Shown: one piece after another, positions 1 through 64,000 of the stretch
Numbering within the stretch: the first letter of the stretch is position 1
Layout: each line of letters begins with the position of its first letter
Source: Bacteroidales bacterium
Lineage (GTDB): Bacteria > Bacteroidota > Bacteroidia > Bacteroidales > UBA12077
DNA: 64,000 nucleotides
Direction of reading: 5' to 3'
NCBI GenBank assembly: GCA_028282585.1
Contig: JANQHR010000049.1
Location: 20,626-84,625 of the forward strand
The notes under the pieces: model-generated
Database searches by the model: none
Told to the model about the DNA's origin: nothing
Seen by the model: the letters and a program-made list of their open reading frames with translations, nothing else
Translations under genes and position numbers: made by a program

Positions 1-1011
1 ATTGTCGGAATAATTTTCAGCGAAGACATTTTTGTATTTTTAAAACTTCCGGAAGAAATTATTCCGCAAGCAAAAGTATATTTCAATATTTTTATTGGTG
101 GTGTTATTGTTTCGTTTGGTTTTAATGGTACTAGTGCGATATTGCGCGGATTAGGCGATTCAAAAACTCCATTATATTTTTTAATTGTATCAACGTTTGC
201 CAATATAGCATTTGATTTATTATTTGTGCTGGTTTTTAAATGGGGAATAGCAGGTGTAGCAATTGCTTCTGTTTTAGCCCAGGGAGGTGCTTTTTTAACA
301 GCAATCATCTACTTGAATCGAAAACATGAAATCATTCAATTTTCTTTAACTAAACTCGTTTTTGATAAGATAATCTTCAAGAAAAGTTTACGAATCGGGC
401 TGCCAACCGGAATACAACAAACTTTTGTTGCTATCGGTATGACTGCCTTAATTGGAATTGTTAACAGATTTGGCACCGATGTAATTGCAGCATACTCTGT
501 TGTTATGCGAATTGGGTCATTGGCAACATTACCTGCAATGAATTTTGCTCAGGCATTAGGAACATTTGTTGGTCAGAATATTGGAGCTCACAAAATGGAA
601 AGAGTGAATACAGGACTTATTGCAACATTAAAAATGTCATCAATCGTATCTTTAGCTGTTTCTGCATTTGTACTTTTAGGTGCAACTTTCTTAATGAACT
701 TATTTACTAACGATACAGAAGTTATTAGAATTGGCAGGGAATATCTTTTAATTGTAGGAGGATTTTATGTTGTATTTTCTGCTATGTTTACCATTTCAGG
801 GGTGATGCGAGGTGCAGGAGACACATTAATTCCAATGTTTTTCTCGTTAATATCGCTTTGGTTTATAAGAATTCCGGGTGCCTGGATTTTATCTGATCAT
901 TTCGGAGAAATTGGAATTTGGTGGTCGATGCCTATAGGATGGCTGGTTGGGCTTATACTTTCATTTGCTTATTATTTAACAGGAAATTGGAAAAAGAAAG
1001 CCATCATTTAA
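1..1011 (+). CDS. MATE family efflux transporter (5' truncated by window edge)
   Basis: Frame is open from base 1 (IVGIIFSEDIF...). Two MATE repeat motifs (LRGLGDSKTP, MRGAGDTLIP), GQNIGA motif, many TM segments. Confidence 0.9.
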   Translation: MVGIIFSEDIFVFLKLPEEIIPQAKVYFNIFIGGVIVSFGFNGTSAILRGLGDSKTPLYFLIVSTFANIAFDLLFVLVFKWGIAGVAIASVLAQGGAFLTAIIYLNRKHEIIQFSLTKLVFDKIIFKKSLRIGLPTGIQQTFVAIGMTALIGIVNRFGTDVIAAYSVVMRIGSLATLPAMNFAQALGTFVGQNIGAHKMERVNTGLIATLKMSSIVSLAVSAFVLLGATFLMNLFTNDTEVIRIGREYLLIVGGFYVVFSAMFTISGVMRGAGDTLIPMFFSLISLWFIRIPGAWILSDHFGEIGIWWSMPIGWLVGLILSFAYYLTGNWKKKAII

Positions 1012-1074
1012 TTTTGAGTATTACTAATTTATTTTATAGTAATTAAGGATATAATACAGCTTTTATTATAAAAC

Positions 1075-1110
1075 AGTAAAGGGAACCAATCGAGCTGATT
1101 AGTCCCCTTT
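1075..1110 (-). terminator. Intrinsic terminator of the minus-strand 1686->1075 unit
   Basis: Minus strand GGGGACTAATC-AGCTC-GATTGGTTCCC followed by TTTACTGTTTT. The two G-U pairs only work on the minus strand. Confidence 0.75.
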
Positions 1111-1686
1111 AACAATAGAAAACTAAAAGTTTTCCATGTACCAGATTACTGTTATTATGGTTGGCACAACAATTAAAGATTAAATCTTTAGTTATTAGCC
1201 CTGAACCTGCTAACCATTCCAACTAAGGATTGGTTTTTTGGTTGTTCGTTGGTTAAACTTTTAAGAAAAACTTCACGAACGAAGTGCCATAATGTAAGCC
1301 TATTGATTTGCTCAGTTCTTAATTGCTTATACATTGGGGTCTCCCTTGCGGAATTCCTTTTATGCATAATGTACTTAAGTTCTTTGCTTAATCTTTGTAA
1401 ACCTTCACATGTAATCCGAAGATTATTTAAAGGTTTCAGCAATATTTTCAAAGTCATGAACGATCGCTCGTCTATTTTGTAATTATTGCTGCTTACAGCT
1501 CAATCTGTTAAAGAACGCTAGGCGCTTTTTTGAGACTGATCGAACCTCTTGGAACAAGTCTTTAAGATTCAAACTTCGGCTCTTGGGGTAAGCAATTTTA
1601 AAAATTGTACGATCAGCTAAAAATACAACTAAGTACCTTTCTCCTCTCCCTACCTTTCCGAGCAACCTTTTATCTCTCACCTGGTA
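1075..1686 (-). ncRNA. Candidate large structured non-coding RNA (~600 nt)
   Basis: Bounded by a TATATTTG promoter and a terminator. The 5' end TACCAGGT (1686-1679) pairs with ATCTGGTA (1146-1139). Two UUCG and two GNRA hairpins plus several long-range helices; no credible ORF. Confidence 0.65.
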
Positions 1687-1689
1687 GAA

Positions 1690-1697
1690 CAAATATA
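1690..1697 (-). promoter_or_regulatory. Bacteroidota primary-sigma -7 element
   Basis: TATATTTG matches TAnnTTTG and sits a few nt upstream of the predicted RNA 5' helix. Confidence 0.65.
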
Positions 1698-1997
1698 CGA
1701 ACAGGTAGAATTATACTAAAATTTTTTCGCCTGTTTTAGTTAACTTCTTATCAACCAATGTTTTCAACAATTGTTAATTACTCTATAACGTTTGTCGTGC
1801 TTAGGTTTTAAACCAGTATTAAGTTCAATATTTGAGGTTATTAACAATATAGATATTTATTCAACACGACGATAAATTATTAATTTGTAAAATAATTTTA
1901 TTTAAGTTCTTTACGAAAAAATCTATTCAGATTAATAGTTAAATGTTATTAGAAATACAAATTATTCCTTGACCCCTTAACTATATAACTTATTTAT

Positions 1998-2005
1998 TAC
2001 CTTTG
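1998..2005 (+). promoter_or_regulatory. Bacteroidota -7 promoter element for yicC-gmk-nadD
   Basis: TACCTTTG about 30 nt upstream of the ATG at 2037. Confidence 0.6.
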
Positions 2006-2036
2006 CCCTATAAATTCAATTATAGGAAATAATAAT

Positions 2037-2909
2037 ATGATAAAATCTATGACCGGCTATGGAAAAGCCGAATGTGAATTAAGAGATCGAAAAATTATTG
2101 TTGAAATAAAATCTTTAAATAGTAAAAATCTGGATCTACATACTAAAATCCCCGGAATTTACCGAGAAAAGGAACTTGATATCAGAAATCATATTTCGAA
2201 GAAGTTATTACGTGGTAAAGTAGAGTTTGTATTGTATTATGAAGTTTCAGATGAAAATAAGGCGACCACTATAAACTCGGGTGTAATTAAAAATTATGTA
2301 AATCAATTAAAAGAAATTGCCACAGAATTAAATCTTCAATCGGAACAGTTATTACAAATGGCTATTCGATTACCCGATACCTTGAATACTGAAAAAGAAG
2401 AAATAGATGAAAATGAGTGGAAAATTGTCATTTCTACTATTGAAACTGCTCTTGACCAACTGGATAGTTTTAGAACACAAGAGGGTAAATATCTAAAAGA
2501 TGATATAGAACAAAGAATAAAAGCTATAGAAGAAAGGAAAAATGAGATCACTCCTTTTGAACTTAATAGGACCGAAAAAATAAAATCCAAACTAAAAGAA
2601 GGCTTAAACAAATCCTTTGATGAAAAAGAATACGATAAAAACAGGTTTGAACAAGAATTGATATATTATCTAGAAAAACTTGACATTACAGAAGAAAAAG
2701 TTCGATTAACAAATCATTGCAACTATTTCTTGGAAATGCTAAATGAACCTGAATCAAATGGCAAAAAGCTAGGTTTTATAAGCCAAGAAATTGGTCGTGA
2801 AATAAATACAATCGGATCAAAAGCTAACGATTCAGATATTCAAAAACTTGTTGTTTTAATGAAAGATGAATTGGAGAAAATTAAAGAGCAAATGCTTAAT
2901 ATTCTTTAA
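2037..2909 (+). CDS. yicC: YicC/YloC family endoribonuclease
   Basis: N-terminal SMTGYG; C-terminal KLDITEE..RL..H, GKKLGFISQEIGREINTIGSK; typical position upstream of gmk. Confidence 0.93.
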   Translation: MIKSMTGYGKAECELRDRKIIVEIKSLNSKNLDLHTKIPGIYREKELDIRNHISKKLLRGKVEFVLYYEVSDENKATTINSGVIKNYVNQLKEIATELNLQSEQLLQMAIRLPDTLNTEKEEIDENEWKIVISTIETALDQLDSFRTQEGKYLKDDIEQRIKAIEERKNEITPFELNRTEKIKSKLKEGLNKSFDEKEYDKNRFEQELIYYLEKLDITEEKVRLTNHCNYFLEMLNEPESNGKKLGFISQEIGREINTIGSKANDSDIQKLVVLMKDELEKIKEQMLNIL

Positions 2910-2911
2910 TT

Positions 2912-3478
2912 ATGGAAGGTAAATTATTCATATTTTCAGCCCCTTCCGGTTCTGGAAAAACTACCATAGTCCAAAATCTTCTCAAAAAAGATTTAAACCT
3001 TGAATTTTCAATTTCTGCAACTAGTCGACCAAGAAGAAAAAACGAAGTTGATGAAAAGGATTATTATTTTCTAACTACAGATAATTTTAAAGCTAAAATT
3101 GAGAAAGACGAATTTGTTGAATGGGAGGAAGTTTATGAGAATCGATTTTATGGAACTTTAAAAACTGAGGTAGAACGCATTTGGTCGCAAGGAAAACATG
3201 TTATTTTTGATGTTGATGTGATTGGCGGTCTTAATATAAAAAATAAGTTTCTAAATAGAGCCTTATCAATATTTATAATGCCACCAAGTATGGAAGAGCT
3301 GGAAAAAAGACTTATTCTTAGATCAACTGACAGTAACGAGGATATTGAAACCAGACTAGACAAAGCCAATGAGGAGTTAAGTTATGCCGACAGATTTGAT
3401 GTTATTATAATTAACGACAAACTTGAAAAAGCAATTAAAAAAGCTGAAACCACAATCAAAAAATTCATAACTAGTTAA
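2912..3478 (+). CDS. gmk: Guanylate kinase
   Basis: P-loop APSGSGKTT, SISATSRPRR, DYYF, YGT motifs. Confidence 0.96.
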   Translation: MEGKLFIFSAPSGSGKTTIVQNLLKKDLNLEFSISATSRPRRKNEVDEKDYYFLTTDNFKAKIEKDEFVEWEEVYENRFYGTLKTEVERIWSQGKHVIFDVDVIGGLNIKNKFLNRALSIFIMPPSMEELEKRLILRSTDSNEDIETRLDKANEELSYADRFDVIIINDKLEKAIKKAETTIKKFITS

Positions 3479-3480
3479 AA

Positions 3481-4053
3481 ATGAGAGTTGGATTATACTT
3501 TGGTTCATTTAATCCTATTCATATCGGTCATTTAGCCATTGCAAATTACATGGTTGAGTATAGTGACATGGATGAAGTCTGGTTAGTAATAAGTCCACAA
3601 AATCCTTTAAAGAAGAAAAGTACACTGCTAAATGAATATGATCGATTAAGGATGGTCGAATTAGCTTTACAAGATGATTTAAGAATAAAGCCTTGTAATA
3701 TTGAGTTCAGATTACCAAAACCGTCTTATACTATTGATACATTAACTTATTTGCGCGAAAGAAATCCTAAAGTTGATTTTATTTTGATCGCTGGCACTGA
3801 TAATTTTCAATCATTCCATAAATGGAAAAATTACGAAGAAATATTGAAGCAATATCAACTATATATATATCCCCGACCCGGCTCTGATTTAGGTGAATAT
3901 AGAGATCATAGCGGTATTAAGTTAATTAATGCACCTTTAATGGAAATTTCTTCGAGTTTTATTCGAGATGCAATTAAAAACAATAAGGATGTACGTTACT
4001 TTTTACCAAAAGAAGTTTATAGCTATATTGAAAAAATGAATCTTTACAAATAA
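3481..4053 (+). CDS. nadD: Nicotinate-nucleotide adenylyltransferase
   Basis: GSFNPIHIGH (HxGH), SYTIDTL, ISSSFIR motifs. Confidence 0.96.
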   Translation: MRVGLYFGSFNPIHIGHLAIANYMVEYSDMDEVWLVISPQNPLKKKSTLLNEYDRLRMVELALQDDLRIKPCNIEFRLPKPSYTIDTLTYLRERNPKVDFILIAGTDNFQSFHKWKNYEEILKQYQLYIYPRPGSDLGEYRDHSGIKLINAPLMEISSSFIRDAIKNNKDVRYFLPKEVYSYIEKMNLYK

Positions 4054-5096
4054 TGGGGTTACTTGTATTATATTTTTTAATTGCAGTAATTGTATCTTTT
4101 ATTTGCTCTATAATGGAAGCATCGCTTTTAAGCGTAACTCCAACATTTTTAGCTGGAAAAATAAGCGAGGGAAAAAACTTTGCTAAATCTTTGAAAAAAC
4201 TAAAAGAAAAAATTGACACTCCATTAGCAGCAATATTAACTATTAACACTTTTGCAAATACAGTTGGAGCTGTAGGTGTTGGTGTGCAAGCACAAAAGTT
4301 GTGGGGAAACGAATATTTATCTATAGTATCGGGTACATTAACTGTTTCAATACTTATATTTTCAGAAATTATTCCAAAAACTGTTGGTGCAAGTTATTGG
4401 AAAAATATTACTCCTGTTATTCCATATTTTTTAAGCGCAATGATCTATTCTCCGTTTTATCCTATAATTATTTTAGCAAGATTTATAACTAAAGCGCTTA
4501 AAAAGGATGAACATCAGGATGTCTTGAGTCGTTCTGAATTCCATGCCATGGCAGAAATTAGTGTAAAAGAAGGTATTTTTAAAAAAGAAGAATCTAAGAT
4601 TCTTATGAATCTAATGGTATTCAATAAAATTGACGTAAAAGCCATTTTAACCCCAAGGACTGTTGTTTTTACTGCAAAGCAAACAGAAACCGTTAAAGAT
4701 TTTATTCAAAGTAACGATAAAATCAGGTTCTCCAGAATTCCCATTTGCAATAAAGATATAGAGAATATTACAGGTTATGTCCTAAAAGATGATATCATGC
4801 AGTATATGATTGAAAAGAAGCATGATAAAAAACTGGAAAGTTTACGAAGAGAAATAAAAGTTGTTAACGAGCAAATGCCGATAATTAGATTATTTTATAA
4901 ATTAATTGAAGACAAAGAACATATTGCAATGGTTGTGGGTGAATATGGAGAAATGGTCGGTATTGTCACTATGGAAGATATTATTGAAACCTTATTGGGA
5001 ACCGAAATTATGGATGAATTCGATAATGTTGCTGATATGCAGGAGTTAGCAAAAAAAGTTTGGGAACGTAAATCTCGCAGATTAAGTCTTAAATAA
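4053..5096 (+). CDS. CNNM/DUF21-CBS domain membrane protein (CorC/HlyC-like)
   Basis: N-terminal TM region with SEIIPK, TPR, FSRIP and GIVTMEDIIETLLG CBS-pair motifs. Start overlaps the nadD stop (TAATG). Confidence 0.9.
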   Translation: MGLLVLYFLIAVIVSFICSIMEASLLSVTPTFLAGKISEGKNFAKSLKKLKEKIDTPLAAILTINTFANTVGAVGVGVQAQKLWGNEYLSIVSGTLTVSILIFSEIIPKTVGASYWKNITPVIPYFLSAMIYSPFYPIIILARFITKALKKDEHQDVLSRSEFHAMAEISVKEGIFKKEESKILMNLMVFNKIDVKAILTPRTVVFTAKQTETVKDFIQSNDKIRFSRIPICNKDIENITGYVLKDDIMQYMIEKKHDKKLESLRREIKVVNEQMPIIRLFYKLIEDKEHIAMVVGEYGEMVGIVTMEDIIETLLGTEIMDEFDNVADMQELAKKVWERKSRRLSLK

Positions 5097-5098
5097 AA

Positions 5099-5126
5099 AC
5101 TCGCAGGGCTTTTAAACCCTGCGAGT
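5099..5126. repeat. REP-like palindrome / possible terminator
   Basis: ACTCGCAGGG-CTTTTAAA-CCCTGCGAGT perfect 10-bp inverted repeat right after the operon stop. Confidence 0.65.
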
Positions 5127-5419
5127 GCTTCATCTCTTGATCTTACGAATCATTCTATCTTACAATAACTTAAAATAAATTAATCAATCATCAACCTTAT
5201 CAACTTATTTTCTAGATTAAGAGATGTTCAACTACAACAGCAAGATATTAAATATTTTTAACCCCAACCACCAATATTTTAAATAATCACCTCACTGTTA
5301 AAATCCAAATAACAAAAAGAAATCTTAATTGGATAGAATAATCTTACCATTACTCTCTTTTCGAGATATTTAAACAATATAGTTATTTAAATGTTCAATC
5401 TTAAATAAACTTTAAATTT

Positions 5420-5998
5420 ATGAAACTAAATATTGCAATTATCTATGGATCTGTTAGATCTGACAGACAGGGAGTTAGATCAGTTAATTTCTTTTTGAAA
5501 AAATTATCGGAAAGAGGTGTGGATACCGAATTTATAGATCCTATTAAATTTCCTCTTCCATTACTCGATAAAATGTATAAAGAGTATAATCCCGAGAAGG
5601 CTCCTGTTAATATGAGAAAGATCTCAGAGATTTTAACTAAAGCAGATGGGTTTTTAATAATTACCGGAGAATACAATCATAGTATTCCTTCAGCTTTGAA
5701 AAACCTGCTAGATCATTTTCAAGGGGAGTATTTTTTTAAACCAAGTGCAATTGTTTCATATTCCGCAGGTAATTATGCAGGAGTAAGATCTGCGGTACAC
5801 TTAAGAGCTATTTTAGGAGAACTGGGAACACCGAGTATATCATCCATGTTCCCAATCGCACAAATTCAAAAGGCATTTGATAATGATGGTAATGCCCTTA
5901 ATGATATTTATGAAAAAAGATCAAAAAGATTTTTAGATGAGCTTATTTGGTATACACAGGCTCTAAAAAAAGCAAGAGAAAAAGGCGTTCCTTATTAA
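5420..5998 (+). CDS. NADPH-dependent FMN reductase family protein
   Basis: GSVRSDR, GEYNHSIPSALKNLLD, KPSAIVSYSAG motifs. Confidence 0.9.
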   Translation: MKLNIAIIYGSVRSDRQGVRSVNFFLKKLSERGVDTEFIDPIKFPLPLLDKMYKEYNPEKAPVNMRKISEILTKADGFLIITGEYNHSIPSALKNLLDHFQGEYFFKPSAIVSYSAGNYAGVRSAVHLRAILGELGTPSISSMFPIAQIQKAFDNDGNALNDIYEKRSKRFLDELIWYTQALKKAREKGVPY

Positions 5999-6096
5999 TT
6001 CATAATTAGGTGCTAGTATAATGTTTTTTATAAAGTCTACAAATTGTTTTCATAAAAAACATTATGTAGGTTTGCTCATCATATTATTCGCACAAC

Positions 6097-7188
6097 ATGA
6101 ATTTTGATCATTTAATATCACCAACACTGATCCTTGATAAAAAGAAATGTTTAAGCAATATTAAATTCATGGCTAACAAGGCAAAAAAGCATGGATTAAT
6201 ATTTAGGCCACATTTTAAAACTCATCAGTCAAGAATAATTGGAAGTTGGTTTAAACAGTTTGGAGTAAATAAAATAACCGTATCTTCTGTACAAATGGCT
6301 AAATATTTTTCCAACGACTGGAAAGATATAACAATTGCTTTTCCCTTAAATATTCGTGAAATTGATTCGATAAATATGTTAGCAAAAGAAATCCAATTAA
6401 ATCTTTGTATTGAAAATCTAGAGTCAATTGATTTTTTGATAAAAAAATTAAAATTTAAAGTTGGTTTTTTTATTAAAATAGATACCGGATATAACAGAAC
6501 TGGCATTGCAAATGATCAGTATGAAGTTATAGATGAAATCTTAAAAAAAGAAAGACTTTCAGAAAAGGTTAACTTTTTAGGCTTTTTATCACATGCCGGG
6601 CATACATATCAAGCTAAAAATCCTGGTGAGGTTTTAGATATCCATAAAGATACTCTTGATAAATTATCGGTATTAAAAAATTATTATTTCGAAGAATATC
6701 CTGAGCTTGTAGTATCAATTGGTGATACTCCCTCTTGCAGTATTTCGGAAGAGTTTGATAATATTAATGAAATACGTCCCGGAAATTTTGTTTTTTATGA
6801 TTTAATGCAACTTAATTTGGGTTCTTGTAAGTTTGATCAAATTGGAATTGCCTTGGCCTGCCCTGTTGTTGCCAAGCATACTAACAGAAATGAAATAATT
6901 ATTCATGGAGGAGCTGTACATTTCTCAAAAGAAAGTATTAAGATTAACAACAGTGTTGTTTATGGCATATTGGTAAAACTTAACAAAGGTGGTTGGAAAA
7001 ATTATCCTGAAGCTTTTTATGTAACCAAACTATCTCAAGAACATGGAACTCTTAAAGTGAATGGTAAATTATTGCATGAAATAAAAATTGGAGAAATGAT
7101 TGGAGTAATTCCCGTCCACTCATGCCTAACACCTAATTTAATGCAAAAATATTTATCAACAGAAGATGAATTTATAGACACATTATAG
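6097..7188 (+). CDS. PLP-dependent fold-type III enzyme, D-threonine aldolase/D-serine dehydratase (DSD1) family
   Basis: RPHFKTH PLP-lysine motif, IDTGYNRTG, HAGH, EIRPGNFVFYD, SQEHG, PVHSC. TAGGTTTG promoter motif at 6067-6074. Confidence 0.85.
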   Translation: MNFDHLISPTLILDKKKCLSNIKFMANKAKKHGLIFRPHFKTHQSRIIGSWFKQFGVNKITVSSVQMAKYFSNDWKDITIAFPLNIREIDSINMLAKEIQLNLCIENLESIDFLIKKLKFKVGFFIKIDTGYNRTGIANDQYEVIDEILKKERLSEKVNFLGFLSHAGHTYQAKNPGEVLDIHKDTLDKLSVLKNYYFEEYPELVVSIGDTPSCSISEEFDNINEIRPGNFVFYDLMQLNLGSCKFDQIGIALACPVVAKHTNRNEIIIHGGAVHFSKESIKINNSVVYGILVKLNKGGWKNYPEAFYVTKLSQEHGTLKVNGKLLHEIKIGEMIGVIPVHSCLTPNLMQKYLSTEDEFIDTL

Positions 7189-7229
7189 GGAAATCATTGT
7201 ACAGTTTATCTTAAATATAAAGATATAAA

Positions 7230-7916
7230 ATGTATACTATGAAATATATTTTTTCATTAATAATAGTTATAATATCCATTCAAAATTTACTTTCTCAGAG
7301 CTCTACAGTTCATTCAATCGATAAACTCAATGGATCGCTCAAAGTGCTATCAACAAACAAAGGTTATAAAGGTAGTCCTTTTATTTATGATCAATTTATG
7401 AATAGTAAAGTTTATCTAAAATCTGAAGATAAGGCAATTGATTATTTATTAAATTACAATGCCTACGAGGAACAAATTGAATATAAAGTCGATGGCAAAA
7501 CTTTTTACGTTACTAATCCAAAGCAAATAAAAAAGATTGAAGTAAATAATGAAACAATCGTGTATAAAAAATTCTATAATTACGATCAGCTTAAAGAGGG
7601 GTATTTTATAGAGCTAATTGACGATTTTATAAGTTTATATAAGAAAGAAACTATATCTGCAATGCCATTAAAAAAAGTTACACGCGTTAACTCACCTGAA
7701 AACAATAAAATATTTATTAGGGAGAAACCTATATACTACATATCCATTTATGGCGACCCTTTGCTTTTAATAAAGAATAAAAAAATGTTATTAGAAGTGT
7801 TATTTAATAACCAAGATTTAAAAAACTTTCTTAAGGATGAAAAAGTTAAATTGCACTTAGAAGACGATTTAAAAAAATTAGTCACTTTCCTAAATAACTA
7901 CGACAAAATTCAATAA
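7230..7916 (+). CDS. Hypothetical exported protein
   Basis: Signal-peptide-like N-terminus; KGSPF...LNYNAY pattern seen in uncharacterised Bacteroidota proteins. Confidence 0.65.
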   Translation: MYTMKYIFSLIIVIISIQNLLSQSSTVHSIDKLNGSLKVLSTNKGYKGSPFIYDQFMNSKVYLKSEDKAIDYLLNYNAYEEQIEYKVDGKTFYVTNPKQIKKIEVNNETIVYKKFYNYDQLKEGYFIELIDDFISLYKKETISAMPLKKVTRVNSPENNKIFIREKPIYYISIYGDPLLLIKNKKMLLEVLFNNQDLKNFLKDEKVKLHLEDDLKKLVTFLNNYDKIQ

Positions 7917-7924
7917 TAAAATTA

Positions 7925-8022
7925 AGAAGCCCGGGACTTTCCCGGGCCTTATAAGTCGGTGGAACTCTCATCCACATACTAACGTACCCGGCGTGGCGAC
8001 TCTTTTTCTTCAATACGTTTAT
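7925..8022 (-). ncRNA. Candidate ~100-nt small RNA
   Basis: GC-rich island with AGTCG/CGACT stem, preceded by TATATTTA (8034-8027) and ending in hairpin GCCCGGGA-AAG-TCCCGGGC followed by TTCTT. Confidence 0.4.
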
Positions 8023-8099
8023 GTTGTAAATATAAGCTAACTAAAATTGTTATTACTACTATTACACTTACATTTATGTTAAATAATTGTTTAGTGTTA

Positions 8100-9425
8100 T
8101 TAAAACGATAAAGTGAATATTGTCCCTTTTTCTTTATTAGATTGAACATCAATACCTCCATTGTGTAAAACCATTACTTGTCGTGCAAAAGATAAACCAA
8201 TTCCGGAACCGTCCTCATAAGTTGAAAAAAAAGGAACAAATATTTTATCTAAAATTTCAGTATTTATTCCTTTACCATTATCACAAACTTTGATATAAAC
8301 TTTCTTATTTTCTAAAAAAGCTGACTCTATTTCCAGAATTTTATTATTTTTTTTATCAAGTGCCTTTATAGAGTTTAGTATCAAATTAACAATAACCTGA
8401 GTAATCAACTTTTCATCTGCTATAACTGAAATATTTTCAGGATTAATTTTAATTTTTGTATTAATATTATGCTTTTCGAACTCTTTACTCATCAATTGAA
8501 CTATATTCTCGAGAAGGTTTTTAATCTGGACACGCTCGTAAACAGGCTTCTGAATTTGAGTAAGGTTTTTATATGATTCAACGAAATCCAATAGACCTTT
8601 ACTCCTTTTTTCAATTGCATTTAATCCTTTTATCAAGCTTTCATCATTATGTTCATTTTTAACATTGGATTCTAAAACCTTTTTCATGCTGTAAGTTAGT
8701 GATTTAATAGGAGTTACAGAATTCATAATTTCATGAGTTAAAACCTTGATTAGTTTTTGCCAACCTTCCAGTTCACTTTGTTCAAGTTGAGTTTTAATGT
8801 CTTGTAAACTAACTAATTTAATTTGTTTTTCTCCAATTTTTAAATTCGTTGATTTTGCCAAAATATGCAATTGGTCAATGGTTGTATTTAACTTAATAAT
8901 TTTGCTTTGACCTGGTAATAAACCTTTTAACTCCTCACCTATTTGTCCAATTTCTGTATTTAAGTTATCAATATGATTCAGTTTTCTAACGCCTAAAATA
9001 GATTTAGCGGCTGCGTTCATAATCTCTACATTTCCAACTTCATTAAAGCTTATTATTCCGACATCAATATTTTCTAGAGTATATTGAAAATATTGATAAT
9101 GGGATTCCTTTGCTAACCATGCTTCCTTTAACTGATTTGTTATTTTATTATATGTTATATTTAACTGATCAAAAGACAAGCCCGAAGAATCTTTTACAGC
9201 AACATTCTCAACATATTTAATAGCATCTAAAAATTTTAAAAGATCTCGATTCGTTTTATTCAGGTAACTAAGGAGAAAGAGAAAAAAAACTATAAAAAGT
9301 ACGCCTATTACAAGCTTTGTAATAATTAACTGACTTGAACTAAAAGACCAAAAAAATCCAAATCCTAACAAAGAAAGAACAACTAAGTATAAAAATAGCT
9401 TAATAATATATTTACCCGAGCCCAT
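8100..9425 (-). CDS. Sensor histidine kinase (NtrY-like, PAS-containing)
   Basis: H-box LTHEIMNS, N-box QVIVNLILNS, G-boxes DNGKGI and GSGIGL. Likely start is ATG at 9425 (MGSGK), overlapping the regulator stop. Confidence 0.9.
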   Translation of the reverse strand: MGSGKYIIKLFLYLVVLSLLGFGFFWSFSSSQLIITKLVIGVLFIVFFLFLLSYLNKTNRDLLKFLDAIKYVENVAVKDSSGLSFDQLNITYNKITNQLKEAWLAKESHYQYFQYTLENIDVGIISFNEVGNVEIMNAAAKSILGVRKLNHIDNLNTEIGQIGEELKGLLPGQSKIIKLNTTIDQLHILAKSTNLKIGEKQIKLVSLQDIKTQLEQSELEGWQKLIKVLTHEIMNSVTPIKSLTYSMKKVLESNVKNEHNDESLIKGLNAIEKRSKGLLDFVESYKNLTQIQKPVYERVQIKNLLENIVQLMSKEFEKHNINTKIKINPENISVIADEKLITQVIVNLILNSIKALDKKNNKILEIESAFLENKKVYIKVCDNGKGINTEILDKIFVPFFSTYEDGSGIGLSFARQVMVLHNGGIDVQSNKEKGTIFTLSF

Positions 9426-10785
9426 ACTTTTTGATTTTATTGTAAAGTGTTTTCCTGGAAACTCCCAATTCCTTTGCCGCAATTGTATAGTTTCCTTTGG
9501 ATTTTTCTATAGCCCTCAAAATAAGTTGTTTTTCATTTTCTGATAAATCAAGAGATTCTTCTTTAGTAAACCTGGATTCAAATATTTCGTTAATTCCGAA
9601 ATCATTCTCTGTTAGTTGATCATTTTCACTCATTATAACAGCTTTTTCAGTTAAATGTTCCAATTCACGAATATTTCCCGGCCAGTTGTATTCTTCTAAT
9701 TTTTCAAGTGCTGATTTTTCAATTTTATAAGCTATTTTACTATATTTTTTTTCATATTTAGCTTTAAAAAAGTCAATTAATATTTGAATATCACCTTTAC
9801 GATCTCGTAGTGGAGGTAAGTTTATTTGTATTGTATTTATCCTGTACAATAAATCTTCACGAAAACTTCCACCTATTACCATCTCCTGCAAAGACTTATT
9901 GGTCGCACAAATCAATCTAACATCAATAGGTATTTTATAATTCGCTCCAAGTCTATTAATTTCTCTATTTTGTAAAACAGCTAATAGCTTAGATTGTGAT
10001 GATAGGGAAAGATTGCCAATTTCGTCTAAGAAAAGTGTACCCCCGGAGGCTATTTCAATTCTTCCCGGCTTATCAACCTTTGCATCTGTAAATGCACCTT
10101 TTATATAACCAAATAATTCACTTTCAAAAAGAGTATCAGGCAATGCAGAAACATCCACATGAACAAAAACTTCATTTGCTCTATTAGATTTTCTATGAAT
10201 TTCACGTGCTATTAATTCTTTTCCGGTTCCATTTTCACCTAAAATTAAAACATTAGCTTCTGTTTTTGCCACTTTATTAACGGTCTTAAAAACCCCTTCC
10301 ATAGCCTTTGACTTACCAATAATGTCTGGAAATTGGCTAAAAATATCGCCTATCAAGTGTTTTTGTTTCTCACGTAGATTATTTATTTCCTTATTTGAGT
10401 TTTTTATTTTAAAGACATTCCGAATAGTAGTAATAAACTTTTCATCATCCCAGGGTTTTTGAATAAAATCCGTGGCTCCTTCACGCATTGCTTTTACCAC
10501 TAACTCCATATCTCCATAAGCTGTTATAAATACAATAGCTGCTTCCGGATCATGTTTAAGAATTTCATTCATCCAATAAATACCTTCATTACCAGTGCTA
10601 ATTCCTGCTTTGAAGTTCATATCTAAAATAACAACATCAAATAACTCCTTTATTAAAGTAGTATTTAGATTATTTGGGTCCTTAAGAGTCACAATCTTCT
10701 CAAAATAATTAAATAAAAGCATTTCAACTGCTATAAGTATTTCCTCATTATCATCAACAACCAATACTTTGCCTTGCTTTTTCAT
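9412..10785 (-). CDS. Sigma54-dependent response regulator (NtrC family)
   Basis: Receiver (VVDD, LDMNF), Walker A GENGTGKE, ESELFG..GAFTDA, TLFLDEIG, WPGNIREL, C-terminal Fis HTH. Confidence 0.95.
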   Translation of the reverse strand: MKKQGKVLVVDDNEEILIAVEMLLFNYFEKIVTLKDPNNLNTTLIKELFDVVILDMNFKAGISTGNEGIYWMNEILKHDPEAAIVFITAYGDMELVVKAMREGATDFIQKPWDDEKFITTIRNVFKIKNSNKEINNLREKQKHLIGDIFSQFPDIIGKSKAMEGVFKTVNKVAKTEANVLILGENGTGKELIAREIHRKSNRANEVFVHVDVSALPDTLFESELFGYIKGAFTDAKVDKPGRIEIASGGTLFLDEIGNLSLSSQSKLLAVLQNREINRLGANYKIPIDVRLICATNKSLQEMVIGGSFREDLLYRINTIQINLPPLRDRKGDIQILIDFFKAKYEKKYSKIAYKIEKSALEKLEEYNWPGNIRELEHLTEKAVIMSENDQLTENDFGINEIFESRFTKEESLDLSENEKQLILRAIEKSKGNYTIAAKELGVSRKTLYNKIKKYGLG

Positions 10786-10898
10786 CTGTTTATTTTCAAT
10801 TTTCGTTGTTCAAAAGAAGTTCGCATAATAAAGATAATCATCCATAACACACCAATGCTGATCATTGCTCTGTTCATACGATCAAATCTACAAAATAT

Positions 10899-11004
10899 TG
10901 TGTAAAATTTACACATAATTTGGTAATTTTTACTCACTTCTAATTATATAATAGATTTCATAGCACTGATTATCTATCATTTACATCTTTGGCATAAGCC
11001 TTGG
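10899..11004 (+). promoter_or_regulatory. Putative enhancer sites and sigma54 -24/-12 promoter for the ABC permease
   Basis: Palindrome TGTGTAAAATTTACACA (10899-10915), related site at 10921-10936, and TGGCATAAGCCTTGG (10990-11004). Confidence 0.6.
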
Positions 11005-11055
11005 CATAATTTATACACCAAATATTTGAATATTAATTAATACATTTAACATATC

Positions 11056-13464
11056 ATGATTAGAAATTACTTTATCGTTGCATTTCGGAACCTGATTCGA
11101 CAAAAAGGTTATTTTCTAATAAACCTTTTAGGGCTTACTATAGGATTAACAGCGTGTCTTTTAATTACTTTCTATGTAATTGACGAGTTAAGTTATGATA
11201 AGTTCCATGAAAAAGGAGATAGGATTTACCGAGTTGGTTATCAGTACACTGCTCCAAGTGGCGAAGTATTTAAAGCAGTAGGTAGCGAATATAGGTTAAA
11301 AGAACCATTTGAAAGTTTTTTTACTCAAATTGAGAGTTTTGTAAGAATTGGCAGGCCAAGGTCATATAAAATCAGGAATGGAGAAATAGAATTTGTTGAA
11401 CGAGATGTTTCTTTAGTTGAAAAGAACTTTTTTGAAGTATTTACTTATGATTGGTTAATAGGTGATCAAGCTACGGCACTTCAGGAACCCTTTACTGCTG
11501 TTATTACTGAAAGTATATCCAAAAAATACTTTGGTGATTCAATACCTATTGGAAAAAACCTGGAACTGGTTACTTCAATGGGAAATGTAGATTTAAGAAT
11601 TACTGGGCTAATAAAAGATATGCCAAGAAATTCCCATTTTAACTTGAATATTATGGCTTCAATGGAATCGGCGCCACATGTTTATAATGATATGATGTTA
11701 AATAACTGGGGTGAAATAACAAATTACAGTTACATCCTTTTACCTGAAAAAGTATCCATTGAATCATTGAAAAATATGGCTCAAGAATTTATGAAGCAAA
11801 CATTTGGAGAAAATGAAAGAGGTGGTTCTGAATTATTATTCCAACCTCTATTGGATATCCATTTACATTCTAATACAAGGTTTGAAATTAAAACAAATGG
11901 TAGCATGAAGAATGTTATTATATTCTCAATTATAGCATTGTTCATTCTTTTAATAGCAACAATAAATTATATGAATCTGGCAACTGCAAGGTCTGCAAAA
12001 AGATCGTTGGAAGTGGGTATGCGTAAAGTTTTGGGCGCCAAAAAAAGCAACTTGATAACTCAGTTTCTTGGGGAAGCCATATTAATTAGCTTTATTGCTA
12101 CCTGGCTCTCAATTGCCCTTTCTGATATGTTAATGCCATATTTTAACCAAATTGCAAAAAAGGAAATTGATATAAATTGGATGAATAACTTATGGATTAT
12201 TCTTTTAACATTTGTGTTTTCTATAATTATTGGAATTCTATCTGGAAGTTATCCTGCGTTCTTTTTAAGTTCTTTTAAACCTTTAAAAGTATTAAAAGAA
12301 AAAACTAAAGTTTCTTCTTCAAATTCCATTTTAAGGAAAGGGCTAATAATATCTCAATTTTCAATCTCTTCCGTATTAATAATTTGTACTTTAATAGTTT
12401 TCGTACAATGGAAATACATGCAAAACAAACCATTAGGAATTGACCCAACAAATGTTGTTAACCTGGTTACTCCCGGGGTGGACGAATATAAAGTTTTTAA
12501 ACAAGAGTTACTTAAGAACCCTAACATATTAAATGTAACAGCTTCAAATAAAAAACCTACAGCCAGGTTAAGCAGTAACTTATCTTATGAAGCTGAAAAT
12601 GTTGATAGTGAAAATAAGTCGATAAAAATAGTCACGGTTGATTATGATTTTTTTGAAACTATGAATAATAAAATAGTACAAGGAAGAAGCTTTTCGAGAG
12701 ATTTTATAGCTGATGAGAACTCTACCTTCATAATTAATGAAGCTGCCCTAAAAGAATTTGGCTGGGAAAATGCCATTGGCAAATCATTTGAAACATTTAC
12801 ATTAGATCCAGAAATTAGCAACTGGAAAAAAAGAAAGGGAATTGTTGTTGGCGTGGCTGAAGATTTTCATTTTGAATCTGTACATAATGAAATTGTACCC
12901 GTAGTGTATTTTATTGAACCTAATTGGAGAAACTGGATGTCAATTAAAATAAGTTCTTCCAATGTTCCTGAAACCATGAAATTCATTAAACACGAATGGG
13001 ACAAGCTAAAAACAGAAAACACCTATAATCTTTCATTTTATGAAGAAAATTTAGACGCCTTGTATCGAGCCGAGAAAAGGTTCTTCTTAATCTTTATCAT
13101 ATTTTCCGGATTAGCAATTTTCATTGCTTGTTTAGGTATATTCGGATTAGCTTCGTTTACTACTGAACAAAAAACCAAGGAAATAGGCATTAGAAAGGTT
13201 TTAGGGGCATCGGTATCCACAATCATTCAATTAATAAACAAGGAGTTCCTAAAACTGGTTGTTTTGTCTAATTTAGTTGCTTGGCCAATTGCATGGTATT
13301 TTATGAAGAATTGGCTAAATAACTTTGTTTACAGAATAGACCTTTCTATCTGGCCATTTATTGTTAGTGGAATTATAGCCATAATAATTGCCATAATTTC
13401 AGTAAGTTATCAAGCCTTGAAGGCAAGTAATACCAATCCGGTTGTTGCATTAAGATATGAATAA
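11056..13464 (+). CDS. MacB/FtsX-type ABC transporter permease (two-repeat, ~800 aa)
   Basis: NYF.VAFRNL start, DELSYDKFH, INYMNLATARS..R..EVGMRKVLGA, EIGIRKVLGA, NPV.ALRYE end. Confidence 0.93.
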   Translation: MIRNYFIVAFRNLIRQKGYFLINLLGLTIGLTACLLITFYVIDELSYDKFHEKGDRIYRVGYQYTAPSGEVFKAVGSEYRLKEPFESFFTQIESFVRIGRPRSYKIRNGEIEFVERDVSLVEKNFFEVFTYDWLIGDQATALQEPFTAVITESISKKYFGDSIPIGKNLELVTSMGNVDLRITGLIKDMPRNSHFNLNIMASMESAPHVYNDMMLNNWGEITNYSYILLPEKVSIESLKNMAQEFMKQTFGENERGGSELLFQPLLDIHLHSNTRFEIKTNGSMKNVIIFSIIALFILLIATINYMNLATARSAKRSLEVGMRKVLGAKKSNLITQFLGEAILISFIATWLSIALSDMLMPYFNQIAKKEIDINWMNNLWIILLTFVFSIIIGILSGSYPAFFLSSFKPLKVLKEKTKVSSSNSILRKGLIISQFSISSVLIICTLIVFVQWKYMQNKPLGIDPTNVVNLVTPGVDEYKVFKQELLKNPNILNVTASNKKPTARLSSNLSYEAENVDSENKSIKIVTVDYDFFETMNNKIVQGRSFSRDFIADENSTFIINEAALKEFGWENAIGKSFETFTLDPEISNWKKRKGIVVGVAEDFHFESVHNEIVPVVYFIEPNWRNWMSIKISSSNVPETMKFIKHEWDKLKTENTYNLSFYEENLDALYRAEKRFFLIFIIFSGLAIFIACLGIFGLASFTTEQKTKEIGIRKVLGASVSTIIQLINKEFLKLVVLSNLVAWPIAWYFMKNWLNNFVYRIDLSIWPFIVSGIIAIIIAIISVSYQALKASNTNPVVALRYE

Positions 13465-13483
13465 TCTTTATTATTTCATCCAT

Positions 13484-13522
13484 ATTAACTCAACGAGGGT
13501 TTCAAAACCTCGTTGAGTTAAT
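13484..13522. repeat. REP-like palindrome / bidirectional terminator between convergent genes
   Basis: 15-bp perfect arms ATTAACTCAACGAGG / CCTCGTTGAGTTAAT around GTTTCAAAA. Confidence 0.7.
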
Positions 13523-13533
13523 TCTTTGTGTTG

Positions 13534-13995
13534 CTATATACTGAACTCTCTATCTATTGTTTGTTCCAATGAAATAAATGTTTCCGTTTTTGCAACCCCT
13601 GGTATATTTTGCATTTTATATACCAAAACATTCATTAAGTGCTGGTTATCTACACAATATATTTTAACAAGAAGCGACCAATTTCCTGTTGTAAAATGGC
13701 ATTCTACAATTTCGGGAATTTTTTCAATTTCCTTAATTACATGGTTATAAACATGTGCTTTATCAAGTAAAATACCAACAAAAGCACAGATATCAAATCC
13801 AACTGCTTTGGGTTTTACTGTAAATTTGGATCCACTTATTATTCCTGAATCCTCTAGTTTACGAATTCGTTGGTGAATGGCAGCACCTGAAATACCGCAA
13901 GCACGTGCAATTTCTAAAAAGGGTGTTCTCGCATTCTTTATCAGAAAAGATAGAATTTTCCGGTCTGTAGCATCAATTTGTACCTTCTGGCTCAT
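13534..13995 (-). CDS. asnC: Lrp/AsnC family transcriptional regulator
   Basis: ID..DRKIL..L..NAR.PF.EIAR..GIS.AAIHQRI HTH; ECHFTTG ligand domain. Likely ATG at 13995. Confidence 0.9.
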   Translation of the reverse strand: MSQKVQIDATDRKILSFLIKNARTPFLEIARACGISGAAIHQRIRKLEDSGIISGSKFTVKPKAVGFDICAFVGILLDKAHVYNHVIKEIEKIPEIVECHFTTGNWSLLVKIYCVDNQHLMNVLVYKMQNIPGVAKTETFISLEQTIDREFSI

Positions 13996-14063
13996 ATTAA
14001 ATAACAATTTGTAATTATTCTACAATATTATATAATATTTTATAACTAAAGCATATATAACAA

Positions 14064-15425
14064 TTAATTGGTTACATTTATTTTCAATGTAAAAATTGTT
14101 TCATGTTCTGTTGATTTTGTTAAAACTAAGGTACCACCCTGAACATTAGCCAATTGTCTTGATAAACTAAGTCCAATCCCGGTACCTTGTTTATAGGTGG
14201 TATAAAAAGGAACAAAAATCTTATCCTGAATACTACGAGGAATACCTTTCCCATTATCAATAATATTTATATAAACATTAGTATTATCCTTCCATGATGA
14301 TATATTTATTAGTGGCTTTGAGGTATCCTTCAGAGCTTCAAAAGAGTTTTTAATTAAGTTAATCAGTATTTGCTCAGTCATTCCTCTATCTACATATGCT
14401 TCCATACTGTATAATGTTTTATTCGCTAACTCTATTCCTTTCTTTTTTGCTTCTTCTTTTAATAATAAGATAATATTATTAATTAATTGATTAATGTTTA
14501 CATTTTTAAATTCGGGATGAGGAATTAAAGTAAGATTTCTAAAATGCTTAACAAAATGAAGCATTCCATCACTTCTTTCTTTTATAATTTTAATCCCTTT
14601 TACTGCATCACCTAAAATTTCCGGTTTAATTAATTCAACGCTAACAGGCTCTTTACTTTTATCTGACAGCAATTCTAAAATTGTTGATATCGAAGAATTA
14701 ATTGGTCCAACAGAATTCATTAATTCATGTGTAAGAACTCGTATTAATTTCTGCCAACCTTCCATCTCTATCTTGTCTAATTCTCCTCTGATATTTTGAA
14801 AGGAAACAATCTTTATTTCTTCATCCGGGAATTTTAAAAATGCAGCTCTTAATGATAAATGTTGCAAATAACTATCATGATAAAAACTTAGCATTTTTGA
14901 TTCTTCAGGTTTAATCTTTTCTAAAGTATTTGCAAATGAAGAATCTATTTTATGAATATCAACAATATTATTTACGTTTCCTTTGCCTAAAATTTTTCTT
15001 GCTGCAGAGTTTTTCAGGGTGATTTTTCCCTTATTATCAATTGTAATAATTCCAATGTTGATATGTTCAAAAAGCGTTGTGAGATAAACGTTTTTTTGTA
15101 AGCTATCTACCCTTAGTTCCTGAACATGTTTAATTAATTTGTCGAATTTATTATAAATGTTACTAAGTTCAGAGTTATCGTTTTTCTTAGAAAAATTAAT
15201 TGTAGTTTCTGTGCTTTCTACAGAATCAAATAAATACTCCAACTCACGATTTAAAGTGTTCTGGCTACGAACAAAGAGAAAGACCTGAATGAAAAGCAGA
15301 AGCGAAAGGTTTATGATAAAAAACCAATCAGGACGAGGTATTGAAACAAATGCAATAATTAAACATGTTATTAATATACCAATGATACGAACCCAGATTT
15401 TAATATAATGTTTTTTTAAAATCAT
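14064..15425 (-). CDS. Sensor histidine kinase, paralog of 8100-9425
   Basis: WQKLIRVLTHELMNS H-box, QILINLIKNS, DNGKGI, GTGIGLSL. Confidence 0.92.
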   Translation of the reverse strand: MILKKHYIKIWVRIIGILITCLIIAFVSIPRPDWFFIINLSLLLFIQVFLFVRSQNTLNRELEYLFDSVESTETTINFSKKNDNSELSNIYNKFDKLIKHVQELRVDSLQKNVYLTTLFEHINIGIITIDNKGKITLKNSAARKILGKGNVNNIVDIHKIDSSFANTLEKIKPEESKMLSFYHDSYLQHLSLRAAFLKFPDEEIKIVSFQNIRGELDKIEMEGWQKLIRVLTHELMNSVGPINSSISTILELLSDKSKEPVSVELIKPEILGDAVKGIKIIKERSDGMLHFVKHFRNLTLIPHPEFKNVNINQLINNIILLLKEEAKKKGIELANKTLYSMEAYVDRGMTEQILINLIKNSFEALKDTSKPLINISSWKDNTNVYINIIDNGKGIPRSIQDKIFVPFYTTYKQGTGIGLSLSRQLANVQGGTLVLTKSTEHETIFTLKINVTN

Positions 15426-15448
15426 TAAATCAAGAATTATTTGAATAG

Positions 15449-16816
15449 TTAAATACCATACTCTTTCATTTTTCGATATAATGTTTGTCTTACTATTCCA
15501 AGTTCTTTTGAAACTGCTGATAAATTTCCTTTATTTCTTTTAATCGCACTTTTTATTATAATTTTTTCTACCTCACTTAACCTTAAAGGCCTGTCAATTA
15601 AATTATCAGTACTACTGGATTTCTGAATTATTAAATCATTTGGTGGGATTATATTCTCTTCGCACATTATTACGGCGCGTTCCACAGCATGGCTAAGTTC
15701 CCTAATATTGCCAGGCCAATGATATTCCATAAGTCTTTCAATTGTGCTCCTGCTAAAAGATAAGTTTTTCTTTCCATATTTTTCCGAATACCTATTTAGA
15801 TAATAATTAGCAATTAAAACAATATCATCGTCCCTTGAACGAAGAGGTGGCAATTCGATCTGAATCGTATTTATCCGATAAAGTAAATCTTCCCGAAACA
15901 TTTTATTTGCTACCATTTCATTCAAATTCCGATTAGTTGCGCAAATAAGTCTTATATCTATCTGTATTGGTTTCGACCCTCCAACCGGCACTAATTCACG
16001 GTTTTGAATAACCGTAAGTAATTTGGCTTGCATGGTTTGCGATAAATTACCGATTTCGTCAAGAAAGAGAGTCCCCCCGTTTGCTAGTATAATTCTTCCA
16101 GATCTGTCTTCTTTTGCATCAGTAAAAGCACCTTTTTTATATCCAAAAAGTTCACTTTCAAAGATCGATTCAGTAATTGTACCCATGTCAATTGACATGA
16201 AAATACCATTTTTACGTTTAGATTGCTTATGGATTTTACGTGCTACCAGCTCTTTTCCTGTACCATTCTCTCCGAGTATAAGAACATTAGCATCAGTTGG
16301 TGCAACTTTTTCAATTGTTCTAAAAACCTCTTGCATTGAAGATGAATGACCGAGTATATCGTGAGTTTTTTTATTGAAGTTTTGTTTTAACTGCTCCTGC
16401 TGTGATTCAAGTAATGAAACTTTTTGCCTTGTTTTACTCAAATCTAAACAATTTATAATAGTTGCGTACAGTTTCTCATTATCCCATGGTTTTAAAATGA
16501 AATCTGAAGCACCCAATTTTAATGTTTCAACTGCCAGTTCAACATCCCCATATGCTGTAATCATTATAACTACTTGATTTGAATTTAATTTTTTAATTTC
16601 TTTTAACCACAATAAACCTTCTTGTCCTAAATTATCAGCATATTCAAAATTCATATCAAGTAATACAATATCAATTTGTTCTTTTTGAAGTAATTGAATA
16701 ATACGGCTTGGATCATTTATAGATATTACTTTTCTTACTTTATACTTTAAAAAAAGAGTTAAAGAATCAATAACACTGGGATTATCATCAACAATTAATA
16801 TGGTTCCGTCAATCAT
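15449..16816 (-). CDS. Sigma54-dependent response regulator, paralog of 9412-10785
   Basis: Receiver plus GENGTGKE, GAFTDA, LFLDEIG, WPGNIREL and HTH. Confidence 0.95.
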   Translation of the reverse strand: MIDGTILIVDDNPSVIDSLTLFLKYKVRKVISINDPSRIIQLLQKEQIDIVLLDMNFEYADNLGQEGLLWLKEIKKLNSNQVVIMITAYGDVELAVETLKLGASDFILKPWDNEKLYATIINCLDLSKTRQKVSLLESQQEQLKQNFNKKTHDILGHSSSMQEVFRTIEKVAPTDANVLILGENGTGKELVARKIHKQSKRKNGIFMSIDMGTITESIFESELFGYKKGAFTDAKEDRSGRIILANGGTLFLDEIGNLSQTMQAKLLTVIQNRELVPVGGSKPIQIDIRLICATNRNLNEMVANKMFREDLLYRINTIQIELPPLRSRDDDIVLIANYYLNRYSEKYGKKNLSFSRSTIERLMEYHWPGNIRELSHAVERAVIMCEENIIPPNDLIIQKSSSTDNLIDRPLRLSEVEKIIIKSAIKRNKGNLSAVSKELGIVRQTLYRKMKEYGI

Positions 16817-16871
16817 ATTTTTCTTATAATATGATCAAATGTAGGTAGAAAAAAATAACCGACAAACAAAT

Positions 16872-16990
16872 TGTATGATTTTTAGACACATGCTGGATGA
16901 TTTTTTTACACATTTTTAGAGGTGAAATTATAGAATTTATGTATATAATTCTGATTTTTTGATCTTTACAACCATTGGCACATAAGTTGA
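16872..16990 (+). promoter_or_regulatory. Putative enhancer sites and sigma54 promoter for the second permease
   Basis: Two TG..TGATTTTT..ACACA sites (16872-16890, 16894-16912) and TGGCACATAAGTTGA (16976-16990); same layout as 10899-11004. Confidence 0.6.
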
Positions 16991-17032
16991 AAATTATTGT
17001 AAAAATTAATACCAATCTAATTACGAGAAATT

Positions 17033-19360
17033 ATGTTTATAAATTATATTATTACAGCATGGAGAAGTTTAATTAAAAACAGGGCTGTATCCATTATCAA
17101 TATAGGAGGTTTAACTATTGGATTAGCTTCAGCTGTTCTGGCTATTTTATTTGCCCAGCATGAGCTAACCTACGAAGAAATGCATGAAAATGCAGATAGA
17201 ACATACCGCGTATATATAAAAGGCGACTTTGAGCAATTCAACTGGATTCCCTACAGTTATGGACCTGATGGACCAACTCTAAAAAATATGTTCCCTGAAA
17301 TTGAAATGTATACTAGATTACAAGAATATTCAGATATTCCTGTAAGAGTTGGCGAGAATATTTTTTATGAAAACTACGTATTTTTAGCTGATTCCAATAT
17401 ATTTAACATTCTAACCTTCTCTTTTATTAATGGTTCTCCTTCAAATGATCTAAACACAGTCGTTATTTCTGAAAGAGTAGCAAAAAGATACTTTGGAGAT
17501 ACAATTCCTATTGGCAATTCAATGACTATAACTTTTCGAGGTCAAAAAAATGAATATGTTATAACAGGCATATTCAAAGAATTTACATCAAATACACATC
17601 TAGGGATAGACATAATCTTACCATTTGATATAATACGCAGGTACGAATGGATTAAACCGGAGGAATATCAAGGGTCTTCATATTTAACCTATTTATTGCT
17701 TAATGAAGGTGTTGATTATAAACAATTAAATCAGAAGATTGAGTCAACATATAAAATTCCAAGTGAGATTGATGATGTAAACGCTTTTTTAATGCCCTTA
17801 AAAGAAATACATATGCACGGGACATTTGGAAATAATAAAGGAAAACTTATTGTTTTTCTAGTAGGAGGTTTATTTGTATTAATTATTACATGTATTAATT
17901 ACGTTAATCTTACTAATATTCTATTCTCAACCAGGAACAAAGAGATAGGTATTCGAAAGGTAGTTGGAGCAAGACAAAAAAATATTATTTTTCAATTTCT
18001 TACTGACACTATTCTTACAACTATTATAGCTTTTAATTTTGCATTAATTATTATTAAGTTAATACTTCCATGGTTTAATTCATTAATGGATACCAATATT
18101 CAATTAGTGTCAAATACAAGTACAATGGTTCTTTTAGTATTAATATTTATAGTAACCATTTTATTTTCTGGTGTATATCCTGCATTACGTTATTCCTTCT
18201 TAAAACCTGTATCATTGATGAAAACCACCACAAATATATTGGGAGGTAAAGGACGTTCCAGATTTATTCTAACAACGTTCCAATTTTTTCTTGCCATAAT
18301 TTTTATTCAGATCATACTTGCAATGAATAAACATGGAAATTTCTTAAATAGCAACGATTTTAAGTTATACAATTCTGATGATGTAATCTGTATTTCAGGA
18401 AAACCCTGGGGAGATCTAACTAAAATTAAAGACGAACTACTAAAAAGTCCTGCTATTGAATATGTTTCATGGGGATCAACTATACCTGAATATGGATTAA
18501 GCTTATCTTCTGATTGGAAAGATAAAGATAATAAAACACTTGCATCAATTTACAGATTTGAAAAAGATTATCTTAATGTATTTAAAATCAAGATGCTTGA
18601 AGGTCGCTTTTTTTCCGATGAGTTCCCTTCAGATCCTGAAAACGCCGTTGTAATTAATAAATTAGCAGCCAATACTCTTGATTATGAGAATCCGGTGGGA
18701 AAAACTGTTTTGATTGGGGAAAAACAGTATAATATTATTGGTATTATTGATAAATACAGAGCTATACCTCCAATTTTTGACCATGTTCCTTTACTAATAA
18801 GAACTGGTTCAAAAACTTCTAATTATCTAATTATAAGAATTAATCCAAAAAATCGTAAAATAGCATATCAATACATTACAAAAACTCTCCAAAGCTTTAA
18901 CGCTGATATTCCAGTTGAATTAAAATATCACAATGATTTATTATACAGCACTACTGAGGCAAAATCATTTATTTCTTCAACTCAATTATTAAGCCTTTTC
19001 TTTTACTTGACTATTATAACTTCTCTTGTTGGTTTGTTCGGACTTTCGTTGTTCATAGCTAAACGTAACAACAGAGTAATTAGTATTCGAAAGGTTTTTG
19101 GTGCTTCAATATCAAATATAATGTTAAGGCTTTCTAAAGGAATAATTATTCAGGTTTTAATTGCCTTTATATTAGCTACTCCTGTTTCAATGATGGCAAT
19201 GACAGGCTATCTTTCTGTTTTCCCAGCAGAATTTAATCTTGGATTACTTACATTTATTATTGGAGGTATAATAGCTATGATTTTAGTACTCTTAACTGTT
19301 GGGTGGCAGACATGGCGGGCTGCTAATGCTAATCCAGCTGAAGCTTTACGAGTTGAATAA
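17033..19360 (+). CDS. MacB/FtsX-type ABC transporter permease
   Basis: INYVNL..R.KEIGIRKVVGA, IRKVFGAS, NPAEALRVE end. Confidence 0.92.
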   Translation: MFINYIITAWRSLIKNRAVSIINIGGLTIGLASAVLAILFAQHELTYEEMHENADRTYRVYIKGDFEQFNWIPYSYGPDGPTLKNMFPEIEMYTRLQEYSDIPVRVGENIFYENYVFLADSNIFNILTFSFINGSPSNDLNTVVISERVAKRYFGDTIPIGNSMTITFRGQKNEYVITGIFKEFTSNTHLGIDIILPFDIIRRYEWIKPEEYQGSSYLTYLLLNEGVDYKQLNQKIESTYKIPSEIDDVNAFLMPLKEIHMHGTFGNNKGKLIVFLVGGLFVLIITCINYVNLTNILFSTRNKEIGIRKVVGARQKNIIFQFLTDTILTTIIAFNFALIIIKLILPWFNSLMDTNIQLVSNTSTMVLLVLIFIVTILFSGVYPALRYSFLKPVSLMKTTTNILGGKGRSRFILTTFQFFLAIIFIQIILAMNKHGNFLNSNDFKLYNSDDVICISGKPWGDLTKIKDELLKSPAIEYVSWGSTIPEYGLSLSSDWKDKDNKTLASIYRFEKDYLNVFKIKMLEGRFFSDEFPSDPENAVVINKLAANTLDYENPVGKTVLIGEKQYNIIGIIDKYRAIPPIFDHVPLLIRTGSKTSNYLIIRINPKNRKIAYQYITKTLQSFNADIPVELKYHNDLLYSTTEAKSFISSTQLLSLFFYLTIITSLVGLFGLSLFIAKRNNRVISIRKVFGASISNIMLRLSKGIIIQVLIAFILATPVSMMAMTGYLSVFPAEFNLGLLTFIIGGIIAMILVLLTVGWQTWRAANANPAEALRVE

Positions 19361-19385
19361 TATAAAACTAATAATATTTTTCAAA

Positions 19386-19412
19386 AAAAGCGGTCCAATA
19401 AAGACCGCTTTT
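19386..19412. terminator. Bidirectional intrinsic terminator
   Basis: AAAAGCGGTC-CAATAAA-GACCGCTTTT between convergent genes. Confidence 0.8.
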
Positions 19413-19431
19413 CATATATAGGATTTGTTTA

Positions 19432-19983
19432 TTAGGCTTTTTGCATTTCCTGAACTATTTCTGTACCTCTGTTTACAGCTTTTTCATTAACAGGAATTAA
19501 ATGGTGGTATCGCTCTGGTAATGATTTTTTCAAACCAGCAATCACATTTTCCATTTTAACAATTGGTTTAATCTTTAAGAATCCTCCTAAAACAATCATG
19601 TTGAAAGTCTTAGTGGTCTCCATTTTTGCGGCTTCAGCAGCAGCATCAACACGGTAAATGCTGATATCTTTTCTCTCTGGGTGGCGTGTAATACCATTGC
19701 CATCGTAAATTAACGTACCTCCTGGCTTAACCATACTTTCAAATTTATCCATTGATTGTTGGTTAAGAATAATAGCTGTATCATATTCACTAATGATTGG
19801 TGAACTAATTCTTTCGTCACTTATAATAACAGTAACATTAGCAGTACCACCTCTCATTTCCGGTCCGTAAGAAGGCATCCAGGTTACTTCTTGTCCTTGA
19901 ACAATACCAGAGTAACACATAATCTTACCCATTGAAAGAACTCCCTGTCCACCAAATCCGGCTATAATTATTTCTTCTGTCAT
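19432..19983 (-). CDS. 2-oxoacid:ferredoxin oxidoreductase gamma subunit
   Basis: AGFGGQGV, PSYGPEMRGG motifs. Confidence 0.93.
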   Translation of the reverse strand: MTEEIIIAGFGGQGVLSMGKIMCYSGIVQGQEVTWMPSYGPEMRGGTANVTVIISDERISSPIISEYDTAIILNQQSMDKFESMVKPGGTLIYDGNGITRHPERKDISIYRVDAAAEAAKMETTKTFNMIVLGGFLKIKPIVKMENVIAGLKKSLPERYHHLIPVNEKAVNRGTEIVQEMQKA

Positions 19984-20049
19984 TTTTCTTAATTTTTTAA
20001 TTTAAAAAATTATCCCAATAGCTCCCGATAATTGTCGGGACGGGAAGGT

Positions 20050-20829
20050 TTATTCCTCAGGAACTTTTATGTCACCCAATGGATAAAATGGGAACATGTT
20101 GTCTACCATCCATTGATTAGCTTGAACAGGAGTCATTTTCCAACCTGAGTTACAATTCGATACTATCTCAACAAAAGAAAGTCCTTTTTGCAGTTTTTGG
20201 TTTTCGAATGCTTTCTTAAGTGCCTTTTTCGCTTTACGTGCAGCAGCAGGTGTATGAACGGCCTGGCGAGTTACATAATATGTTCCTGGTAATTCTGCTA
20301 CTAATTCAGTAATTTTCATTGGTGCACCCATTGAGTGAACTTCCCTCCCATAAGGTGAAGTAGAAGATTTCATTCCTGGTAAAGTAGTTGGAGCCATTTG
20401 TCCACCTGTCATACCATATATACCATTATTTACGAAAATTATTGTAATATTTTCACCTCTGTTACATGCGTGAATAGTTTCAGCCGTACCAATAGCAGCT
20501 AAATCGCCATCACCTTGGTAAGTAAAAACATAATTTTCAGGAAATAATCTTTTAATTGCAGTTGCCAAAGCAGGAGCTCTACCGTGCGCAGCTTGTTGCA
20601 TGTCAATATCCATAAACTCGTAAGCAAGTACAGAACAACCTACAGGAGCTACACCAACTGTTTTATCCTGTGCTTCAAGTTCTTCAACTACCTCCATAAC
20701 TAGGCGGTGCACAGTACCATGACCACAACCAGGACAATAACTTAATGGTTTTTCAGTTAAAAGATCTGTCTTTTTATACACTAAGTTCTCTTCCTTAACT
20801 ATATCTTTATTTATAACATTTTCAGCCAT
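20050..20829 (-). CDS. 2-oxoacid:ferredoxin oxidoreductase beta (TPP-binding) subunit
   Basis: YCPGCGH, PVGCS, HGRA, GDGD...NNGIYGMTGGQMAPTT. Confidence 0.93.
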   Translation of the reverse strand: MAENVINKDIVKEENLVYKKTDLLTEKPLSYCPGCGHGTVHRLVMEVVEELEAQDKTVGVAPVGCSVLAYEFMDIDMQQAAHGRAPALATAIKRLFPENYVFTYQGDGDLAAIGTAETIHACNRGENITIIFVNNGIYGMTGGQMAPTTLPGMKSSTSPYGREVHSMGAPMKITELVAELPGTYYVTRQAVHTPAAARKAKKALKKAFENQKLQKGLSFVEIVSNCNSGWKMTPVQANQWMVDNMFPFYPLGDIKVPEE

Positions 20830-20840
20830 TTTTTATCCTC

Positions 20841-21917
20841 CTATAAAAATTTTTGTTCTAATGCTTCAACCACTTCTTCAGGAGATGGAATAATTCCGCC
20901 CATCCTACCGAAGTGTTCAACAGGAATATTGCATTCAACTGCTAGTTTAATATCCTCAATCATTTGTCCTGCACTCATTTCCACAGAAAGGATACCTTTA
21001 ACTTGCTTGCTTAACTCAAGTAATCTTTTACTTGGGAAAGGGAATAATGTAATTGGACGTAATAAACCAACTTTTAATCCTTTGGCTCTTGCTAATTGAA
21101 CAGATTTTTGGCAAATACGAGAACTTGTTCCATACGCTACAAAAATATATTCAGCATCTTCGGTTTGAATTTCTTCAAAACGAACTTCTTTCTCTTCTAT
21201 TTCTTTATATTTTGCTTGAAGGTGATGATTAAAATCTTCTTGTTGCTGCGGATCAAGGTCCAGGGAAGTTATAATATTTCTCTCTCTGTTAGCATCTTTA
21301 CCTGTAGTTGCCCAAGGGCATCTTTCCTTAACCTGCTCATTACTTAACCTTTGCTTTTGTTCTCCAACTTCAACTTTTTCCATCATCTGGCCAATAGCAC
21401 CATCGGATAATACCATAACCGGAGTTCTGTATTTAAATGCTAAATCAAAACCTGTTTCTACGAAATCGTACATTTCCTGAACAGAGAAAGGTGCTAACAC
21501 AATCATTCTGTAATCGCCATGTCCGCCACCTTTAACAGATTGAAAATAGTCGGACTGAGCTGGCTGTATAGTACCTAAACCAGGCCCTCCTCTAACTACA
21601 TTTAATATTAAACAAGGAAGTTCTGCTCCCGCAATATATGTGATACCTTCTTGCTTTAATGAAATACCAGGGCTCGAAGATGAAGTCATAATCATTTTAC
21701 CAGCACCAGCACCACCATAAACCATATTAATAGCAGCAACTTCACTTTCTGCTTGAAGAACAACCATTCCTGTTCTTTCTTCAGGTTTTTGTAGCATAAG
21801 GTATTCAAGAACTTCTGATTGCGGAGTAATTGGATAACCAAAATACCCATCGACACCTGCACGAATAGCTGCTTCTGCTATCGCTTCGTTGCCTTTCATT
21901 AATCTTAATTCTTTCAT
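20841..21917 (-). CDS. vorB: 2-oxoacid:ferredoxin oxidoreductase alpha subunit (VorB / 3-methyl-2-oxobutanoate type)
   Basis: GNEAIAEAA, GYPITPQSE, QAESEVAAINM, SSSPGISLKQE, RGGPGLG. Confidence 0.9.
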   Translation of the reverse strand: MKELRLMKGNEAIAEAAIRAGVDGYFGYPITPQSEVLEYLMLQKPEERTGMVVLQAESEVAAINMVYGGAGAGKMIMTSSSSPGISLKQEGITYIAGAELPCLILNVVRGGPGLGTIQPAQSDYFQSVKGGGHGDYRMIVLAPFSVQEMYDFVETGFDLAFKYRTPVMVLSDGAIGQMMEKVEVGEQKQRLSNEQVKERCPWATTGKDANRERNIITSLDLDPQQQEDFNHHLQAKYKEIEEKEVRFEEIQTEDAEYIFVAYGTSSRICQKSVQLARAKGLKVGLLRPITLFPFPSKRLLELSKQVKGILSVEMSAGQMIEDIKLAVECNIPVEHFGRMGGIIPSPEEVVEALEQKFL

Positions 21918-21945
21918 TATTTATAGTTCTTTTAAAAATTTAATA

Positions 21946-22176
21946 CTATTTGTTTACTTTTTTTCTGTAAACTGTAATAACACCGTCCGGGCAAACTATT
22001 GCACAATTGGCACAACCAGTACAATTATCAGGATTTTCCATATATGCATAATGATAGCCTTTACCATTTACATCTTCGGCTAACCGGATAACATCTGTCG
22101 GACATGAAGGCACACAAACTTCGCAGCCTTTACATTTTTCGATGTCAACAATTATTGACCCTTTTACTTTTGCCAT
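21946..22176 (-). CDS. 2x[4Fe-4S] ferredoxin, delta subunit of the oxidoreductase
   Basis: CKGCEVCVPSCP and CTGCANCAIVCP. TATCTTTG promoter motif at 22225-22218. Confidence 0.93.
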   Translation of the reverse strand: MAKVKGSIIVDIEKCKGCEVCVPSCPTDVIRLAEDVNGKGYHYAYMENPDNCTGCANCAIVCPDGVITVYRKKVNK

Positions 22177-22314
22177 TATATTAAAATTTAGTTTTTATTG
22201 TAGTTTTTGAACGCCACCAAAGATAACATTTTTAAGCCAGTTTTCTTGTCCAAAAATCTTTAGGAACGCCTGTTATTCAACAGTTTTATTCATTATTAAC
22301 TTAAGTTTAACAAA

Positions 22315-23643
22315 CTAACTATGATGTTCGTTAAATTCTTTTAATCTTTGCTCCAAATCTTCAAATTGGCTCCTATGAATTTGCGAAACACAAGCCCTCA
22401 AGCCTTCATGTCTTTCACTTCCGGTTGTAGATAAGGATATAGCACTAATTCCATAATATAGTAATTCCTCTAACAAGTCTACTCCATCCATTCCAGGGTA
22501 TGAAAAAGTGAAATAGAATCCATCAGCTAATGGTTCATCTTCATCCATATCGTAAACAATCCGAAAACCATTATCTGTGAACATTTTCTTCATGATCTTG
22601 GCTCTTTCGCCATATTCCTTAACATCTTCAACAAAATTGAAATCTCCATCATTTGCAGCTTTTAACATAGCAGCTAAACCATATTGTGCAGAATGGCTAG
22701 TTCCTGATGATAATGAATAAATGGCTCCATAAACCATTGAATAACCAAATTCATCTGTTTTATAAAACCTTTTTAAATCAGGGAATCTTTTGTTAAACAA
22801 TCCGTTTGAAATGGCCATCATACCAATTCTTTGTCCTGCGTAACTAAACGATTTAGAGCTGGAAATCAATAATATAAAATTATCTGTATATTTTGCAACT
22901 GATGGTTGATATGGTGCCTCTCCGGGTTTTGATAAATCCTTACGGAAATCCATTGCGAAGTATGCTAAATCTTCCATAATGATTATATCATACTTTGTCG
23001 CTAATTCACCAATTATTTGCAATTCTTTTTCCGTAAAACAAATCCAAGATGGATTATTGGGGTTTGAATATAATATTGTTGAAATGTTTCCTTTTTCAAG
23101 ATATTCCTCTAGCTTTGCTTTTAATTTATCTCCACGATAATTGTAAACATCGAAAGTTTCATATTTTAAACCGAGTACCTTGTGCTGCATTTTTTGCACA
23201 GGAAATCCTGGATCGATAAATAAAGTTGTATCCTTATTAACATCTCTTCTACAAGCCACCAAAAAAGAAGCAAAAGCTCCTTGCATGGATCCTACTGTTG
23301 GCAAGCAATTTTTTTCATCAATATCAATATTGATAAAATTCTTTATAAATCGAGATATTTCTTTTTTCAAAATATCAACGCCTTCAATCATCGGGTATTT
23401 TGAAGCTACACCGTTTTTTAAGGCTTCAATTTCACCCTCAATACCTACTTGTGCTGGTGGTAATCCTGGTACTCCCATTTCCATTCGTACATACTTCTCT
23501 CCAGTTTCATTCTCGATTTCATTTACTAAGCGAACAATCTCACGAATAGAAGCCATTCCCACTTTCTCTAATCCACTTTCTCGTAATTTTTTTTGTACAA
23601 CACAAGCGTCAATCGGTGTTTTCTTTATCGTTGTATCATTCAT
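22315..23643 (-). CDS. PLP-dependent aminotransferase class I/II
   Basis: NPNNPS, EDLAY, SSSKSFSYAGQRIG (PLP Lys), LRACVS. Confidence 0.9.
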   Translation of the reverse strand: MNDTTIKKTPIDACVVQKKLRESGLEKVGMASIREIVRLVNEIENETGEKYVRMEMGVPGLPPAQVGIEGEIEALKNGVASKYPMIEGVDILKKEISRFIKNFINIDIDEKNCLPTVGSMQGAFASFLVACRRDVNKDTTLFIDPGFPVQKMQHKVLGLKYETFDVYNYRGDKLKAKLEEYLEKGNISTILYSNPNNPSWICFTEKELQIIGELATKYDIIIMEDLAYFAMDFRKDLSKPGEAPYQPSVAKYTDNFILLISSSKSFSYAGQRIGMMAISNGLFNKRFPDLKRFYKTDEFGYSMVYGAIYSLSSGTSHSAQYGLAAMLKAANDGDFNFVEDVKEYGERAKIMKKMFTDNGFRIVYDMDEDEPLADGFYFTFSYPGMDGVDLLEELLYYGISAISLSTTGSERHEGLRACVSQIHRSQFEDLEQRLKEFNEHHS

Positions 23644-23674
23644 ATTAAAACGGTTTAAGGGGTGATTTAATGTT

Positions 23675-24196
23675 TTATTTGAATTCTCCTTTTATTTTGT
23701 CAATCCAATTATTAACTCTTTCATCAGTTAATTCCGGCTCAAAATCTTCATTTACTGGTAAACCAATAAACTTTCCATCTATTAAAGCCTTAGATTCTCT
23801 AAAATCATAACCCTGTGTATCAACTTTACCAATAACATTTGCACCTTTTGGTAGTATTTTTTCTGCTACGATTCCAAGTGCATCTACAAAATGAAGGTCA
23901 TAAGTAATTTGATCTCCTAAACCAAACATTGCAATTACTTTATTAGAGTAATCAACTTTGGCAACTTCAGGTAAAAACACATCCCAATCATTTGCAGGCT
24001 TATCAGCATCCCAGGTTTCCTTACCAATTGTTGATATTCCATATATAACATTTTCATATTTTTCAACATCCGAAGCATTTGCTTCCTTCGCCGGAATTAA
24101 ATCGACATTTTCTGTACCTAAAGCGCTTGCTACTTTCTTTGCTACTCTTTCAGTTGAACCCCCCAAAGGGCCATAAAATAATCCTATTTTTTTCAT
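23675..24196 (-). CDS. Long-chain flavodoxin
   Basis: GLFYG..GGST, AMFGLGDQ..Y..HFVDALG, FIGL, TDERV..W. TATATTTG motif at 24234-24227. Confidence 0.9.
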   Translation of the reverse strand: MKKIGLFYGPLGGSTERVAKKVASALGTENVDLIPAKEANASDVEKYENVIYGISTIGKETWDADKPANDWDVFLPEVAKVDYSNKVIAMFGLGDQITYDLHFVDALGIVAEKILPKGANVIGKVDTQGYDFRESKALIDGKFIGLPVNEDFEPELTDERVNNWIDKIKGEFK

Positions 24197-24258
24197 CTTA
24201 TCTAGTTTTTATTTTTTCGTTAATTACAAATATAAGTATAGTTTAGGGTAACTAAAAT

Positions 24259-25707
24259 TTATTTCTTTTTCGTTGCATTGTATGCCAAACTTAATAGTGG
24301 GTTTGCAACTAAAGACACGATCATACCTACCGTGCCTGCTTGTGGCGATGGCATTCCTGTGACATATAATAAAATACAAGAAGCTAATCCAATAAATGCT
24401 GAACTTAATCCGCCAAATTGATTGCTCCATTTTGTAAATAGTCCCCAAATAAATGGACCTAAAAAGAATGAACCAATTGCTCCCCATGAAATTCCTAAAA
24501 TGGCAACTATAGAGTCCGGTTTTATTAACGCAATTATTACTGAAATTAATACAAATGCCACGCTGCCAAACCTCATTAATGATGTTAAGCCTTTATCACT
24601 CACATTTTTATTTACAAATCCTGCGTAGAAATCTTTAACAACAGAAGAGCTTGAGATCAAAACCAAAGCTGCTAATGTTGACATAGATGCTGATAAAATT
24701 AAGATTAGAATAATAATGGTCAATGATTCGGGAACTACATAATTCAATAACTCTGGCATCAAAGCATCCGGATCTAACGTACCTTCAACACCATTTGGAA
24801 ATGATAATGGTGCATTTGTTGGATTTAAAAATACTCTGGTTGTCGAGCCTATAAAATATGCAATACAACCAATCAATAATGCGAAAAAAGTAGATGCAAC
24901 CATTCCAACTTTGATGGATTTTTTATCTTTAATTGCATAGAACTTCTGCACAAGTTGTGGCATTGCAAAAGGTGCAACACTGGTTAAAAATATTAACGAG
25001 AAAAGTGGCCACCAACCAGGAGGGCCAACTACCTTTGTTAACTTTGGATCAATATTGGATAATATTTCCGTTATCGAAACCATTCCTCCACCTTTATTCA
25101 CCGTAAATAAAACAAGGACTATAACACTAGCTGTCATGATCATTCCAAAAATTGTATCAATCATGGTCATGGATTTATAACCGCCTAATGATAAATAAAG
25201 TGAAGTAAAAGCACCCATCGCAACAACAATATGCCAATACTCGATTTCTGGAAATGAAGCTTCAAAAAGCTTCGATAATCCAATAAATACTGCTGCCGAA
25301 TAAGGAACTAAGAAAATAAATATTGCAATAGATGAAGCTAACTTAAAAAAGCTATTTTTATATCTTTTCTCAAGAAATTCGCTTAAAGTTGAAACACCAT
25401 ATTCGGTAGACATTTTCTTTATTTTCCAGCCTAGAATTGCCCATACTCCTAAAACTCCTATCAAGGCGTTAAATACACCAATCCAGATGCCAGAAAATCC
25501 AAATCCCCATCCTACTTTTCCTGCAAACCCAATAAATACAACCGCTGAAAAATATGCTGTTCCATAAGAAAATGCAGTCATCCAAGGACCAACGTTTCCA
25601 CCACCTAAAAAGAAATCAGAAAATGATTTTGTTTTACGCATTCCTAAAATGCCAACCACAATAATCATTAATGCATATGCTGCTAAAACTATTACTTTAA
25701 CCGCCAT
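24259..25707 (-). CDS. Sodium:solute symporter (SSS, PutP-like)
   Basis: DFFLGG..VGPW, ~13 TM helices, GGYKS, PQLVQKFY, SASMST. Confidence 0.9.
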   Translation of the reverse strand: MAVKVIVLAAYALMIIVVGILGMRKTKSFSDFFLGGGNVGPWMTAFSYGTAYFSAVVFIGFAGKVGWGFGFSGIWIGVFNALIGVLGVWAILGWKIKKMSTEYGVSTLSEFLEKRYKNSFFKLASSIAIFIFLVPYSAAVFIGLSKLFEASFPEIEYWHIVVAMGAFTSLYLSLGGYKSMTMIDTIFGMIMTASVIVLVLFTVNKGGGMVSITEILSNIDPKLTKVVGPPGWWPLFSLIFLTSVAPFAMPQLVQKFYAIKDKKSIKVGMVASTFFALLIGCIAYFIGSTTRVFLNPTNAPLSFPNGVEGTLDPDALMPELLNYVVPESLTIIILILILSASMSTLAALVLISSSSVVKDFYAGFVNKNVSDKGLTSLMRFGSVAFVLISVIIALIKPDSIVAILGISWGAIGSFFLGPFIWGLFTKWSNQFGGLSSAFIGLASCILLYVTGMPSPQAGTVGMIVSLVANPLLSLAYNATKKK

Positions 25708-25718
25708 TTTTAATATTT

Positions 25719-26996
25719 TTAAAAGAAGTGGAATACAGTAAACATTAACCTTGTATTCGATACTTCATGTGATTTTGTAAATTCTCCGTATTTGTTTGCA
25801 ACATCACCATATGCTGCTACTGTATATTCTAACTCAACCGCTAACATAAAATTATTGATCTTATGAGATACCGTTGGTGCAATTCTATAAAAATAATCTA
25901 CATTTAAGGCCATTCCATAAGCATCTCCTATTATTGGATCATCTGCCCCTAAATTTTTTGTATAGCCACCAAACAATGCAAACTTTGTTTGTTCACCATA
26001 GATTATATTTGCCCAGGAATAGAAATGGTTATATGGGGTATATTTTTCTCGCCCTGTAATACTATCCAAGCTACTAACACCGTAACCTCCAGGCATAACG
26101 CTTTCCGAAAGGTTTTGCCCATAGATAGCTTTTGCTTTAACTTCCCATTTAGGATTTTTATATTTAAAATATCCCATATACGAAATTGAATTTAATTTCT
26201 CATTGGTTACGAATAAGGAATCGTAAGTTGGATCAACATTAACTAACGATTCTGTTTCTAACCTGGGCATTATTGATTTATAATCAACGGCTGCGCCAAA
26301 TAAGAAATTACCTGGCTTATATTGAAGTTGCAAATGTAAATTAGGAATATTTGCATTTTTAATATACTGAGCAGATTTTCCATCCGGACCTGAACTTACA
26401 TAATCACTTTGAGATATCGCAGCACCAATTACCTTAAATTTTCCTAATTCATGAGAAACCTGTAACATTGGGCTTCGGTTAAAAGGTTGAAAAGGAATAC
26501 CTGTGTTTAAAGACATAACCGAAGGAAAAACCTCCTTTACAAACATTGGGTGCCATTCGCGTCCTAATAAAACCTCAGTTTTTTCCCAATTTAATCTAGA
26601 ATACGCATGGCGTAATCGAACCCTGCTAGTATAATAATTTCCAGTGATTCCTGTCCAGTCAACCTCCACTAATCCGGTTAATTTTGCCCCGAATACGTCC
26701 GGCCCTGTTACTTTTCCTCTTACTCTTGTCGAAATATCAACGATACCAAGAGAACCATGCGCATTTATATCTTCTCCATTTTCATCTAATTCTTTATCCT
26801 TTGGGTAAAGTAATAATAAATCTTCTAATACTTCTACATTTTGGCGGGTATCAAAGAATACATCGCTTTTTATAAATCCTGAAGGTTCAAATTTTATCTT
26901 CCTTTCTACCGTTGCGGAGGGTTTTTCTTCTGTTTCTTGGGCAAACAAAAAATTAATCGAGAGTACTAATAATAAAACCAAATATCCTTTTCTCAT
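25719..26996 (-). CDS. Putative outer-membrane porin (DcaP-like)
   Basis: Signal peptide, GFIKSD.FFD, RLRHAY, amphipathic beta strands, C-terminal aromatic residues (HFF). Confidence 0.7.
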   Translation of the reverse strand: MRKGYLVLLLVLSINFLFAQETEEKPSATVERKIKFEPSGFIKSDVFFDTRQNVEVLEDLLLLYPKDKELDENGEDINAHGSLGIVDISTRVRGKVTGPDVFGAKLTGLVEVDWTGITGNYYTSRVRLRHAYSRLNWEKTEVLLGREWHPMFVKEVFPSVMSLNTGIPFQPFNRSPMLQVSHELGKFKVIGAAISQSDYVSSGPDGKSAQYIKNANIPNLHLQLQYKPGNFLFGAAVDYKSIMPRLETESLVNVDPTYDSLFVTNEKLNSISYMGYFKYKNPKWEVKAKAIYGQNLSESVMPGGYGVSSLDSITGREKYTPYNHFYSWANIIYGEQTKFALFGGYTKNLGADDPIIGDAYGMALNVDYFYRIAPTVSHKINNFMLAVELEYTVAAYGDVANKYGEFTKSHEVSNTRLMFTVFHFF

Positions 26997-26999
26997 TTT

Positions 27000-27164
27000 T
27001 TATTCTTTAACTTCCTCCGTTTTTATAAACCCAAAGCGTTGGAAACCTTTTAAAAGCTCTTCTTTTACTTGTGGCCATTTAAGGATTATACCTAGAATTA
27101 GCATAATTGCCAACGCTAAAAGCAGTTTCTCATTAAATCTTAAATCCTTAAATTTTTTCATCAT
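27000..27164 (-). CDS. Small single-TM membrane protein (54 aa), not in the ORF track
   Basis: MMKKFKDLRFNEKLLLALAIMLILGIILKWPQVKEELLKGFQRFGFIKTEEVKE*. ATG abuts the upstream stop and the stop lies 3 nt before the porin ATG. Confidence 0.75.
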   Translation of the reverse strand: MMKKFKDLRFNEKLLLALAIMLILGIILKWPQVKEELLKGFQRFGFIKTEEVKE

Positions 27165-29222
27165 TTATTTTTCAATTCTAATTCTGGCATCAACTGCTAC
27201 TACTTTATCTGATTTTCCTAGCAAAGGATTCAAATCCATTTCGGCAATTTCAGGTGCAACCTGAACCATTGCTCCAACACGAGTTACAATTTCTGCAAAC
27301 ATTTCCTCGTTCACACCCTCTTGCCCACGAGCTCCTTGAATAATTCCGTAACTTTTTAATCCTTTGATCATCTTTTCTGCTTCATCCTTGGCAATTGGGG
27401 CAAGACCTGCATTCACATCTTTTAGAACTTCTATAAAAATTCCACCTAATCCACAAAGAACCATATGCCCGAATTTAGGTTCTGCTTTAGCTCCAACAAA
27501 TAACTCTGTTCCTGATAACATAGGTTGCAACAAAATTGCTGTAGTATCCTTGATTTGAATCATCCTGTCAAATTCGGTCGCAACAGCTTGTTCATCTTTC
27601 ACATTTAATACAACTCCACCAACATCAGATTTATGAACTGGCCCAACTACTTTCATCACAACAGGCAAACCTAGTTCTTTAGCAGCTTTAATAGCATCTT
27701 CTCGAGTTGTAACCACTGCCTCTCCTGCCCTTGATATTCCCGCAGCATCTAGCAAAGCTTGCACTTTTTCCGGAGAGATATATCCATCTTCAGTATTATC
27801 CACTATTTTTCTAATTGCAGTGCGATCAATATCTGGTAATTCGATATTTTCAGGAGCAGGTTTTTCCGCATGGTAAACCTTTGCTAAAGCATTCCCAAAA
27901 ACTACTTCATCAGGAAAGTTTATTCTTCCTTTAGCTATAAATGCGTCAATCTCATCTTTTACATTAATTATAGATGGTAAAATTGGATAAATTGGCTTTT
28001 TACAGGTTTTCATTTTCTCATCCAGTAAATCGTATACATCATAAACCGGAAATAAGCCAGGGCTTCCAAAAATTACAACCATTGCATCAATGTGATCAAA
28101 ATCGTTTTCACATGCATCTATAATATAACCTAATTGTTCGGTAGTTCCTGTTGCCAGAAAGTCAATTGGATTTGCAATTGATGATCCGGCATATAGTTTC
28201 TCTAATAATAATTCGGCTTTAGGGCCTTCAATCGGAGGAATTTCTAACGCATTATTTGAAAGTGCATCGGTTAACATAACTGCTGGACCACCGGCGTGTG
28301 TAATAATTGCAATATTTTTTCCTTGTAACTCAGGATACATAAAAATAGATGCAATTGTTGACAGTTCTTCGCGACTTGCACAACGAACAATACCTGCCTT
28401 TCTAAATAGTGCATCAACAGCTACATCCGAATTTGCTAAAGCTCCGGTGTGTGAAGAAGCAGCTCTGCTTCCAGCTTCTGAGCTACCTGATTTTATAGCT
28501 GCTATTTTACACCCTTTCCTTATTAAAGAAGAGGCATGCTTTAGTAATTTTTGAGGCTTGTCTATACTTTCTACATAAAGTGATTTAACCCTGGAGCTCG
28601 ATTCCGGATCAAAAGTTTCATCCAAATATTCCAGAACTTCTTCAACACCTATCTGTGCACTGTTACCAACAGAAAATACACTTGAAAATTTTAACCCTTT
28701 TGGCACCGAACATTCCATAATGTATACTGCAGTTGCTCCTGAACCTGAAATAAAATCAACTCCCTGAGGATCTAATTTAGGAATTGGGGTTGTAAACACT
28801 CCGCTGTAATTCTGATTTAAAACACCTACACAATTCGGACCAATTAAGGATGCATTATTTGCATTAACAATATCAACTAATTCCTGTTCAAGTTTGGCAC
28901 CTTCATCGTTTTCTTCACTAAATCCAGCTGATAAAATAATAAATGCCTTTGTATTTTTACGTTCAGCTAATACTCTTACGGTGTCCGGACAAAACTTAGC
29001 TGCAATAGCTAAAATAGCCATATCTACTTGTGGTAAATCATCCTGGTTTCTAAAACTTTTTATACCTTGTACTTTATCCTCTTTAGGATTTGTAACATAT
29101 AAATCACCCTTAAAGTTACCATCAATCAGGTTTTTTAATACCTTTCCTCCCGGCTTTTGAATATTGTCTGAACCGCCTATAACTACAATACTCTTGGGAT
29201 CGAGAAGCTGTTTTGTTATCAT
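27165..29222 (-). CDS. ADP-forming acyl-CoA (acetate-CoA) ligase, fused alpha/beta
   Basis: PKSIVVIG, IGPNCVG, ASSHTGALA (phospho-His), NPIDF, C-terminal ATP-grasp HKSDVGGV...DLNP..AVDARI. TAAATTTG promoter motif at 29265-29258. Confidence 0.92.
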   Translation of the reverse strand: MITKQLLDPKSIVVIGGSDNIQKPGGKVLKNLIDGNFKGDLYVTNPKEDKVQGIKSFRNQDDLPQVDMAILAIAAKFCPDTVRVLAERKNTKAFIILSAGFSEENDEGAKLEQELVDIVNANNASLIGPNCVGVLNQNYSGVFTTPIPKLDPQGVDFISGSGATAVYIMECSVPKGLKFSSVFSVGNSAQIGVEEVLEYLDETFDPESSSRVKSLYVESIDKPQKLLKHASSLIRKGCKIAAIKSGSSEAGSRAASSHTGALANSDVAVDALFRKAGIVRCASREELSTIASIFMYPELQGKNIAIITHAGGPAVMLTDALSNNALEIPPIEGPKAELLLEKLYAGSSIANPIDFLATGTTEQLGYIIDACENDFDHIDAMVVIFGSPGLFPVYDVYDLLDEKMKTCKKPIYPILPSIINVKDEIDAFIAKGRINFPDEVVFGNALAKVYHAEKPAPENIELPDIDRTAIRKIVDNTEDGYISPEKVQALLDAAGISRAGEAVVTTREDAIKAAKELGLPVVMKVVGPVHKSDVGGVVLNVKDEQAVATEFDRMIQIKDTTAILLQPMLSGTELFVGAKAEPKFGHMVLCGLGGIFIEVLKDVNAGLAPIAKDEAEKMIKGLKSYGIIQGARGQEGVNEEMFAEIVTRVGAMVQVAPEIAEMDLNPLLGKSDKVVAVDARIRIEK

Positions 29223-29475
29223 AATTACAATTTTTTACTATTTTTTTGAAAGTTGCACAAATTTAGTAAAAAAATAGCTGTATTATGGTTTCAAATTGTA
29301 AGCATATTATTGGATTTTGTTTTAATTTGAAACTAAGGACTAAGATGTACAATAAATTGCAAAACTTACATTGTTTAACATATTTTACAACATATGAAGA
29401 ATCAGTAAGATTATTGCTCGTTGATAAAGGTTATCAATTACTTAATTTTAATTCCTAAAATATGTAGAAGTGCAC

Positions 29476-29494
29476 AAGACAAAAAAGTCTTTTA
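29476..29494. promoter_or_regulatory. Palindromic operator, copy 1
   Basis: AAGAC-AAAAAA-GTCTT(TTA), identical to the core at 33436-33454. Confidence 0.65.
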
Positions 29495-29602
29495 CAAAGT
29501 CATTATTTAATCTATATTACTCTGTTTGCTAACCAATTAATACAAGAGAACAGGATTAGGTTTACAAAAAAAGATTTTTATAACCGGAATTGCAATCTAC
29601 AT

Positions 29603-29635
29603 AGGAGGGCTTATTTTAAGTCGCCCTCCTTTTTT
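29603..29635 (+). terminator. Intrinsic terminator with no upstream + strand CDS
   Basis: AGGAGGGC...GCCCTCCT followed by a T run. Confidence 0.75.
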
Positions 29636-29834
29636 ATTTTAATTTAATTGTCACATAAACTAAAGAATAGTTTAAATCGCTGAATTATGATTGTTAGCTA
29701 TAAATAAAATAACATAAATTTAAACTCAAAATAACTATTAATTATTTAAAAATCTGACAGATATTTTTTTATGTAATAAAATAACCATTCCGTGCTTATA
29801 ATACTAAAAAATTTTTAACACTAATTTAATTTTA

Positions 29835-31034
29835 TTAATTACAGTTTTCAACTAAAACCTTTGGCACCTTCATAATTATGGCAATATGATTTTCTCCTGC
29901 ACCAGAAGAGGTAATTAGAATATTATCTCCTGCTTTAATTTTATTTTTTTCAATTGCATCCAGCAAATTTACCCCTGCGCTACAATTAGCTACATTACCA
30001 TACGTTTGGAATGTTTCATGAAATTTTTCACTTGGAATTCCTATTGCTTCTCGCCAAGCATTGGCTGCCCATGATACAGGTTGATGCGTTACTAAAAAGT
30101 CTATATCTTCAACCGATTTAGACGCTTTTTCTAAAGCCTGATCCACCACATATTTCAAATCTTTTTGGGCATTCATTGCTATAGTTTTTAAAGAATCGTA
30201 ATTTAAAAAAGTCGTAAACTGCTGGCTATAAGATGGGCCTAATTCTAACTTCTTGAATAACAAAGGAGAACGATCTGTATAAACAACTCCATCATGCCTA
30301 TCACCATGGCTATTAGAAAAAGAACTTATATAACCTTCTCCACTTTCAACGGAGCTTACTATTCCTGCCATAGCAGCATCACCTGTATCAACACTCCAAT
30401 AGGTCGATTTATCGTTTACAATACTATCAATAAAGCTACTCACAATTAAAACATTTTTTTTAATTCCTGTTTTGATCAAAGCTACTGCAAGCTCACACAT
30501 GGTAACGAAGGTAGAACAACAAGTATCTATAGCGTAGGCTCCTGCATTTTTTAAGCCAAGCTTATGCTGAATAAGTGAAGCATTTGCCGGAAGAGGCCTA
30601 TCAGGAACTTGTGCGTGAGATAAAACAAGGTCAACATCATCTGGGTTAAGCCCCGCATTTGTTATAGCTAAAGCACCTGCAATAGTCTCTGCATCAGATG
30701 GTAACATTGGGTGAGGAATTATTGAATTTTTTAACGAAACAGGATCCGTTGGCACCCTTCTTCTTTCCTTTGTTCCCTGAAAAGGATTTGCTTGTTTTTT
30801 TTCTGGCATACTCTTGACCCACGCTTCGAACCATGGCTGGCTTTCCCATCCTTCATAATTAGTTTCAATGCTTCCAGGTAGTTTTCCCGTAGATTCAATG
30901 TCATCTATATATTCTCTGTTTAATTCCGTGTAATTTCGAAGATAATCTACTAATTTGTTTTTTTGTTTTTCAGAAAGTTTTTTAGCTGGTAAATATCCTC
31001 CCAAGCTAATTAATCCTACAGATGAATTTGTCAT
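29835..31034 (-). CDS. FabH/KS III-like condensing enzyme with intact catalytic triad
   Basis: DTCCSTF (Cys), THQP (His), YGNVA (Asn), SGAG. Likely ATG at 31034 (MTNSSVG). Confidence 0.85.
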   Translation of the reverse strand: MTNSSVGLISLGGYLPAKKLSEKQKNKLVDYLRNYTELNREYIDDIESTGKLPGSIETNYEGWESQPWFEAWVKSMPEKKQANPFQGTKERRRVPTDPVSLKNSIIPHPMLPSDAETIAGALAITNAGLNPDDVDLVLSHAQVPDRPLPANASLIQHKLGLKNAGAYAIDTCCSTFVTMCELAVALIKTGIKKNVLIVSSFIDSIVNDKSTYWSVDTGDAAMAGIVSSVESGEGYISSFSNSHGDRHDGVVYTDRSPLLFKKLELGPSYSQQFTTFLNYDSLKTIAMNAQKDLKYVVDQALEKASKSVEDIDFLVTHQPVSWAANAWREAIGIPSEKFHETFQTYGNVANCSAGVNLLDAIEKNKIKAGDNILITSSGAGENHIAIIMKVPKVLVENCN

Positions 31035-31512
31035 TGTAATTGGTTTTAAGTTTGTGATTGAAATGTAAGTAATAGTTAAAATTTCGCTAATGTAAATTTG
31101 ATTATACAAGAGATTTTAGATAAATTATTTAATCTATATTTTTGATTATTGAAAAAGTATTATTAGGCCTATAAAACTTTTATTCTCTTGCGATTTTAAA
31201 GGTAAAATAATTTTCAAAATCAAACTATGTTGTAAAACTCATTAAGCTTACCTCTCGCCTTTTTTTTCTAACTTAATTGATTTACAAGGGAAAAAAAATC
31301 AGTAACAAAACAATATACTTTTTATCGTAAACCTAAAAAAATACTGGTAAAATAAATTTTCAAAACATGACATTTAGCATTAAATAAAATAATATTTTTA
31401 CTAAGGTCGTTTTTAGGGCTATTTAAAATCCTAAAAATACTTCAAATTATCTTTCCAATTTACCTGAGTAAATTTACTCTGGGTATCAATTCTTGGCTAG
31501 TTGAAGAAATAT

Positions 31513-32562
31513 TTAATAGCACCATTTGAATAAAGCTGCTCCAGCATTCCATCTCGAACCTAAATCTGAAAACATTACCAAGTCACCATAATTTATTTTA
31601 CCTTTTTTAAGTGCATCATTAGTTATAATAGGAATACTGGAAGTTTCTATACATGCAGTATCTTCTAGCGTATCATGAACAAGGTCGTAATTAATACCTA
31701 CATTCTGAGCCCATTTTTCATTTAATCCTAAAAACTTCTGAGCAAAAATATACCTGTTAATTTCATCCGGTTTTATTTTTAAATCTTGTAAGATTTTATG
31801 TATCGAAAAAGGAATTAGATTCTCTACATACGGTAAATCATTTTTAAAGCTATCAGGATGAATAGTAAAGTATGGCCTTATTGAATATAATTCCTCAGCC
31901 GGACTAGGAAATCCACCGGTGATTCTAACTTCCGCTGCCACTCCTTCTTTATTGTCAGACATCAGATGAAAACCCAAAAGCCCATATCCTGGTTCTGTTT
32001 CACTTAATATAAAAGCACCTGCTCCATCTCCAACTAACAAAGCTTTGCCTATTTCATTATGGGTACTTTCTAATAAAGTTTCGCCCGATACTACTAATAC
32101 ATTTTTATAAAACCCTGAACTAACAAACGAGGCTCCAGTCAATAAAGAATAAATCCATCCCGAAAAACCCGCATCAATATTTATTGATGTCGCATTTACT
32201 GCACCAATTTCTGTTTGGATTTCAATACAATTAGGAGGTGTAAATTTATTCATATCACGACTAACATGCGTAACAACAACCATGTCGATATCAGTCGGTA
32301 AAAGATCTGAATTTTCAATTGCATTTAATGCAGCCTTTATTGCCATTTGTGTATAGGTTTGTCCATTCGCATAATGCCTTTTTTTTATTCCCGTCACTTC
32401 ATCAATAAATTTTTTCTCGGCATTTGTAAGATTTACTTTTTTAAATTCACTATTTTCCACAATCTTACCGGGCAAATAACTTCCAACAGACTTTATACCA
32501 ACGGGTTTTAAAGGCTTTACAACTTTTGTATTTGATAACTGATATTTTTTTTTGTTTATCAT
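31513..32562 (-). CDS. FabH-like protein lacking the catalytic triad
   Basis: FabH fold motifs (GSYLP, TGIKKR, GDGAGA) but AGFSG, FAQKF and TACI at the Cys, His and Asn positions. Confidence 0.8.
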   Translation of the reverse strand: MINKKKYQLSNTKVVKPLKPVGIKSVGSYLPGKIVENSEFKKVNLTNAEKKFIDEVTGIKKRHYANGQTYTQMAIKAALNAIENSDLLPTDIDMVVVTHVSRDMNKFTPPNCIEIQTEIGAVNATSINIDAGFSGWIYSLLTGASFVSSGFYKNVLVVSGETLLESTHNEIGKALLVGDGAGAFILSETEPGYGLLGFHLMSDNKEGVAAEVRITGGFPSPAEELYSIRPYFTIHPDSFKNDLPYVENLIPFSIHKILQDLKIKPDEINRYIFAQKFLGLNEKWAQNVGINYDLVHDTLEDTACIETSSIPIITNDALKKGKINYGDLVMFSDLGSRWNAGAALFKWCY

Positions 32563-32682
32563 CTTGTAAATTATTATAAACGATTAGTATTTTTTATTAC
32601 ATTAGCGATTCATTTTAGTATAATTTCTTACTAAAACTTAACCATACAATTTTAACCATTTTAATTAAATTTTTAAAGAACT

Positions 32683-33084
32683 ATGAAAAATCAAATTGTA
32701 TCAAATGAGTATTTTACTATTAATTATGACAGCGCTAAAAACCGTGTTTATGCAAGCTTTAATGGATTCTGGGGCACAATGCAAATCATGGATGAGTATC
32801 GCTCTTATTTAACAAAAGTATGTAATATGGTAAAAAGCAATTTTACCATGGTAGCTGACCTTAGATCTTTTAAAACGCTCCCTAATGATTTAGTTCCTAA
32901 ACAGAAACAATCAATGGACGACCTCGCTAAGGCAGGAATGTCCAAAGTTGCTGTTATAGTTCCGGAAAGTGTAATTTCCGAAGTGCAGTTAAAGTCCTCA
33001 ATGAATGAAACTGCTATGCCTGAAAAACAATTCTCTACAGTGGAGGGTGGAGAAGAATGGCTTGATAGTGTAAGCGCTAATTAA
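32683..33084 (+). CDS. Small STAS/SEC14 (SpoIIAA-like) domain protein
   Basis: GFW...VADLR.F...AGM.KVAVIV...F...EEWL pattern of stand-alone SpoIIAA-like proteins. Confidence 0.6.
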   Translation: MKNQIVSNEYFTINYDSAKNRVYASFNGFWGTMQIMDEYRSYLTKVCNMVKSNFTMVADLRSFKTLPNDLVPKQKQSMDDLAKAGMSKVAVIVPESVISEVQLKSSMNETAMPEKQFSTVEGGEEWLDSVSAN

Positions 33085-33096
33085 TAAATGCAATTT

Positions 33097-33128
33097 AGGC
33101 TGTCTAAAGGTTAAGGGACAGCCTTTTT
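33097..33128 (+). terminator. Intrinsic terminator
   Basis: AGGCTGTC...GACAGCCT followed by a T run, just after the stop at 33084. Confidence 0.75.
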
Positions 33129-33391
33129 CTTTTTGTAGCTAACCAAAAGGCTATTAAATTGCAGTTTACACAAAATTTGATAGCCTTGGGAAATAAAATC
33201 AGGACAGCCATAGCAAACATTAGTTATCCCCAAAAAAGGTTTAGCACATTTCTCTTTAATACCTTCGGAATCTGGTAATAACCTAATACTACCAACAAAT
33301 ATAAACCGATTTAACATAGAGGAATAACAAAGGAAGTTTAAGTTCAAAAACTTAAGCTTTTTTGTTAACGATCAAGATTTAAAATATTTTT

Positions 33392-33406
33392 TGGTATAGA
33401 CATTGC
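33392..33406 (+). promoter_or_regulatory. Putative sigma54 -24/-12 promoter
   Basis: TGGTATAGACATTGC has canonical GG-N10-GC spacing. Confidence 0.5.
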
Positions 33407-33430
33407 CAAACAAGATTTTATGTTTTATAA

Positions 33431-33491
33431 AATAAAAGACAAAAAAGTCTTTTATTAAACATTTATTATTCATTCTATGTTATTACATTTG
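33431..33491 (+). promoter_or_regulatory. Palindromic operator (copy 2) and -7 element upstream of the hydE-like gene
   Basis: AATAAAAGAC-AAAAAA-GTCTTTTATT (10-bp perfect arms) and TACATTTG at 33484-33491. Confidence 0.7.
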
Positions 33492-33513
33492 TGAACCAAT
33501 TAACAATACTTTT

Positions 33514-34608
33514 ATGAGCAAAACCGTAGATGAAATCTTAAAACAACATGTGCTTTCAAAAGAGGATATAGTTAAGTTACTCCAAACTAACAAAGAAGAG
33601 CGCAATAAAATATTTACCCATGCTGCAAAAGTTAAAGCTGATTACGTTGGTAAAAAAGTATATTACCGTGGTTTGATTGAAATGTCGAATATTTGTAGTA
33701 AAAATTGCTACTATTGTGGAATTCGGTTAGATAATAAAAGTGCTGGCAGGTATGATATTTCAGATGAAGAGATTCTAAATGCTGTAAAATTTGCTTATGA
33801 AAGTAACTATGGTTCAGTTGTACTGCAAGCAGGAGAAATCTCATCACCGAAATTCACAAAACGAATTTCGAACCTTTTAAAACAAATCAAAGAATTATCG
33901 AATAATGAGCTAGGCATTACTATTTCTCTGGGTGAACAGCCAGAAGAAGTGTATCAGGAATGGTTCGAAAGTGGTGCTCACAGGTATTTACTGCGCATCG
34001 AATCTTCAAATCCCGAACTGTATTATAAATTACACCCAAAAGATAAAAAACACGATTATGAAACCAGGTTAGATTGCCTTAGGTCGTTGCAAAAAGTTGG
34101 ATACCAAACAGGAACAGGCGTGATGGTTGGTTTGCCTTTTCAAACTTATGAAGACTTAGCAAATGACCTATTTTTTATGCGTGATTTTGATATCGACATG
34201 TGCGGTATGGGGCCATACTTAGAACATAAGGATACTCCGCTTTATGAATATAAAGATTTATTAATGCCAATTGAAAGCCGTTTCACACTTACACTCAAAA
34301 TGATTTCTCTTTTAAGAATTATCATGAAAGATATTAATATTGCAGCAGCTACTGCTTTGCAGGCAATAGACCCTATCGGCCGGGAGAAAGCAATAAAAGT
34401 TGGTGCAAATATTATTATGCCCAACGTTACGCCTGGAATGTACCGCGACAACTACAAATTGTACGAAAATAAACCTTGTACAGATGAAGAAGCTGCAGAT
34501 TGTACTAATTGTATGGAAATGAGGATTGGAATTACCGGAGATGATATAGGGTACGGAGAATGGGGCGATTCCAAACATTATGCTAAACGAATACAGCAAC
34601 AACCTTAA
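33514..34608 (+). CDS. hydE: Radical SAM protein, [FeFe]-hydrogenase maturase HydE family
   Basis: RGLIE.SN.CSKNCYYCG, RYLLRIE, G.MVGLPFQT, DM.GMGP, AATAL, GANIIMPNVTP, Y.LY.NKPC. Confidence 0.8.
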   Translation: MSKTVDEILKQHVLSKEDIVKLLQTNKEERNKIFTHAAKVKADYVGKKVYYRGLIEMSNICSKNCYYCGIRLDNKSAGRYDISDEEILNAVKFAYESNYGSVVLQAGEISSPKFTKRISNLLKQIKELSNNELGITISLGEQPEEVYQEWFESGAHRYLLRIESSNPELYYKLHPKDKKHDYETRLDCLRSLQKVGYQTGTGVMVGLPFQTYEDLANDLFFMRDFDIDMCGMGPYLEHKDTPLYEYKDLLMPIESRFTLTLKMISLLRIIMKDINIAAATALQAIDPIGREKAIKVGANIIMPNVTPGMYRDNYKLYENKPCTDEEAADCTNCMEMRIGITGDDIGYGEWGDSKHYAKRIQQQP

Positions 34609-34758
34609 CCATTAAATAGGCCATAAATACATTTTACAAAGTTATTCTTTAGCTTTTAAAGGCTTCATAAATAGTTGCCTGTTAAAAGTTAACAGTTGAT
34701 TTTATGCAATTGAACTATATTACTTATTTAATTGTTAATTGCATAAACTACAATAATT

Positions 34759-36366
34759 TTGAAAAGAATAATATCTCAGGTAAAAGCTTCATCAACGGAA
34801 TTCACTAAAAATAGAACAGCCTTTTACGAAGTGCTTTCCAACTACAGAGAGAACTTGCAAGGCGTGATTGATAAAAGGCCAGGGCCGTCTTTAAAAAAAT
34901 ACCTATCCAGAGGAAAACTTCTGGCACGGGAAAGAATTAACCTTCTTGTAGACCCTAATACTCCATTTTTAGAATTATCTCCACTGGCTGCTTTTGATAT
35001 GTATGGCGGCCAATTCCCTTCGGCAGGTATCATAACGGGGATAGGCGTAATTCATGGGAATGAAGTAGTAATTATTGCTAATGATGCTACCGTAAAAGGT
35101 GGTACATACATTAAAGAATCGATAAAGAAACATATTAGGGCACAAGAGATTGCTTTGGAAAACCGGCTACCCTGTATCTATTTGGTTGATTCGGGAGGAG
35201 TATTTTTACCGGAGCAAGCAAACGTTTTTCCGGATAAGCTCGGCTATGGGCGTTTTTTTTATAATCAGGCCAGGCTGTCAGCTTTAAAAATACCACAAAT
35301 TGCTATGGTAATGGGTTCATGCACAGCGGGTGGCGCATATGTCCCGGCTATGTGCGACGAAACCATTATTGTCCGGGGACAAGGAACAATCTTTATCGGA
35401 GGCCCACCTTTGGTAAAAGCAGCCACAGGAGAAGAAGTAACATCGGAAGAGTTAGGCGGGGCATATGTACATACACATAAATCAGGGGTAGCAGACCATC
35501 TGGCTGAAAATGGGCAACATGCTATTCAAATATGCCGAAGTATTTTCGAAAGCTATAACCCGGAGGAAAAGCAAAAATTAAAAATACACCCGATAGAAGA
35601 GCCATATTACAGCCCTGAAGAATTGTATGGCCTTGCCCCTGTTGATTTCAGAAAAGCGGTTGACTCTAAAGAAATTATTGCCCGCATTGTTGACGGAAGC
35701 TTATTTCACGAGTTTAAAGAAAACTATGCTCCAACCCTTGTGACAGGTTTCGCCAGAATCATGGGATACCCGGTAGGAATCATAGCAAACAACGGAGTTA
35801 TTTACTCCGAAACTTCGCTTAAAGGAGCTCATTTTATCGAACTCTGCGGGCAACGTAAAATACCAATTCTATTTCTTCAAAATATTACAGGCTTTATTGT
35901 GGGCAAGCAATACGAGCATAATGGAATTGCCAGGGATGGTGCTAAATTCGTTCATGCCGTAGCAAATACAAGGGTACCTAAATTCACTGTAATTTTTGGA
36001 GGCTCTTTCGGAGCGGGAAACTATGCAATGGCGGGCAGGGCTTACGACCCAAGGTTACTATTTATGTGGCCTAATGCCAAAATTTCTGTTATGGGCGGAG
36101 AACAGGCTGCAAATGTCCTGATTACTGTTAAAAAGTCGCAATACAAAGTAAAAGGTAAAGAATTATCAGAAAAGGAAGAAGAAAAAATAAAGGCAGAAAT
36201 TTTAGAAAAATACAACAAAGAAGGTTCTGCATATTACAGTACTGCCCGGTTATGGGATGATGGAATTATTGATCCGGTGGATACAAGGAAAATAATCGGA
36301 TTGGGGATTTCAGCTTCCCTTAATTCTCATTATAAAGATACAAACTATGGAGTTTTCAGGATGTAA
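34759..36366 (+). CDS. liuB: Methylcrotonyl-CoA carboxylase-type carboxyltransferase (beta) subunit
   Basis: [41 protein letters not shown] end. TTG start. Confidence 0.88.
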
Positions 36367-36392
36367 TCCTGAATGGCATTAATTTTTACAAT

Positions 36393-37190
36393 ATGAATAA
36401 ATTTTCAACAATTGAAATTGAACAAGAAGGCCAGGTAGCAACAATCTGGTTAAACCGCCCTGAAATTCACAATGCTTTCAATGAAGTTATGATTTCGGAA
36501 ATAATTGAAGCATTTGAATTGCTGGAAACAAAAAAACTAATTAGAATCATTGTTTTAAGGGGGCGTGGAAAATCGTTTTGTGCAGGAGCCGATTTAAACT
36601 GGATGAAAGGAGTTGTTAATTATAGTTTTGATCAAAATTATAACGAGAGTTACAACCTATCCGTTTGTTTCAATAAGATTTACACCTGTAAAAAAATAAC
36701 GATTGCTTTAGTTCATGGTGCTGCTATTGGTGGTGCAAATGGGCTTATGGCAGCCTGCGATTTTGCCTATGCAGAAACGGATACTGTATTTTCATTAAGC
36801 GAAACCAAAATTGGTTTAATACCTGCATGTATTGCCCCTTATATTATAAAACGGGTTGGCGAATTTGCTGCAAAAGAATTTATGTTGTCTGGCTTAAGGT
36901 TTAATGGAGAAGTTGCGGAGAGAAAGGGTTTAATTAACAAATCTGTACCTAAAGAAGAATTTGCAGGTTATTTTCAAAAAATGGTTAGCCTTCTTTTAAC
37001 CAGCGGCCCGGAAGCTACAATTCAATGTAAAGAATTGATAAACAGCCTGTGCAATAGCATTAGTTATTCTGAAGCACTAGAATATACAGCCAAAATGATT
37101 GCAGAAATAAGGCAATCAGAAGAAGGCCAGGAAGGCATGAATGCATTCCTCGAAAAAAGGAAGCCAAATTGGGTCGCAAAGTTAGATTAA
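36393..37190 (+). CDS. liuC: Enoyl-CoA hydratase family, methylglutaconyl-CoA hydratase-like
   Basis: LNRPEIHNAF, FCAGADLNWM, SETKIGLIPA, EGQEGM.AFLEKRKP.W; position between carboxylase subunits. Confidence 0.8.
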   Translation: MNKFSTIEIEQEGQVATIWLNRPEIHNAFNEVMISEIIEAFELLETKKLIRIIVLRGRGKSFCAGADLNWMKGVVNYSFDQNYNESYNLSVCFNKIYTCKKITIALVHGAAIGGANGLMAACDFAYAETDTVFSLSETKIGLIPACIAPYIIKRVGEFAAKEFMLSGLRFNGEVAERKGLINKSVPKEEFAGYFQKMVSLLLTSGPEATIQCKELINSLCNSISYSEALEYTAKMIAEIRQSEEGQEGMNAFLEKRKPNWVAKLD

Positions 37191-37197
37191 ATGCAAA

Positions 37198-39180
37198 ATG
37201 GATATTAAAAAGGTATTAATAGCAAACCGTGGAGAAATTGCCGTTCGCGTTGCGAAAACAGCGCGAAAAATGGGAATTAATACGGTGGCGGTTTATTCAA
37301 AAAATGATGCCGGCGCACTGCATGTTTTAAATTGCGATGAAGCCTATAAATTGGATGGAGAGAGTTTATCTGAGACTTATTTAAATATCGATAAAATTAT
37401 AGGTATTGCCTTAAAATCTAATTGTGATGCGATTCATCCTGGCTATGGGTTCCTTTCTGAGAATCCAGCTTTCGCCAAAGCTTGTACGCATAATAATATC
37501 CGTTTTGTTGGCCCAAGAGCAGAATCAATATCTGTTATGGGCAATAAATTGCGCGCACGCCAGCTAGTAGGTGAAATTGGTGTACCCATTACGTCTGGGC
37601 TTAGCGGAGAGTTAAACGAGGTATTGTCAGAAGCCAAAAAGCTAACATTCCCTATTTTAGTTAAAGCTGCTAGCGGCGGAGGGGGTAAAGGGATGCGAAT
37701 TGCCAATTCACGAGAAGAGCTCGAAGAATCATTGTTAGCAACTTCTCGTGAGGCAGAAACTTATTTTGGTGACGGAACTGTTTACGTTGAACAGTACCTG
37801 GAATCTCCAAGGCATATTGAGGTTCAGGTTTTAGCAGATAATTATGGAAATGTAATCCACCTGTTTGAAAGAGAATGCAGTTTACAAAGGCGGTATCAAA
37901 AAATTATAGAGGAGGCACCTTCAATAACTTTAGATGAAAACAAGCGAAACGAATTAACAAATGCTGCTGTAAAGATTGCGAAAGAAATAAAATATACAAA
38001 TGCCGGAACCATTGAATTTTTGGTAGATAAAAACCTGAATTTCTATTTTCTTGAAATGAATACCCGGATCCAGGTTGAACACCCGGTAACTGAAATGATT
38101 ACAGGAATCGACATTGTTGAAGAGCAATTTAAGGTATGTTCAGGCAAGAAGCTATCTTTTTCTCAAAAAGATATCAAAATAAATGGGCATGCTATTGAAG
38201 CAAGAATATATGCGGAAAACCCGGAAAATAACTTTATGCCATCATCTGGCAAGATGGCTTTATACTGCCCACCTAAATTGGATCTTATCCGAATAGACTC
38301 TGCTTATAATAACCCATCTGAAGTTTTTCCTGATTTTGACCCAATGATTTCGAAACTTATTGTCTGTGATAAAAACCGGGTAAGTGCTATATCCCAACTT
38401 GAAAATGCTTTAAACAATTATAATATACAAGGCATAAAAACAAATATTCAGTTCTTAAAATATTTAGTAACCAATAAGGATTATGTTAAAAATAATATTT
38501 CAACCTCATTTATTGAAAGCAATTTAACTAAACTCCTAAAATATACAGGGTTAAAAGCTAACCATCTAACTCATGCCCTTTGCTGTGCCGCGTTAATCTC
38601 AGTAAAGCCGAAAGATAGCCCTACTTCTATTTGGGAAAGTATTGGCTATTGGAGATTTAACCAAAAACTAAAATTTACGGTTGAAGAAAAGGAATACGAG
38701 GTTAAATTTCTGAAAGCCGTTAATGGGCTTAAAATTGTAATTGAAAATAAAGATTGGTTTATTAATGAAATAACTTACAAGATAAATCAACTTTCGTTCA
38801 GTGCGAATAATGAATATGTTAAATGCCATTTTTCCAGCCTAAACGAATCATCTTTTTTCATTACAATAAACGGGTTTCAATTTAAAATTATAAGAAATGA
38901 TATTTTGGACGAATCCATTAAATGGGAAAACAGAATAAGCAATTTAAACAACGAAAAAATATTGTATTCTCCTTTGCCGGGGAAAGTGGTAAAAATAAAT
39001 ATAAAAGAAGGCCAAAAAGTACAAAAAGGCCAGGATTTAATCATTATTGAGGCAATGAAGATGGAAAATAAACTGGCTTCAAAATATGAAACAGTTGTTA
39101 AGAGCGTAAATGTAACGATAGGGCAGCAGGTTGCTCCTGACTTGCCTTTGATCGAGTTTCAGAACAATTCCGCCGATTAA
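37198..39180 (+). CDS. liuD: Biotin carboxylase / biotin carrier alpha subunit
   Basis: ANRGEIA, HPGYGFLSEN, GGGGKGMR, EMNTRIQVEHPVTE, C-terminal EAMKM biotinylation motif. Confidence 0.88.
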   Translation: MDIKKVLIANRGEIAVRVAKTARKMGINTVAVYSKNDAGALHVLNCDEAYKLDGESLSETYLNIDKIIGIALKSNCDAIHPGYGFLSENPAFAKACTHNNIRFVGPRAESISVMGNKLRARQLVGEIGVPITSGLSGELNEVLSEAKKLTFPILVKAASGGGGKGMRIANSREELEESLLATSREAETYFGDGTVYVEQYLESPRHIEVQVLADNYGNVIHLFERECSLQRRYQKIIEEAPSITLDENKRNELTNAAVKIAKEIKYTNAGTIEFLVDKNLNFYFLEMNTRIQVEHPVTEMITGIDIVEEQFKVCSGKKLSFSQKDIKINGHAIEARIYAENPENNFMPSSGKMALYCPPKLDLIRIDSAYNNPSEVFPDFDPMISKLIVCDKNRVSAISQLENALNNYNIQGIKTNIQFLKYLVTNKDYVKNNISTSFIESNLTKLLKYTGLKANHLTHALCCAALISVKPKDSPTSIWESIGYWRFNQKLKFTVEEKEYEVKFLKAVNGLKIVIENKDWFINEITYKINQLSFSANNEYVKCHFSSLNESSFFITINGFQFKIIRNDILDESIKWENRISNLNNEKILYSPLPGKVVKINIKEGQKVQKGQDLIIIEAMKMENKLASKYETVVKSVNVTIGQQVAPDLPLIEFQNNSAD

Positions 39181-39205
39181 GTAAACCAAAAGCATATTAA
39201 AATTC

Positions 39206-41035
39206 ATGAAAGAAAACATTAAAATAGGCAATGCTGGAGGGTTCTGGGGAGATGACCTGGACGCATTTAGGCGCCAGCTAATTGGTGGTGAATTAGATTA
39301 CATTGTTGCAGATTACCTTGCCGAGATCACAATGAGCATTTTACGAAAGCAAAATATCAAGAACCCACAATTAGGTTATGTTACGGATTTTGTCAACCAG
39401 GTGTTAGAAAATGCTGAGTTGATCGTACAAAAAAAAGTCAAGGTAATTACCAATGCAGGAGGCATAAACCCTTATGAATGCGCAAAGAAAATAGCCAGGG
39501 GCCTTGAAGAAAAGAATCTCAATTTAAAAATATGCATTATTGATGGAGATAATATTTACGATGAAATTAGTAGGCTTTATTTAAATACTTCATCGTTTAA
39601 AAACATAGAAACAGGAGAAAGTTTTGAACTTATAAAAGATAAAATTGAAAGTGCCAATGTATATTTAGGTATAATGCCGATTGTTAAAGCCCTTGAAAAA
39701 GAAGCCGATATAATTATTGCTGGCCGGGTAACAGATACTTCATTAGCCATGGCACCTGCATTTTACGAATTTGGGTGGGAAGAAAATGACTGGGACAAAA
39801 TAGCATCATCGTTGGTTGCAGGGCACATAATAGAATGTGGTGCACAAAGCTCAGGAGGAAACTATACCGATTGGCATAAAATCACAAAATGGGATAATTT
39901 CGGGTATCCCATTATAAATATTTTTCAGGATGGAACGTTCGAAGTTACCAAACACCCGGAAACTGGTGGATTAATTAACACCGATGTTGTAAAAGAACAA
40001 TTACTTTACGAAATGGGCAACCCGGGCCATTATATTAGCCCCGATGTTGTTGTTGATTTTACAACGGTTAAGCTTGAACCTAACGGAAATGATTGTGTGA
40101 AAGTTTCCGGGATAAAAGGAAAAGGGCCAACTACATCTTTTAAAGTGTCTATGTCTTACCGCGATGGTTTTAAAACGTCAGGTTCAATCATTGTTTCAGG
40201 GCCTAAGGCTTTAGAAAAAGCTCAAAAAATAAAATCCTTTTTTTGGAAACGTTTGGGTACTGAATTCGAAAAATCAAATACTGAATTTATTGGCTACAAT
40301 TCATGCCATGGAGAATTAGCACCTCCTATTAGCCCCAATGAGGTTCTTTTAAGGTTTAGTGTTTTTGATACGAACAGAACTAAAATTGAAGAATTTTCAA
40401 AGAATATTGCACCGGTTATTTTAAGTGCCCCTCCAGGAGTAGCTGTTACAGGCGGGAGGCCTTTTATACATAACGTTATGGCATATTGGCCTGCCTTAAT
40501 TGATAAAAAAGATGTAAAGGCTATTGTTCGAATTATTGGTAAAAATGAAGAAATCGAAGAATCGATTGAAATACCCTCAACCACTGGGTTTGAAAAGGAT
40601 ATTCCAACGATATCACGTGCCGGAATACAGGTTAGTACCGGCAAATACGAAAATTCTAAAATCAATTTACCTCAAAATGATTGGATAAAAACTAAGCTCT
40701 ATGAAATATGTTTAGCCCGGTCAGGTGATAAAGGCAATATGGCAAACATTGGAGTAATAGCCAGAAACAAAGATATTTATGACTTTATATCAGAACATAT
40801 TACTGCTGATTATGTTAAAAATATGTTTAAGCATGTTTGCAAAGGAAAAGTAACCAGGTACAAACTTGATAACCTGTTATCGCTTAACTTTCTGCTTGAT
40901 GAATCGCTTGATGGCGGCGGAACAAAATCTCTCATGATTGATGCACAAGGAAAAACACTTGCATCTGCTTTTTTAAATCAAGAAATAAATATACCAACGG
41001 AGCTTTCAAATACAGTTAAAGACAGTTCCGGGTGA
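39206..41035 (+). CDS. Acyclic terpene utilization AtuA family protein
   Basis: GFWGD, DYLAEITM, NAGGINP, GRVTD, AGHIIECGAQ.SGGN, KEQLLYE, ARSGDKG, DAQGK. Confidence 0.88.
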   Translation: MKENIKIGNAGGFWGDDLDAFRRQLIGGELDYIVADYLAEITMSILRKQNIKNPQLGYVTDFVNQVLENAELIVQKKVKVITNAGGINPYECAKKIARGLEEKNLNLKICIIDGDNIYDEISRLYLNTSSFKNIETGESFELIKDKIESANVYLGIMPIVKALEKEADIIIAGRVTDTSLAMAPAFYEFGWEENDWDKIASSLVAGHIIECGAQSSGGNYTDWHKITKWDNFGYPIINIFQDGTFEVTKHPETGGLINTDVVKEQLLYEMGNPGHYISPDVVVDFTTVKLEPNGNDCVKVSGIKGKGPTTSFKVSMSYRDGFKTSGSIIVSGPKALEKAQKIKSFFWKRLGTEFEKSNTEFIGYNSCHGELAPPISPNEVLLRFSVFDTNRTKIEEFSKNIAPVILSAPPGVAVTGGRPFIHNVMAYWPALIDKKDVKAIVRIIGKNEEIEESIEIPSTTGFEKDIPTISRAGIQVSTGKYENSKINLPQNDWIKTKLYEICLARSGDKGNMANIGVIARNKDIYDFISEHITADYVKNMFKHVCKGKVTRYKLDNLLSLNFLLDESLDGGGTKSLMIDAQGKTLASAFLNQEINIPTELSNTVKDSSG

Positions 41036-41064
41036 AATCAGGAACCGTATAAAAACAATGCTAT

Positions 41065-42207
41065 ATGTTTATTCAAGAAGAACAAAAACTAGTTCGTAAA
41101 ACCGCACGAGACTTTGCCGAAAGGGTTATAAAACCAGTTGCACAAAAATTAGATGAAGAGGAGAAGTTTGATGTTGGCATCGTTCGGCAAATGGGAGAAT
41201 TAGGTTTTTTTGGGATGGTGATACCAGAAAAATATGGAGGGAAAGGAATGAGTTCTCTTTCCTACATTATTGCTGTTGAGGAAATATCAAGAGTTGATGG
41301 TTCGCATGCTGCTACCGTTGCGGCTCATAATTCCTTGGGCATACGGCCTATTTATAATTTTGGCACCGAAAGCCAACGATGCAAATATATACCGCCACTT
41401 GCCAAAGGCAAAGGTTTATGGGCTTTTGGCTTAACAGAGCCCGAAGCAGGTTCAGACTCACGAGGGACAAAAACAACTGCCAAATTTGAAAATGGAAAAT
41501 GGATTTTAAATGGTTCAAAGATCTTTATAACAAATGGCTCTACTCCTATTACGAATGGCGTGACCGTTCAAGCAGTAACCGGAGAAGACAACGAGGGCAA
41601 AAAAGTATTCACTACATTTCTGCTGGATTCAGGAACAAAAGGTTTTACAGCAAAAGCAATGAAAAACAAGTTGATGTGGAGAGCTTCTGACACTTCAGAA
41701 TTATTTTTTTACGATTGTGAAATTCCGGAAGAAAACCTACTGGGAAAAATTGGTGAAGGTTCCAAAATAATGCTTAAAACCTTAGATTCAGGCCGGTTAT
41801 CAATTGCTGCAATGGGCTTAGGTTGTGCACAAGGTGCTTATGAAGAAGCTCTTAATTATGCTAAAATTCGCAAGCAGTTCGGAAAACCGATCTCAAAATT
41901 CCAGGTAAATTCGTTCAAATTAGCCGATATGTATGTAAAAATTGAACTAGCCAGAAGTTATTTATACCGGGCCTGCTGGCTAAAAGACCATAAGCAGCCG
42001 TTTGGAGTTGAGTCAGCCATAGCCAAGTTGTACTGCTCAGAGGTGGCAAAAGAAGTAACAGATGAAGCAGTACAAATACATGGTGGTTACGGTTTAATTA
42101 AAGATTATCCTGTTGAACGGTTTTACCGCGACCAGAGGTTATTAAGAATTGGAGAAGGAACCTCAGAAATACAAAGGTTAGTTATCTCCAGGCATATTGG
42201 TTGTTAA
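41065..42207 (+). CDS. Acyl-CoA dehydrogenase
   Basis: GLTEPEAGSD, NGSKIFITNG, R.QFGKPI, QIHGGYG, IGEGTSEIQR. Confidence 0.93.
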   Translation: MFIQEEQKLVRKTARDFAERVIKPVAQKLDEEEKFDVGIVRQMGELGFFGMVIPEKYGGKGMSSLSYIIAVEEISRVDGSHAATVAAHNSLGIRPIYNFGTESQRCKYIPPLAKGKGLWAFGLTEPEAGSDSRGTKTTAKFENGKWILNGSKIFITNGSTPITNGVTVQAVTGEDNEGKKVFTTFLLDSGTKGFTAKAMKNKLMWRASDTSELFFYDCEIPEENLLGKIGEGSKIMLKTLDSGRLSIAAMGLGCAQGAYEEALNYAKIRKQFGKPISKFQVNSFKLADMYVKIELARSYLYRACWLKDHKQPFGVESAIAKLYCSEVAKEVTDEAVQIHGGYGLIKDYPVERFYRDQRLLRIGEGTSEIQRLVISRHIGC

Positions 42208-42280
42208 TATTTGCCTGTTTCCATAAAATAAATCACGGCGGTATTGATAAATATCATTCGTAATTTCATTCTTAAAACCT

Positions 42281-42288
42281 TATATTTG
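42281..42288 (+). promoter_or_regulatory. Bacteroidota -7 element upstream of the hydroxyproline locus
   Basis: TATATTTG about 180 nt upstream of the activase ATG. Confidence 0.5.
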
Positions 42289-42467
42289 TATCAATTAGGT
42301 TTGATATGAATCCTTTCTGTTCAAATATCTTATACCACGATTTTGGCAAAGGCCTTTACGAGTGCTGGATTTGCTAAGCCTTCCCATTTTATTGTTTACA
42401 ATTTAAATTCATGGGATGATTGTATTCCGATGAATCATTTCTTATACTTTAAATTATTACAATCAAG

Positions 42468-43262
42468 ATGGAAGCTACAATTTTCGATATTAAACATTTT
42501 GCTGTGCACGATGGCCCGGGAATAAGGCAAACTGTATTTTTCAAAGGCTGCCCTTTAAAATGTTGGTGGTGCCATAACCCGGAAAGCCAGAGTAAAAATA
42601 TTGAATCCTTTACAAGAATTAATAGGCTTGATGGCAAAGAATTTAAAAAAGAGTCTCCTATTGGATATTCTATAACTATTGATGATTTATTTAAAACCAT
42701 TCAGGGCGATAAAATATTTTTTGAAGAATCCGGAGGGGGTGTTACTTTTTCAGGTGGTGAACCATTAATGCAAGCAGACTTTTTGTATGAAATCACAAAG
42801 CTTTGTAAAGAGAATGGAATTCACACCTGTATTGACACATCGGGATTTGCACCGGAAGAAACACTGCAAAAAATTGCAAAAATTGCAGATTGTTTTCTAT
42901 ATGACCTAAAAATTGTAGATAATTATTTACATTATAATTACACAAATACTCCGGTATTTGATATTATCTCAAACCTAAATTGGTTAGACCAAAATAATAA
43001 AAACGTTATTCTAAGGTTTCCTTTAATACCAGGAATAACTGACTCCCGGCAAAACCTTTCCGAAGTTAAATTATTTATTAAATCGCTTAAAAACATTCAT
43101 CAAATTGATATTTTACCATATCATGATATTGCCAATAGCAAATACAATAGGTTTAATAAAGAAAATTTAATGAAAGGTTCCGGCCTTATTCCAGAGGAGC
43201 AAATATCACATATTAAATCAGAATTTGAATCATTAGGGTTTAAGGTGGGTATTGGAGGATAA
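42468..43262 (+). CDS. Glycyl-radical enzyme activating enzyme (radical SAM)
   Basis: HDGPGIR, KGCPLKCWWCHNPES, GGVTFSGGEP, LPYH; adjacent to the GRE. Confidence 0.93.
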   Translation: MEATIFDIKHFAVHDGPGIRQTVFFKGCPLKCWWCHNPESQSKNIESFTRINRLDGKEFKKESPIGYSITIDDLFKTIQGDKIFFEESGGGVTFSGGEPLMQADFLYEITKLCKENGIHTCIDTSGFAPEETLQKIAKIADCFLYDLKIVDNYLHYNYTNTPVFDIISNLNWLDQNNKNVILRFPLIPGITDSRQNLSEVKLFIKSLKNIHQIDILPYHDIANSKYNRFNKENLMKGSGLIPEEQISHIKSEFESLGFKVGIGG

Positions 43263-43316
43263 ACAAATAAAATTCCTGCTGGTGTAGGAATCTTAAAAAA
43301 ATTAAAATAGATAATC

Positions 43317-45680
43317 ATGAATTCACGAATAAAAAACTTAAGAGGCGAAAGCTTAATGGCAACAAATACATTATCTCCGGAAAGAGCCATTTTGCTGACT
43401 AAATTTTATAAAAATGAAATGGGTGATAAATCATCCATACCGGTAAAACGAGCTAAAGCCTTTAAATATATATTGGAAAATAAAAAGATCTGCATAAACC
43501 AAAATGAATTAATTGTTGGAGAACGTGGGCCTGTAGCTAAAGCCACACCAACATACCCCGAAGTAAGCTTGCATTCGTTAAAAGATTTGGAAATCCTTGA
43601 TACCAGGCCAAAAGTTTGGTTTAAAGTCGATGATGAAACCAAAAAAGTTTATGAAAACGATATCATACCTTTCTGGAAAGGCAATACGCAACGCGATAAA
43701 ATGTTTGGATTATTGCCTGATGAATGGAAAGCAGCGTATGAGGCAGGTATTTTTACCGAATTTCAAGAGCAGAGGGCACCAGGGCATACAGTTGCAGGCA
43801 AAAAGATTTTTCAAAAAGGAATGTTGGATTTAAAGAAAGAAATTAAGGATTCAATAGAAAAATTTAAAACATCAAATGGCCCGGAAGCTCAAGGCAAAAT
43901 TGAAGAACTAAAGGCAATGGATATTGCAGCAGATGCTATTATAACTTTTGCGCACAGGCATACAATGGCTTTAATTAGCTTAGCTGAAGTTGAAGAAAAT
44001 GAAGGGCGAAAGGCCGAGTTAATTAAGATGGCAAGAGTTTGCCGAAAAGTTCCGGCGAATGCACCCGAAACATTTCATGAAATGCTTCAACATTATTGGT
44101 TCATTCATTTGGGGGTAATAACTGAAGTAAACCCATGGGATTCATTTAATCCTGGCCGTTTAGACCAGCATTTGTACCCATTTTATAAACAAGAAATTGA
44201 AAATGGAACGTTAACAAAAGAATCAGCAATTGAGTTATTACAGGCTTTTTGGGTAAAATTTAATAACCACCCGTCTCCACCTAAAATGGGAGTAACAGCC
44301 TTGGAAAGCAATACCTATACTGATTTTTCATTGATTAATTTGGGCGGGTTAAAAGAAGATGGTACGGATGCTGTAAATGAACTAACCTATATCTTACTTG
44401 ATGTAATTGAAGAAATGAGAATCCTTCAACCAAGCTCCATGGTGCAGCTAAGTAAAAAGAACCCGGATAAATTTATACAGCGTGCTATTCAAATTACAAA
44501 AACCGGCTTTGGGCAGCCATCCATATTTAATACAGATGCAATTATTAAGGAATTGGTTAATCAAGGAAAAGACATTATTGACGCTCGAAATGGCGGCGCC
44601 AGTGGATGTGTGGAAACGGGTGCTTTTGGAACCGAAAGCTACATTTTAACCGGGTATTTCAATTTAAACAAGATACTTGAAATAACTCTTTACAACGGAA
44701 CTGACCCACGAACAGGAAAAGAAATTGGGTTAAAAACAGGCAACCCAAGAAATTTCCAAACTATTGATGAACTTTTAGAAGCTTATAAAAAGCAACTAAA
44801 TTATTTTGCTTATATCAAATTGAAAGGTAATAACATAATTGAAAAGCTTTATGCAGAGAAATTGCCTGTTCCATTCTTATCTCTCATCATTGAGGATTGT
44901 ATTTCAAATGGGATTGATTATAATGCTGGAGGTGCGCGTTATAATACCAGTTATGTTCAAGGAGTTGGGTTAGGCAGCGTTACTGATAACCTGGCCTCAA
45001 TAAAGTATAATGTTTTTGATAAGAAAAAAGTAAGTCTGGATGAACTGTTAAATGCATTGAATGCCAACTTTGAAGGATTTGAACAACTTCGCCATGATTT
45101 GGTTTATGAAACCCCAAAATATGGCAACGACGATGATTATGCAGACCAGCATTCGGTGTTTGTTTTCAATACGTTTTATGATGCTGTTAATGGAAAGCCG
45201 ACATACCGCGGAGGCAAGTATAGAATAAATATGTTGCCTACAACAAGCCATGTTTACTTTGGAAGCGTTATGAAAGCTACACCGGATGGGCGCAAAGAAT
45301 TTGAACCTCTATCTGAAGGGATAAGCCCATTTCAGGGTGCAGATAAAAAAGGGCCCACAGCTGTTTTAAAATCAGCTGCAAAAATTGACCATATAAAAAC
45401 TGGTGGAACTTTGTTGAATCAAAAATTTTCTCCATCCTTTTTTAAAGATGAAGAAAGCATTGAAAAATTATCCTACCTGGTAAGAAGTTATTTTAGAATG
45501 GAGGGGCACCATATCCAGTTTAATGTGGTTAATGCAAAAACTTTACGCGATGCTCAAAAACATCCTGAAAAATATACAGATTTAATTGTTCGTGTTGCAG
45601 GTTACAGCGATTATTTCAATGACCTTGGAGAAGGGCTACAAAATGAGATCATCCGAAGAACAGAACATGAAGAAATATAA
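43317..45680 (+). CDS. hypD: Glycyl-radical enzyme, trans-4-hydroxy-L-proline dehydratase
   Basis: VRVAGYS glycyl loop, SGCVE Cys loop, and HypD-type motifs EF.EQRAPGH, PWD, SNTYTDF, LTGYFN, MLPTT; 787 aa. Confidence 0.85.
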   Translation: MNSRIKNLRGESLMATNTLSPERAILLTKFYKNEMGDKSSIPVKRAKAFKYILENKKICINQNELIVGERGPVAKATPTYPEVSLHSLKDLEILDTRPKVWFKVDDETKKVYENDIIPFWKGNTQRDKMFGLLPDEWKAAYEAGIFTEFQEQRAPGHTVAGKKIFQKGMLDLKKEIKDSIEKFKTSNGPEAQGKIEELKAMDIAADAIITFAHRHTMALISLAEVEENEGRKAELIKMARVCRKVPANAPETFHEMLQHYWFIHLGVITEVNPWDSFNPGRLDQHLYPFYKQEIENGTLTKESAIELLQAFWVKFNNHPSPPKMGVTALESNTYTDFSLINLGGLKEDGTDAVNELTYILLDVIEEMRILQPSSMVQLSKKNPDKFIQRAIQITKTGFGQPSIFNTDAIIKELVNQGKDIIDARNGGASGCVETGAFGTESYILTGYFNLNKILEITLYNGTDPRTGKEIGLKTGNPRNFQTIDELLEAYKKQLNYFAYIKLKGNNIIEKLYAEKLPVPFLSLIIEDCISNGIDYNAGGARYNTSYVQGVGLGSVTDNLASIKYNVFDKKKVSLDELLNALNANFEGFEQLRHDLVYETPKYGNDDDYADQHSVFVFNTFYDAVNGKPTYRGGKYRINMLPTTSHVYFGSVMKATPDGRKEFEPLSEGISPFQGADKKGPTAVLKSAAKIDHIKTGGTLLNQKFSPSFFKDEESIEKLSYLVRSYFRMEGHHIQFNVVNAKTLRDAQKHPEKYTDLIVRVAGYSDYFNDLGEGLQNEIIRRTEHEEI

Positions 45681-45773
45681 TTAGTTACAAATTAAAGATT
45701 TCAAATTTTACGTTCACTTAAATTTTGAATTTGAAACCTGGAATTTAAAATATATTAATATCAATCATCAACC

Positions 45774-48056
45774 ATGAGAAAAATATATTCAATCATCTTA
45801 ATTACCTGTGCTTTATCTAAAATTATACTAGCTCAAGGAACACTTGAAGACTATCAAAGAGCGGAAAAGTTTTTGCATTTTAATGTTTACAATTTGGTTC
45901 AGAACCTTTATTTAAATGCCAACTGGATTGATAAATCAAGCAATTTCTGGTATAAAACGGAATTGGAAAACGGGCATCGTTTTATACTTGTTTTACCTGA
46001 AAAAAATGAAGTTAAACCTGCATTTAGCCATCAGAAATTAGCTGAACTGCTGGAAAACAAACTTAATGAAAAAATGAATCCTGACTCTCTCCCATTTTCT
46101 AAAATTAAGTTCAAAGACGAAATGAAAACCATCCTTTTTAAGGTTGATACGCTAAACTTTAAGTATGAGATAAAGAAAAACGAGCTTTCCATATATACAC
46201 CAAAAAAGGATGAACTAAAAAAGAATGAATCAAAATCACCAGATGGAAAATGGATTGCATTTGTTAAAGATTATAACCTTTACTTAAGAGACACAAAATC
46301 TAAGGAAGAATTCCAATTAACCTTTGATGGAATGGACAGGTATGATTATGCTTCTCCTATTTCCTGGTATAAAACTGTTGATGAATCCAAAGGAGATACA
46401 TACGATCCTGAAATATGGGTTAAATGGTCGCCTAACTCAAAAAAGTTTGTTGCAACCAAGTTAGATAGAAGGAACGCAAAAAAACTATATATGTACCAGT
46501 CTCTTCCTGATAGCGGAATGCGGGCAAAAGTATGGTCCTACGAAAGAGCATTGCCAGGAGAAGATTTACCGTTGCAAGAATATTATATTTTTGATGTTGA
46601 AACAAAAACAAATGTAAAAGCCAACCTAGAGCCTTTAGAAGACTTGTGGGCTGGATTTACACCAAACTGGGCTGAGGATAGTAAAACATTCTATTTTGCT
46701 CAAATGGCAAGGTACTACAAAGCTCTTGGTTTATATTTTATTGACTCTGAAACAGGAACTGTTAGAAATATTATCCATGAAGATGCAAACACCATGATTG
46801 AATATCAAATGGTAGGTTGCAAACTCATCAATAATGGAGAAAAAGTAGTTTGGATGTCGGAACGTGATGGATGGAGCCATTTGTATTTGTATGACGGAAA
46901 GACTGGTGAATTAATAAACCAGGTTACAAAAGGTGAATTTGTTGTACGAGAAATAAATTTTATAGATGAGAAAAATGAAATAATATATTTTACTGCTGGA
47001 GGAGTTGAAAAAGGCCGTGACCCCTATTATAAACATCTATACAAAATAAACTATGATGGTTCTGGAATGGAATTATTAACTCCTGAAGATGCTGAACATG
47101 AAATTCAATTCTCTCCAGATTATAAGTATTTTATCGATAATTATTCCCGGGTTGATTTAAAACCAAAAGCAGTTTTAAGAAGGTTATCAGATGGCAAATT
47201 AATAAAGGAATTACAAGAATCTAACATTGATAAATTAATCGCAACCGGTTGGAAATATCCTGAAAGGTTTACAGTTAAAGCCCGTGATGGCAAAACAGGC
47301 CTTTATGGAATTTTACAATATCCATCTACCTTTAACCCTAGAAAGAAATATCCTATAATTAACAACTCCTATTCTGGCCCTCAGGCAGTTAATGTTCCAA
47401 AATCATTCCGCCGTGGAATATGGAATGACTGGGCACCATTAGCTGAAGTTGGTTTTCTGGTTATGCGCATTGACGGTATGGGAACTGCCATGCGTTCAAA
47501 AGCATTTCATGACGTTTCGTACAAAAATTTGGGCGATATTGGTGGGCCTGACCATATAGCCGGGATAAGGCAATTGGCCGAAAGGTACGAGTATATTGAT
47601 ACTACAAAAATTGGAATATTTGGGTTTTCGGCAGGAGGTTATGATGCAGCTCGTGCAATATTGAAATACCCTGCCTTTTACAAGGTAGCTGTGGCATCCG
47701 CTGGAAATCACGACCACAGAATGGCTAAAGCGTGGTGGCCAGAGCAATATATGGGTGAACCCGGCAACCACTATATAGAACAATCCAATTTAACTTTAGC
47801 TAAGAATTTAAAAGGAAAGCTTTTACTCATACATGGCGATATGGATAATAACGTTAATCCTGCATCGTCATATAGATTAGCAGCTGAATTGGTGAAAAAC
47901 AACAAAGATTTTGATTTAATAATCATCCCAAACGCCAATCACGACTTAACATGGAGGAGTAAATATGCAACTCGAAGGCGTATGGATTATTTTGTAGAAC
48001 ACCTTTGGGGTATTAAACCTCCGAAAGAATTTGAATTCAAAGAGTATAAAAAGTGA
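45774..48056 (+). CDS. Exported S9B dipeptidyl-peptidase IV family peptidase
   Basis: Signal peptide, beta-propeller (SPDGKWIAF, SERDGW.HLY), GFSAGG nucleophile, HGDMDNNV, NH catalytic His. Confidence 0.9.
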   Translation: MRKIYSIILITCALSKIILAQGTLEDYQRAEKFLHFNVYNLVQNLYLNANWIDKSSNFWYKTELENGHRFILVLPEKNEVKPAFSHQKLAELLENKLNEKMNPDSLPFSKIKFKDEMKTILFKVDTLNFKYEIKKNELSIYTPKKDELKKNESKSPDGKWIAFVKDYNLYLRDTKSKEEFQLTFDGMDRYDYASPISWYKTVDESKGDTYDPEIWVKWSPNSKKFVATKLDRRNAKKLYMYQSLPDSGMRAKVWSYERALPGEDLPLQEYYIFDVETKTNVKANLEPLEDLWAGFTPNWAEDSKTFYFAQMARYYKALGLYFIDSETGTVRNIIHEDANTMIEYQMVGCKLINNGEKVVWMSERDGWSHLYLYDGKTGELINQVTKGEFVVREINFIDEKNEIIYFTAGGVEKGRDPYYKHLYKINYDGSGMELLTPEDAEHEIQFSPDYKYFIDNYSRVDLKPKAVLRRLSDGKLIKELQESNIDKLIATGWKYPERFTVKARDGKTGLYGILQYPSTFNPRKKYPIINNSYSGPQAVNVPKSFRRGIWNDWAPLAEVGFLVMRIDGMGTAMRSKAFHDVSYKNLGDIGGPDHIAGIRQLAERYEYIDTTKIGIFGFSAGGYDAARAILKYPAFYKVAVASAGNHDHRMAKAWWPEQYMGEPGNHYIEQSNLTLAKNLKGKLLLIHGDMDNNVNPASSYRLAAELVKNNKDFDLIIIPNANHDLTWRSKYATRRRMDYFVEHLWGIKPPKEFEFKEYKK

Positions 48057-48194
48057 TCTAAAGTACTTAAAGTTAAGAGTTAAAAAATGTCATTCATTTT
48101 AGGCATTTTAGGCACTCAAGGCAATTATTAAATAAAGATAAAAATCACTAGATCCATTAAAGAAATTAATAATATTAAAATAAAAAGTAAAATT

Positions 48195-49586
48195 ATGTTC
48201 AGTAAAGAAACCTATATAAACAGGCGCAAACAATTAAAAGGGCAAATTGATTCCGGAATTCTTCTTTTTCTTGGAAACGAAGAAAGTTCAATGAATTATG
48301 CAGATAATACCTATAGGTTCAGGCAAGATAGTTCATTTCTTTATTATTTTGGCTTAGACTATCCTGGATTAGTAGGAATTATAGACGTTGACAATGATAA
48401 AGATTATATTTTCGGAGATGATTTAACCATTGACCATATTGTATGGATGGGTTCTCAACCCACAATTAAAGAAAGAAGTGAAAAAGCTGGTATCCAAAAC
48501 ACAGGCCAAATGGATGAAATGCTCGGTTTTTTGAAATCGGCTCAAGAAAAAAATAGAAAAATTCACTTTTTACCTGCATACCGCCCTGAGCATCAAATAA
48601 AGCTCCATAATTGGTTGGGTATTCCAATAAATGATACTCTTAAGCATTCTTCGATTTACATGATCGTTGCTGTCGGAGAACAAAGAAATATTAAATCAAC
48701 AGAAGAAATTGAACAACTGGAACAGGTTGTAAGTGTAACAGCTGATATGCATTTGGCAGCCATGAGGTTTGCCAAACCAGGCATGTCAGAAGCTCAAGTA
48801 GCAGCTAAAGTTCATGAAGTAGCACAAGCTGCTGGCGGAGATATATCATTCCCGATTATTGCAACCATAAATGGGCAAACCCTGCACAACCATTATCATG
48901 GAAATACAATAAAAGAAGGCGATTTATTTTTATTAGATGCAGGTGCTGAAAATAAACTAAGGTATGCTGGAGACATGTCAAGTACATTCCCTGTTTCACG
49001 AAGATTTACCGAAAAGCAAAAGGAGATTTACCAAATAGCATTAAATGCCCACGATTCGGCAATTGAAGCTTTAAAGCCAGGAGTAAATTTCAAACAAATT
49101 CACTTTACTGCTGCACGCACAATATTCGATGGGTTAAAGGAATTAGGGTTTACAAAAGGTAATACTGAAGAAGCAATTTATGAAGGGGCCCATGCCCTGT
49201 TCTTTCCATGTGGCACAGGCCATTTAATGGGTTTAGATGTTCACGACATGGAAAACCTTGGCGAACAATATGTTGGGTATGCAGGCGAACCTAAAAGCAC
49301 TCTATTCGGCTTAAAATCATTACGCTTAGGCCGTGAATTAAAACCTGGCTATGTATTAACTATCGAACCTGGAATTTACTTCATACCGGAATTAATCGAA
49401 CTTTGGAAATCTCAAAACAAATTCACTGAATTTATTAATTATGATAAGGTAGAAGAATATAAAGACTTTGGAGGTACTCGAAACGAAGAAGATATTTTAA
49501 TTACGGATGATGGTTATAAAATATTAGGTAAACCACTAGCTAAAACCATTAAAGAAGTGGAAATTGAACGTGCAAAAGCATTTTAA
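48195..49586 (+). CDS. Xaa-Pro aminopeptidase (M24B, aminopeptidase P)
   Basis: FRQDSSFLY, LDAG...YAGD, GHLMGLDVHD, TIEPGIYF, GG.R.EEDILIT. Confidence 0.92.
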   Translation: MFSKETYINRRKQLKGQIDSGILLFLGNEESSMNYADNTYRFRQDSSFLYYFGLDYPGLVGIIDVDNDKDYIFGDDLTIDHIVWMGSQPTIKERSEKAGIQNTGQMDEMLGFLKSAQEKNRKIHFLPAYRPEHQIKLHNWLGIPINDTLKHSSIYMIVAVGEQRNIKSTEEIEQLEQVVSVTADMHLAAMRFAKPGMSEAQVAAKVHEVAQAAGGDISFPIIATINGQTLHNHYHGNTIKEGDLFLLDAGAENKLRYAGDMSSTFPVSRRFTEKQKEIYQIALNAHDSAIEALKPGVNFKQIHFTAARTIFDGLKELGFTKGNTEEAIYEGAHALFFPCGTGHLMGLDVHDMENLGEQYVGYAGEPKSTLFGLKSLRLGRELKPGYVLTIEPGIYFIPELIELWKSQNKFTEFINYDKVEEYKDFGGTRNEEDILITDDGYKILGKPLAKTIKEVEIERAKAF

Positions 49587-49682
49587 AGAATTACCGGAAT
49601 AATGGAGTAATGAATTAGGTATCGTTTTTCCATAAATCCATTATTCCATTTATCTTTACCATTAAAATTAATCTTTTTTAAA

Positions 49683-50645
49683 ATGTTAGTTATAAGCGAA
49701 CAAGATATAATAAATGCTGTTGAGCCAATTGAATACATTAGTGCTATCGAAAAAGCATATGTAATTCAGGATAAAGCAACTACAAATATCCCTAACAGGA
49801 TGCACATTGATAATGATGAAAATACTTTATTGGTAATGCCAGGATTTATCGAAAGCGTATTCGGAACAAAGCTGGTTTCATTGTTTCCTAAAAATCTTGA
49901 AAAAGAAGAACCTGTTTTAAAAGGTGTAATGGTATTAAATGATGCTGGCACAGGCAAACCGTTAGCAATAATTAATGGAAATAAACTAACAGCTATGAGA
50001 ACAGGAGCTGTTGGTGCAACAGCTGTTAAATACCTTGCCCCTTTTGATTCAAAAACCTTAGGAATTATTGGAGCTGGAGTACAAGCATACCACCAAGCAC
50101 TGTTGATAAGCACTGTCAGGCCTTTTCAAAAGATAATAATCTGCGACAAAAACCTTAGCAAAGCAGAAGTTTTAAAAAGCGGTTTACAAGAAAGATTAGG
50201 GAATATTGGAATTACAGCTACCAATGATTCTAACCAAACTATATTAGGTTCGGATGTTATTGTAACTGCTACCTCATCATATAAACCGGTATTTAATACC
50301 AACATTGAGAATCTTGAGAAAAAATACTTTTTTGCTATTGGTTCATATAAACCCGATATGCAAGAAGTTCCTTTACCGGTTTATGAAAAACTTGATAAGG
50401 TATATGTTGATACATTGCATGCCAAAGAAGAATGTGGCGATATAAAAATTCCGCTTGAAAAAGGTATGATAAAAGATGAAGATGTAATTCCTTTTAGTTC
50501 AGTTTTGACAAGTGGAGAGTTACTTGAACAATCATCTTTATGTTTGTTTAAATCTGTGGGTATGTCCTTGTTTGACTTAACCGTTGCAGAGTTAATTTAT
50601 AATAGTGCTAAAGAAAAAGGCTTGGGGCAAGAAGTAAAAATTTAA
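49683..50645 (+). CDS. Ornithine cyclodeaminase/mu-crystallin family imine reductase (candidate pyrroline-2-carboxylate reductase)
   Basis: MPG, KLVS.FP, LTAMRTGA, GAGVQA, AIGSY.P, FKSVG; lies next to the 3-Hyp dehydratase. Confidence 0.85.
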   Translation: MLVISEQDIINAVEPIEYISAIEKAYVIQDKATTNIPNRMHIDNDENTLLVMPGFIESVFGTKLVSLFPKNLEKEEPVLKGVMVLNDAGTGKPLAIINGNKLTAMRTGAVGATAVKYLAPFDSKTLGIIGAGVQAYHQALLISTVRPFQKIIICDKNLSKAEVLKSGLQERLGNIGITATNDSNQTILGSDVIVTATSSYKPVFNTNIENLEKKYFFAIGSYKPDMQEVPLPVYEKLDKVYVDTLHAKEECGDIKIPLEKGMIKDEDVIPFSSVLTSGELLEQSSLCLFKSVGMSLFDLTVAELIYNSAKEKGLGQEVKI

Positions 50646-50671
50646 ACACACCTTAACTTGATGAATGTAAA

Positions 50672-50727
50672 TGTCATGCTGAGCCTGTCGAAGTATGGCA
50701 TCACTCTTCGACAAGCTCAGAGTGACA
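50672..50727. repeat. REP-like paired inverted repeat
   Basis: TGTCATGCTGAGCCTGTCGAAG ... CTTCGACAAGCTCAGAGTGACA, an imperfect 22-bp IR of a type common between Bacteroidota genes. Confidence 0.75.
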
Positions 50728-50739
50728 ATATTTATAAAT

Positions 50740-51783
50740 GTGAACAAAATACTTAAAAACTGGAAATGGAGCCCTCCAGAAAGCTGGTTGAAAATCAAAA
50801 CCATTGACCTGCATACTGGAGGCGAACCTTTGCGAGTATACACGAATGGATTGCCTCATATTCAAGGCAAAACAATTCTGGAAAAAAGAAGGTATTTTCG
50901 GGATAATTTTGATTTTATCAGAACAGGCACAATGTTCGAGCCCCGGGGGCACGCAGATATGTATGGAGCAATTATTACTGAACCTACCACGAAAGATGCA
51001 GATTTTGGGGCTTTCTTTTTACACAATGAAGGTTACAGCACTATGTGTGGCCACGCTATAATTGCTTTAACAAAATTGGTTTTAGATACTGGCATGATAA
51101 CAAAGAATGGCGAGGAACCTGAATTAGTAATTAATGCACCTCCCGGTAAAATATTTGCTAAAGCTTTTCGCAAAAACGGACTTGTTGCGAGAATTAGTTT
51201 TAAAAACGTACCTTCATTTTTGTATTTAAAAGATAAAACCATTGATGTGCCTGAAATAGGTAGAGTAAAGTTCGATGTTGCTTTTGGAGGTGCTTTTTAC
51301 GCTTTTTGCGATGCTGATGAGTTGGGGTTGAAAATAGATGAATCAGATTATAACCGCTTAATCGATTATGGGAAAAAAATAAAATATGCTGTAATGGAAA
51401 ATTACGAAATCAAGCACCCTTTCGAAGAAGACTTAAGCTTTTTATACGGAACCATTTTCACAGGAAAGGCATATAACTTAAACCACCACAGCCGAAATGC
51501 GTGTATCTTTGCTGAAGGCGAAGTTGACCGTTCCCCTACAGGCTCAGGAGTTAGTGCCAGGGCAGCATTGCATTACGCAAAAGGAGAGTTAAACACAAAT
51601 GAAAAAATCACCATAGAAAGTATCTTAGGCACAACAATGGATGTTGAAATAATAGATCAAACAAATTTTGGGCCTCACCAGGCTATAATACCGGAAGTTA
51701 CGGGAAATGCCTTTATTACAGGGCAGAATGAATTTTATTTTGACCCTAACGACCCTTTAAAAAAAGGTTTTATCTTTAGGTGA
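50740..51783 (+). CDS. Proline racemase family protein, Cys/Thr type (trans-3-hydroxy-L-proline dehydratase)
   Basis: HTGGEP, EPRGHADMYG, STMCGH (Cys), DRSPTGSG (Thr in place of the second Cys). Likely GTG start at 50740, downstream of the repeat. Confidence 0.82.
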   Translation: MNKILKNWKWSPPESWLKIKTIDLHTGGEPLRVYTNGLPHIQGKTILEKRRYFRDNFDFIRTGTMFEPRGHADMYGAIITEPTTKDADFGAFFLHNEGYSTMCGHAIIALTKLVLDTGMITKNGEEPELVINAPPGKIFAKAFRKNGLVARISFKNVPSFLYLKDKTIDVPEIGRVKFDVAFGGAFYAFCDADELGLKIDESDYNRLIDYGKKIKYAVMENYEIKHPFEEDLSFLYGTIFTGKAYNLNHHSRNACIFAEGEVDRSPTGSGVSARAALHYAKGELNTNEKITIESILGTTMDVEIIDQTNFGPHQAIIPEVTGNAFITGQNEFYFDPNDPLKKGFIFR

Positions 51784-51938
51784 TTTCTAATTTTTTACAA
51801 TTAAGGATACGTTTCATACGTTAATTAAAACCTGATGGCTACAAACAGAAAAGATAGAAAAATAAATAACTCGTTTATCTAAATCCTGTGCATCAAGTTA
51901 AATGAAAAAGGTTAAACATATAAAAAAACAACAAAACC

Positions 51939-53579
51939 ATGTTAAGTAAAGTATTATCAATTTTATTAATCCTGGCTTTGGGATTTCAATTAAATTCAAA
52001 AGCTTGTACCGTTATTGCTGTTGGTAAAAAAGCATCTGCAGATGGCTCAAATATAATTTCACATACCGACACTGGCCCGGATTCCAGGATATTTGTAGTT
52101 CCTGCCCAAACTTTTAAACCGGGCTCTAAAGCTCCTGTTTATTGGGGGATTCAAGACGCGAGCCTCCCTTTAAAAGATGATGGCGAGATATTGGGGTATA
52201 TCCCACAAGTTGAAAAAACATTTAAATATTTTCATTCTGCCTATTCTCAGGTAAACGAACATCAATTGGGAATTGCAGAAAGCACAACAGCTCAAAGAAA
52301 AGAATTAATCTGTATGAAAGGCGAAGGCAAACAGATTATGTCCATTGAACAAGCGCAAATATTTGCCTTGCAACGTTATAAAACAGCCCGTGAAGCCGTT
52401 CAGTTTATTGGAGATTTAATGACAAAGTATGGGTTTATACCTTCTAGTGGAGATGGGTCTGAATGTTTAGTTATCGCAGATACCGAAGAAATATGGGTTT
52501 TTGAAGTATTTGGAGTTGGGCATGGATGGGAACCTGAAAGTGGAAAGCCTGGTGCAATATGGGCTGCACAGCGTTTACCAGAGGATGAAACAACCATGGT
52601 ACCCAACTGGAGCATTATAAAAGAAATTAATGCTGAGGATAAGGAAAATTTCATGGTTTCTGAGAATTATATGCAAGAAGCAATTGAGCGCGGTTGGTAC
52701 GACCCAAATTCAGGAGAACCATTCATCTGGCAAGAAATTTATGCACCACCGAGTACAGTAGAATATGCTACAAGCCGTTTTTGGTTATTCCACCAAACTT
52801 TTGCCCCAAATTTGAAAGAATGGCCTAATAGGTTCCCTGAAGGCAATCCATATAAAGGCATTCAGCCTTACTTTCAATATGTTGAACCCCTGTCAATTTA
52901 TCCATTCTCGGTTAAGCCTGAGAAAAAGATGTCTGTTCAGGATGTGATCGCTTTTCAACGTTCAACTTATGAAGGGACAATTTATGACATGACATATGAC
53001 CCAAACTGGTTGGTTCCAAACGGAGAAGGTGGTTATGAAAAAAGCCCTTTAGCCACACCATTTCCAGGCAGCGATTTGAGAAAATTATTAAAAATAACTT
53101 ACCGGCGCCCGGTTGCACGCCACAGAGGGCATTATGGAATGGTGCTTCAGTTGCGTGATTGGTTACCAAATGAAATTGGCGGAGTTTACTGGGTATATTT
53201 GGATAATCCTTATTTTAGCCCTTATGTTCCAATTTATACGGGTAATTTATCAACCCACGAATCGTATCAAATTTATGACCCAAATAAATATAGTGAAAAA
53301 TCAGCAAGGTGGGCAATTGACTTTGTTGATAATTTAGCCAACCTTAAATTTCAGGAGATTGCAAAAGATGTAAAAGAAGTACGGGCCCCTTTTGAAGCTA
53401 AAATGTTCGAAAACCAAAAAGCTATAGAGGATGAAGCTTTAAAACTTTACAAAAAAGCTCCCGAAAAGGCCCAAGAATATTTAACAAATTACTCTAATGG
53501 GCTAATGAACGATGTTACAGAAATGTTTCTGGAGTTAAGAAATCAGATTATCACTGATTATACAAATAATCACGAGTAG
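51939..53579 (+). CDS. Exported C69 family dipeptidase
   Basis: Signal peptide ending in A-CT (N-terminal nucleophile Cys), VGKKASADGS, NEHQLGIAEST, EIWVFE, WAAQR. Confidence 0.88.
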   Translation: MLSKVLSILLILALGFQLNSKACTVIAVGKKASADGSNIISHTDTGPDSRIFVVPAQTFKPGSKAPVYWGIQDASLPLKDDGEILGYIPQVEKTFKYFHSAYSQVNEHQLGIAESTTAQRKELICMKGEGKQIMSIEQAQIFALQRYKTAREAVQFIGDLMTKYGFIPSSGDGSECLVIADTEEIWVFEVFGVGHGWEPESGKPGAIWAAQRLPEDETTMVPNWSIIKEINAEDKENFMVSENYMQEAIERGWYDPNSGEPFIWQEIYAPPSTVEYATSRFWLFHQTFAPNLKEWPNRFPEGNPYKGIQPYFQYVEPLSIYPFSVKPEKKMSVQDVIAFQRSTYEGTIYDMTYDPNWLVPNGEGGYEKSPLATPFPGSDLRKLLKITYRRPVARHRGHYGMVLQLRDWLPNEIGGVYWVYLDNPYFSPYVPIYTGNLSTHESYQIYDPNKYSEKSARWAIDFVDNLANLKFQEIAKDVKEVRAPFEAKMFENQKAIEDEALKLYKKAPEKAQEYLTNYSNGLMNDVTEMFLELRNQIITDYTNNHE

Positions 53580-53677
53580 AAATAAGATAATAATTATTCC
53601 GGGATCCTGCTTTCAGTAAGCATGGTATCTCGGATTTTTATTTTTTCTTATTCGTAAGAATATGAGATAAGACTAAT

Positions 53678-54796
53678 TTATAGCAGAATATTATTAACAT
53701 ATTCTCCTATCGCTAAGGAAGACGTCAAACCTGGCGATTCGATTCCAATTAAGTTTACGAATCCGGGAAACCCTTTTTTTAATTCTTCCTGAACATAAAA
53801 ATCTTGAATGGCCTCGCCCTGTTTTTGGATTTTTGGCCGTATGCCTGCCATTTCCGGAACTAAATCATTCAATTCTAAAAACGGCAAAAACTTCTTAGCT
53901 GATTCATAAAAAGCTTTTTGCTGTAATTTATTCACCGAATAATCATAAATATTATCAGGCATCCATTCTACATCTGGGCCCAGCTTTACTCCTCCTCCCA
54001 TATCAATGGTAACATGTATTCCAATTCCCTCCATATTGGGGTTTGGAACAGGATATACCAACCTATTTAACAATTTATTTTTTGGAGGGTTTACCCTAAA
54101 ATAATTTCCTTTGCAAAATGAAAGTTTTAGTGATTCGTTATCCATTCCAACCATGCCAGAAACTTTATCTGATTCCAGGCCGGCGGCATTTACTACCTTT
54201 TTTGTTTTAAAAGAAAAGTCTTTTCCGTCAGAATCTTTTAATAAAATTTCATACCCATTTTCAATTTTATTAACTTCTATTAATTCAGCTCCATATGAGA
54301 ATTGAACACCTTGATTTATAGCATTTGTTTCCAATTGTTTCATAAAGAAATGCGAGTCTATAACCCCCGTTGATGGTGAAAAAAGCGCTCCATAACAATC
54401 AATATTTGGCTCTAATTCCTTTATCTCACCTTCATTTAAAAGGCGTAAATCTTTAACTCCATTATGAAAAGCTTTCTTTTTTAATTCTTCAAGCAACATT
54501 ACCTCTTCGGTTGATGTTGCTACAATTAATTTTCCACAATTATTATAAGGAACTTCATACTCTTTACAGAAGTTATATAACAAATACTTACCCTCAACAC
54601 AAAGTTTTGCCTTTAAACTATTTTTGGGATAGTAAATTCCTGCATGGATTACTTCACTGTTACGGCTACTCGTTTCCTGCCCAAAAGATTTATTTCTTTC
54701 AATAACAAATACATCGGTATAATCTTCCGAAAGTTTTGCCGCAATGGCTAAACCAACTACTCCGGCACCTATAATTGCAATATTTGAATCAAACAT
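53678..54796 (-). CDS. FAD-dependent oxidoreductase, L-2-hydroxyglutarate oxidase (LhgO) family
   Basis: GAGVVG, ETSSRNSEVIHAGIYY, LVYPVP, GIHVT, AGIRPK, GIESPGLTSS. Confidence 0.88.
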   Translation of the reverse strand: MFDSNIAIIGAGVVGLAIAAKLSEDYTDVFVIERNKSFGQETSSRNSEVIHAGIYYPKNSLKAKLCVEGKYLLYNFCKEYEVPYNNCGKLIVATSTEEVMLLEELKKKAFHNGVKDLRLLNEGEIKELEPNIDCYGALFSPSTGVIDSHFFMKQLETNAINQGVQFSYGAELIEVNKIENGYEILLKDSDGKDFSFKTKKVVNAAGLESDKVSGMVGMDNESLKLSFCKGNYFRVNPPKNKLLNRLVYPVPNPNMEGIGIHVTIDMGGGVKLGPDVEWMPDNIYDYSVNKLQQKAFYESAKKFLPFLELNDLVPEMAGIRPKIQKQGEAIQDFYVQEELKKGFPGFVNLIGIESPGLTSSLAIGEYVNNILL

Positions 54797-54908
54797 AGTA
54801 TCTTAAATCTCATGTAAACATACTAAGAATTTTACTTTACTTGAAGCAAAAAAGGTGCGCAAACATGTAATTTGTACACCTTACATTTTAAAATAAATAA
54901 ATTATTTA

Positions 54909-55409
54909 TTATGCTATTTGCTCTTTATACTTAACCTGCATCTTTTTAACTCCTTTATAAAATTCGGGGAATCTTTTCCATAAATCCTTTTCGCATGAGT
55001 TTAATTCGCCACACTGAATACAAGAATCAAAGCCCTTCTCAATTGCACACGCTCGAACAGTACAATTTGAAACTACCATCCCTTGTGGCTTTTCTTGGTT
55101 TTTACAACGCCAACAAATGGCAATTTTGGTATCAAACTCTATACCATACCGTTCTTTTAATTTCCATACATCAAATGCTTCCTTTTTCTTAGTGTCATCG
55201 CCTTCAACAGTTGCTATATAAAACTTGCAATCTTCAGGGCATGTATAGCCACAGTAATTTAATTTCTCAGGGTCAATCTTTTCATCAACAAACATTTTAG
55301 AAAATGAGCCTGCAGCAACGAATTTAGAACTCATTAACATTGCACAACAAGCCATACCAGCTTGCGTACTCTTTTTGAAGAAATTTCTTCTATTCATCTT
55401 ATTTTTCAT
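54909..55409 (-). CDS. Cys-rich DUF3795-like protein with twin-arginine signal
   Basis: NRRNFFKK Tat motif, then YCG..C...C, C..C, C.VR.C...KG...C..C....C. Confidence 0.7.
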   Translation of the reverse strand: MKNKMNRRNFFKKSTQAGMACCAMLMSSKFVAAGSFSKMFVDEKIDPEKLNYCGYTCPEDCKFYIATVEGDDTKKKEAFDVWKLKERYGIEFDTKIAICWRCKNQEKPQGMVVSNCTVRACAIEKGFDSCIQCGELNSCEKDLWKRFPEFYKGVKKMQVKYKEQIA

Positions 55410-55658
55410 TCGTTTCAGGTTTGGTTAATTAATTGTATTCTAGATTTTAAGATTACAAACTATGTTAACACCCTTTCATACTTTCTGTATTATTAGTAAT
55501 AACAAATTATTTTAAATTCATTTTAAATAAGCAATAGTTTTCGACAACTAAACAAGTACAAGCCTAATAATCATCAGATTTACAATATTTTAAAGCATCA
55601 CCCATTTATCAACTATTTTAGTGCAGCTCAAAGCCTTATGTAACTTGAATAATTTTAT

Positions 55659-55666
55659 TATGTTTG
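55659..55666 (+). promoter_or_regulatory. Bacteroidota -7 promoter element upstream of aprB
   Basis: TATGTTTG ending 27 nt before the aprB ATG. Confidence 0.6.
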
Positions 55667-55692
55667 TGAACTAACCTTAAAAGTCCTAAAAT

Positions 55693-56127
55693 ATGCCAAG
55701 CTTTGTAATAAACGAAAAGTGCGATGGATGTAAAGCTCAAGATAAAACAGCTTGCCAATACATATGTCCAAATGATTTAATGATTTTAGACAAAGAAAAA
55801 AATAAAGCATACAACCGTGCCGTTGATATGTGCTGGGAATGTTATAGTTGTGTTAAAATCTGCCCAACACAAGCAATTGAAGTTCGCGGATATGCTGATT
55901 TTATGCCACTTGGTGCTGTAGTTCAACCTCTACGAAGTACCGATTCAATTATGTGGTCGGTTAAATTTCGTAATAAGAAAATTAAAAGGTTTAAATTTCC
56001 AATTCGTACTACTCCGGAAGGTAGTGCAGAACCAGATGCCGGAATGCAAACGGGTTCTGATGACTTAAAAAGCCCTTTACTAAGGACTGAACCAGAATCA
56101 CTAGGAACTGACTTGTACAAAAAATAG
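55693..56127 (+). CDS. aprB: Adenylylsulfate (APS) reductase beta subunit
   Basis: MPSFV...CDGCK..DKTACQYICPNDLM, CWECYSCVKICP, VRGYADF, KRFKFPIRTTPEGS. Confidence 0.95.
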   Translation: MPSFVINEKCDGCKAQDKTACQYICPNDLMILDKEKNKAYNRAVDMCWECYSCVKICPTQAIEVRGYADFMPLGAVVQPLRSTDSIMWSVKFRNKKIKRFKFPIRTTPEGSAEPDAGMQTGSDDLKSPLLRTEPESLGTDLYKK

Positions 56128-56180
56128 ATTTTTGGATACAAGTATCAAGACGCAAGATTTTAACAAGTACTGAAAATCTT

Positions 56181-56220
56181 AAACTTGAAACTTGAAACTT
56201 GAAACATTGAACTTGAAACT
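56181..56220 (+). repeat. Heptamer tandem repeat (TTGAAAC)n
   Basis: AAACTTGAAACTTGAAACTTGAAACATTGAACTTGAAACT. Related short arrays occur near 45700-45745, 58126-58170, 61561-61582 and 61703-61723. Confidence 0.75.
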
Positions 56221-56228
56221 ATAGAATC

Positions 56229-58118
56229 ATGATAACGAAAGATTTCGAAACAGTAATTATAGAAACTGATTTATTAATACTTGGTGGCGGTATGGCTGCT
56301 TGCGGTGCAGCTTATGAAGCCTCATACTGGGCAAAAAAACATAACAAAAAAGTAACTGTTGTTGATAAAGCATCAATAGAACGCAGTGGTGCTGTAGCTA
56401 TGGGGCTATCAGCAATCAACCTTTATATGGGTTTAAAAGATGGTAAAAATACCGTTGAAGATTATATAAATTACGTTAAAAATGACCTGATGGGCATTGC
56501 CCGCGACGATTTAGTTGCAAACATTGCCCGCCATGTAGATGGTTCCGTTCATTTATTCGAAAAGTGGGGACTGCCAATTTGGAAAGATGAAGAAGGAAAT
56601 TATGTGAACGAAGGCCGTTGGCAAATTATGATTCATGGTGAATCGTATAAAAATATTGTTTCAGAAGCTGCTAAAAATGCCTTAAAAGATCTAGGTGATA
56701 ATGGTGAATACATTGAACGTGTTTTTATTACGGAACCCATTATGGATGGAAACCGTTGTGTGGGAGCAGCAGGGTTTAGTGTCCGTGAAAACAAATTCTA
56801 TATTTTTAAAGCAAAAGCTGTAATGGACGTGATGGGTGGCGCTGTTCATATTTTCCGCCCAAAATCCGTAGGTGAAGGTTTAGGAAGGTCTTGGTACCCT
56901 CCTTTTAACTCTGGCGCTAGCACATACTTTACTCTTAAAGCCGGAGCTGAAATGACCTGCCAGGAAGTTCGTTTTGTCCCGGTTCGCTTTAAAGATTCTT
57001 ATGGGCCTGTTGGCGCCTGGTTCTTACTTTTTAAATCGAAAGCAACCAATGCCAAAGGCGAAGATTATATGGAGACACGTAAAGCAGAACTTGAAAACTG
57101 GGCTCCTTACGGAACTTCAAAACCTGTTCCTGCGAACCTTAGAAACTATTTAATGCTTCAGGAATTAGAAGAAGGAAATGGGCCAATTTATATGAGGACG
57201 GAAGAAGCAATTAAAGAATTAATGGCAGATATTCAGGATGAAAAACAAGCAAAACGCAAAATGAAAGAGCTTGAATCGGAAGCATGGGAAGATTTTTTGG
57301 ATATGACTGTTAGCCAGGCATTAAACTGGGCTGCTCACAATATTTCACCGGAAGAAACCCCTTCGGAGATTTCTGCTTGCGAACCTTACTTCATTAGCTC
57401 ACATTCAGGTGCTTCGGGTGCATGGATTAGTGGCCCTAAAGATTTATCGCCATCCGAAGAGTATCACTGGGGTTATGATAATATGACAACAGCCAAAGGA
57501 TTATTTGCTGCCGGTGATGCATCTGGTGCTTCATCACACAAATTCTCTTCCGGTTCGTTTACCGAAGGTAGAATTGCTGCAAAAGCTGCAATTTCATTCA
57601 TAGTTGATAACCCGGAGGATGTGAATATTTCAGAAGAAAAAATGAGTGAATTAAAAGAAAAGATATTACAACCACTTTCAACTTTTAATGAGCATAAAGA
57701 TTTTGCGAACGATGAAGATGTAAACCCAAATTTTATCAAGCCTAAAATGTTTATGTTCCGTTTACAAAAAATTATGGATGAATATGCAGGTGGTGCTTCT
57801 GTAAATTTCAAAACTTCAAAAGCATTGTTGGAAAAAGGCCTTGAATTCTTACAATTTATGAAAGAAGATGCTGAAAAACTTGCAGCTTCTGATACGAATG
57901 AACTTATGCGTTGTTGGGAAAATGTTCACCGTATGTGGCAAGCAGAATCTCATATCAGAACGATGTTGTTCCGCGAAGAAACTCGTTGGCCAGGATATTA
58001 TTTCAGAACGGACCACCCTACAATGAAAGAAGATTGGAAAGCATTTGCAAATTGTAAATGGAACCCTGAAACTGAAGAGTGGGAAATGATAAAGAGAGAT
58101 ATTAAAGAATTGACTTAA
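56229..58118 (+). CDS. aprA: Adenylylsulfate (APS) reductase alpha subunit
   Basis: GGGMAACG, ERSGAVAMGLSAIN, WQIMIHGESYK, RFKDSYGPVGAWFL, EAWEDFLDMT, HKFSSGSFTEGR, REETRWPGYY. Confidence 0.96.
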   Translation: MITKDFETVIIETDLLILGGGMAACGAAYEASYWAKKHNKKVTVVDKASIERSGAVAMGLSAINLYMGLKDGKNTVEDYINYVKNDLMGIARDDLVANIARHVDGSVHLFEKWGLPIWKDEEGNYVNEGRWQIMIHGESYKNIVSEAAKNALKDLGDNGEYIERVFITEPIMDGNRCVGAAGFSVRENKFYIFKAKAVMDVMGGAVHIFRPKSVGEGLGRSWYPPFNSGASTYFTLKAGAEMTCQEVRFVPVRFKDSYGPVGAWFLLFKSKATNAKGEDYMETRKAELENWAPYGTSKPVPANLRNYLMLQELEEGNGPIYMRTEEAIKELMADIQDEKQAKRKMKELESEAWEDFLDMTVSQALNWAAHNISPEETPSEISACEPYFISSHSGASGAWISGPKDLSPSEEYHWGYDNMTTAKGLFAAGDASGASSHKFSSGSFTEGRIAAKAAISFIVDNPEDVNISEEKMSELKEKILQPLSTFNEHKDFANDEDVNPNFIKPKMFMFRLQKIMDEYAGGASVNFKTSKALLEKGLEFLQFMKEDAEKLAASDTNELMRCWENVHRMWQAESHIRTMLFREETRWPGYYFRTDHPTMKEDWKAFANCKWNPETEEWEMIKRDIKELT

Positions 58119-58177
58119 TGATTAATTTCAGGTTTCAAATTCTTAATCTGAAACTTGAAATTTGAAATTCTTATTCA

Positions 58178-59404
58178 ATGAATAAAACTCAAAAACCAGT
58201 TTTAATTATCGGTGGAGGAATTAGCGGAGTTACAACAGCTGTTGAAATTGCGGAGGTTGGAAAGGAAGTTATTCTTATTGAAAAAATGCCCTACTTTGGT
58301 GGCAATGTAGTAAAATTCAATAATTATTTTCCTAAGCTTTGCCCGCCGACATGCGGGCTAGAAATTAACTTTAGGAGAATCAAACAAAATCCAAGAATCA
58401 AATATTACACTTCTACAGAAGTGCAGGAAATTTCAGGAGAAAAAGGAAATTTTAATGTTAAAATTAAGACCTCTCCTCAATACATTAAAAACAACTGCAC
58501 TGCTTGTGGTAAATGTGCAGAAATATGCCCTGAAGAACGCCCTGATGAATTTAATTATGGGTTTACTAATACTAGAGCAGCTTATATTCCTCATGAAATA
58601 GCATTTCCTTTTAAGTATCATATCGATAATGAATATTGTAAAAAGGAATCATGCAATAAATGTGTAGATGCCTGTAAATACAATGCAATTGATTTATCTG
58701 CTAAAGAGAAAATTACAGAACTTGAGGTTAGCTCAATTGTAACAGCTACGGGTTGGGAAAGCTATGATGCTTCAAAAATTGAGAATTTAAATTATTCTGA
58801 TTCGAAGAATATAATTACAAACGTTGAGTTTGAACGATTTATCGCTTCAAATGGAGTTAATGAGAATAAACTTCTCCGGTTATCGGATAATACAGAGCCT
58901 AAAAAAGTTGCATTTGTTCAATGTGCGGGTTCGCGGGATGAAAATCATTTGCCTTATTGTTCAGCGGTTTGTTGCTCGGCTTCATTAAAGCATGCTTTAA
59001 CCATTCAGGAATTGTATCCAAAAACTGAAGTGAAGGTATTCTATATTGACATGCGCGTTTCAGGACGAAATGAAGATTTTTTAACCGAAGTACAGGAAAA
59101 TAAAAATATTGAATTGGTTAAAGGAAAGGTTGGAAAAATCATTGAAGCTGAAAATGGTAATTTGATTCTCGAAGCTGAAGATATTCTTTCCGGAAAGAAA
59201 ATTAAATATGAAGCTGAAATAGTTGTTTTGGCAACCGGTATTGTATCTTCTAAAACAAATTTAAACCTAAATAGAGATCAAAATCAATTTATTACTGATA
59301 AGCAAATCGAAGGAATTATTCCTGTTGCATGTAGCAGAAAACCAATGGATGTTTCATCATCGGTAAAGGATGCAACTTCAGCTGCAGTAAAGGCTATTCA
59401 ATAA
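58178..59404 (+). CDS. qmoA: QmoA (HdrA-like flavoprotein)
   Basis: GGGISG, YFPKLCPPTCGLEIN, ferredoxin motifs, FVQCAGSRD...YCS.VCC.ASLK; follows aprA. Confidence 0.92.
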   Translation: MNKTQKPVLIIGGGISGVTTAVEIAEVGKEVILIEKMPYFGGNVVKFNNYFPKLCPPTCGLEINFRRIKQNPRIKYYTSTEVQEISGEKGNFNVKIKTSPQYIKNNCTACGKCAEICPEERPDEFNYGFTNTRAAYIPHEIAFPFKYHIDNEYCKKESCNKCVDACKYNAIDLSAKEKITELEVSSIVTATGWESYDASKIENLNYSDSKNIITNVEFERFIASNGVNENKLLRLSDNTEPKKVAFVQCAGSRDENHLPYCSAVCCSASLKHALTIQELYPKTEVKVFYIDMRVSGRNEDFLTEVQENKNIELVKGKVGKIIEAENGNLILEAEDILSGKKIKYEAEIVVLATGIVSSKTNLNLNRDQNQFITDKQIEGIIPVACSRKPMDVSSSVKDATSAAVKAIQ

Positions 59405-59441
59405 CCTGCCTGTCAGTAGACGGGCTTAAAAGCTAAGAAAA

Positions 59442-61553
59442 TTGGAAAAGAAAATAGGCGTATATATATGTTCGGGATGTGAAATTGGAAAAAGCATAGA
59501 TATTGAAAAACTTAGCCAAATTGCTTCAGAACAAAATGTTACCATTTGTAAAAATCATTCATCACTCTGCTCTATTGAAGGTTTTGATTTAATCAGCAGT
59601 GACATTGCAAATGAGAATATTGATAGAGTAATTATTGCAGCATGTTCTCCAAGGTTAAAAACAGAAGTTTTTGATTTCCCTGAAAATGTTTTACTTGATA
59701 GAGCAAATATTCGTGAGCAGGTTGCCTGGAGCATGGAACCAAATGAAGAAGATACTCAAATGGCAGCAGAAGATTGCCTTCGAATGTCAATCGCAAAAGT
59801 AGCCAACACAGAAATCCCGAATCCATTTATTGCTGATAATATAAGTTCCGATATTTTAGTTGTTGGAGGAGGAATTACTGGGATAACTGCCGCCATTGAT
59901 GGAGCGAAAGCTGGTTATAAAGTGCATATCATCGAAAAAGAAGAAAAGCTTGGAGGTTGGCTAAATAAACTTCACAAACAAATACCGTATGCAGCACCAT
60001 ATAGTGAATTAATCAATCCGGAAATTGAAGATAAGATTAAGGAACTTGAAAAACTTGATAATATTCAAATTCATACATCAACAACAATTAAAGAAATTTC
60101 CGGGCAACCGGGGCATTTTGAAGTTCAATTATTAAATGGCAAAGAAGAGAAAGTTATAGTTGGCTCAATTGTTACAGCAACAGGTTGGCAAGCGTACGAT
60201 GCAAATAAATTATCTTACTTAGGGTATGGTAACCCTAAAGTGCTTACCAATGTCGAATTTGAAGAATTTGTAAAAAATAATCCTGGTAAAGAATTTCCAA
60301 AGAATATTTTATTTATTCAATGTGCAGGGTCAAGAGATAAAGGCCATCTACCCTATTGTTCTGCATTCTGTTGTGCAACCAGCTTAAAACAAGCCAAATA
60401 CATTCGCGATTTAAGCCCTGAATCCAACGTATTTGTAGTTTATAAAGATATTCGCACTCTAGGTTTATATGAAGAATTTTACAAGGAAATTCAAAAGGAT
60501 GATCAAATCTTTTTTACAAAAGGTGAAATTGAAAAAGTAATTCCGGAAAAAAATAATATTTCAGTTCAGGTAAAAGATACATTAATTGGTGAAGATATTT
60601 CTTTATCAGTTGATATGTTAGTTTTAGCAACAGGAATGATTCCAAACGGAACTGAAGATTTAAACTTGAATTACCGTTTAGGTAAGGGGTTGCCTGAACT
60701 AAAATATAATTTCTCTGATTCGCACTTTATTTGTTTCCCTTACGAAACAAGAAGAACTGGAATCTATGCTGCTGGAAGTTTAAGGGAGCCTATGAATATT
60801 GCATCCAGTAAATCAGATGCAAGCGGTGCTATGCTTAAAGCAATACAAACCATTCAAGCAACCAAACGTGGCGAAGCCGTTCACCCCCGCTCCGGAGATA
60901 AATCATACCCGGACTTATTCCTTGACCGCTGTACTGACTGTAAACGTTGTACCGAAGAATGCCCATTTGGGTCTTATGATGAAAATGAAAAGGGTACTCC
61001 CCTTCCAAACCCAAACAGGTGCCGCCGTTGCGGAATTTGTCTAGGCTCATGCCCTGAACGGGTTATTAATTTTGCTGACTATTCTATCAATAGTATTTCT
61101 GCTATGATTAAATCAGTAGAAGTCCCGGATGAATTTGAAGAAAAACCAAGAATTCTGGTATTTGTATGCGAAAACGATGCTTATCCGGCTATGGACATGG
61201 CTGCTCAAAAAGGATTAAAATATAGCCCCTTTGTAAGAGTTATTCCTGTTCGCTGTTTAGGTTCTATTAATAAAGTTTGGATTTCGGATGCCCTTTCAAA
61301 AGGGTATGATGGCATTTTACAAATCGGTTGTAAACCAGGCGATGATTACCAATGCCATTTTATACATGGAAGTGAGTTAACTGAAACGCGTGGTGAAAAT
61401 ATTCAGGAAACACTGGAAACCATGATGTTAGAGCCAGAAAGAATTAAAACAGAATTTGTAGAAATAACAGATTATGATAAGATTCCGAAAATCATTAATG
61501 ATTATGTGGAAGATATTGAACTGATTGGGCCGAATCCTTTTAAAGAACTTTAA
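59442..61553 (+). CDS. qmoB: QmoB (HdrA-like with C-terminal MvhD-like domain)
   Basis: GVYICSGC, AACSPR, SHFICFPYETRRTG, CTDCKRCTEECP, CRRCGICLGSCP, CENDAYP..VRCLGS..DYQCHF. TTG start. Confidence 0.93.
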   Translation: MEKKIGVYICSGCEIGKSIDIEKLSQIASEQNVTICKNHSSLCSIEGFDLISSDIANENIDRVIIAACSPRLKTEVFDFPENVLLDRANIREQVAWSMEPNEEDTQMAAEDCLRMSIAKVANTEIPNPFIADNISSDILVVGGGITGITAAIDGAKAGYKVHIIEKEEKLGGWLNKLHKQIPYAAPYSELINPEIEDKIKELEKLDNIQIHTSTTIKEISGQPGHFEVQLLNGKEEKVIVGSIVTATGWQAYDANKLSYLGYGNPKVLTNVEFEEFVKNNPGKEFPKNILFIQCAGSRDKGHLPYCSAFCCATSLKQAKYIRDLSPESNVFVVYKDIRTLGLYEEFYKEIQKDDQIFFTKGEIEKVIPEKNNISVQVKDTLIGEDISLSVDMLVLATGMIPNGTEDLNLNYRLGKGLPELKYNFSDSHFICFPYETRRTGIYAAGSLREPMNIASSKSDASGAMLKAIQTIQATKRGEAVHPRSGDKSYPDLFLDRCTDCKRCTEECPFGSYDENEKGTPLPNPNRCRRCGICLGSCPERVINFADYSINSISAMIKSVEVPDEFEEKPRILVFVCENDAYPAMDMAAQKGLKYSPFVRVIPVRCLGSINKVWISDALSKGYDGILQIGCKPGDDYQCHFIHGSELTETRGENIQETLETMMLEPERIKTEFVEITDYDKIPKIINDYVEDIELIGPNPFKEL

Positions 61554-61591
61554 TTTAAGATTTAAAACTTGAAATTTGAAATAAAAAAATC

Positions 61592-61644
61592 ACCGCAAAG
61601 GCACAAAGGCGCTAAGAATCTCTGCGACTCGGCGCCTTAGCGGT
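61592..61644. repeat. REP-like imperfect palindrome
   Basis: ACCGCAAAGGCACAAAGGCGCTAAG...CTCTGCGACTCGGCGCCTTAGCGGT, a GC-rich intergenic IR. Confidence 0.55.
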
Positions 61645-61731
61645 TAAAATGAATAGAAATTCAAAGGAAGCAATTGTTAGCATTTAGCTTTATGACTGAG
61701 ATCTGAAACCTGAAACCTGAAATCCTTAACT

Positions 61732-62826
61732 ATGATAAATATACAGCCAGATATTAAATTCAAAAAGCAACTTAAAGAGGTTAGCAAAAGTTCATTAAAC
61801 GAATGTATGCAATGTGGAACATGTTCTGTTGTTTGTTCTCTTGCACCGGAAGAAAAGCCTTTTCCACGTAAAGAGATGATTTGGGCTGGTTGGGGAATGA
61901 AAGACAAGCTAATTGGAAATACGGATATTTGGCTATGCCACCAGTGTGGCGATTGTAGTACGTATTGCCCACGGGGAGTTAAGCCTGCCGATGTTTTCTC
62001 TGCAGTTCGTGAAATATCATACCAGCATTATGCTAAACCAAAATTTTTAGGAAAAATTTTAAATAACCCGAAATGGTTGCCAATTGCAATATTAATACCA
62101 ATAATAATCATTTCAACAATATTATATTTAGCAGGAACTTTACAAATTCCTGAAGGCCCAGTTAATTATTCTAAGTTTTTTCCGCATGTATGGTTAAACA
62201 GCTCATTTACTTTTTTATCGTTTCTAACTATAGCTTTAGGAATAGCCGGGTTAAGAAACTTCTGGAAAGATTTAAGATTACAATATCCTGATTTTAAACC
62301 ATCTGGTAGTTTCATTAAACATTTATTCTCAATACGAAAAGAAATAATTCTTCATTCGAATTTTAGTAAATGCTCAAATAAAAAATCAAGAAAAATTGCC
62401 CACCTTCTGGTATTTTATGGATTTATACTATTGCTATTCGTTACTGCATTTGCCATATATGCTGCAATAGTTCACAAATATCCATTAGCTATAACAAATC
62501 CATTCAAAATTTTAGGCAATGTAGCTGCCATGATGCTATTAATTGGATTAGGCATAATGATTATGAATCGAATATTTGATAGAAAGGATTTTGGAAATAG
62601 TACCTATGCTGACTGGTTATTTTTAATTTCCATGTTTTTGCTAACCATATCAGGAGTTGTAGTGCAGGCAGCAAGATTTTTAGATTGGGGCATAGCTTAC
62701 CATCTTTATTTCTTCCACCTTATTTGCGTATGGTTTATAATTATTTACCTGCCATATACCAAATTTGGGCATTTGTTGTACAGGGTTGTTGCTATGGTAT
62801 TTGCTGCTTCAGCCGGAAGAAAATAA
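61732..62826 (+). CDS. qmoC: QmoC (HdrC-like Fe-S domain plus heme b membrane domain)
   Basis: CMQCGTCSVVC, PFPRKEMIWA.WG, WLCHQCGDCSTYCPRG, TM His residues (AHLLVFYGF, FFHL, PYTKFGH). Confidence 0.93.
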   Translation: MINIQPDIKFKKQLKEVSKSSLNECMQCGTCSVVCSLAPEEKPFPRKEMIWAGWGMKDKLIGNTDIWLCHQCGDCSTYCPRGVKPADVFSAVREISYQHYAKPKFLGKILNNPKWLPIAILIPIIIISTILYLAGTLQIPEGPVNYSKFFPHVWLNSSFTFLSFLTIALGIAGLRNFWKDLRLQYPDFKPSGSFIKHLFSIRKEIILHSNFSKCSNKKSRKIAHLLVFYGFILLLFVTAFAIYAAIVHKYPLAITNPFKILGNVAAMMLLIGLGIMIMNRIFDRKDFGNSTYADWLFLISMFLLTISGVVVQAARFLDWGIAYHLYFFHLICVWFIIIYLPYTKFGHLLYRVVAMVFAASAGRK

Positions 62827-62844
62827 TTAATAATAAAATTAATT

Positions 62845-63216
62845 CTAATCATCCTCATATTCGATATATTTTGCCTTTGTTCTTCTTAAACTGTGATAAA
62901 TCATTTCTCCAAACTCAAGCATATCCGAATCATCAATTTCGTAATACCAATTCATATCAACTTTTTTGATCTTGGAATTATTATCAATTAGTTTTAACAA
63001 TTCTATGATTCTTTTTGAAGATGAAGTATTTACATATTCTAACTTTATTTGAATATCCACCTGTTCAGAATCAAGTTCATTTATCCATTTAAACAAAGGA
63101 TCGAAAAATTTTTTTGGGTCCTCTGGTAAAGATCTTCCTTTAATACTCAAATGACCGGATTGCTTAAAATTTATTTCTGGTGTTGAATTTGTATAATTTA
63201 TATATAAATCTTCCAT
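62845..63216 (-). CDS. DUF1987 / SiaC family protein
   Basis: TPEI.F, GRSLPED...FF.P...W, LEY.NTSSSK, WYYE.DD.DMLE.GE. Confidence 0.85.
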   Translation of the reverse strand: MEDLYINYTNSTPEINFKQSGHLSIKGRSLPEDPKKFFDPLFKWINELDSEQVDIQIKLEYVNTSSSKRIIELLKLIDNNSKIKKVDMNWYYEIDDSDMLEFGEMIYHSLRRTKAKYIEYEDD

Positions 63217-63426
63217 TTACTTTTCTTATAAAACAATTAATAACAAGTTTAACTTATTAATATCGCAACTTAAGCTTTAATACAAGATACGTAATCTAAA
63301 AAAACTTAACAAATGACTTATTGATTTTTTTGACGAAAAATATCAGTTAATTTTTCCACATTAAGTTTAGCTAATTAAGAAGTTATTTTAAACGATCATT
63401 TATTATTAGGCTTCATGAAATTACTT

Positions 63427-64000
63427 TTAAACTATAGTCGGTAGATGTATCTCCACTCTTGTGCCCTTTGGGCTCCCGAAGATATCGCGTTTATCGATAT
63501 ACTCTATTTTCATTTCTTTGTTATATAAAGTATTTGCAATATCCAGTCTTTTTTCTGTGATCTTTGTTCCTAAAGATTTATGTGTAATGTTTTTTTTCTT
63601 CCGTATTTTTCTTGCTGCTTCCCTTCCTACTCCATTATCATCAACTATACAGCATAAAGATTCATTTATAATCTTTATTTCTATATTTATTTTTCCTTTT
63701 TCATCTTTTTTATTACATATTCCATGAAGAATTGCATTCTCAACAAAGGGTTGGATTAATAAGGTAGGTATTTTATAATCTAAAACCTCATCTTCAAAGT
63801 TTATGTTATACTCAAACTTGTCTTCAAACCTTAGCAGTTCTAAATCCAGATATAACTGCAAAGCTTCCAGCTCTTTTTCAATGGGTATTGTTTGATGCTG
63901 AGAATTATCAAGTGTTAGCCTCATTAATTTGGAAAACCGGGTAAGGTATTTATTCGAAGCTTCTTTGTTATTTTCATAAATAAAGCATTGAATAGAATTC
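63427..64000 (-). CDS. LytS/YehU-type sensor histidine kinase, C-terminal part (5' truncated)
   Basis: Frame open to the window end (NSIQCFI...RFSKLMR); ELE.L..YL.LE..RF, IQPFVENAILHG, DNGVG, GTRVEI. Confidence 0.88.
   Translation of the reverse strand, partial: NSIQCFIYENNKEASNKYLTRFSKLMRLTLDNSQHQTIPIEKELEALQLYLDLELLRFEDKFEYNINFEDEVLDYKIPTLLIQPFVENAILHGICNKKDEKGKINIEIKIINESLCCIVDDNGVGREAARKIRKKKNITHKSLGTKITEKRLDIANTLYNKEMKIEYIDKRDIFGSPKGTRVEIHLPTIV

Follow-up and report, generated by a model that had tools for sequence, protein, structure and literature searches.

A likely new family of large non-coding RNAs in Bacteroidia with a conserved closing module, a variable interior and an upstream operator

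Large bacterial RNAs with an elaborate conserved structure are rare; known examples include rRNAs, RNase P RNA, tmRNA, group I and II introns, OLE, GOLLD, ROOL and raiA. Each of them either has a fundamental function or is an open puzzle. OLE RNA, as far as known, acts in a ribonucleoprotein and not by base-pairing to mRNAs. GOLLD and ROOL are often found in prophages and phages or beside tRNA genes.

We analysed a locus of comparable size in a 64-kb stretch of a Bacteroidales genome (the window). Its features are listed in Table 1. The sequence-only reading had taken it for a stand-alone large ncRNA, possibly of a new class. This was borne out by comparison with Rfam, by covariation, by the fate of the open reading frames and by an RNA library, and the region 1070-1685 (minus strand) almost certainly encodes a genuine structured ncRNA that stands alone and belongs to a new family. 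The window genome has one copy of the gene, and full-length homologues with 72-86% identity were found in 10 other genomes of the genus.

Table 1. Features of the RNA locus; positions refer to the window
Feature	Positions	Strand	Basis and remarks
RNA gene, ~615 nt	1070-1685	minus	full-length homologues, covariation model, terminator; ends predicted
-7 promoter box TATATTTG, TAnnTTTG type	1690-1697	minus	sequence; position kept in all aligned homologues
A-tract and putative -33 promoter region	1715-1729	minus	consensus of 43 upstream regions: A-run, then TTG
Operator array: palindrome core TTAACAATTGTTGA at 1777-1764, then two more GTTNAT repeats ~11 nt apart	1734-1781	minus	weight matrix
Distal operator-like half-site ATTGTTAATAAC	1837-1848	minus	~160 nt upstream of the RNA start; inverted repeat with the proximal operator
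P1 5' strand CCAGGU	1679-1684	minus	pairs with 1141-1146
J1/2 purine-rich strand GAGAGAUAAAA	1668-1678	minus	consensus gAGcGAUAAAAg; (nearly) invariant in 87 members
P2 5' strand GGU	1665-1667	minus	pairs with 1159-1161; all 3 pairs compensatory and 99.5% paired among 71 sequences
5' domain	1579-1663	minus	P3 (GCUC 1663-1660 with GAGC 1582-1579) around three hairpins; covariation helices
Variable central domain	1286-1572	minus	closed by P4 (1577-1573 with 1285-1281); P4 covariation, minimal-form alignment, length range
P5 stem-loop	1244-1280	minus	1280-1277 pairs with 1247-1244 around an inner hairpin; all 4 pairs compensatory, 97.9% paired
P6 stem-loop	1204-1243	minus	genus-conserved loop CCUUAGUUGG; 12 pairs, all compensatory
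P7	1163-1200	minus	1200-1196 with 1167-1163, encloses a variable hairpin; 5 pairs, 3 compensatory
J2/1 conserved strand AUAAUAACAGUA	1147-1158	minus	family consensus aUAAUAAC.GUA; invariant block
P1 3' strand AUCUGG	1141-1146	minus	partner of 1679-1684
P8 hairpin between P1 and terminator	1111-1140	minus	11 pairs, 10 compensatory
Terminator hairpin (1110-1078) and U-rich tail	1067-1110	minus	GGGA/UCCC stem kept family-wide
Metatranscriptome contig cover	1198-1675	no strand	run X2; word depth 50.1, 4 other letters, 1 gap

The -7 element TATATTTG proposed from the sequence alone at 1697-1690 is present, and a TAnnTTTG-type box, which we take to be the Bacteroidetes promoter type, is found at the corresponding position ahead of all homologues inspected. 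In the window copy the -33 element is weak. The 5' end of the RNA probably coincides with the conserved A at 1685, and the 3' end would fall within the U run past the terminator. The terminator proposed after the RNA (a hairpin at about 1111-1077 plus a U run) was also confirmed. It is strong and conserved in every member aligned or printed, and its stem is conserved in sequence, beyond mere pairing. The minus strand is favoured because of the G-U pairs, the promoter and the terminator: 89.8% of 7273 cells pair in this reading, which includes 708 G-U cells, compared with 83.6% when the plus strand is read as the RNA. The folding energy beats chance, the z-score of the minimum free energy being -7.0 for the minus strand and -4.2 for the plus strand.

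Covariation among the homologues is strong in both sets of sequences, aligned mostly with MAFFT. In the alignment of 17 sequences, 59 of the 85 pairs change on both sides, against 17-31 in controls with the partners slid, and none of 500 shuffles reaches the observed values; 94.5% of the cells are paired, against 25-51% in the slid controls, a comparison that somewhat favours the chosen structure, as the consensus was built by RNAalifold on the same alignments. The larger set of 71 homologues (41-86% identity) yields 104 consensus pairs, 75 of them compensatory. The closing helix of the 5' and 3' ends (P1), already drawn from the sequence alone, does pair: among the 17 sequences four of its six pairs change on both sides and 98% of the cells are paired, and among 87 family members the two 6-mers, which occur as 35 distinct strand pairs, are complementary at all six positions in 74 and at five in 12.

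Eight helices had been drawn in the sequence-only reading. The closing helix and others were upheld, and three are better explained by other pairings. The hairpin with the UUCG loop (1425-1412) has five pairs, four of them compensatory, and the hairpin with the GCAA loop (1353-1342) three pairs, two of them compensatory; the hairpin 1472-1459 is supported by CG to UA and GC to AU replacements in two of the 11 genus sequences. In place of the local hairpin ACUUCG-UUCG-UGAAGU (1285-1270), covariation favours two long-range pairings: P4, where ACUUC (1285-1281) pairs with GAAGU (1577-1573; 5 pairs, 3 compensatory, 95% paired), and P5, where GUUC (1280-1277) pairs with GAAC (1247-1244; 4 pairs, all compensatory, 98% paired). 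Members that have CUGC at this place have GCAG as the long-range partner, with the local GAAG unchanged. The helix GCUGAUCG/CGAUCAGU (1617-1610 with 1542-1535) is in no consensus structure, and its strand CGAUCAGU joins a local hairpin with better covariation (for one pair, GC 6, AU 4, GU 1). Finally, the strand 1167-1163, drawn as part of UGGCAC/GUGCCA (1289-1284 with 1167-1162), pairs with 1200-1196 instead (5 pairs, 3 compensatory); one P7 pair in the genus alignment is CG in seven sequences and UA in four. The upstream operator, the variable interior and length, and these three alternative pairings had not been noticed in the sequence-only reading.

Expression of this locus is indicated by a single assembled contig of 479 nt inside the RNA gene, from the RNA library of another study (run X2); an RNA library can hold DNA, and metatranscriptome contigs show neither strand nor ends. 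The neighbouring genes (MATE, yicC, gmk, nadD) and positions 1070-1197 and 1676-1685 have no contig from the same run. Since these are contigs, no inference is drawn from this about differential expression or ends.

The RNA could not be assigned to any known family. No model of Rfam 15 (4227 models) matched anywhere in the window at the gathering threshold; the set covered RNase P RNA, tmRNA, SRP RNA, 6S RNA, OLE, GOLLD, ROOL, HEARO, raiA and group I and II introns, as well as the Bacteroidales, Bacteroides and Flavo motifs. The loci of nine relatives gave no match, 20 metagenome loci gave only a tRNA, and in 31 relatives' loci no family matched the RNA. Permissive matches (E<=10 or E<=5) were short and chance-like, to unrelated sRNA, snoRNA and miRNA models. 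The absence of RNase P, tmRNA and SRP signatures, claimed from the sequence alone, agrees with this, as these models match nothing at the RNA locus. The genome has its RNase P RNA elsewhere (RF00010, 196.3 bits, contig C12), where an nhmmer search with the family profile finds nothing, and its tmRNA on contig C124 (RF00023, 159.8 bits), again with no meaningful nhmmer similarity (E = 13). Literature searches, at the level of titles and abstract openings, found no description of such an RNA; subscription-only papers or supplementary motif lists could hold one. Set against Rfam 15 and these titles and abstract openings, the RNA family of Bacteroidia is previously undescribed.

The family was defined by the TAnnTTTG box, the 6-bp P1 of the ends, the 5' strand gAGcGAUAAAAg, the 3' strand UAAUAAC.GUA, and the P8 hairpin with the GGGA/UCCC terminator. 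All five features are present in the window copy. We gathered 87 sequences on the two conserved strands, 86 of which also have a complementary P1; J2/1 is the search pattern by which the family was recovered. The members range from 283 to 824 nt. Common to all is a closing module composed of P1, two conserved A-rich strands, a small hairpin and the sequence-conserved terminator. Nothing else is conserved across all 87 members, the interior being replaced wholesale and spanning from a few tens to several hundred nt. The members of 283-320 nt share the closing module alone, and in the shortest close relatives the central domain shrinks to a 5-nt loop.

The RNA was found in 11 of the 37 genomes of the genus, in about 23 of 151 genomes in the order sample, in 4 of the 147 class genomes that belong to other orders, and in more than 100 metagenome contigs. 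Five genomes (G088, G132, G170, G181, G885) contain two copies. The distribution is patchy; the function of the RNA is dispensable or replaceable. The covariance model R1, trained on the 5' domain within the genus, missed divergent members and undercounts the order at 4 of 149; the model R2 and the 3' pattern later recovered them. An exact-pattern scan of the phylum, with a strict pattern, gave none in 400 genomes, and R2 later gave the four members in other orders. Six R2 matches (L317, L318, L332-L334, L337) were rejected as false positives lacking the 5' strand, the operator and the terminator, and BLAST matches of 33 and 30 nt in G044 and G058 were ignored.

The region upstream of the promoter contains a candidate operator. 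The weight matrix of 43 metagenome sites gives 42.0 bits at the window operator, the top match in the 4.9-Mb genome, where only two other loci exceed 14 bits. The palindrome (at most two mismatches) was observed in 43 of 53 family members, compared with 8 of 1060 in the shuffled control. Its proximal copy always starts at -90 to -92; of 21 loci of distant members that were checked, 14 have the operator 99-102 nt away from that strand of the RNA's conserved 5' part. A TGTTAATAAC-like motif, read by eye, occurs at a similar upstream distance in six of eight contexts. All 37 genomes of the genus have the operator, which precedes dnaB and the gene of an exported protein as well as the RNA: among the 30 operator loci listed, 16 are at the exported-protein gene and 11 at dnaB/ispE. 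These data make it fairly probable that the RNA is regulated by a DNA-binding factor at this operator; in principle a general nucleoid protein might recognise it. A literature search at the level of titles and abstract openings found no description of the operator sequence.

One of the loci sharing the operator encodes a 443-aa protein without a Pfam family above threshold, and beyond dnaB these loci give no functional clue. The half-sites were also considered as DnaA boxes, with the canonical 9-mer as the reference; no clusters of either form were found near dnaA or elsewhere, and this reading was discarded.

In the window the RNA gene and yicC point away from each other, and the RNA and a MATE gene converge. 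The sequence-only reading allowed that its adjacency to yicC may be a coincidence. Indeed, only six of the 11 genus copies lie between the MATE gene and yicC, and in two near relatives the spacer at this place is empty, measuring 113 and 128 nt. The link to yicC is coincidental. At least six genomic contexts were observed, the commonest being eno-RNA-ubiD. Across 86 loci, the genes that recur beside the RNA have housekeeping roles and form a single synteny block (enolase, UbiD, rpoA, L17, S4); there is no constant protein-gene neighbour across contexts. In many lineages the gene order rpsD-rpoA-rplQ-eno-RNA-ubiD is kept over a long range, which indicates vertical inheritance accompanied by loss and relocation.

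The explanation we prefer, with a probability of roughly 0.6 for the whole, is a stand-alone RNA gene behind an operator, whose product folds around the closing module and acts in trans as a scaffold or sequestering regulator. Transcription would be driven by the RNA's own promoter (the -33 region and the -7 TAnnTTTG box) and ended by the intrinsic, sequence-conserved terminator, and the palindromic operator array at fixed distance would presumably be bound by a dimeric or multimeric transcription factor. The paired ends (P1, P2) close a tight multi-helix junction P3-P7, and P1 and P2 are separated by the two A-rich strands that are strictly conserved. The RNA might then act as a ribonucleoprotein scaffold or a protein-sequestering regulator, the closing module (P1, the J1/2-J2/1 internal loop, P8 and the terminator hairpin) being the putative protein-binding handle, and the variable interior may supply stability or lineage-specific contacts. 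A protein-binding mechanism is suggested by the conservation of the closing module and terminator only among the 87 members, by the lack of a protein gene as a constant neighbour, and by the conservation of the terminator stem in sequence and not just in pairing. This part of the explanation is tentative, somewhat below an even chance. The failure of any neighbouring gene to recur across contexts as a candidate partner protein counts against the explanation, as does the patchy distribution.

Several other explanations were considered. The region might encode small proteins, with the structure incidental, since three ORFs of 89, 69 and 37 codons are open in the window genome. However, conservation of such ORFs, named beforehand as evidence against an RNA, is absent: none of the 10 relatives keeps any of the three open, and in their ORF regions one to eight stops occur, lengths differ by amounts not divisible by three and start codons are lost. 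The variable columns have no codon-position bias (54/50/56 and 28/31/28) and no third-position excess, whereas compensatory pair changes are pervasive; we regard a coding function as practically negligible. A cis-acting leader or giant riboswitch-like element controlling its neighbour, yicC here and ubiD elsewhere, would account for the UbiD-family gene that follows on the same strand in 24 of the 86 loci (median distance 109 nt). On the other hand, the window RNA points away from yicC and towards the MATE gene, the strong terminator stands in every member aligned or printed, and in other contexts the downstream gene differs or is convergent. This reading is largely refuted by the gene orientations, and we consider it highly improbable. 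Slightly less improbable, yet very unlikely, is a mobile or phage-derived element inserted beside yicC. The presence/absence polymorphism at the MATE-yicC site, the number of contexts and the second copies in some genomes could be so explained, but there are no target-site duplications or convincing terminal repeats, and no integrase, transposase or phage gene occurs within ~7 kb in 13 contexts. Plasmid and phage collections gave no blastn match. A first pattern search of viral contigs gave no matches, and a second gave one, at the end of a 2.1-kb contig, where the would-be RNA body is a 605-codon ORF and hence not a member. The long-range synteny also speaks for vertical descent.

Other candidate functions keep the RNA and change its mode of action, and the features at hand, a conserved core at the junction and unpaired purines that are strictly kept, suit a ribozyme or an assembly of RNA alone equally well. 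A large protein-free self-assembling RNA, like the homo-oligomeric assemblies reported for GOLLD, ROOL and OLE, would agree with the size and ornateness, the tight multi-helix junction, the many UUCG and GNRA-type loops, the sporadic distribution and the one to two copies per genome. However, the interior needed to build an assembly is not conserved at all, members of 283-320 nt having only the closing module in common, no match to GOLLD, ROOL or OLE in sequence or structure was found, and the phage and plasmid collections, where GOLLD and ROOL often occur, hold no confirmed copy; we consider it unlikely. Even less likely is a new large ribozyme, whose active site would consist of the junction together with the two invariant A-rich strands, with a variable periphery as in RNase P RNA and group I and II introns. 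The conserved core with periphery inserted at fixed points, and the unpaired, strictly conserved nucleotides that adjoin the closing helix, would suit this, but no substrate, processing site or associated mobile or processing gene is evident, no Rfam ribozyme model matches, and there are no flanking exons, since the gene is intergenic with its own promoter and terminator. Between these two in probability, and also doubtful, is a broader possibility: a new class of large functional RNA, a ribozyme or RNA-centred machine, with the closing module as the active or recognition site and with the operator shared with dnaB tying expression to the control of replication or growth.

The family, supported by 75 compensatory pairs in 71 sequences, is widespread: about one species in seven of the order sample has it, and it extends to other orders of the class and to the metagenomes. 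It is unusually modular, with an invariant closing module around an interior of about 100 to about 650 nt. Few large RNAs come with a conserved operator at fixed distance, and this one offers an experimental handle: through it one could identify the factor that regulates the RNA, the condition that induces it and the genes regulated alongside (dnaB, the exported protein), making the function directly testable. The short members (~285 nt) are attractive for structure determination.

Among known systems, GOLLD and ROOL are similar in being large, ornate, sporadic and sometimes present in more than one copy per genome. They differ in that their models match nothing here, and the new family, absent from the phage and plasmid collections, carries a dedicated conserved operator; 13 contexts contained no phage genes, and a tRNA was beside one of 20 loci scanned. 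Bacterial RNase P RNA of type A resembles the new RNA in having paired ends that close a multi-helix core, a conserved core and a variable periphery, and its length, 300-400 nt, is that of the shortest members. However, the genome has a separate RNase P RNA elsewhere (196 bits), no similarity is seen by nhmmer or cmscan (E<=10), and the new RNA occurs in a minority of genomes. Y RNAs and box C/D RNAs offer an architectural analogy only: paired termini with an adjacent internal loop form a protein handle, and the interior varies. The new RNA is several times larger, its conserved strands do not resemble Ro-binding or C/D motifs, and no Ro-like or fibrillarin-like gene is linked to it. OLE RNA belongs to a different phylum, Firmicutes, its Rfam model matches nothing here, and it has a constant neighbourhood with a partner-protein gene, whereas the new RNA has no constant neighbourhood (across the contexts of 13 genome loci, no protein cluster is seen repeatedly) and its interior is not conserved. 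It is nevertheless alike in size (~600 nt), in being a stand-alone structured chromosomal RNA, and in its conserved unpaired nucleotides.

The RNA gene stands alone, with its own promoter, operator and terminator, in a 1025-nt spacer (window positions 1012-2036), flanked on one side by a MATE-type transporter gene (its 3' end) and on the other by the beginning of yicC-gmk-nadD. The TATATTTG box claimed by the sequence-only reading is present on the minus strand. On the minus strand the fold is much more stable than that of shuffled sequence (z = -7.0); on the plus strand z is -4.2. BLAST finds a single copy in the window's genome. The region contains three ORFs that could suggest a coding function; none is open in any of ten genus relatives, and the variable columns are evenly distributed over codon positions. 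A coding role is unlikely, in keeping with the earlier RNA call.

In the probable source run the assembly is interrupted within the terminator hairpin, with one contig reaching to 1116 and its neighbour beginning at 1099; the inverted repeat probably disrupted assembly here. Around the yicC-gmk junction (3' end of the first, start of the second; 2799-2961), the DNA run also has partly overlapping contigs of other organisms; their ends are loose, and they look like related strains or species of the same sample. The last ~60 nt before yicC (1975-2036), including TTACCTTTGCCCTATAAAT, are kept with or without the RNA gene (loci L002, L004, L005, L023, L024), and are presumably the yicC promoter and leader.

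One run recorded as metatranscriptomic, and belonging to a different study from that of the probable source sample, contains 48% of the words sampled from the stretch. On window positions 1-4200 it yields a single 479-nt contig at 1198-1675 (word depth 50.1, four differing letters, one 1-nt gap). This shows that an RNA library contains near-identical sequence; the contig is silent on strand, ends and level.

Among 61 related genomes covered by BLAST, full-length matches with 72-86% identity were found in 10 of the 36 other genomes of the genus. The alignment of 11 sequences contains 165 RNAalifold pairs, 45 of them with compensatory changes. Once six sequences from four further families within the order are added (17 in total), there are 85 consensus pairs, 59 changing on both sides, and 94.5% of cells are paired, versus 25-51% in controls with the 3' partners shifted by 1-3 columns, where 17-31 pairs have changes on both sides. 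Not one of the 500 column shuffles attains any of the observed measures. Finally, a set of 71 sequences with 41-86% identity to the window copy has 104 pairs in 21 helices, and 75 of these pairs show at least two pair types differing on both sides, where each counted type was required in at least two sequences. Support for covariation rose with each added set. The G-U pairs favour the minus strand as the RNA (89.8% of cells pair, versus 83.6% on the plus strand). The proposed strand and the expected covariation are both borne out, and of eight helices in the sequence-only reading five stand, while three are replaced by alternative pairings. The secondary structure is conserved and closed by the two RNA ends; the multi-helix junction they close is tight, P2-P7 being separated by linkers of only 0-3 nt.

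Features of the RNA gene, its helices (P) and joining strands (J), and operator sites (window coordinates unless a contig is given; anatomy from the 71-sequence consensus)
Feature	Position	Strand	Basis
Operator array	1781-1734	minus	weight matrix, 42.0 bits
Operator palindrome core	1777-1764	minus	consensus
TATATTTG box	1697-1690	minus	sequence
A-CCAGGU	1685-1679	minus	sequence
Hairpin-rich stretch, ~600 nt	after A-CCAGGU	minus	sequence
P1	1684-1679 with 1146-1141	minus	covariation consensus
J1/2, GAGAGAUAAAA	1678-1668	minus	covariation consensus
P2	1667-1665 with 1161-1159	minus	covariation consensus
P3, encloses three hairpins	1663-1660 with 1582-1579	minus	covariation consensus
P4, closes 287-nt central domain (1572-1286)	1577-1573 with 1285-1281	minus	covariation consensus
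P5	1280-1277 with 1247-1244	minus	covariation consensus
P6	1243-1204	minus	covariation consensus
P7	1200-1196 with 1167-1163	minus	covariation consensus
J2/1, AUAAUAACAGUA	1158-1147	minus	covariation consensus
P8	1140-1111	minus	covariation consensus
Terminator	1110-1078	minus	covariation consensus
15-bp hairpin, then U run	1111-1077	minus	sole terminator-like site in spacer
Operator sites, window's genome (G000: C77, C78) and further loci	C77:23150-23196 (dnaB/ispE spacer); C78:14284-14342; L265-L294

Judged from the window copy alone, both the size and the variability of the family would be greatly underestimated. A 24-nt IUPAC pattern of the J2/1-P1 block matches at least 120 metagenome stretches; among the matches listed, 106 of 120 match the family profile (nhmmer), 58 are full length and 54 non-redundant, with lengths of 331-808 nt. 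The shortest close relatives have no central domain at all, P4 being a plain hairpin. The covariance model of the 3' core (R2) matched 25 of 151 genomes in a sample of the order. Among 21 weak loci inspected for motifs, the conserved 5' strand occurs together with the upstream operator (99-102 nt offset) in 14, one of the two occurs in five, and two loci have neither and were counted as false; the 19 retained loci all have, by eye, a terminator-like hairpin and U run 3' of the match. Subtraction of loci having neither feature leaves about 23 carriers among the 151 genomes, from 22 families counting the window's own. Within the genus, R2 and the genus-trained model of the 5' domain (R1) find the same 11 of 37 genomes; three weak R2 matches are false. 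R1 finds no copy in 19 genomes from the other three genera of the family. A class-wide sample contains the RNA in 4 of 147 genomes of other orders, one with two tandem copies; one further R2 match is false. A phylum-wide scan of 400 genomes with an exact, strict pattern gave no match.

The closing module is conserved, and the interior varies freely. Distant members from the order are just 283-320 nt long, with interiors bearing no sequence relation. The invariant features are P1, the two A-rich strands, P8, and the terminator, whose stem keeps GGGA/UCCC. In 87 members (283-824 nt, median 535 nt), P1 is complementary at six of six positions in 74 and at five in 12, with 35 distinct strand pairs. 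The tandem copies (G885, C84:3587-3704 and 5308-5425; L335 and L340) are 1.7 kb apart, and their 3' cores are identical in the stretches compared. Genomes G088, G132, G170 and G181 have two dispersed copies each.

A feature that the sequence-only reading lacks is a palindrome of type TTAACAATTGTTAA, embedded in the longer symmetric consensus GTTATtAACAATTGTTaATAAC, which precedes every copy inspected in the context comparison. It occurs with at most two mismatches in 43 of 53 metagenome members having 200 nt of upstream sequence (shuffled regions: 8/1060), and the start of the proximal copy is always 90-92 nt upstream of that of the profile. Two more GTTNAT repeats ~11 nt apart follow in the consensus, then an A-run, TTG and a TAnnTTTG box. 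The weight matrix of the array exceeds 14 bits at just two other places in the 4.9-Mb genome: one lies 90-100 nt before the gene of an exported protein of 443 aa, for which no Pfam family scores above threshold (29.9 bits), the other in the spacer between the divergent genes dnaB and ispE (21.9 and 23.6 bits). All 37 genus genomes, with or without the RNA, contain 1-6 palindromes, versus 0-3 for the reversed pattern; of 30 loci listed, the exported-protein gene accounts for 16, dnaB/ispE for 11 and other places for three. This conservation points to a tiny regulon of one regulator. The half-sites vary independently, not in a compensating fashion, and thus the candidate operator fits a protein-binding DNA site rather than an RNA hairpin. 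A search for DnaA boxes in the half-sites gave no support. The RNA is probably driven by a general regulator whose regulon is very small; a factor at the operator would switch its transcription jointly with dnaB and the exported-protein operon.

The gene neighbourhood bears on two other explanations. The MATE-yicC spacer holds six of 11 genus copies; the remaining copies are flanked by alkaline phosphatase and DUF4097 genes or by carB and a PAS histidine-kinase gene. In two relatives, with YicC and MATE proteins 76-81% identical to the window's, this spacer is just 113 and 128 nt and holds no RNA gene. Hence adjacency to yicC, which by the sequence-only reading may be a coincidence, is not a property of the family. 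At locus L026 the MATE gene and yicC are ~1450 nt apart; nhmmer finds no family copy there, and this spacer is filled by something else. Among 86 loci the commonest setting is rpsD-rpoA-rplQ-eno, the RNA, and a UbiD-family gene (UbiD downstream in 24, enolase upstream in 18); in nine loci the RNA is followed by a pfkB kinase and parA. The RNA gene has no constant protein neighbour, and regulation in cis is unlikely. Its distribution is sporadic. A mobile element is unlikely too: in 13 genome contexts no mobile-element genes were seen, the sole recurring neighbour being a cluster of multi-copy genes that includes sensor kinases; the unit lacks flanking terminal repeats and target duplications; and no copy was found in plasmid and phage collections. 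A single pattern match in a viral contig was ruled out as a member. The gene looks like a chromosomal one with vertical descent, frequent loss and occasional relocation.

The RNA may act in trans, with the invariant closing module as its functional site. We favour a protein-binding scaffold or a sequestering role, with a probability of roughly 0.35-0.4. Sequence conservation centres on a terminal internal loop and is seen in the terminator stem as well; the body is replaceable. All three features fit a handle recognised by a conserved protein. The conserved structure might instead serve an assembly of RNA only, which we consider improbable, or a ribozyme, which seems more improbable still.

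Rfam 15 (4227 families, cmscan, gathering thresholds) has no match anywhere in the 64-kb window, so that tRNAs, riboswitches and other known RNAs are absent from it; the spacer's matches at E<=10 are all short and chance-like, as are those of two short family members at E<=5. No known family matched the loci of nine relatives, and the sole match in twenty metagenome loci is a neighbouring tRNA gene (L210:1195-1278), ~165 nt downstream of the member. The RNase P RNA and tmRNA of the window's genome are on other contigs and have no similarity to the family profile. No description of the RNA or the operator sequence was found in the literature, whose supplementary lists could hold one. We rate the gene as a new RNA class, as the sequence-only reading had thought possible, and its conserved operator is a rare experimental handle on such a class. 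It is similar to OLE, GOLLD and ROOL in size and ornateness, but belongs to none of them; with RNase P RNA, of which it is not a member either, it shares the logic of a conserved core and a variable periphery.

Follow-up and report, generated by a model that had tools for sequence, protein, structure and literature searches.

Whether a single locus can equip an anaerobic bacterium to dismantle peptides rich in proline and hydroxyproline (Hyp), and to route both the 4- and the 3-hydroxy isomer onward, is the question raised by a gene cluster of an uncultured Bacteroidales bacterium that lies within the 64,000-nt stretch of DNA analyzed here (the window). The initial annotation of this DNA described seven co-oriented genes at positions 42468–53579. 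In the window's list of open reading frames (ORFs), all seven lie on the + strand at exactly these coordinates and carry the expected domains, which are, in gene order (Pfam and NCBIfam), radical-SAM GRE activase; PFL-like and Gly_radical; DPPIV_N and Peptidase_S9; AMP_N and Peptidase_M24; OCD_Mu_crystall; Pro_racemase; and Peptidase_C69. The intergenic gaps along the run are 54, 93, 138, 96, 49, and 155 nt, and no transporter gene lies within the operon. Together with the elements upstream of the first gene, the features are as follows.

42281..42288, + strand: presumed Bacteroidetes-type -7 promoter box TATATTTG, 17 nt 5' of the leader ATG
42306..42377, + strand: leader small ORF, 23 codons plus stop, MNPFCSNILYHDFGKGLYECWIC, kept upstream of the activase gene in related loci
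42378..42467, + strand: 90-nt spacer from leader stop to activase start, with the C-rich beginning GCCTTCCC and a predicted structure (folding and base composition)
42468..43262, + strand: glycyl-radical activating enzyme, short form, 264 aa (NF043069, TIGR02494)
43317..45680, + strand: predicted trans-4-hydroxy-L-proline dehydratase HypD, 787 aa (NF043068, PDB 6vxc, residue check)
45774..48056, + strand: S9B prolyl di- or tri-peptidyl peptidase, predicted exported, 760 aa (DPPIV_N and Peptidase_S9)
48195..49586, + strand: M24B Xaa-Pro peptidase, prolidase-like, predicted cytoplasmic, 463 aa (AMP_N and Peptidase_M24)
49683..50645, + strand: OCD/mu-crystallin family protein, probable delta1-pyrroline-2-carboxylate reductase, 320 aa (PF02423, PDB 6t3e)
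50695..51783, + strand: putative Cys/Thr trans-3-hydroxyproline dehydratase of the proline-racemase family (PF05544, PDB 6r76)
51939..53579, + strand: C69 (Ntn-type) dipeptidase, predicted exported, 546 aa (PF03577)

We consider it likely, though well short of certain, that these features form one operon of an anaerobic Bacteroidales bacterium for living on Pro/Hyp-rich peptides (e.g., collagen fragments), headed by a sensing leader. The original proposal of one locus for such peptides and for both Hyp isomers is supported by sequence tests of the individual genes, by synteny, and by a leader ORF that related loci share. The parts are of known kinds, while the arrangement and the leader are new by the literature searched, in which no published account of either was found, in keeping with the annotation's statement that the combination had not been described.

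Predicted Hydroxyproline Enzymes and the Probable Fate of P5C

The radical enzyme had been read as HypD, an identification that the comparisons bear out. The protein passes the NCBIfam HypD equivalog cut-off (NF043068, 1239.7 bits vs. 1100), finds PDB 6vxc as its best match by far (E 1.3e-302, 1009 bits), and keeps 14 of 14 checked residues that PMC7077986 names. The radical and loop motifs are present (G762 in RVAGYS; C431-V-E433 as the CXE loop). The HypD-specific residues His160, Asp278, Asp339, Phe340, Ser334, Tyr450, and Thr645, as well as Phe152, Arg156, Trp277, and Lys326, are retained at positions shifted by -3. Other glycyl radical enzymes that act on hydroxyproline, namely HplG and two N-methyl-hydroxyproline lyases (PDB 8id1, 8iof), have the fold and the CXE loop in common with HypD. 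That the window protein is one of these is nonetheless extremely improbable, given its scores of only 478, 465, and 410 bits to 8iof, 8id1, and 7vua, far under that for 6vxc, its passing of the HypD equivalog cut-off, and its retention of the first seven residues named above. We infer that the product of 43317..45680 is HypD and would convert trans-4-Hyp to P5C. Its activation would fall to the short radical-SAM activase encoded just upstream, which carries CX3CX2C at C28/C32/C35, is 264 aa in length without a ferredoxin-like insert, and matches TIGR02494 at 260.2 bits (cut-off 174) and NF043069 at 283.7 bits, the latter aligned in two pieces that leave out about 35 positions of the profile.

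ProA, ProB, and ProC were not found in the host genome, and none of the 25 genomes sampled from the genus had a ProC match above cut-off. P5C from the HypD reaction is thus not reducible to proline by the known enzyme in the Clostridium way and would have to feed ornithine/glutamate metabolism, not Stickland reduction. Ornithine aminotransferase is present (698.6 bits vs. a cut-off of 378.4), as is proline dehydrogenase. A recognizable P5C dehydrogenase was not found in the host genome, whose single aldehyde dehydrogenase is lactaldehyde-dehydrogenase-like. Since the three proline biosynthesis proteins are missing, P5C most likely exits by way of ornithine aminotransferase, or else by the single aldehyde dehydrogenase, and proline would rejoin the same P5C pool via proline dehydrogenase.

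A second entry to this pool is suggested by the Cys/Thr member of the proline-racemase family, which had been put forward as a trans-3-Hyp dehydratase. This protein matches PF05544 at 355.7 bits and holds the Cys/Thr pair, with MCGH at residue 117 (C118) and DRSPTG at residue 278 (T282). Its closest characterized relatives are dehydratases, as expected from the earlier reading: PDB 6r76 (449.6 bits, E 7e-134), which we take to be the Thermococcus litoralis trans-3-Hyp dehydratase, and human L3HYPDH (7qpo, 290.3 bits) both score above racemases, and 6r76 likewise carries DRSPTG, its Thr being visible in the alignment. The best of six NCBIfam models, all of them below cut-off, was NF045511 (367.5 bits, cut-off 540). 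The putative enzyme, the only member of its family in the host genome, would convert trans-3-Hyp to pyrroline-2-carboxylate.

Reduction of pyrroline-2-carboxylate (Pyr2C) to L-proline would then be the task of the adjoining OCD-family protein, again the sole member of its family in the host genome. Its best PDB match is 6t3e, the T. litoralis Pyr2C reductase (E 9.3e-42, 146.5 bits). Ornithine cyclodeaminase (OCD) uses the triad E56-D228-K232 in Pseudomonas putida numbering, according to PMC4141209. Alignments with 1omo and 6t3e place L50, Y222, and M226 of the window protein at these positions, occupied by E/D/K in OCD and by L/V/A in T. litoralis LhpI. Ornithine cyclodeaminase proper was accordingly rejected, and the absence of the triad fits the Pyr2C reductase role that had been assigned to this gene. 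With 6t3e as its nearest relative and a dehydratase gene next door, the protein is probably a delta1-pyrroline-2-carboxylate reductase.

Some other imine or amino-acid enzyme, such as a stand-in P5C reductase or an alanine-type dehydrogenase, is an unlikely identity for the OCD-family protein, albeit one with arguments of its own. In a host and a genus without ProC above cut-off, a substitute encoded beside HypD would be sensible; all NCBIfam scores fall under their cut-offs (PRK06141, 175.7 bits vs. 322; NF045512, 117.8 vs. 400); an archaeal alanine dehydrogenase ranks second among the PDB matches, and alanine dehydrogenase is a side activity of the T. litoralis enzyme. The dehydratase is also found without any OCD-family gene, in at least one 94%-complete and one 71%-complete genome of the genus sample (G013 and G002, respectively), and five dehydratase-bearing loci among 80 HypD loci of other species have no OCD gene in the flank, so the OCD family does not provide the reductase in every case. 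Against these points, the best match remains a characterized Pyr2C reductase, and the triad residues are hydrophobic as in 6t3e, unlike the R/D/K of alanine dehydrogenase. Genomic position argues in the same direction. Each in-locus OCD copy of the genus sample adjoins the 3-Hyp dehydratase gene (5/5 genomes), as do the copies of both named loci having it in-locus and those of detached modules in two further genomes without HypD nearby (G094, G116), and OCD occurs in just two of the 80 HypD loci, which speaks against a tie to the product of HypD. The role of Pyr2C reductase is thus preferred in what follows.

Peptidases and Recurrence of the Gene Set

Three peptidases are encoded among the hydroxyproline enzymes. 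The S9 protein has both the DPPIV_N propeller and the S9 catalytic domain, with GFSAGG at residue 617, HGDMDNNV at residue 687, and NANHD near residue 722 presumably marking the Ser-Asp-His catalytic triad sites, and its N-terminus, like that of the C69 protein, resembles a signal peptide when read by eye. It had been called an exported DPP-IV. An S9 prolyl peptidase with a signal-like N-terminus is what the sequence indicates, whereas the DPP-IV-type specificity does not follow: PDB 2d5l/2eep, which we take to be the Porphyromonas gingivalis prolyl tripeptidyl peptidase, slightly outscores the DPP-IV chains (195.7 bits, vs. 176.5 bits for Bacteroides thetaiotaomicron DPP4), and di- and tripeptidyl specificity are therefore both possible. 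Similarly, the protein first named aminopeptidase P does belong to the M24B Xaa-Pro family (AMP_N and Peptidase_M24) but is nearer to human prolidase (5m4g, 198.8 bits) than to Escherichia coli aminopeptidase P (151 bits), and no signal peptide was seen in it. C69 dipeptidases employ an Ntn mechanism with an N-terminal Cys nucleophile. The prediction of an exported C69 dipeptidase agrees with a PF03577 match of 187.2 bits that begins at residue 22 and with a signal-like peptide that ends just before Cys23. Taken together, the exported S9 and C69 enzymes would trim Pro/Hyp-rich peptides in the periplasm, and the prolidase-like M24B enzyme would release imino acids from Xaa-Pro and Xaa-Hyp in the cytoplasm.

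A synteny search for hypD, the Cys/Thr racemase homolog, and the peptidases had been suggested as a check, and related genomes do carry these genes next to HypD in an unchanged order. The flanks of the 80 HypD loci of other species, many of which end at contig ends that limit these counts, contain C69 in 17, M24 in 23, S9 in six, the 3-Hyp dehydratase in seven, and OCD in two, all on the HypD strand. C69 is the peptidase with the highest identity to the window copy among close relatives, and relatives insert an additional exported S37/S28 peptidase. Within the 25-genome genus sample, HypD is present in 20 genomes and the dehydratase in seven, always beside HypD, and OCD, dehydratase, and HypD occur together in five. 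Wider counts came from 301 genomes drawn evenly from the order, of which 103 had HypD, an enzyme common in anaerobes, and 26 had a racemase-family gene; the Cys/Thr pair was found in 17 of 20 such genes inspected, many of which adjoin M24, C69, S9, or OCD, and the dehydratase lies ≤6 kb from HypD in six genomes. The gene set is modular and recurrent, and its grouping is more than chance.

A reading in which these neighbors share no common task, with HypD and its activase forming one unit, the peptidases serving housekeeping, and the clustering being an accident of lineage, appears quite improbable. It accords with the gene content between HypD and C69, which varies from genome to genome, and with the finding that HypD and the dehydratase lie on different contigs or far apart in 18 of the 24 genomes of the order that have both. 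However, the peptidase families are all proline-directed or dipeptidases and are found repeatedly next to HypD or the dehydratase across several families of the order, and HypD is present in 24 of the 26 genomes that have a racemase-family gene vs. 79 of the 275 that do not, a tendency only, as kin are not independent. The separated modules, moreover, are each headed by the same leader ORF, in line with the preferred reading of one peptide-utilization gene set.

The Leader ORF and Its Surroundings

Of 68 related loci, 65 have the leader ORF ahead of the activase gene. Its core motif has no other match in 1.28 Mb of loci and occurs once in the 4.89-Mb host genome. Among 24 aligned peptides, residues G14, L17, and C20 are invariant and the N-terminus is variable; type A peptides have a C-terminal CxxC and type B peptides one Cys only. 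Variable sites are biased toward the third codon position (2/1/12 by codon position in type A, 7/4/15 in type B), and the leader is conserved as a peptide under purifying selection.

The surroundings of the ORF are also patterned. In 36 of 66 loci, the 60 nt before the leader ATG contain TAnnTTTG, presumably the -7 promoter box of the Bacteroides consensus, with 17 nt as the commonest spacing; of background 60-nt segments, 2% contain it. Directly after the leader stop, the first ≤60 nt average 24.3% C and 12.1% G, and C exceeds G in 64 of 66 loci vs. 30 of 66 upstream control stretches; the C excess is weaker in the window's own 90-nt spacer (14 C vs. 10 G). The 105 nt from the leader stop to activase +11 have a predicted fold of -22.8 kcal/mol (z = -3.29 vs. 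mononucleotide shuffles), and in the MFE fold the post-stop segment is predicted to pair with the activase start region, a pairing that is weak in the window (-9.3 kcal/mol, a value reached by 26 of 200 shuffles). No canonical terminator was predicted in the window's spacer.

Distribution of the leader follows the same gene families across the order. A leader-peptide profile gave 75 matches in 69 of the 301 genomes, 65 of which have HypD, and 58 matches lie ≤3 kb upstream of HypD on the same strand. No leader match was obtained at E ≤ 0.01 in 38 of the 103 HypD-bearing genomes, and two genomes (G028, G180) have a strong leader match and no HypD match. Nine matches away from HypD were inspected: one each heads M24-OCD-dehydratase-C69 and S9-M24-dehydratase-C69, others precede S9-M24-C69 (two genomes), M24-S37/S28-C69, and S9 alone (in a genome without a HypD match), and the remainder precede a SusC-SusD pair, a gene for a secreted C1 protease, and an activase gene truncated at a contig end. 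One genome, G170, has four leader copies, each heading a different operon. One regulon is indicated by the occurrence of this leader before detached peptidase and 3-Hyp modules, before a SusC/D pair, and before a secreted protease; throughout the order it marks genes of one kind, which it probably switches on.

By analogy with TnaC and SpeFL, the leader may be a cis-acting sensing leader. An inducer (free Hyp, Pro, or a Pro/Hyp dipeptide) would cause the nascent leader to stall the ribosome at the end of the leader; once stalled, the ribosome would shield the C-rich RNA after the stop, thereby averting early termination, which would probably depend on Rho, in the manner of tnaC and speFL. The more specific proposal is put forward tentatively and should be regarded as doubtful: that a Bacteroidota-wide leader family senses free hydroxyproline or a Pro/Hyp dipeptide in the ribosome, blocks termination, and so induces a collagen/Hyp-peptide regulon of secreted protease, SusC/D uptake, prolyl exopeptidases, prolidase, 3-Hyp module, and HypD.

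The small ORF could instead encode a micro-protein acting in trans, e.g., a metal-binding or accessory factor, to which we assign a low probability. Purifying selection on the peptide, its invariant Cys, and the C-terminal CxxC of type A would suit such a protein, and a helper is conceivable for the window activase, which is without the customary insert for auxiliary clusters. Yet type B peptides have one Cys only, and the ORF also heads operons without activase or HypD (S9-M24-C69, SusC/D, C1 protease, S9 alone). The four G170 copies at the heads of different operons form the pattern of a cis element, and a trans role is likewise at odds with the upstream promoter box at its commonest 17-nt spacing and the C-rich, G-poor spacer behind the ORF. 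A cis-acting leader is therefore the interpretation carried into the comparisons below.

Significance and Comparison with Known Systems

The locus and its relatives name concrete candidate enzymes, i.e., C69, S9, S37/S28, and prolidase-like M24B peptidases, and suggest that anaerobes pair a radical 4-Hyp route with a non-radical 3-Hyp route. The shared leader ORF offers a sequence tag by which further members of the regulon could be located in any genome of the Bacteroidota and, as a candidate for a new nascent peptide that senses a ligand, can be tested directly. If the proposal is correct, no arrest peptide that senses a metabolite would have been described in Bacteroidota before this one, and a Hyp-sensing leader would be the first regulator known for anaerobic hydroxyproline use, both by the literature searched.

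In Clostridioides difficile, the HypD/HypD-AE/ProC locus carries out O2-sensitive dehydration of trans-4-Hyp to P5C (PDB 6vxc, 6vxe; PMC7077986; PMC6219649). The window has the same HypD family with 14 of 14 active-site and radical residues, an adjacent activase, and the same predicted chemistry. Unlike the C. difficile system, its genome has no proC at the locus or anywhere and no Stickland-type proline route, its activase is a 264-aa protein without the ferredoxin-like insert, and its operon extends into peptidases and a 3-Hyp module and is headed by a leader ORF, which the one Clostridia locus examined (L018) did not have.

The trans-3-Hyp pathway of T. litoralis and Azospirillum consists of the dehydratase LhpH and the Pyr2C reductase LhpI (PDB 6r76, 6t3e; PMC4141209; PMC3958920). 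Here too, a Cys/Thr racemase-family gene adjoins an OCD-family gene; the T. litoralis enzymes are the best solved relatives of both window proteins, and the OCD triad is missing in both reductases. The window system differs in being bacterial, mesophilic-looking, and joined to a HypD operon and peptidases, and its reductase match is modest (146.5 bits). Watanabe 2014 noted "putative PFL" genes near LhpI and read them as pyruvate-forming enzymes (PMC4141209). The proline racemase superfamily neighborhood network of Zhao et al. (2014), which predates HypD, placed Bacilli t3Hyp dehydratases beside OCD-family reductases, peptidases, and transporters, and the window dehydratase similarly adjoins an OCD-family gene and peptidases; no glycyl radical enzyme appears in the passages compared, with zero matches for either "glycyl radical" or "pyruvate formate", and a leader ORF is not mentioned (PMC4113996).

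The proposed control has its closest parallels in E. coli. TnaC of the tryptophanase operon and SpeFL of the speF operon are sensing leader peptides of that species. Like them, the window leader is a short ORF heading a catabolic operon, is conserved chiefly in the C-terminal half of the peptide, and is followed directly after its stop by a C-rich, G-poor spacer. It shares no sequence similarity with TnaC or SpeFL and belongs to another phylum, one without Shine-Dalgarno-led initiation, and stalling and the Rho step are proposed for it by analogy. Unlike tnaC, the window leader type heads several operons of what would be one regulon.

Enzymes of the seven-gene locus

The initial annotation described seven co-oriented genes, and this observation is confirmed by an ORF listing, in which seven forward-strand ORFs with identical coordinates are separated, in order, by gaps of 54, 93, 138, 96, 49, and 155 nt. 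Its interpretation, that one locus dismantles Pro/Hyp-rich peptides and handles both Hyp isomers, is supported at the sequence level. Judged by sequence, each enzyme belongs to a known family, and the operon that joins them is a new variant.

Features of the locus and its surroundings (window coordinates)
19432–29222 (−): 2-oxoacid:ferredoxin oxidoreductase, aminotransferase, flavodoxin, sodium:solute symporter, and ADP-forming acyl-CoA synthetase
34759–42207 (+): upstream flank, leucine/isovalerate-type cluster for amino-acid catabolism: methylcrotonyl-CoA-carboxylase-like set (carboxyltransferase, enoyl-CoA hydratase, biotin carboxylase) with AtuA and acyl-CoA dehydrogenase
42468–53579 (+): activase (42468–43262), HypD, S9, M24B, OCD-family, trans-3-Hyp dehydratase, and C69 genes
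53678–54796 (−): convergent FAD oxidoreductase, followed by a DUF3795 gene
55693–62826 (+): AprB, AprA, QmoA, QmoB, and a QmoC-like Fer4_8 protein

The HypD assignment of the initial annotation was borne out. The protein scored 1239.7 bits against the NCBIfam HypD equivalog (cut-off 1100) and 1009 bits (E 1.3e-302) against the Clostridioides difficile structure 6vxc, far ahead of other Hyp-acting radical enzymes (478 bits for 8iof, 465 for 8id1, and 410 for 7vua, HplG). Backman et al. (PMC7077986) name Cys434, Glu436, His160, Asp278, Asp339, Phe340, Ser334, and Tyr450 of HypD, as well as Thr645, Phe152, Trp277, Arg156, and Lys326; together with Gly765, all 14 of these residues are retained, with numbering shifted by −3. 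The closest HypD relatives all belong to Bacteroidales MAGs (80–86% identity). The accompanying activase is a short form of 264 aa; its alignment to the HypD-activase model (299 positions) is broken in two, with ~35 positions skipped in between. It contains only six cysteines, three of them within the CX3CX2C motif, and therefore lacks the usual ferredoxin-like (auxiliary-cluster) insert. In a distant Bacteroidales operon (genome G170; locus L108, 8331–9260), a 309-aa activase with Fer4 domains follows HypD instead of preceding it.

The proline-racemase homolog carries the expected Cys/Thr pair, C118 in MCGH and T282 in DRSPTG. Its best solved relatives, 6r76 (449.6 bits, with DRSPTG in its alignment as well) and human trans-3-Hyp dehydratase 7qpo, rank above true racemases, in agreement with the dehydratase role proposed for it. 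In one other locus (L020, 15078–16137, equivalent to G018:C98:17186–18155), the dehydratase gene is split across two frames and its match is interrupted by a single stop; a frameshift or a sequencing error may be the cause.

For the peptidases, the family assignments stood while two of the specific names were less secure. The protein annotated as an exported DPP-IV belongs to the S9 prolyl peptidase family; it is closer to 2d5l/2eep (195.7 bits), which we take to be Porphyromonas gingivalis prolyl tripeptidyl peptidase, than to Bacteroides thetaiotaomicron DPP4 (176.5 bits). Likewise, the proposed aminopeptidase P is an M24B protein that matches human prolidase (198.8 bits) better than Escherichia coli aminopeptidase P (151 bits). 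In the C69 protein, the domain match starts at residue 22, and Cys23 directly follows a signal-like peptide, which fits the exported dipeptidase originally proposed; export of S9 and C69 is putative, their N-termini having been judged by eye.

The genes of amino-acid catabolism around the locus are consistent with a peptide-fermenting lifestyle. The genome encodes T9SS-sorted and SusC-like proteins. The convergent FAD oxidoreductase, which also follows C69 in locus L004, scored 275.3 bits, slightly under the L-2-hydroxyglutarate oxidase cut-off of 299. AprB/AprA/QmoA also adjoin the HypD locus in L002, L010, L011, and L023; DsrA (TIGR02064) had no match in the window's genome, leaving a link of these genes to sulfate respiration unsupported.

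Proline metabolism and distribution of the locus

Neither ProC (TIGR00112, PF14748) nor ProB had a match in the window's genome (98.35% complete, 3.89% contamination), and its sole aldehyde-dehydrogenase-family gene is lactaldehyde-dehydrogenase-like, so that ProA and a recognizable P5C dehydrogenase are missing too. Absence of ProA, ProB, and ProC from a genome that is 98% complete suggests a proline auxotroph that feeds on peptides. None of 25 genus genomes (20 with HypD) had ProC above its cut-off, whereas 6 of 16 sampled from other families in the order did; in the three of these 16 with HypD (two above cut-off, one partial match), ProC was absent or weak. Two enzymes are present, a true ornithine aminotransferase (698.6 bits against a cut-off of 378.4) and a proline dehydrogenase of the monofunctional type. 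Proline, 4-Hyp, and, by way of proline, 3-Hyp would hence converge on P5C, which could exit to ornithine or to glutamate.

Because the genome combines a real ornithine aminotransferase with a lack of ProC, a route from 4-Hyp through P5C and ornithine to proline, with the OCD-family protein acting as an ornithine cyclodeaminase, was also weighed. Watanabe et al. (PMC4141209) describe a cyclodeaminase triad, E56-D228-K232, whose sites are occupied by L-V-A in the Thermococcus reductase and by R-D-K in archaeal alanine dehydrogenase. Mapped through printed alignments, the OCD-family protein has L50, Y222, and M226 at these sites and is therefore not a true cyclodeaminase; on the missing E/D/K triad, this route was rejected. 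The protein resembles the Thermococcus Pyr2C reductase, and its best solved relative, 6t3e, is named a delta1-pyrroline-2-carboxylate reductase, so that its proposal as a candidate Pyr2C reductase fits by sequence.

The search for hypD together with a Cys/Thr racemase-family gene and peptidases, suggested in the initial annotation, revealed recurrence in three samples. The first consisted of the best 80 of 562 confirmed HypD matches, from other species, whose loci were searched with the window's proteins; many of these loci end at contig edges, leaving their flanks incomplete. The activase was found in 72 of these 80. In the close clade (HypD at least 80% identical), the gene order is activase-HypD-[S9]-[M24]-[OCD]-[dehydratase]-[S37/S28 peptidase]-C69 (brackets mark optional genes); the additional exported S37/S28 peptidase has no counterpart among the window's seven genes.

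Genes accompanying HypD. Flank counts refer to the HypD strand in the best 80 of 562 HypD matches; genus counts include the window's own genome (G000).
M24 in flank: 23/80
C69 in flank: 17/80
trans-3-Hyp dehydratase in flank: 7/80 (L003, L004, L011, L014, L020, L026, L028)
S9 in flank: 6/80
OCD in flank: 2/80 (L003, L020)
HypD in genus: 20/25
Dehydratase in genus: 7/25, every one beside HypD
OCD-family gene in genus: 7/25
HypD, OCD, and dehydratase together in genus: 5/25 (G000, G008, G015, G016, G018)

The dehydratase occurs without any OCD-family gene in two genus genomes, G013 (94% complete) and G002 (71% complete). In 301 genomes sampled evenly across the order, where kin are non-independent and counts represent tendencies rather than statistics, HypD occurred in 103 genomes and a racemase-family gene in 26, 24 of which also had HypD. 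The dehydratase lay within 6 kb of HypD in six (G000, G008, G107, G210, G236, G245). Twenty of the 27 racemase-family matches were read, comprising 17 Cys/Thr proteins (54–79% identity to the window protein) and three Cys/Cys proteins (35%). Many Cys/Thr genes in this draw adjoin M24, C69, S9, or OCD even with HypD on a separate contig.

A leader ORF and its proposed regulon

A short leader ORF escaped the initial annotation; of all the elements of the locus, it and its proposed regulon are the most novel.

Features upstream of the activase gene
42240–42262 (+): conserved ATCATTRG block
42281–42288 (+): TAnnTTTG box, TATATTTG
42306–42377 (+): 23-codon leader ORF

Alignment of the DNA upstream of the activase showed that the leader block is kept in all close loci. 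Upstream sequence of 300 nt or more was available for 68 loci, and a motif search placed the leader before the activase in 65 of them; the misses were L018 (Clostridia), L068, and L015, the last of which carries a variant ending ...RLFECWMW. The motif had 66 matches in 1.28 Mb of loci, all upstream of the activase, and a single match, at the window locus, in the 4.89-Mb genome. Type A leaders end in ...GKGLFECWIC, and type B leaders in ...RLGRRLYHCLMFY plus 2–4 further residues; the types intergrade, with G14, L17, and C20 invariant (alignment A3). Variable sites at the first, second, and third codon positions numbered 2/1/12 in type A (17 loci, last 15 codons) and 7/4/15 in type B (29 loci, last 17 codons), a third-position bias that places the peptide sequence under selection.

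TAnnTTTG occurs within 60 nt upstream of the leader in 36 of 66 loci versus 2% of background windows, most often 17 nt from the leader ATG, and the operon's other intergenic gaps contain no such box on the forward strand. Across the entire window (G+C 30–39%) it is rarer than expected (70 versus 107.5 in shuffles), and its evidence is taken from position alone, the count being set aside. In most type-A loci the ATCATTRG block precedes the TAnnTTTG (−7) box by ~20 nt; it could be a −33 promoter element or an operator. A sigma-70-type promoter and terminator scan, whose models do not include Bacteroidetes promoters, gave counts no higher than shuffle expectation and predicted no forward-strand terminator in any intergenic gap; an Rfam scan of 41000–56000 found no family at its gathering score.

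A profile of the leader peptide had 75 matches in 69 of the 301 order genomes, and 65 of these 69 have HypD. By hand comparison of positions, 58 of the 75 precede HypD on the same strand at a distance of no more than 3 kb. Five others lie on separate contigs, in genomes where HypD begins right at the edge of a contig; three are weak, and for nine the genes that follow were read.

Genes following leader matches away from HypD
G116: M24-OCD-dehydratase-C69
G285: S9-M24-dehydratase-C69
G120, G247: S9-M24-C69
G170: M24-S37/S28-C69
G170: SusC-SusD
G170: 2082-aa T9SS-type (secreted) C1 protease with a chagasin-like domain
G028 (no HypD match): S9 alone
G180: activase gene, contig ending inside the gene

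Genome G170 contains four leader copies (L106, 433–531; L107, 6922–7005 (−); L108, 446–544 and 5695–5784), heading SusC/SusD, the C1 protease, the M24-S37/S28-C69 operon, and HypD-activase. The leader thus stands ahead of HypD, the 3-Hyp module, and proline-directed peptidase operons, which points to one regulon and serves as the nearest available proxy for their co-expression.

Proposed mechanism and relation to known systems

RNA immediately after the leader stop contains 24.3% C and 12.1% G, with C exceeding G in 64 of 66 loci versus 30 of 66 upstream control stretches. Many type-B loci form a stable hairpin in this RNA, although the hairpin sequences are non-homologous and cannot be aligned, so that RNAalifold found 0 pairs in 21 type-B spacers; in nine type-A spacers it found just a 4-bp stem and one hairpin, the latter within the leader ORF. 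A translational switch may also operate in part of the leader family, where a box after the leader stop can pair with the start codon of the activase, e.g., TAGCCTTTCAT with ATGAAAGGCT; L047 and L074 exhibit a compensating TAA...GGTT version. The pairing is persuasive in just 18 of 66 loci, where at most 5 of 200 shuffles did as well, and is weak in the window; such a switch is impossible where the leader stands 570–640 nt before the next gene. These findings lead us to prefer transcription attenuation as the proposed mechanism. In the tnaC and speFL systems, binding of a ligand to the nascent peptide arrests the ribosome at the end of the leader, and Rho is thereby kept off the RNA. By analogy, ligand-dependent stalling at the end of the present leader may shield the RNA from Rho, a scheme suggested by the short first ORF, C-terminal selection on the peptide, the rut-like C>G tract abutting the stop, and leader-to-gene spacers of 45 to about 640 nt.

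The literature searched (open-access main texts) contained no description of a leader or arrest peptide tied to hydroxyproline or Bacteroidetes, and the view of the initial annotation that the combined arrangement is undescribed held there as well. A 2026 review (PMC13450708) lists known Hyp-acting radical enzymes and, in the text covered, is silent on such a gene context. “Putative PFL” genes flank LhpI, the Thermococcus Pyr2C reductase, in a report that predates HypD discovery (Watanabe, 2014; PMC4141209). Huang et al. (2018; PMC6219649) regard the identification of enzymes releasing Hyp from collagen or glycoproteins as an open challenge, and the text covered mentions neither a racemase-family neighbor nor 3-Hyp. 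In the Clostridiales loci that they describe, proC adjoins hypD, with a dehydrogenase in some species, whereas the window's genome lacks ProC. In Bacilli, t3Hyp dehydratases have been seen beside peptidase and OCD genes (Zhao, 2014; PMC4113996), where also stands the dehydratase of the present locus.

What the first reader, a model, noticed from the sequence alone, without database searches (positions are those of the whole stretch)
55659..62826. Complete dissimilatory-type aprBA-qmoABC operon in an apparent Bacteroidales fermenter
Seen: five intact genes with the expected FAD, Fe-S and heme-ligand motifs. They are preceded by a Bacteroidota-type TATGTTTG promoter, carry the same intergenic heptamer repeats seen elsewhere in the window, and are flanked by ordinary genes with no mobility genes, all of which suggests long residence. 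Known: AprBA-QmoABC couples APS/sulfite conversion to the quinone pool in sulfate reducers and in some sulfur oxidisers such as Chlorobia. To my knowledge it is not an established trait of Bacteroidales. Inference: this lineage performs energy-linked APS reduction or sulfite oxidation.
Basis: partly seen in the sequence, partly recalled or inferred. Interest (0 to 1): 0.9.

Follow-up and report, generated by a model that had tools for sequence, protein, structure and literature searches.

The report
Orphan APS reductase operon in Bacteroidales
A marine Bacteroidales bacterium, like many of its uncultured relatives, carries an intact sulfate-reducer-type aprBA-qmoABC operon but lacks the other enzymes of sulfate respiration, so the operon must be doing some other, still unproven, job with sulfite.

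Summary
aprB, aprA, qmoA, qmoB and qmoC are intact at 55693-62826, behind a Bacteroidota-type TATGTTTG promoter element. The cofactor-binding cysteines and histidines are invariant across relatives.

The contig is not chimeric, and the host is a Bacteroidales bacterium, not Chlorobia or Kapabacteria. The trait is patchy but widespread:
- 17 of 36 other species of the genus carry aprA.
- 17 of 300 sampled genomes of the order carry it, in 10 families.
- The public species genomes hold 225 relatives, and the best 80 are nearly all titled Bacteroidales or Bacteroidota MAGs.

None of 28 aprA-positive Bacteroidales genomes has Sat or any siroheme sulfite reductase. One of them is closed. This is therefore neither canonical sulfate respiration nor Dsr-based sulfur oxidation.

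All 28 keep a CysH-type APS reductase, often next to the operon, and 26 keep CysDN. I read the operon as a stand-alone APS/sulfite:menaquinone oxidoreductase attached to a sulfate-activation branch that ends at sulfite.

Direction is unresolved. I lean towards sulfite to APS (0.45) over quinol-driven APS reduction (0.30). Ten literature searches found no description. Novelty: a new variant of a known kind. Interest 0.6.

The parts
55659..55666 (+). Bacteroidota-type -7 promoter element TATGTTTG (TAnnTTTG consensus, recalled)
   Evidence: Read. TAnnTTTG is found upstream of aprB in 56 of 81 related loci against 5.7 expected from shuffles, at a median 34 nt before the start codon. The exact TATGTTTG occurs in 53 of 81.
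55693..56127 (+). aprB, APS reductase beta subunit (144 aa, two 4Fe-4S clusters)
   Evidence: TIGR02060 203 bits against cut-off 135.65, and PF12139 116 bits. Its 8 Cys are invariant in 86 rows.
56181..56220 (+). Tandem heptamer array (AAACTTG x5.7), ending 8 nt before the aprA start
   Evidence: TRF score 64, the highest in the window. Sequence read.
56229..58118 (+). aprA, APS reductase alpha subunit (629 aa, FAD)
   Evidence: TIGR02061 877.7 bits against cut-off 641.75. 788 bits to A. fulgidus 1jnr, with the recalled catalytic residues identical.
58145..58169 (+). Tandem heptamer array (AATTTGA x3.6) before the qmoA start
58178..59404 (+). qmoA (408 aa, HdrA-like FAD/Fe-S protein)
   Evidence: HdrA2 model 361 bits, below its cut-off; domains. 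53-54% identical to the QmoA of sat-aprBA-qmoABC clusters in family f159. Cys motifs are invariant in 82 rows.
59442..61553 (+). qmoB (703 aa, HdrA-like with two 4Fe-4S motifs and a C-terminal FlpD/MvhD domain). The TTG start is as called by the ORF lister and was not verified.
   Evidence: PF02662 135 bits and the HdrA2 model 422 bits. 46-49% identical to f159 QmoB.
61552..61582 (+). Heptamer array (AATTTAA x4.4) straddling the qmoB stop
61592..61644 (+). GC-rich stem-loop in the qmoB-qmoC spacer, with no T-tract after it
   Evidence: Minimum free energy -23.1 kcal/mol, z-score -3.78; 1 of 200 shuffles folds as well. Function unknown.
61703..61722 (+). Tandem heptamer array (CTGAAAC x2.9), ending 9 nt before the qmoC start
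61732..62826 (+). qmoC (364 aa, two 4Fe-4S motifs plus a membrane di-heme b module)
   Evidence: NF038018 401.9 bits against cut-off 300. 8 Cys and 4 His are invariant in 62 rows.

Best explanation
The operon encodes a working AprBA-QmoABC complex: a flavo-iron-sulfur APS reductase wired through QmoABC to the menaquinone pool. In this Bacteroidales lineage it operates outside both canonical pathways.

It has no Sat and no sulfite reductase to work with. Its metabolic neighbours are instead CysDN (which makes APS), CysC, and a thioredoxin-dependent CysH-type APS reductase (which makes sulfite).

My committed reading is that the net physiological direction is oxidative. Sulfite plus AMP is converted to APS, and the two electrons pass via QmoABC to menaquinone. 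From there they go to the quinol:fumarate reductase or to NrfHA, both encoded in this genome. The complex thus removes toxic sulfite, which otherwise has no recognisable consumer in this genome. The APS formed would be cleaved by CysDN running backwards, phosphorylated by CysC, or re-reduced by CysH.

Shown: gene identity and integrity, the operon structure and native promoter, its distribution, and the absence or presence of the partner genes.

Inferred: the direction, the quinone coupling (by homology to characterised Qmo), and the fate of APS.
For: Identity and integrity.

Not chimeric:
- A second assembler's 41,705-b contig covers window 50000-63577 with 0 differences at flat depth 13.8. 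It comes from the probable source run, so it is not an independent sample.
- Flank gene clusters are shared with L019, L027, L029 and L032.
- The same operon is present in a closed 1-contig genome of the same genus, G008.

Canonical partners are absent:
- Sat TIGR00339 is found in 0 of 39 genomes searched, 28 aprA-positive and 11 aprA-negative. As a positive control, the model scores 395 and 403 bits on the sat genes next to aprB in f159 and f178 genomes.
- The NIR_SIR domain is found in 0 of 39.
- dsrA is not found in the own genome.

Non-redundancy with CysH: TIGR02055 scores above its cut-off in 28 of 28 aprA-positive genomes. No lineage has dropped CysH after gaining Apr, as one would expect if the two did the same job.

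No other sulfite consumer in this genome: there is no NIR_SIR domain, and cysteate synthase is reduced to fragments at a syntenic site on C48.

Quinol outlets exist: a complete cytochrome b558/flavoprotein/Fe-S fumarate reductase on C79, and NrfH-NrfA on C15.

An APS outlet or source exists: CysD is present in 26 of 28 aprA-positive genomes, and cysC-cysD-cysN lie on C135.

Energetics (established values, recalled): APS/sulfite at about -60 mV and menaquinone at about -74 mV make the step reversible. APS reduction without sulfite reduction cannot repay the ATP and GTP spent on activation.
Against: - Every characterised Apr-based sulfite oxidiser that I know of has Sat or an APS:phosphate adenylyltransferase (recalled). 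Here Sat is 0 of 28, and physiological reversal of CysDN is undocumented.
- No sulfite-generating catabolic enzyme was found. 22 of 28 aprA-positive genomes have at most one glycyl-radical enzyme. The one in this genome is hydroxyproline dehydratase. The large molybdoenzymes on C92 are formate dehydrogenases, not thiosulfate reductase. Xsc, SuyAB and CuyA were not tested.
- cysH lies within 8 kb of aprA in 17 of 93 related loci. In f120 it sits directly upstream on the same strand, with no TAnnTTTG in the 70 nt shown before aprB. Co-transcribing a sulfite producer with a sulfite oxidiser looks futile unless the pair forms a cycle.
- The nearest AprA relatives sampled are sulfate-reducer types. 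One is a genome with the qmoAB-sat-aprBA-hyp-hyp-qmoC arrangement (69% identity). The other is A. fulgidus (788 bits, against 630 for D. gigas). The sulfur-oxidiser-type f159 proteins are only about 50% identical.
- No expression data were available.
Confidence: 0.45

Rival explanations
1. Quinol-driven APS reduction for biosynthesis. CysDN makes APS, and AprBA-Qmo reduces it to sulfite with menaquinol. This would be a respiratory-type alternative to thioredoxin-dependent CysH. The sulfite is built into sulfonates, such as cysteate for sulfonolipids, and is not reduced to sulfide.
For: - Every step up to sulfite is encoded: cysC-cysD-cysN, CysD in 26 of 28 aprA-positive genomes, and Apr-Qmo itself.
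- No Sat is needed in this direction.
- cysH is linked to the operon in 17 of 93 loci, and lies on the same contig within 10 kb in 10 of 16 aprA-positive genomes of other families. This fits a shared sulfate-assimilation regulon.
- Cysteate synthase TIGR03844 scores above its cut-off in 3 of 5 genomes tested: G008, G175, and the aprA-negative G003.
- The AprA lineage is nearest to sulfate-reducer types.
- An AprA-like enzyme serves assimilation in a methanogen (PDB 8a8o title, 330 bits). Neukirchen et al. 2023 discuss assimilatory roles for AprAB in Dsr-less organisms (PMC10504309, passages read).
Against: - It is redundant with CysH, which is kept in 28 of 28 aprA-positive genomes.
- This genome has lost cysteate synthase and has no other recognisable sulfite consumer.
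- Five genes with many Fe-S clusters and haems are costly for a low-flux biosynthetic step that a 241-aa CysH already performs.
- Menaquinol is a marginal donor for APS (recalled potentials).
Confidence: 0.3
2. A catalytic APS/sulfite redox shuttle. CysH reduces APS to sulfite with thioredoxin. AprBA-Qmo re-oxidises sulfite plus AMP to APS and reduces menaquinone. The pair then acts as a thioredoxin (NADPH):menaquinone oxidoreductase that needs only priming amounts of APS from CysDN.
For: It explains several facts at once:
- no Sat and no sulfite reductase;
- CysH retained in 28 of 28 aprA-positive genomes;
- cysH directly upstream and co-oriented with aprB in f120;
- no sulfite sink in this genome;
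- quinol outlets present.

Because AprBA regenerates the AMP-sulfate bond, the cycle costs no ATP. That point is my inference.
Against: - It has no precedent.
- It dissipates about 200 mV without any obvious gain.
- In the window's own genus cysH is not linked to the operon. In the closed genome G008, cysH lies at 3.91 Mb and aprA at 0.50 Mb.
- aprA-negative relatives keep CysH, CysDN and CysC all the same.
Confidence: 0.1
3. Canonical dissimilatory sulfate reduction or Dsr-type sulfur oxidation, with sat and dsr simply missed by binning or assembly.
For: - The genome is a 173-contig assembly, and the operon sits 1.2 kb from a contig end.
- A TusE/DsrC-family gene exists on C128.
Against: - Sat and NIR_SIR are absent from 28 of 28 aprA-positive genomes in 10 families, including a closed single-contig genome at 99% completeness.
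- The TusE/DsrC-like gene sits with SQR and DsrE2. It is equally common in aprA-negative relatives (10 of 11) and aprA-positive genus members (12 of 12).
- NrfA, a possible substitute sulfite reductase, is missing from 11 of 28 aprA-positive genomes, including the closed one.
Confidence: 0.03
4. An assembly or binning artefact: a sulfate reducer's fragment joined to a Bacteroidales contig.
For: The operon's GC (0.34-0.39) is slightly above the genome mean of 0.319.
Against: - A single Logan contig spans both junctions with 0 differences and flat depth.
- The operon and the same flanks occur in other MAGs, and the operon occurs in a closed genome of the genus.
- A Bacteroidota-specific promoter element is conserved in 56 of 81 loci.
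- 91 Bacteroidales-type AprA rows form one clade, with SH-aLRT support of 97.
Confidence: 0.01

Closest known systems
sat-aprBA-qmoABC cluster of green sulfur bacteria (Chlorobiaceae; sulfite oxidation). I identify them as Chlorobiaceae-like from their genome size and gene order, which is an inference.
   Same: The same aprB-aprA-qmoA-qmoB-qmoC order and a QmoC-containing Qmo complex, in the same phylum.
   Different: - sat lies directly upstream of aprB there (TIGR00339, 395 bits). Here it is absent from the genome.
- Identities to the window are AprA 49-50%, QmoA 53-54%, QmoB 46-49% and QmoC 39-41%.
- The f159 AprA is about 30 aa longer.
- A branch of 0.86 changes per column separates the two groups in the tree.
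- Those organisms also have a Dsr system (literature: PMC10591310 and PMC10504309, passages read).
Kapabacteria-type sulfate reduction genes ('Ca. Thermonerobacter thiotrophicus': sat-aprBA-hyp-hyp-qmoC with qmoAB apart; PMC6338057, passages read)
   Same: This is the nearest AprA found outside the Bacteroidales clade. G710 (family f178) has exactly this arrangement. Its AprA is 69% and its AprB 73% identical to the window's, and it is sister to the Bacteroidales clade in the tree.
   Different: - It has sat (403 bits) and a split qmo.
- According to the paper, it also has dsrABCD and related genes.
- The Bacteroidales operon is compact and lacks all of these.
Archaeoglobus fulgidus AprAB (PDB 1jnr, 2fja) and Desulfovibrio gigas AprAB (3gyx)
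   Same: The AprA match is full-length: 788 bits to A. fulgidus and 630 bits to D. gigas. Residues recalled as catalytic are identical in the printed alignment.
   Different: These enzymes work in complete sulfate-respiration pathways with Sat and DsrAB.
Desulfovibrio QmoABC, shown to interact directly with AprAB (Ramos et al. 2012, PMC3333476; only the search listing and the start of the abstract were seen)
   Same: The same three-subunit architecture. The QmoC equivalog model is passed.
   Different: - No solved Qmo structure exists to compare with. The best PDB matches are HdrA, HdrC and MvhD.
- The metabolic context differs.
Dsr-less aprBA of marine heterotrophs such as SAR11 (recalled from Meyer and Kuever 2007; not read here)
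   Same: Heterotrophs that carry AprBA without any Dsr. The role proposed for them is sulfite oxidation or detoxification.
   Different: As I recall, those lineages use AprM instead of QmoABC, keep Sat, and are aerobes.
AprA-like PAPS reductase of Methanothermococcus thermolithotrophicus (PDB 8a8o)
   Same: An AprA-fold enzyme that works outside respiration, in assimilation. This comes from the entry title; the match is 330 bits.
   Different: It is only a distant relative. It has no Qmo, and the host is an archaeon.

Membership tests
Dissimilatory-type APS reductase AprBA | AprA flavoprotein passes the equivalog model | tested here: met
   TIGR02061 877.7 bits against cut-off 641.75.
Dissimilatory-type APS reductase AprBA | AprB with two 4Fe-4S motifs and the APS-reductase C-terminal domain, encoded next to aprA | tested here: met
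   TIGR02060 203 bits against 135.65, and PF12139. Its 8 Cys are invariant in 86 rows. The genes are adjacent.
Dissimilatory-type APS reductase AprBA | Substrate-binding and catalytic residues of A. fulgidus AprA (list recalled: N74, Y95, E141, W234, R265, R317, H398) | tested here: met
   All are identical in the HMMER alignment to 1jnr chain A. The residue roles are recalled, not taken from a call.
Dissimilatory-type APS reductase AprBA | Catalyses interconversion of APS and sulfite plus AMP | not testable with these tools
   This needs an enzyme assay.
QmoABC complex | QmoC passes the equivalog model and has Fe-S and haem-b ligands | tested here: met
   NF038018 401.9 bits against cut-off 300. 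8 Cys and 4 His are invariant in 62 rows. That the His residues are haem ligands is an inference.
QmoABC complex | Two HdrA-like flavoproteins, the second carrying an MvhD/FlpD domain, encoded between aprA and qmoC | tested here: met
   Domains, gene order. They are 46-54% identical to the QmoA and QmoB of sat-aprBA-qmoABC clusters.
QmoABC complex | Exchanges electrons between menaquinol and AprBA | not testable with these tools
   Inferred by homology only.
Canonical dissimilatory sulfate reduction pathway | ATP sulfurylase Sat | tested here: not met
   TIGR00339 finds none in the own genome and 0 of 28 aprA-positive Bacteroidales genomes. Positive controls score 395 and 403 bits.
Canonical dissimilatory sulfate reduction pathway | DsrAB sulfite reductase | tested here: not met
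   dsrA TIGR02064 finds none. The NIR_SIR domain PF01077 is found in 0 of 39 genomes.
Canonical dissimilatory sulfate reduction pathway | DsrC working with DsrAB and DsrMK | tested here: inconclusive
   A TusE/DsrC-family protein (76.7 bits) lies beside DsrE2 and a type III SQR on C128. It is present in 10 of 11 aprA-negative relatives as well. DsrMK was not searched.
Sat-Apr-Qmo sulfite oxidation of sulfur oxidisers | sat in or near the apr-qmo cluster | tested here: not met
   No locus among the 93 related loci has a sat-like neighbour among the conserved flank clusters that were annotated. Sat is absent genome-wide.
Assimilatory sulfate reduction | CysDN, CysC and a CysH-type APS/PAPS reductase | tested here: met
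   CysN, CysD and CysC lie on C135. CysH on C161 has the CC...CxxC and ECGLH motifs and scores 275 bits on TIGR02055 against cut-off 235.3.
Assimilatory sulfate reduction | Assimilatory sulfite reductase (CysIJ, Sir or Fsr) | tested here: not met
   PF01077 finds none in the own genome or in the 38 others searched.

The most novel reading that the evidence does not exclude
AprBA-QmoABC and the CysH-type APS reductase together form a catalytic APS/sulfite cycle. The cycle would carry electrons from thioredoxin (ultimately NADPH) into the menaquinone pool without net ATP cost. That would be a new kind of small-molecule redox shuttle in anaerobic Bacteroidales. It would explain why Sat and every sulfite reductase are dispensable, why CysH is never lost, and why cysH is fused to the operon in some families.
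Probability: 0.1. Interest if true: 0.85.

Novelty: new variant of a known kind. Interest (0 to 1): 0.6.

Why it matters
aprA is a standard marker gene for sulfate reducers and sulfur oxidisers. A large clade of Bacteroidales fermenters carries aprBA-qmoABC without sat or dsr. These organisms come from seeps, sulfidic springs, stratified lakes, sediments and an animal-associated sample. aprA-based surveys and automated 'sulfate reduction' calls will therefore miscount them.

Biologically, this is a natural case in which Apr-Qmo works without the rest of the pathway. It offers a simpler background for three open questions:
- which way the complex runs;
- what its second redox partner is;
- whether Qmo conserves energy.

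It also points to an unrecognised sulfite/APS economy in abundant polymer- and peptide-degrading anaerobes. In these organisms sulfate activation stops at sulfite.

Tried and rejected
Expression. The look-up of sequencing runs listed no RNA holder. The only holder was the coded DNA run X1, the probable source, labelled coral metagenome. Nothing can be said about expression.

Partner hunting by co-occurrence, across 28 aprA-positive and 11 aprA-negative genomes:
- The TusE/DsrC-like gene shows no association.
- NrfA shows none either: 17 of 28 against 9 of 11.
- Extra glycyl-radical enzymes occur in only 6 of 28 aprA-positive genomes and 0 of 11 aprA-negative ones.
- Molybdopterin enzymes occur in both groups.
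- CysD is missing from both f25 genomes. I do not use this as a natural experiment, because in one of them cysC lies at a contig start, so the gap may be an assembly artefact.

Xsc. It gave nothing convincing. That is no evidence of absence.

Atlas. The protein atlas named Thermodesulfobacteriota as the commonest taxon of the nearest AprA clusters. This is a lead only and is not used.

Phylogeny limits. The AprA tree holds only Bacteroidota-phylum sequences, because named references from other phyla could not be fetched. It therefore says nothing about the donor, and it does not test monophyly against other phyla.

Literature. Ten searches were run, and passages of seven papers were read. None describes Apr-Qmo in Bacteroidales. 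Supplements are closed.

Correction. In earlier working notes I called the single glycyl-radical enzyme 'PFL'. One search shows it is trans-4-hydroxy-L-proline dehydratase.

Full report
OBSERVATION. The window carries five co-oriented, uninterrupted ORFs at 55693-62826. Three pass curated equivalog cut-offs: AprB (TIGR02060, 203 bits against 135.65), AprA (TIGR02061, 877.7 against 641.75) and QmoC (NF038018, 401.9 against 300). The two genes between aprA and qmoC are HdrA-like FAD/Fe-S proteins. The second ends in an FlpD/MvhD domain, which is the QmoA/QmoB architecture. They are 46-54% identical to the QmoA and QmoB of sat-aprBA-qmoABC clusters elsewhere in the phylum.

AprA aligns over its full length with the A. 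fulgidus enzyme (1jnr, 788 bits). The residues I recall as substrate-binding or catalytic are all identical. The Fe-S cysteines of AprB, QmoA, QmoB and QmoC and four histidines of the QmoC membrane part are invariant across 62-86 aligned relatives. The genes are therefore real and look functional.

HOST AND ASSEMBLY. The window is the last 64 kb of an 84,625-b contig in a 4.89-Mb, 173-contig genome. The genome is 98.35% complete, with 3.89% contamination and 31.9% GC. Other contigs carry Bacteroidota hallmarks: SusC/SusD (TIGR04056, 912 bits) and a Flavobacteria-type LolA1.

An independent assembler's 41,705-b contig from the probable source run covers window 50000-63577 with no differences and flat depth. 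The flanking gene clusters recur around the operon in other MAG contigs, L019, L027, L029 and L032. A closed single-contig genome of the same genus has the same operon, with AprA 92% identical. A chimera is excluded for practical purposes.

DISTRIBUTION.
- In the GTDB-species genomes searched, aprA occurs in 17 of 36 other species of the genus and in 0 of 19 genomes of the family's three other genera.
- It occurs in 17 of 300 other genomes drawn evenly across the order, in 10 families and 11 of 199 genera.
- A pattern scan of the species-genome collection confirmed 225 relatives. The best 80 are 71-96% identical in AprA. All are MAGs, nearly all titled Bacteroidales, Bacteroidota, Bacteroidia, Marinilabiliales or Prolixibacteraceae. 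Two are titled Chlorobiota, one Saprospiraceae and one Rikenellaceae. They come from many independent studies, and some lie on contigs of 0.8-6.2 Mb.
- In a phylum-wide sample of 400 genomes, the only other carriers were family f159 (20 of 87) and one genome of f178.

The f159 genomes are 2.1-3.0 Mb with sat-aprBA-qmoABC, which I take to be Chlorobiaceae-like. The f178 genome has the qmoAB-sat-aprBA-hyp-hyp-qmoC arrangement published for Kapabacteria (PMC6338057).

AprA of the window is about 50% identical to the f159 type and 69% to the f178 type. In a quick maximum-likelihood tree of 96 rows, the 91 Bacteroidales-type AprA rows form one clade (SH-aLRT 97). That clade is sister to the f178 row, and f159 lies across a branch of 0.86. 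The tree contains only sequences from this phylum.

WHAT IS MISSING.
- Sat was not found in the own genome, nor in any of 28 aprA-positive Bacteroidales genomes from 10 families, nor in 11 aprA-negative genus members.
- The same Sat model scores 395-403 bits on the sat genes beside aprB in f159 and f178, so the search is sensitive within this phylum.
- dsrA is absent.
- The siroheme/4Fe-4S domain shared by DsrAB, AsrC, CysI, Sir and Fsr is absent from all 39 genomes.
- NrfA, which can reduce sulfite slowly (recalled), is present in this genome but missing from 11 of 28 aprA-positive genomes, including the closed one.
- No related locus has sat, dsr or a pyrophosphatase among its conserved neighbours. 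The flanks are housekeeping genes that differ from clade to clade.

This is therefore not sulfate respiration and not Dsr-type sulfur oxidation.

WHAT IS PRESENT.
- The genome has cysC-cysD-cysN.
- It has a 241-aa CysH with the Fe-S (CC...CxxC) and ECGLH motifs, which passes the thioredoxin-dependent APS reductase model.
- CysD is in 26 of 28 aprA-positive and 11 of 11 aprA-negative genomes.
- CysH is in 28 of 28 aprA-positive and 10 of 11 aprA-negative genomes.

In this whole lineage, sulfate activation thus proceeds to sulfite and stops there.

One sink is cysteate synthase, which is above its cut-off in 3 of 5 genomes tested. In the window's genome that gene survives only as fragments at a syntenic site.

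cysH is physically linked to the operon in 17 of 93 related loci. It lies on the same contig within 10 kb in 10 of 16 aprA-positive genomes of other families. In f120 it sits directly upstream of aprB on the same strand. It is not linked in the window's genus.

The genome also encodes a complete quinol:fumarate reductase and NrfHA, so a menaquinone pool with outlets exists. An SQR-DUF1641-TusE/DsrC-DsrE2 cluster lies on C128, but it is equally common in aprA-negative relatives.

REGULATORY ANATOMY. TATGTTTG at 55659-55666 matches the Bacteroidota -7 promoter consensus TAnnTTTG (recalled). The motif is found upstream of aprB in 56 of 81 related loci, against 5.7 expected, at a median 34 nt from the start. 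It is found upstream of the four internal genes in only 0-2 loci each. This supports one native promoter and one transcript.

The spacers before aprA, qmoA and qmoC hold tandem heptamers of the YTGAAAY type. Only 7 such arrays of 3 or more copies exist in the genome, and 3 of them are here. Other lineages have different short tandem repeats in the same spacers. A GC-rich hairpin lies between qmoB and qmoC. The function of these elements is unknown.

MECHANISM. What is shown is a complete, conserved, natively expressed-looking APS/sulfite oxidoreductase with a quinone-coupling module, placed beside CysDN, CysC and CysH, with no Sat and no sulfite reductase. Direction must be inferred.

APS reduction as an electron sink cannot repay the ATP plus GTP spent on activation when sulfite is not reduced further. 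That is my energetic reasoning from recalled values. A reductive role would therefore be biosynthetic and redundant with CysH, yet no aprA-positive genome has lost CysH. This particular genome also lacks any recognisable sulfite consumer.

I therefore lean towards net sulfite oxidation to APS with menaquinone reduction, at 0.45. Against this stand the missing Sat, the unidentified sulfite source and the cysH linkage.

The reductive, sulfite-supplying reading (0.30) has every step encoded and fits both the cysH linkage and the sulfate-reducer affinity of AprA.

A CysH/AprBA APS-sulfite cycle that moves thioredoxin electrons to menaquinone (0.10) would reconcile all observations, but it has no precedent.

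NOVELTY. Ten full-text searches, together with passages of seven papers, turned up no description of Apr-Qmo in Bacteroidales. Reviews of Dsr-carrying Bacteroidota list only Chlorobia and Kapabacteria (PMC10591310). A 195,000-genome study of Dsr-associated proteins does not mention Bacteroid* in its main text (PMC10504309).

Supplements are closed and may list such MAGs. The genes are certainly present, and presumably auto-annotated, in public records. I rate this as a new variant of a known kind, with interest 0.6.

LIMITS.
- No expression or activity data were available.
- Almost all genomes are MAGs.
- Kin are not independent, so the counts are descriptive.
- The family and class identities of unnamed handles are inferred from gene order and genome size.

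Noticed in passing
window 42468-53579: A hydroxyproline/collagen-peptide catabolism cluster lies directly upstream of the operon. It holds a glycyl-radical activase, trans-4-hydroxy-L-proline dehydratase HypD (43317-45680; NF043068, 1239.7 bits against cut-off 1100), an Xaa-Pro aminopeptidase, an ornithine-cyclodeaminase/P2C-reductase family protein, a proline-racemase/3-hydroxyproline-dehydratase family protein and a C69 dipeptidase. HypD is the only glycyl-radical enzyme found in the genome, and the cluster stays within 9-30 kb of aprA in several genus members.
   Followed up: partly
window 56181-56220, 58145-58169, 61552-61582, 61703-61722; also G000 C10:22020-22054, C15:4591-4611, C65:76485 onward, C111:18033-18053: Tandem heptamers of the YTGAAAY type sit 4-25 nt upstream of start codons. 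Only 7 arrays of 3 or more copies exist in 4.9 Mb, and 3 of them are in this operon. The others precede a FabH-like gene, hypB and an unannotated gene. Related operons carry other lineage-specific short tandem repeats in the same spacers. This may be a leader or translation element of internal cistrons; it remains unexplained.
   Followed up: partly
window 61592-61644: A GC-rich stem-loop (-23.1 kcal/mol, z-score -3.78) lies in the qmoB-qmoC spacer of an otherwise AT-rich region, with no T-tract after it.
   Followed up: partly
L006 (G000:C128) 9298-12915: A cluster of DsrE2-like, TusE/DsrC-family, DUF1641 and type III sulfide:quinone reductase genes, next to a Crp/Fnr regulator. The SQR matches the 'selenoprotein subtype' model at 660 bits and is read here without any stop codon. 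The cluster is present in aprA-negative relatives too.
   Followed up: partly
G000:C48 about 9685-11194: Scattered colinear fragments of a cysteate synthase gene lie beside a conserved neighbour gene. The gene is intact (about 490 bits) in G008, G003 and G175. This looks like gene decay in this genome.
   Followed up: partly
L119:8121-8480, L108:13349-13753, L117:10227-10604: In relatives, small genes are inserted inside the operon's spacers. They are four-helix-bundle proteins (TIGR02436), one between aprA and qmoA and one between qmoB and qmoC, and a GxxExxY protein between qmoA and qmoB.
   Followed up: partly
G005:C76:4252-6087 (L009): The aprA of one same-genus genome has one in-frame TAG. 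It may be a sequencing error or a pseudogene.
   Followed up: no
L129 (G000:C92) and G000:C92:24037-25296: Two tandem genes encode formate dehydrogenase alpha subunits of about 900 aa with an N-terminal NuoG-like part. The one in L129 was annotated; the second is inferred from its similar Pfam molybdopterin match. A NuoF-like gene lies next to the L129 copy.
   Followed up: partly
window 62845-63216 and 63427-63999: A SiaC-family regulatory phosphoprotein homologue and a histidine-kinase fragment lie directly downstream of qmoC on the opposite strand. They are conserved in that position in close relatives (clusters 9 and 33).
   Followed up: no
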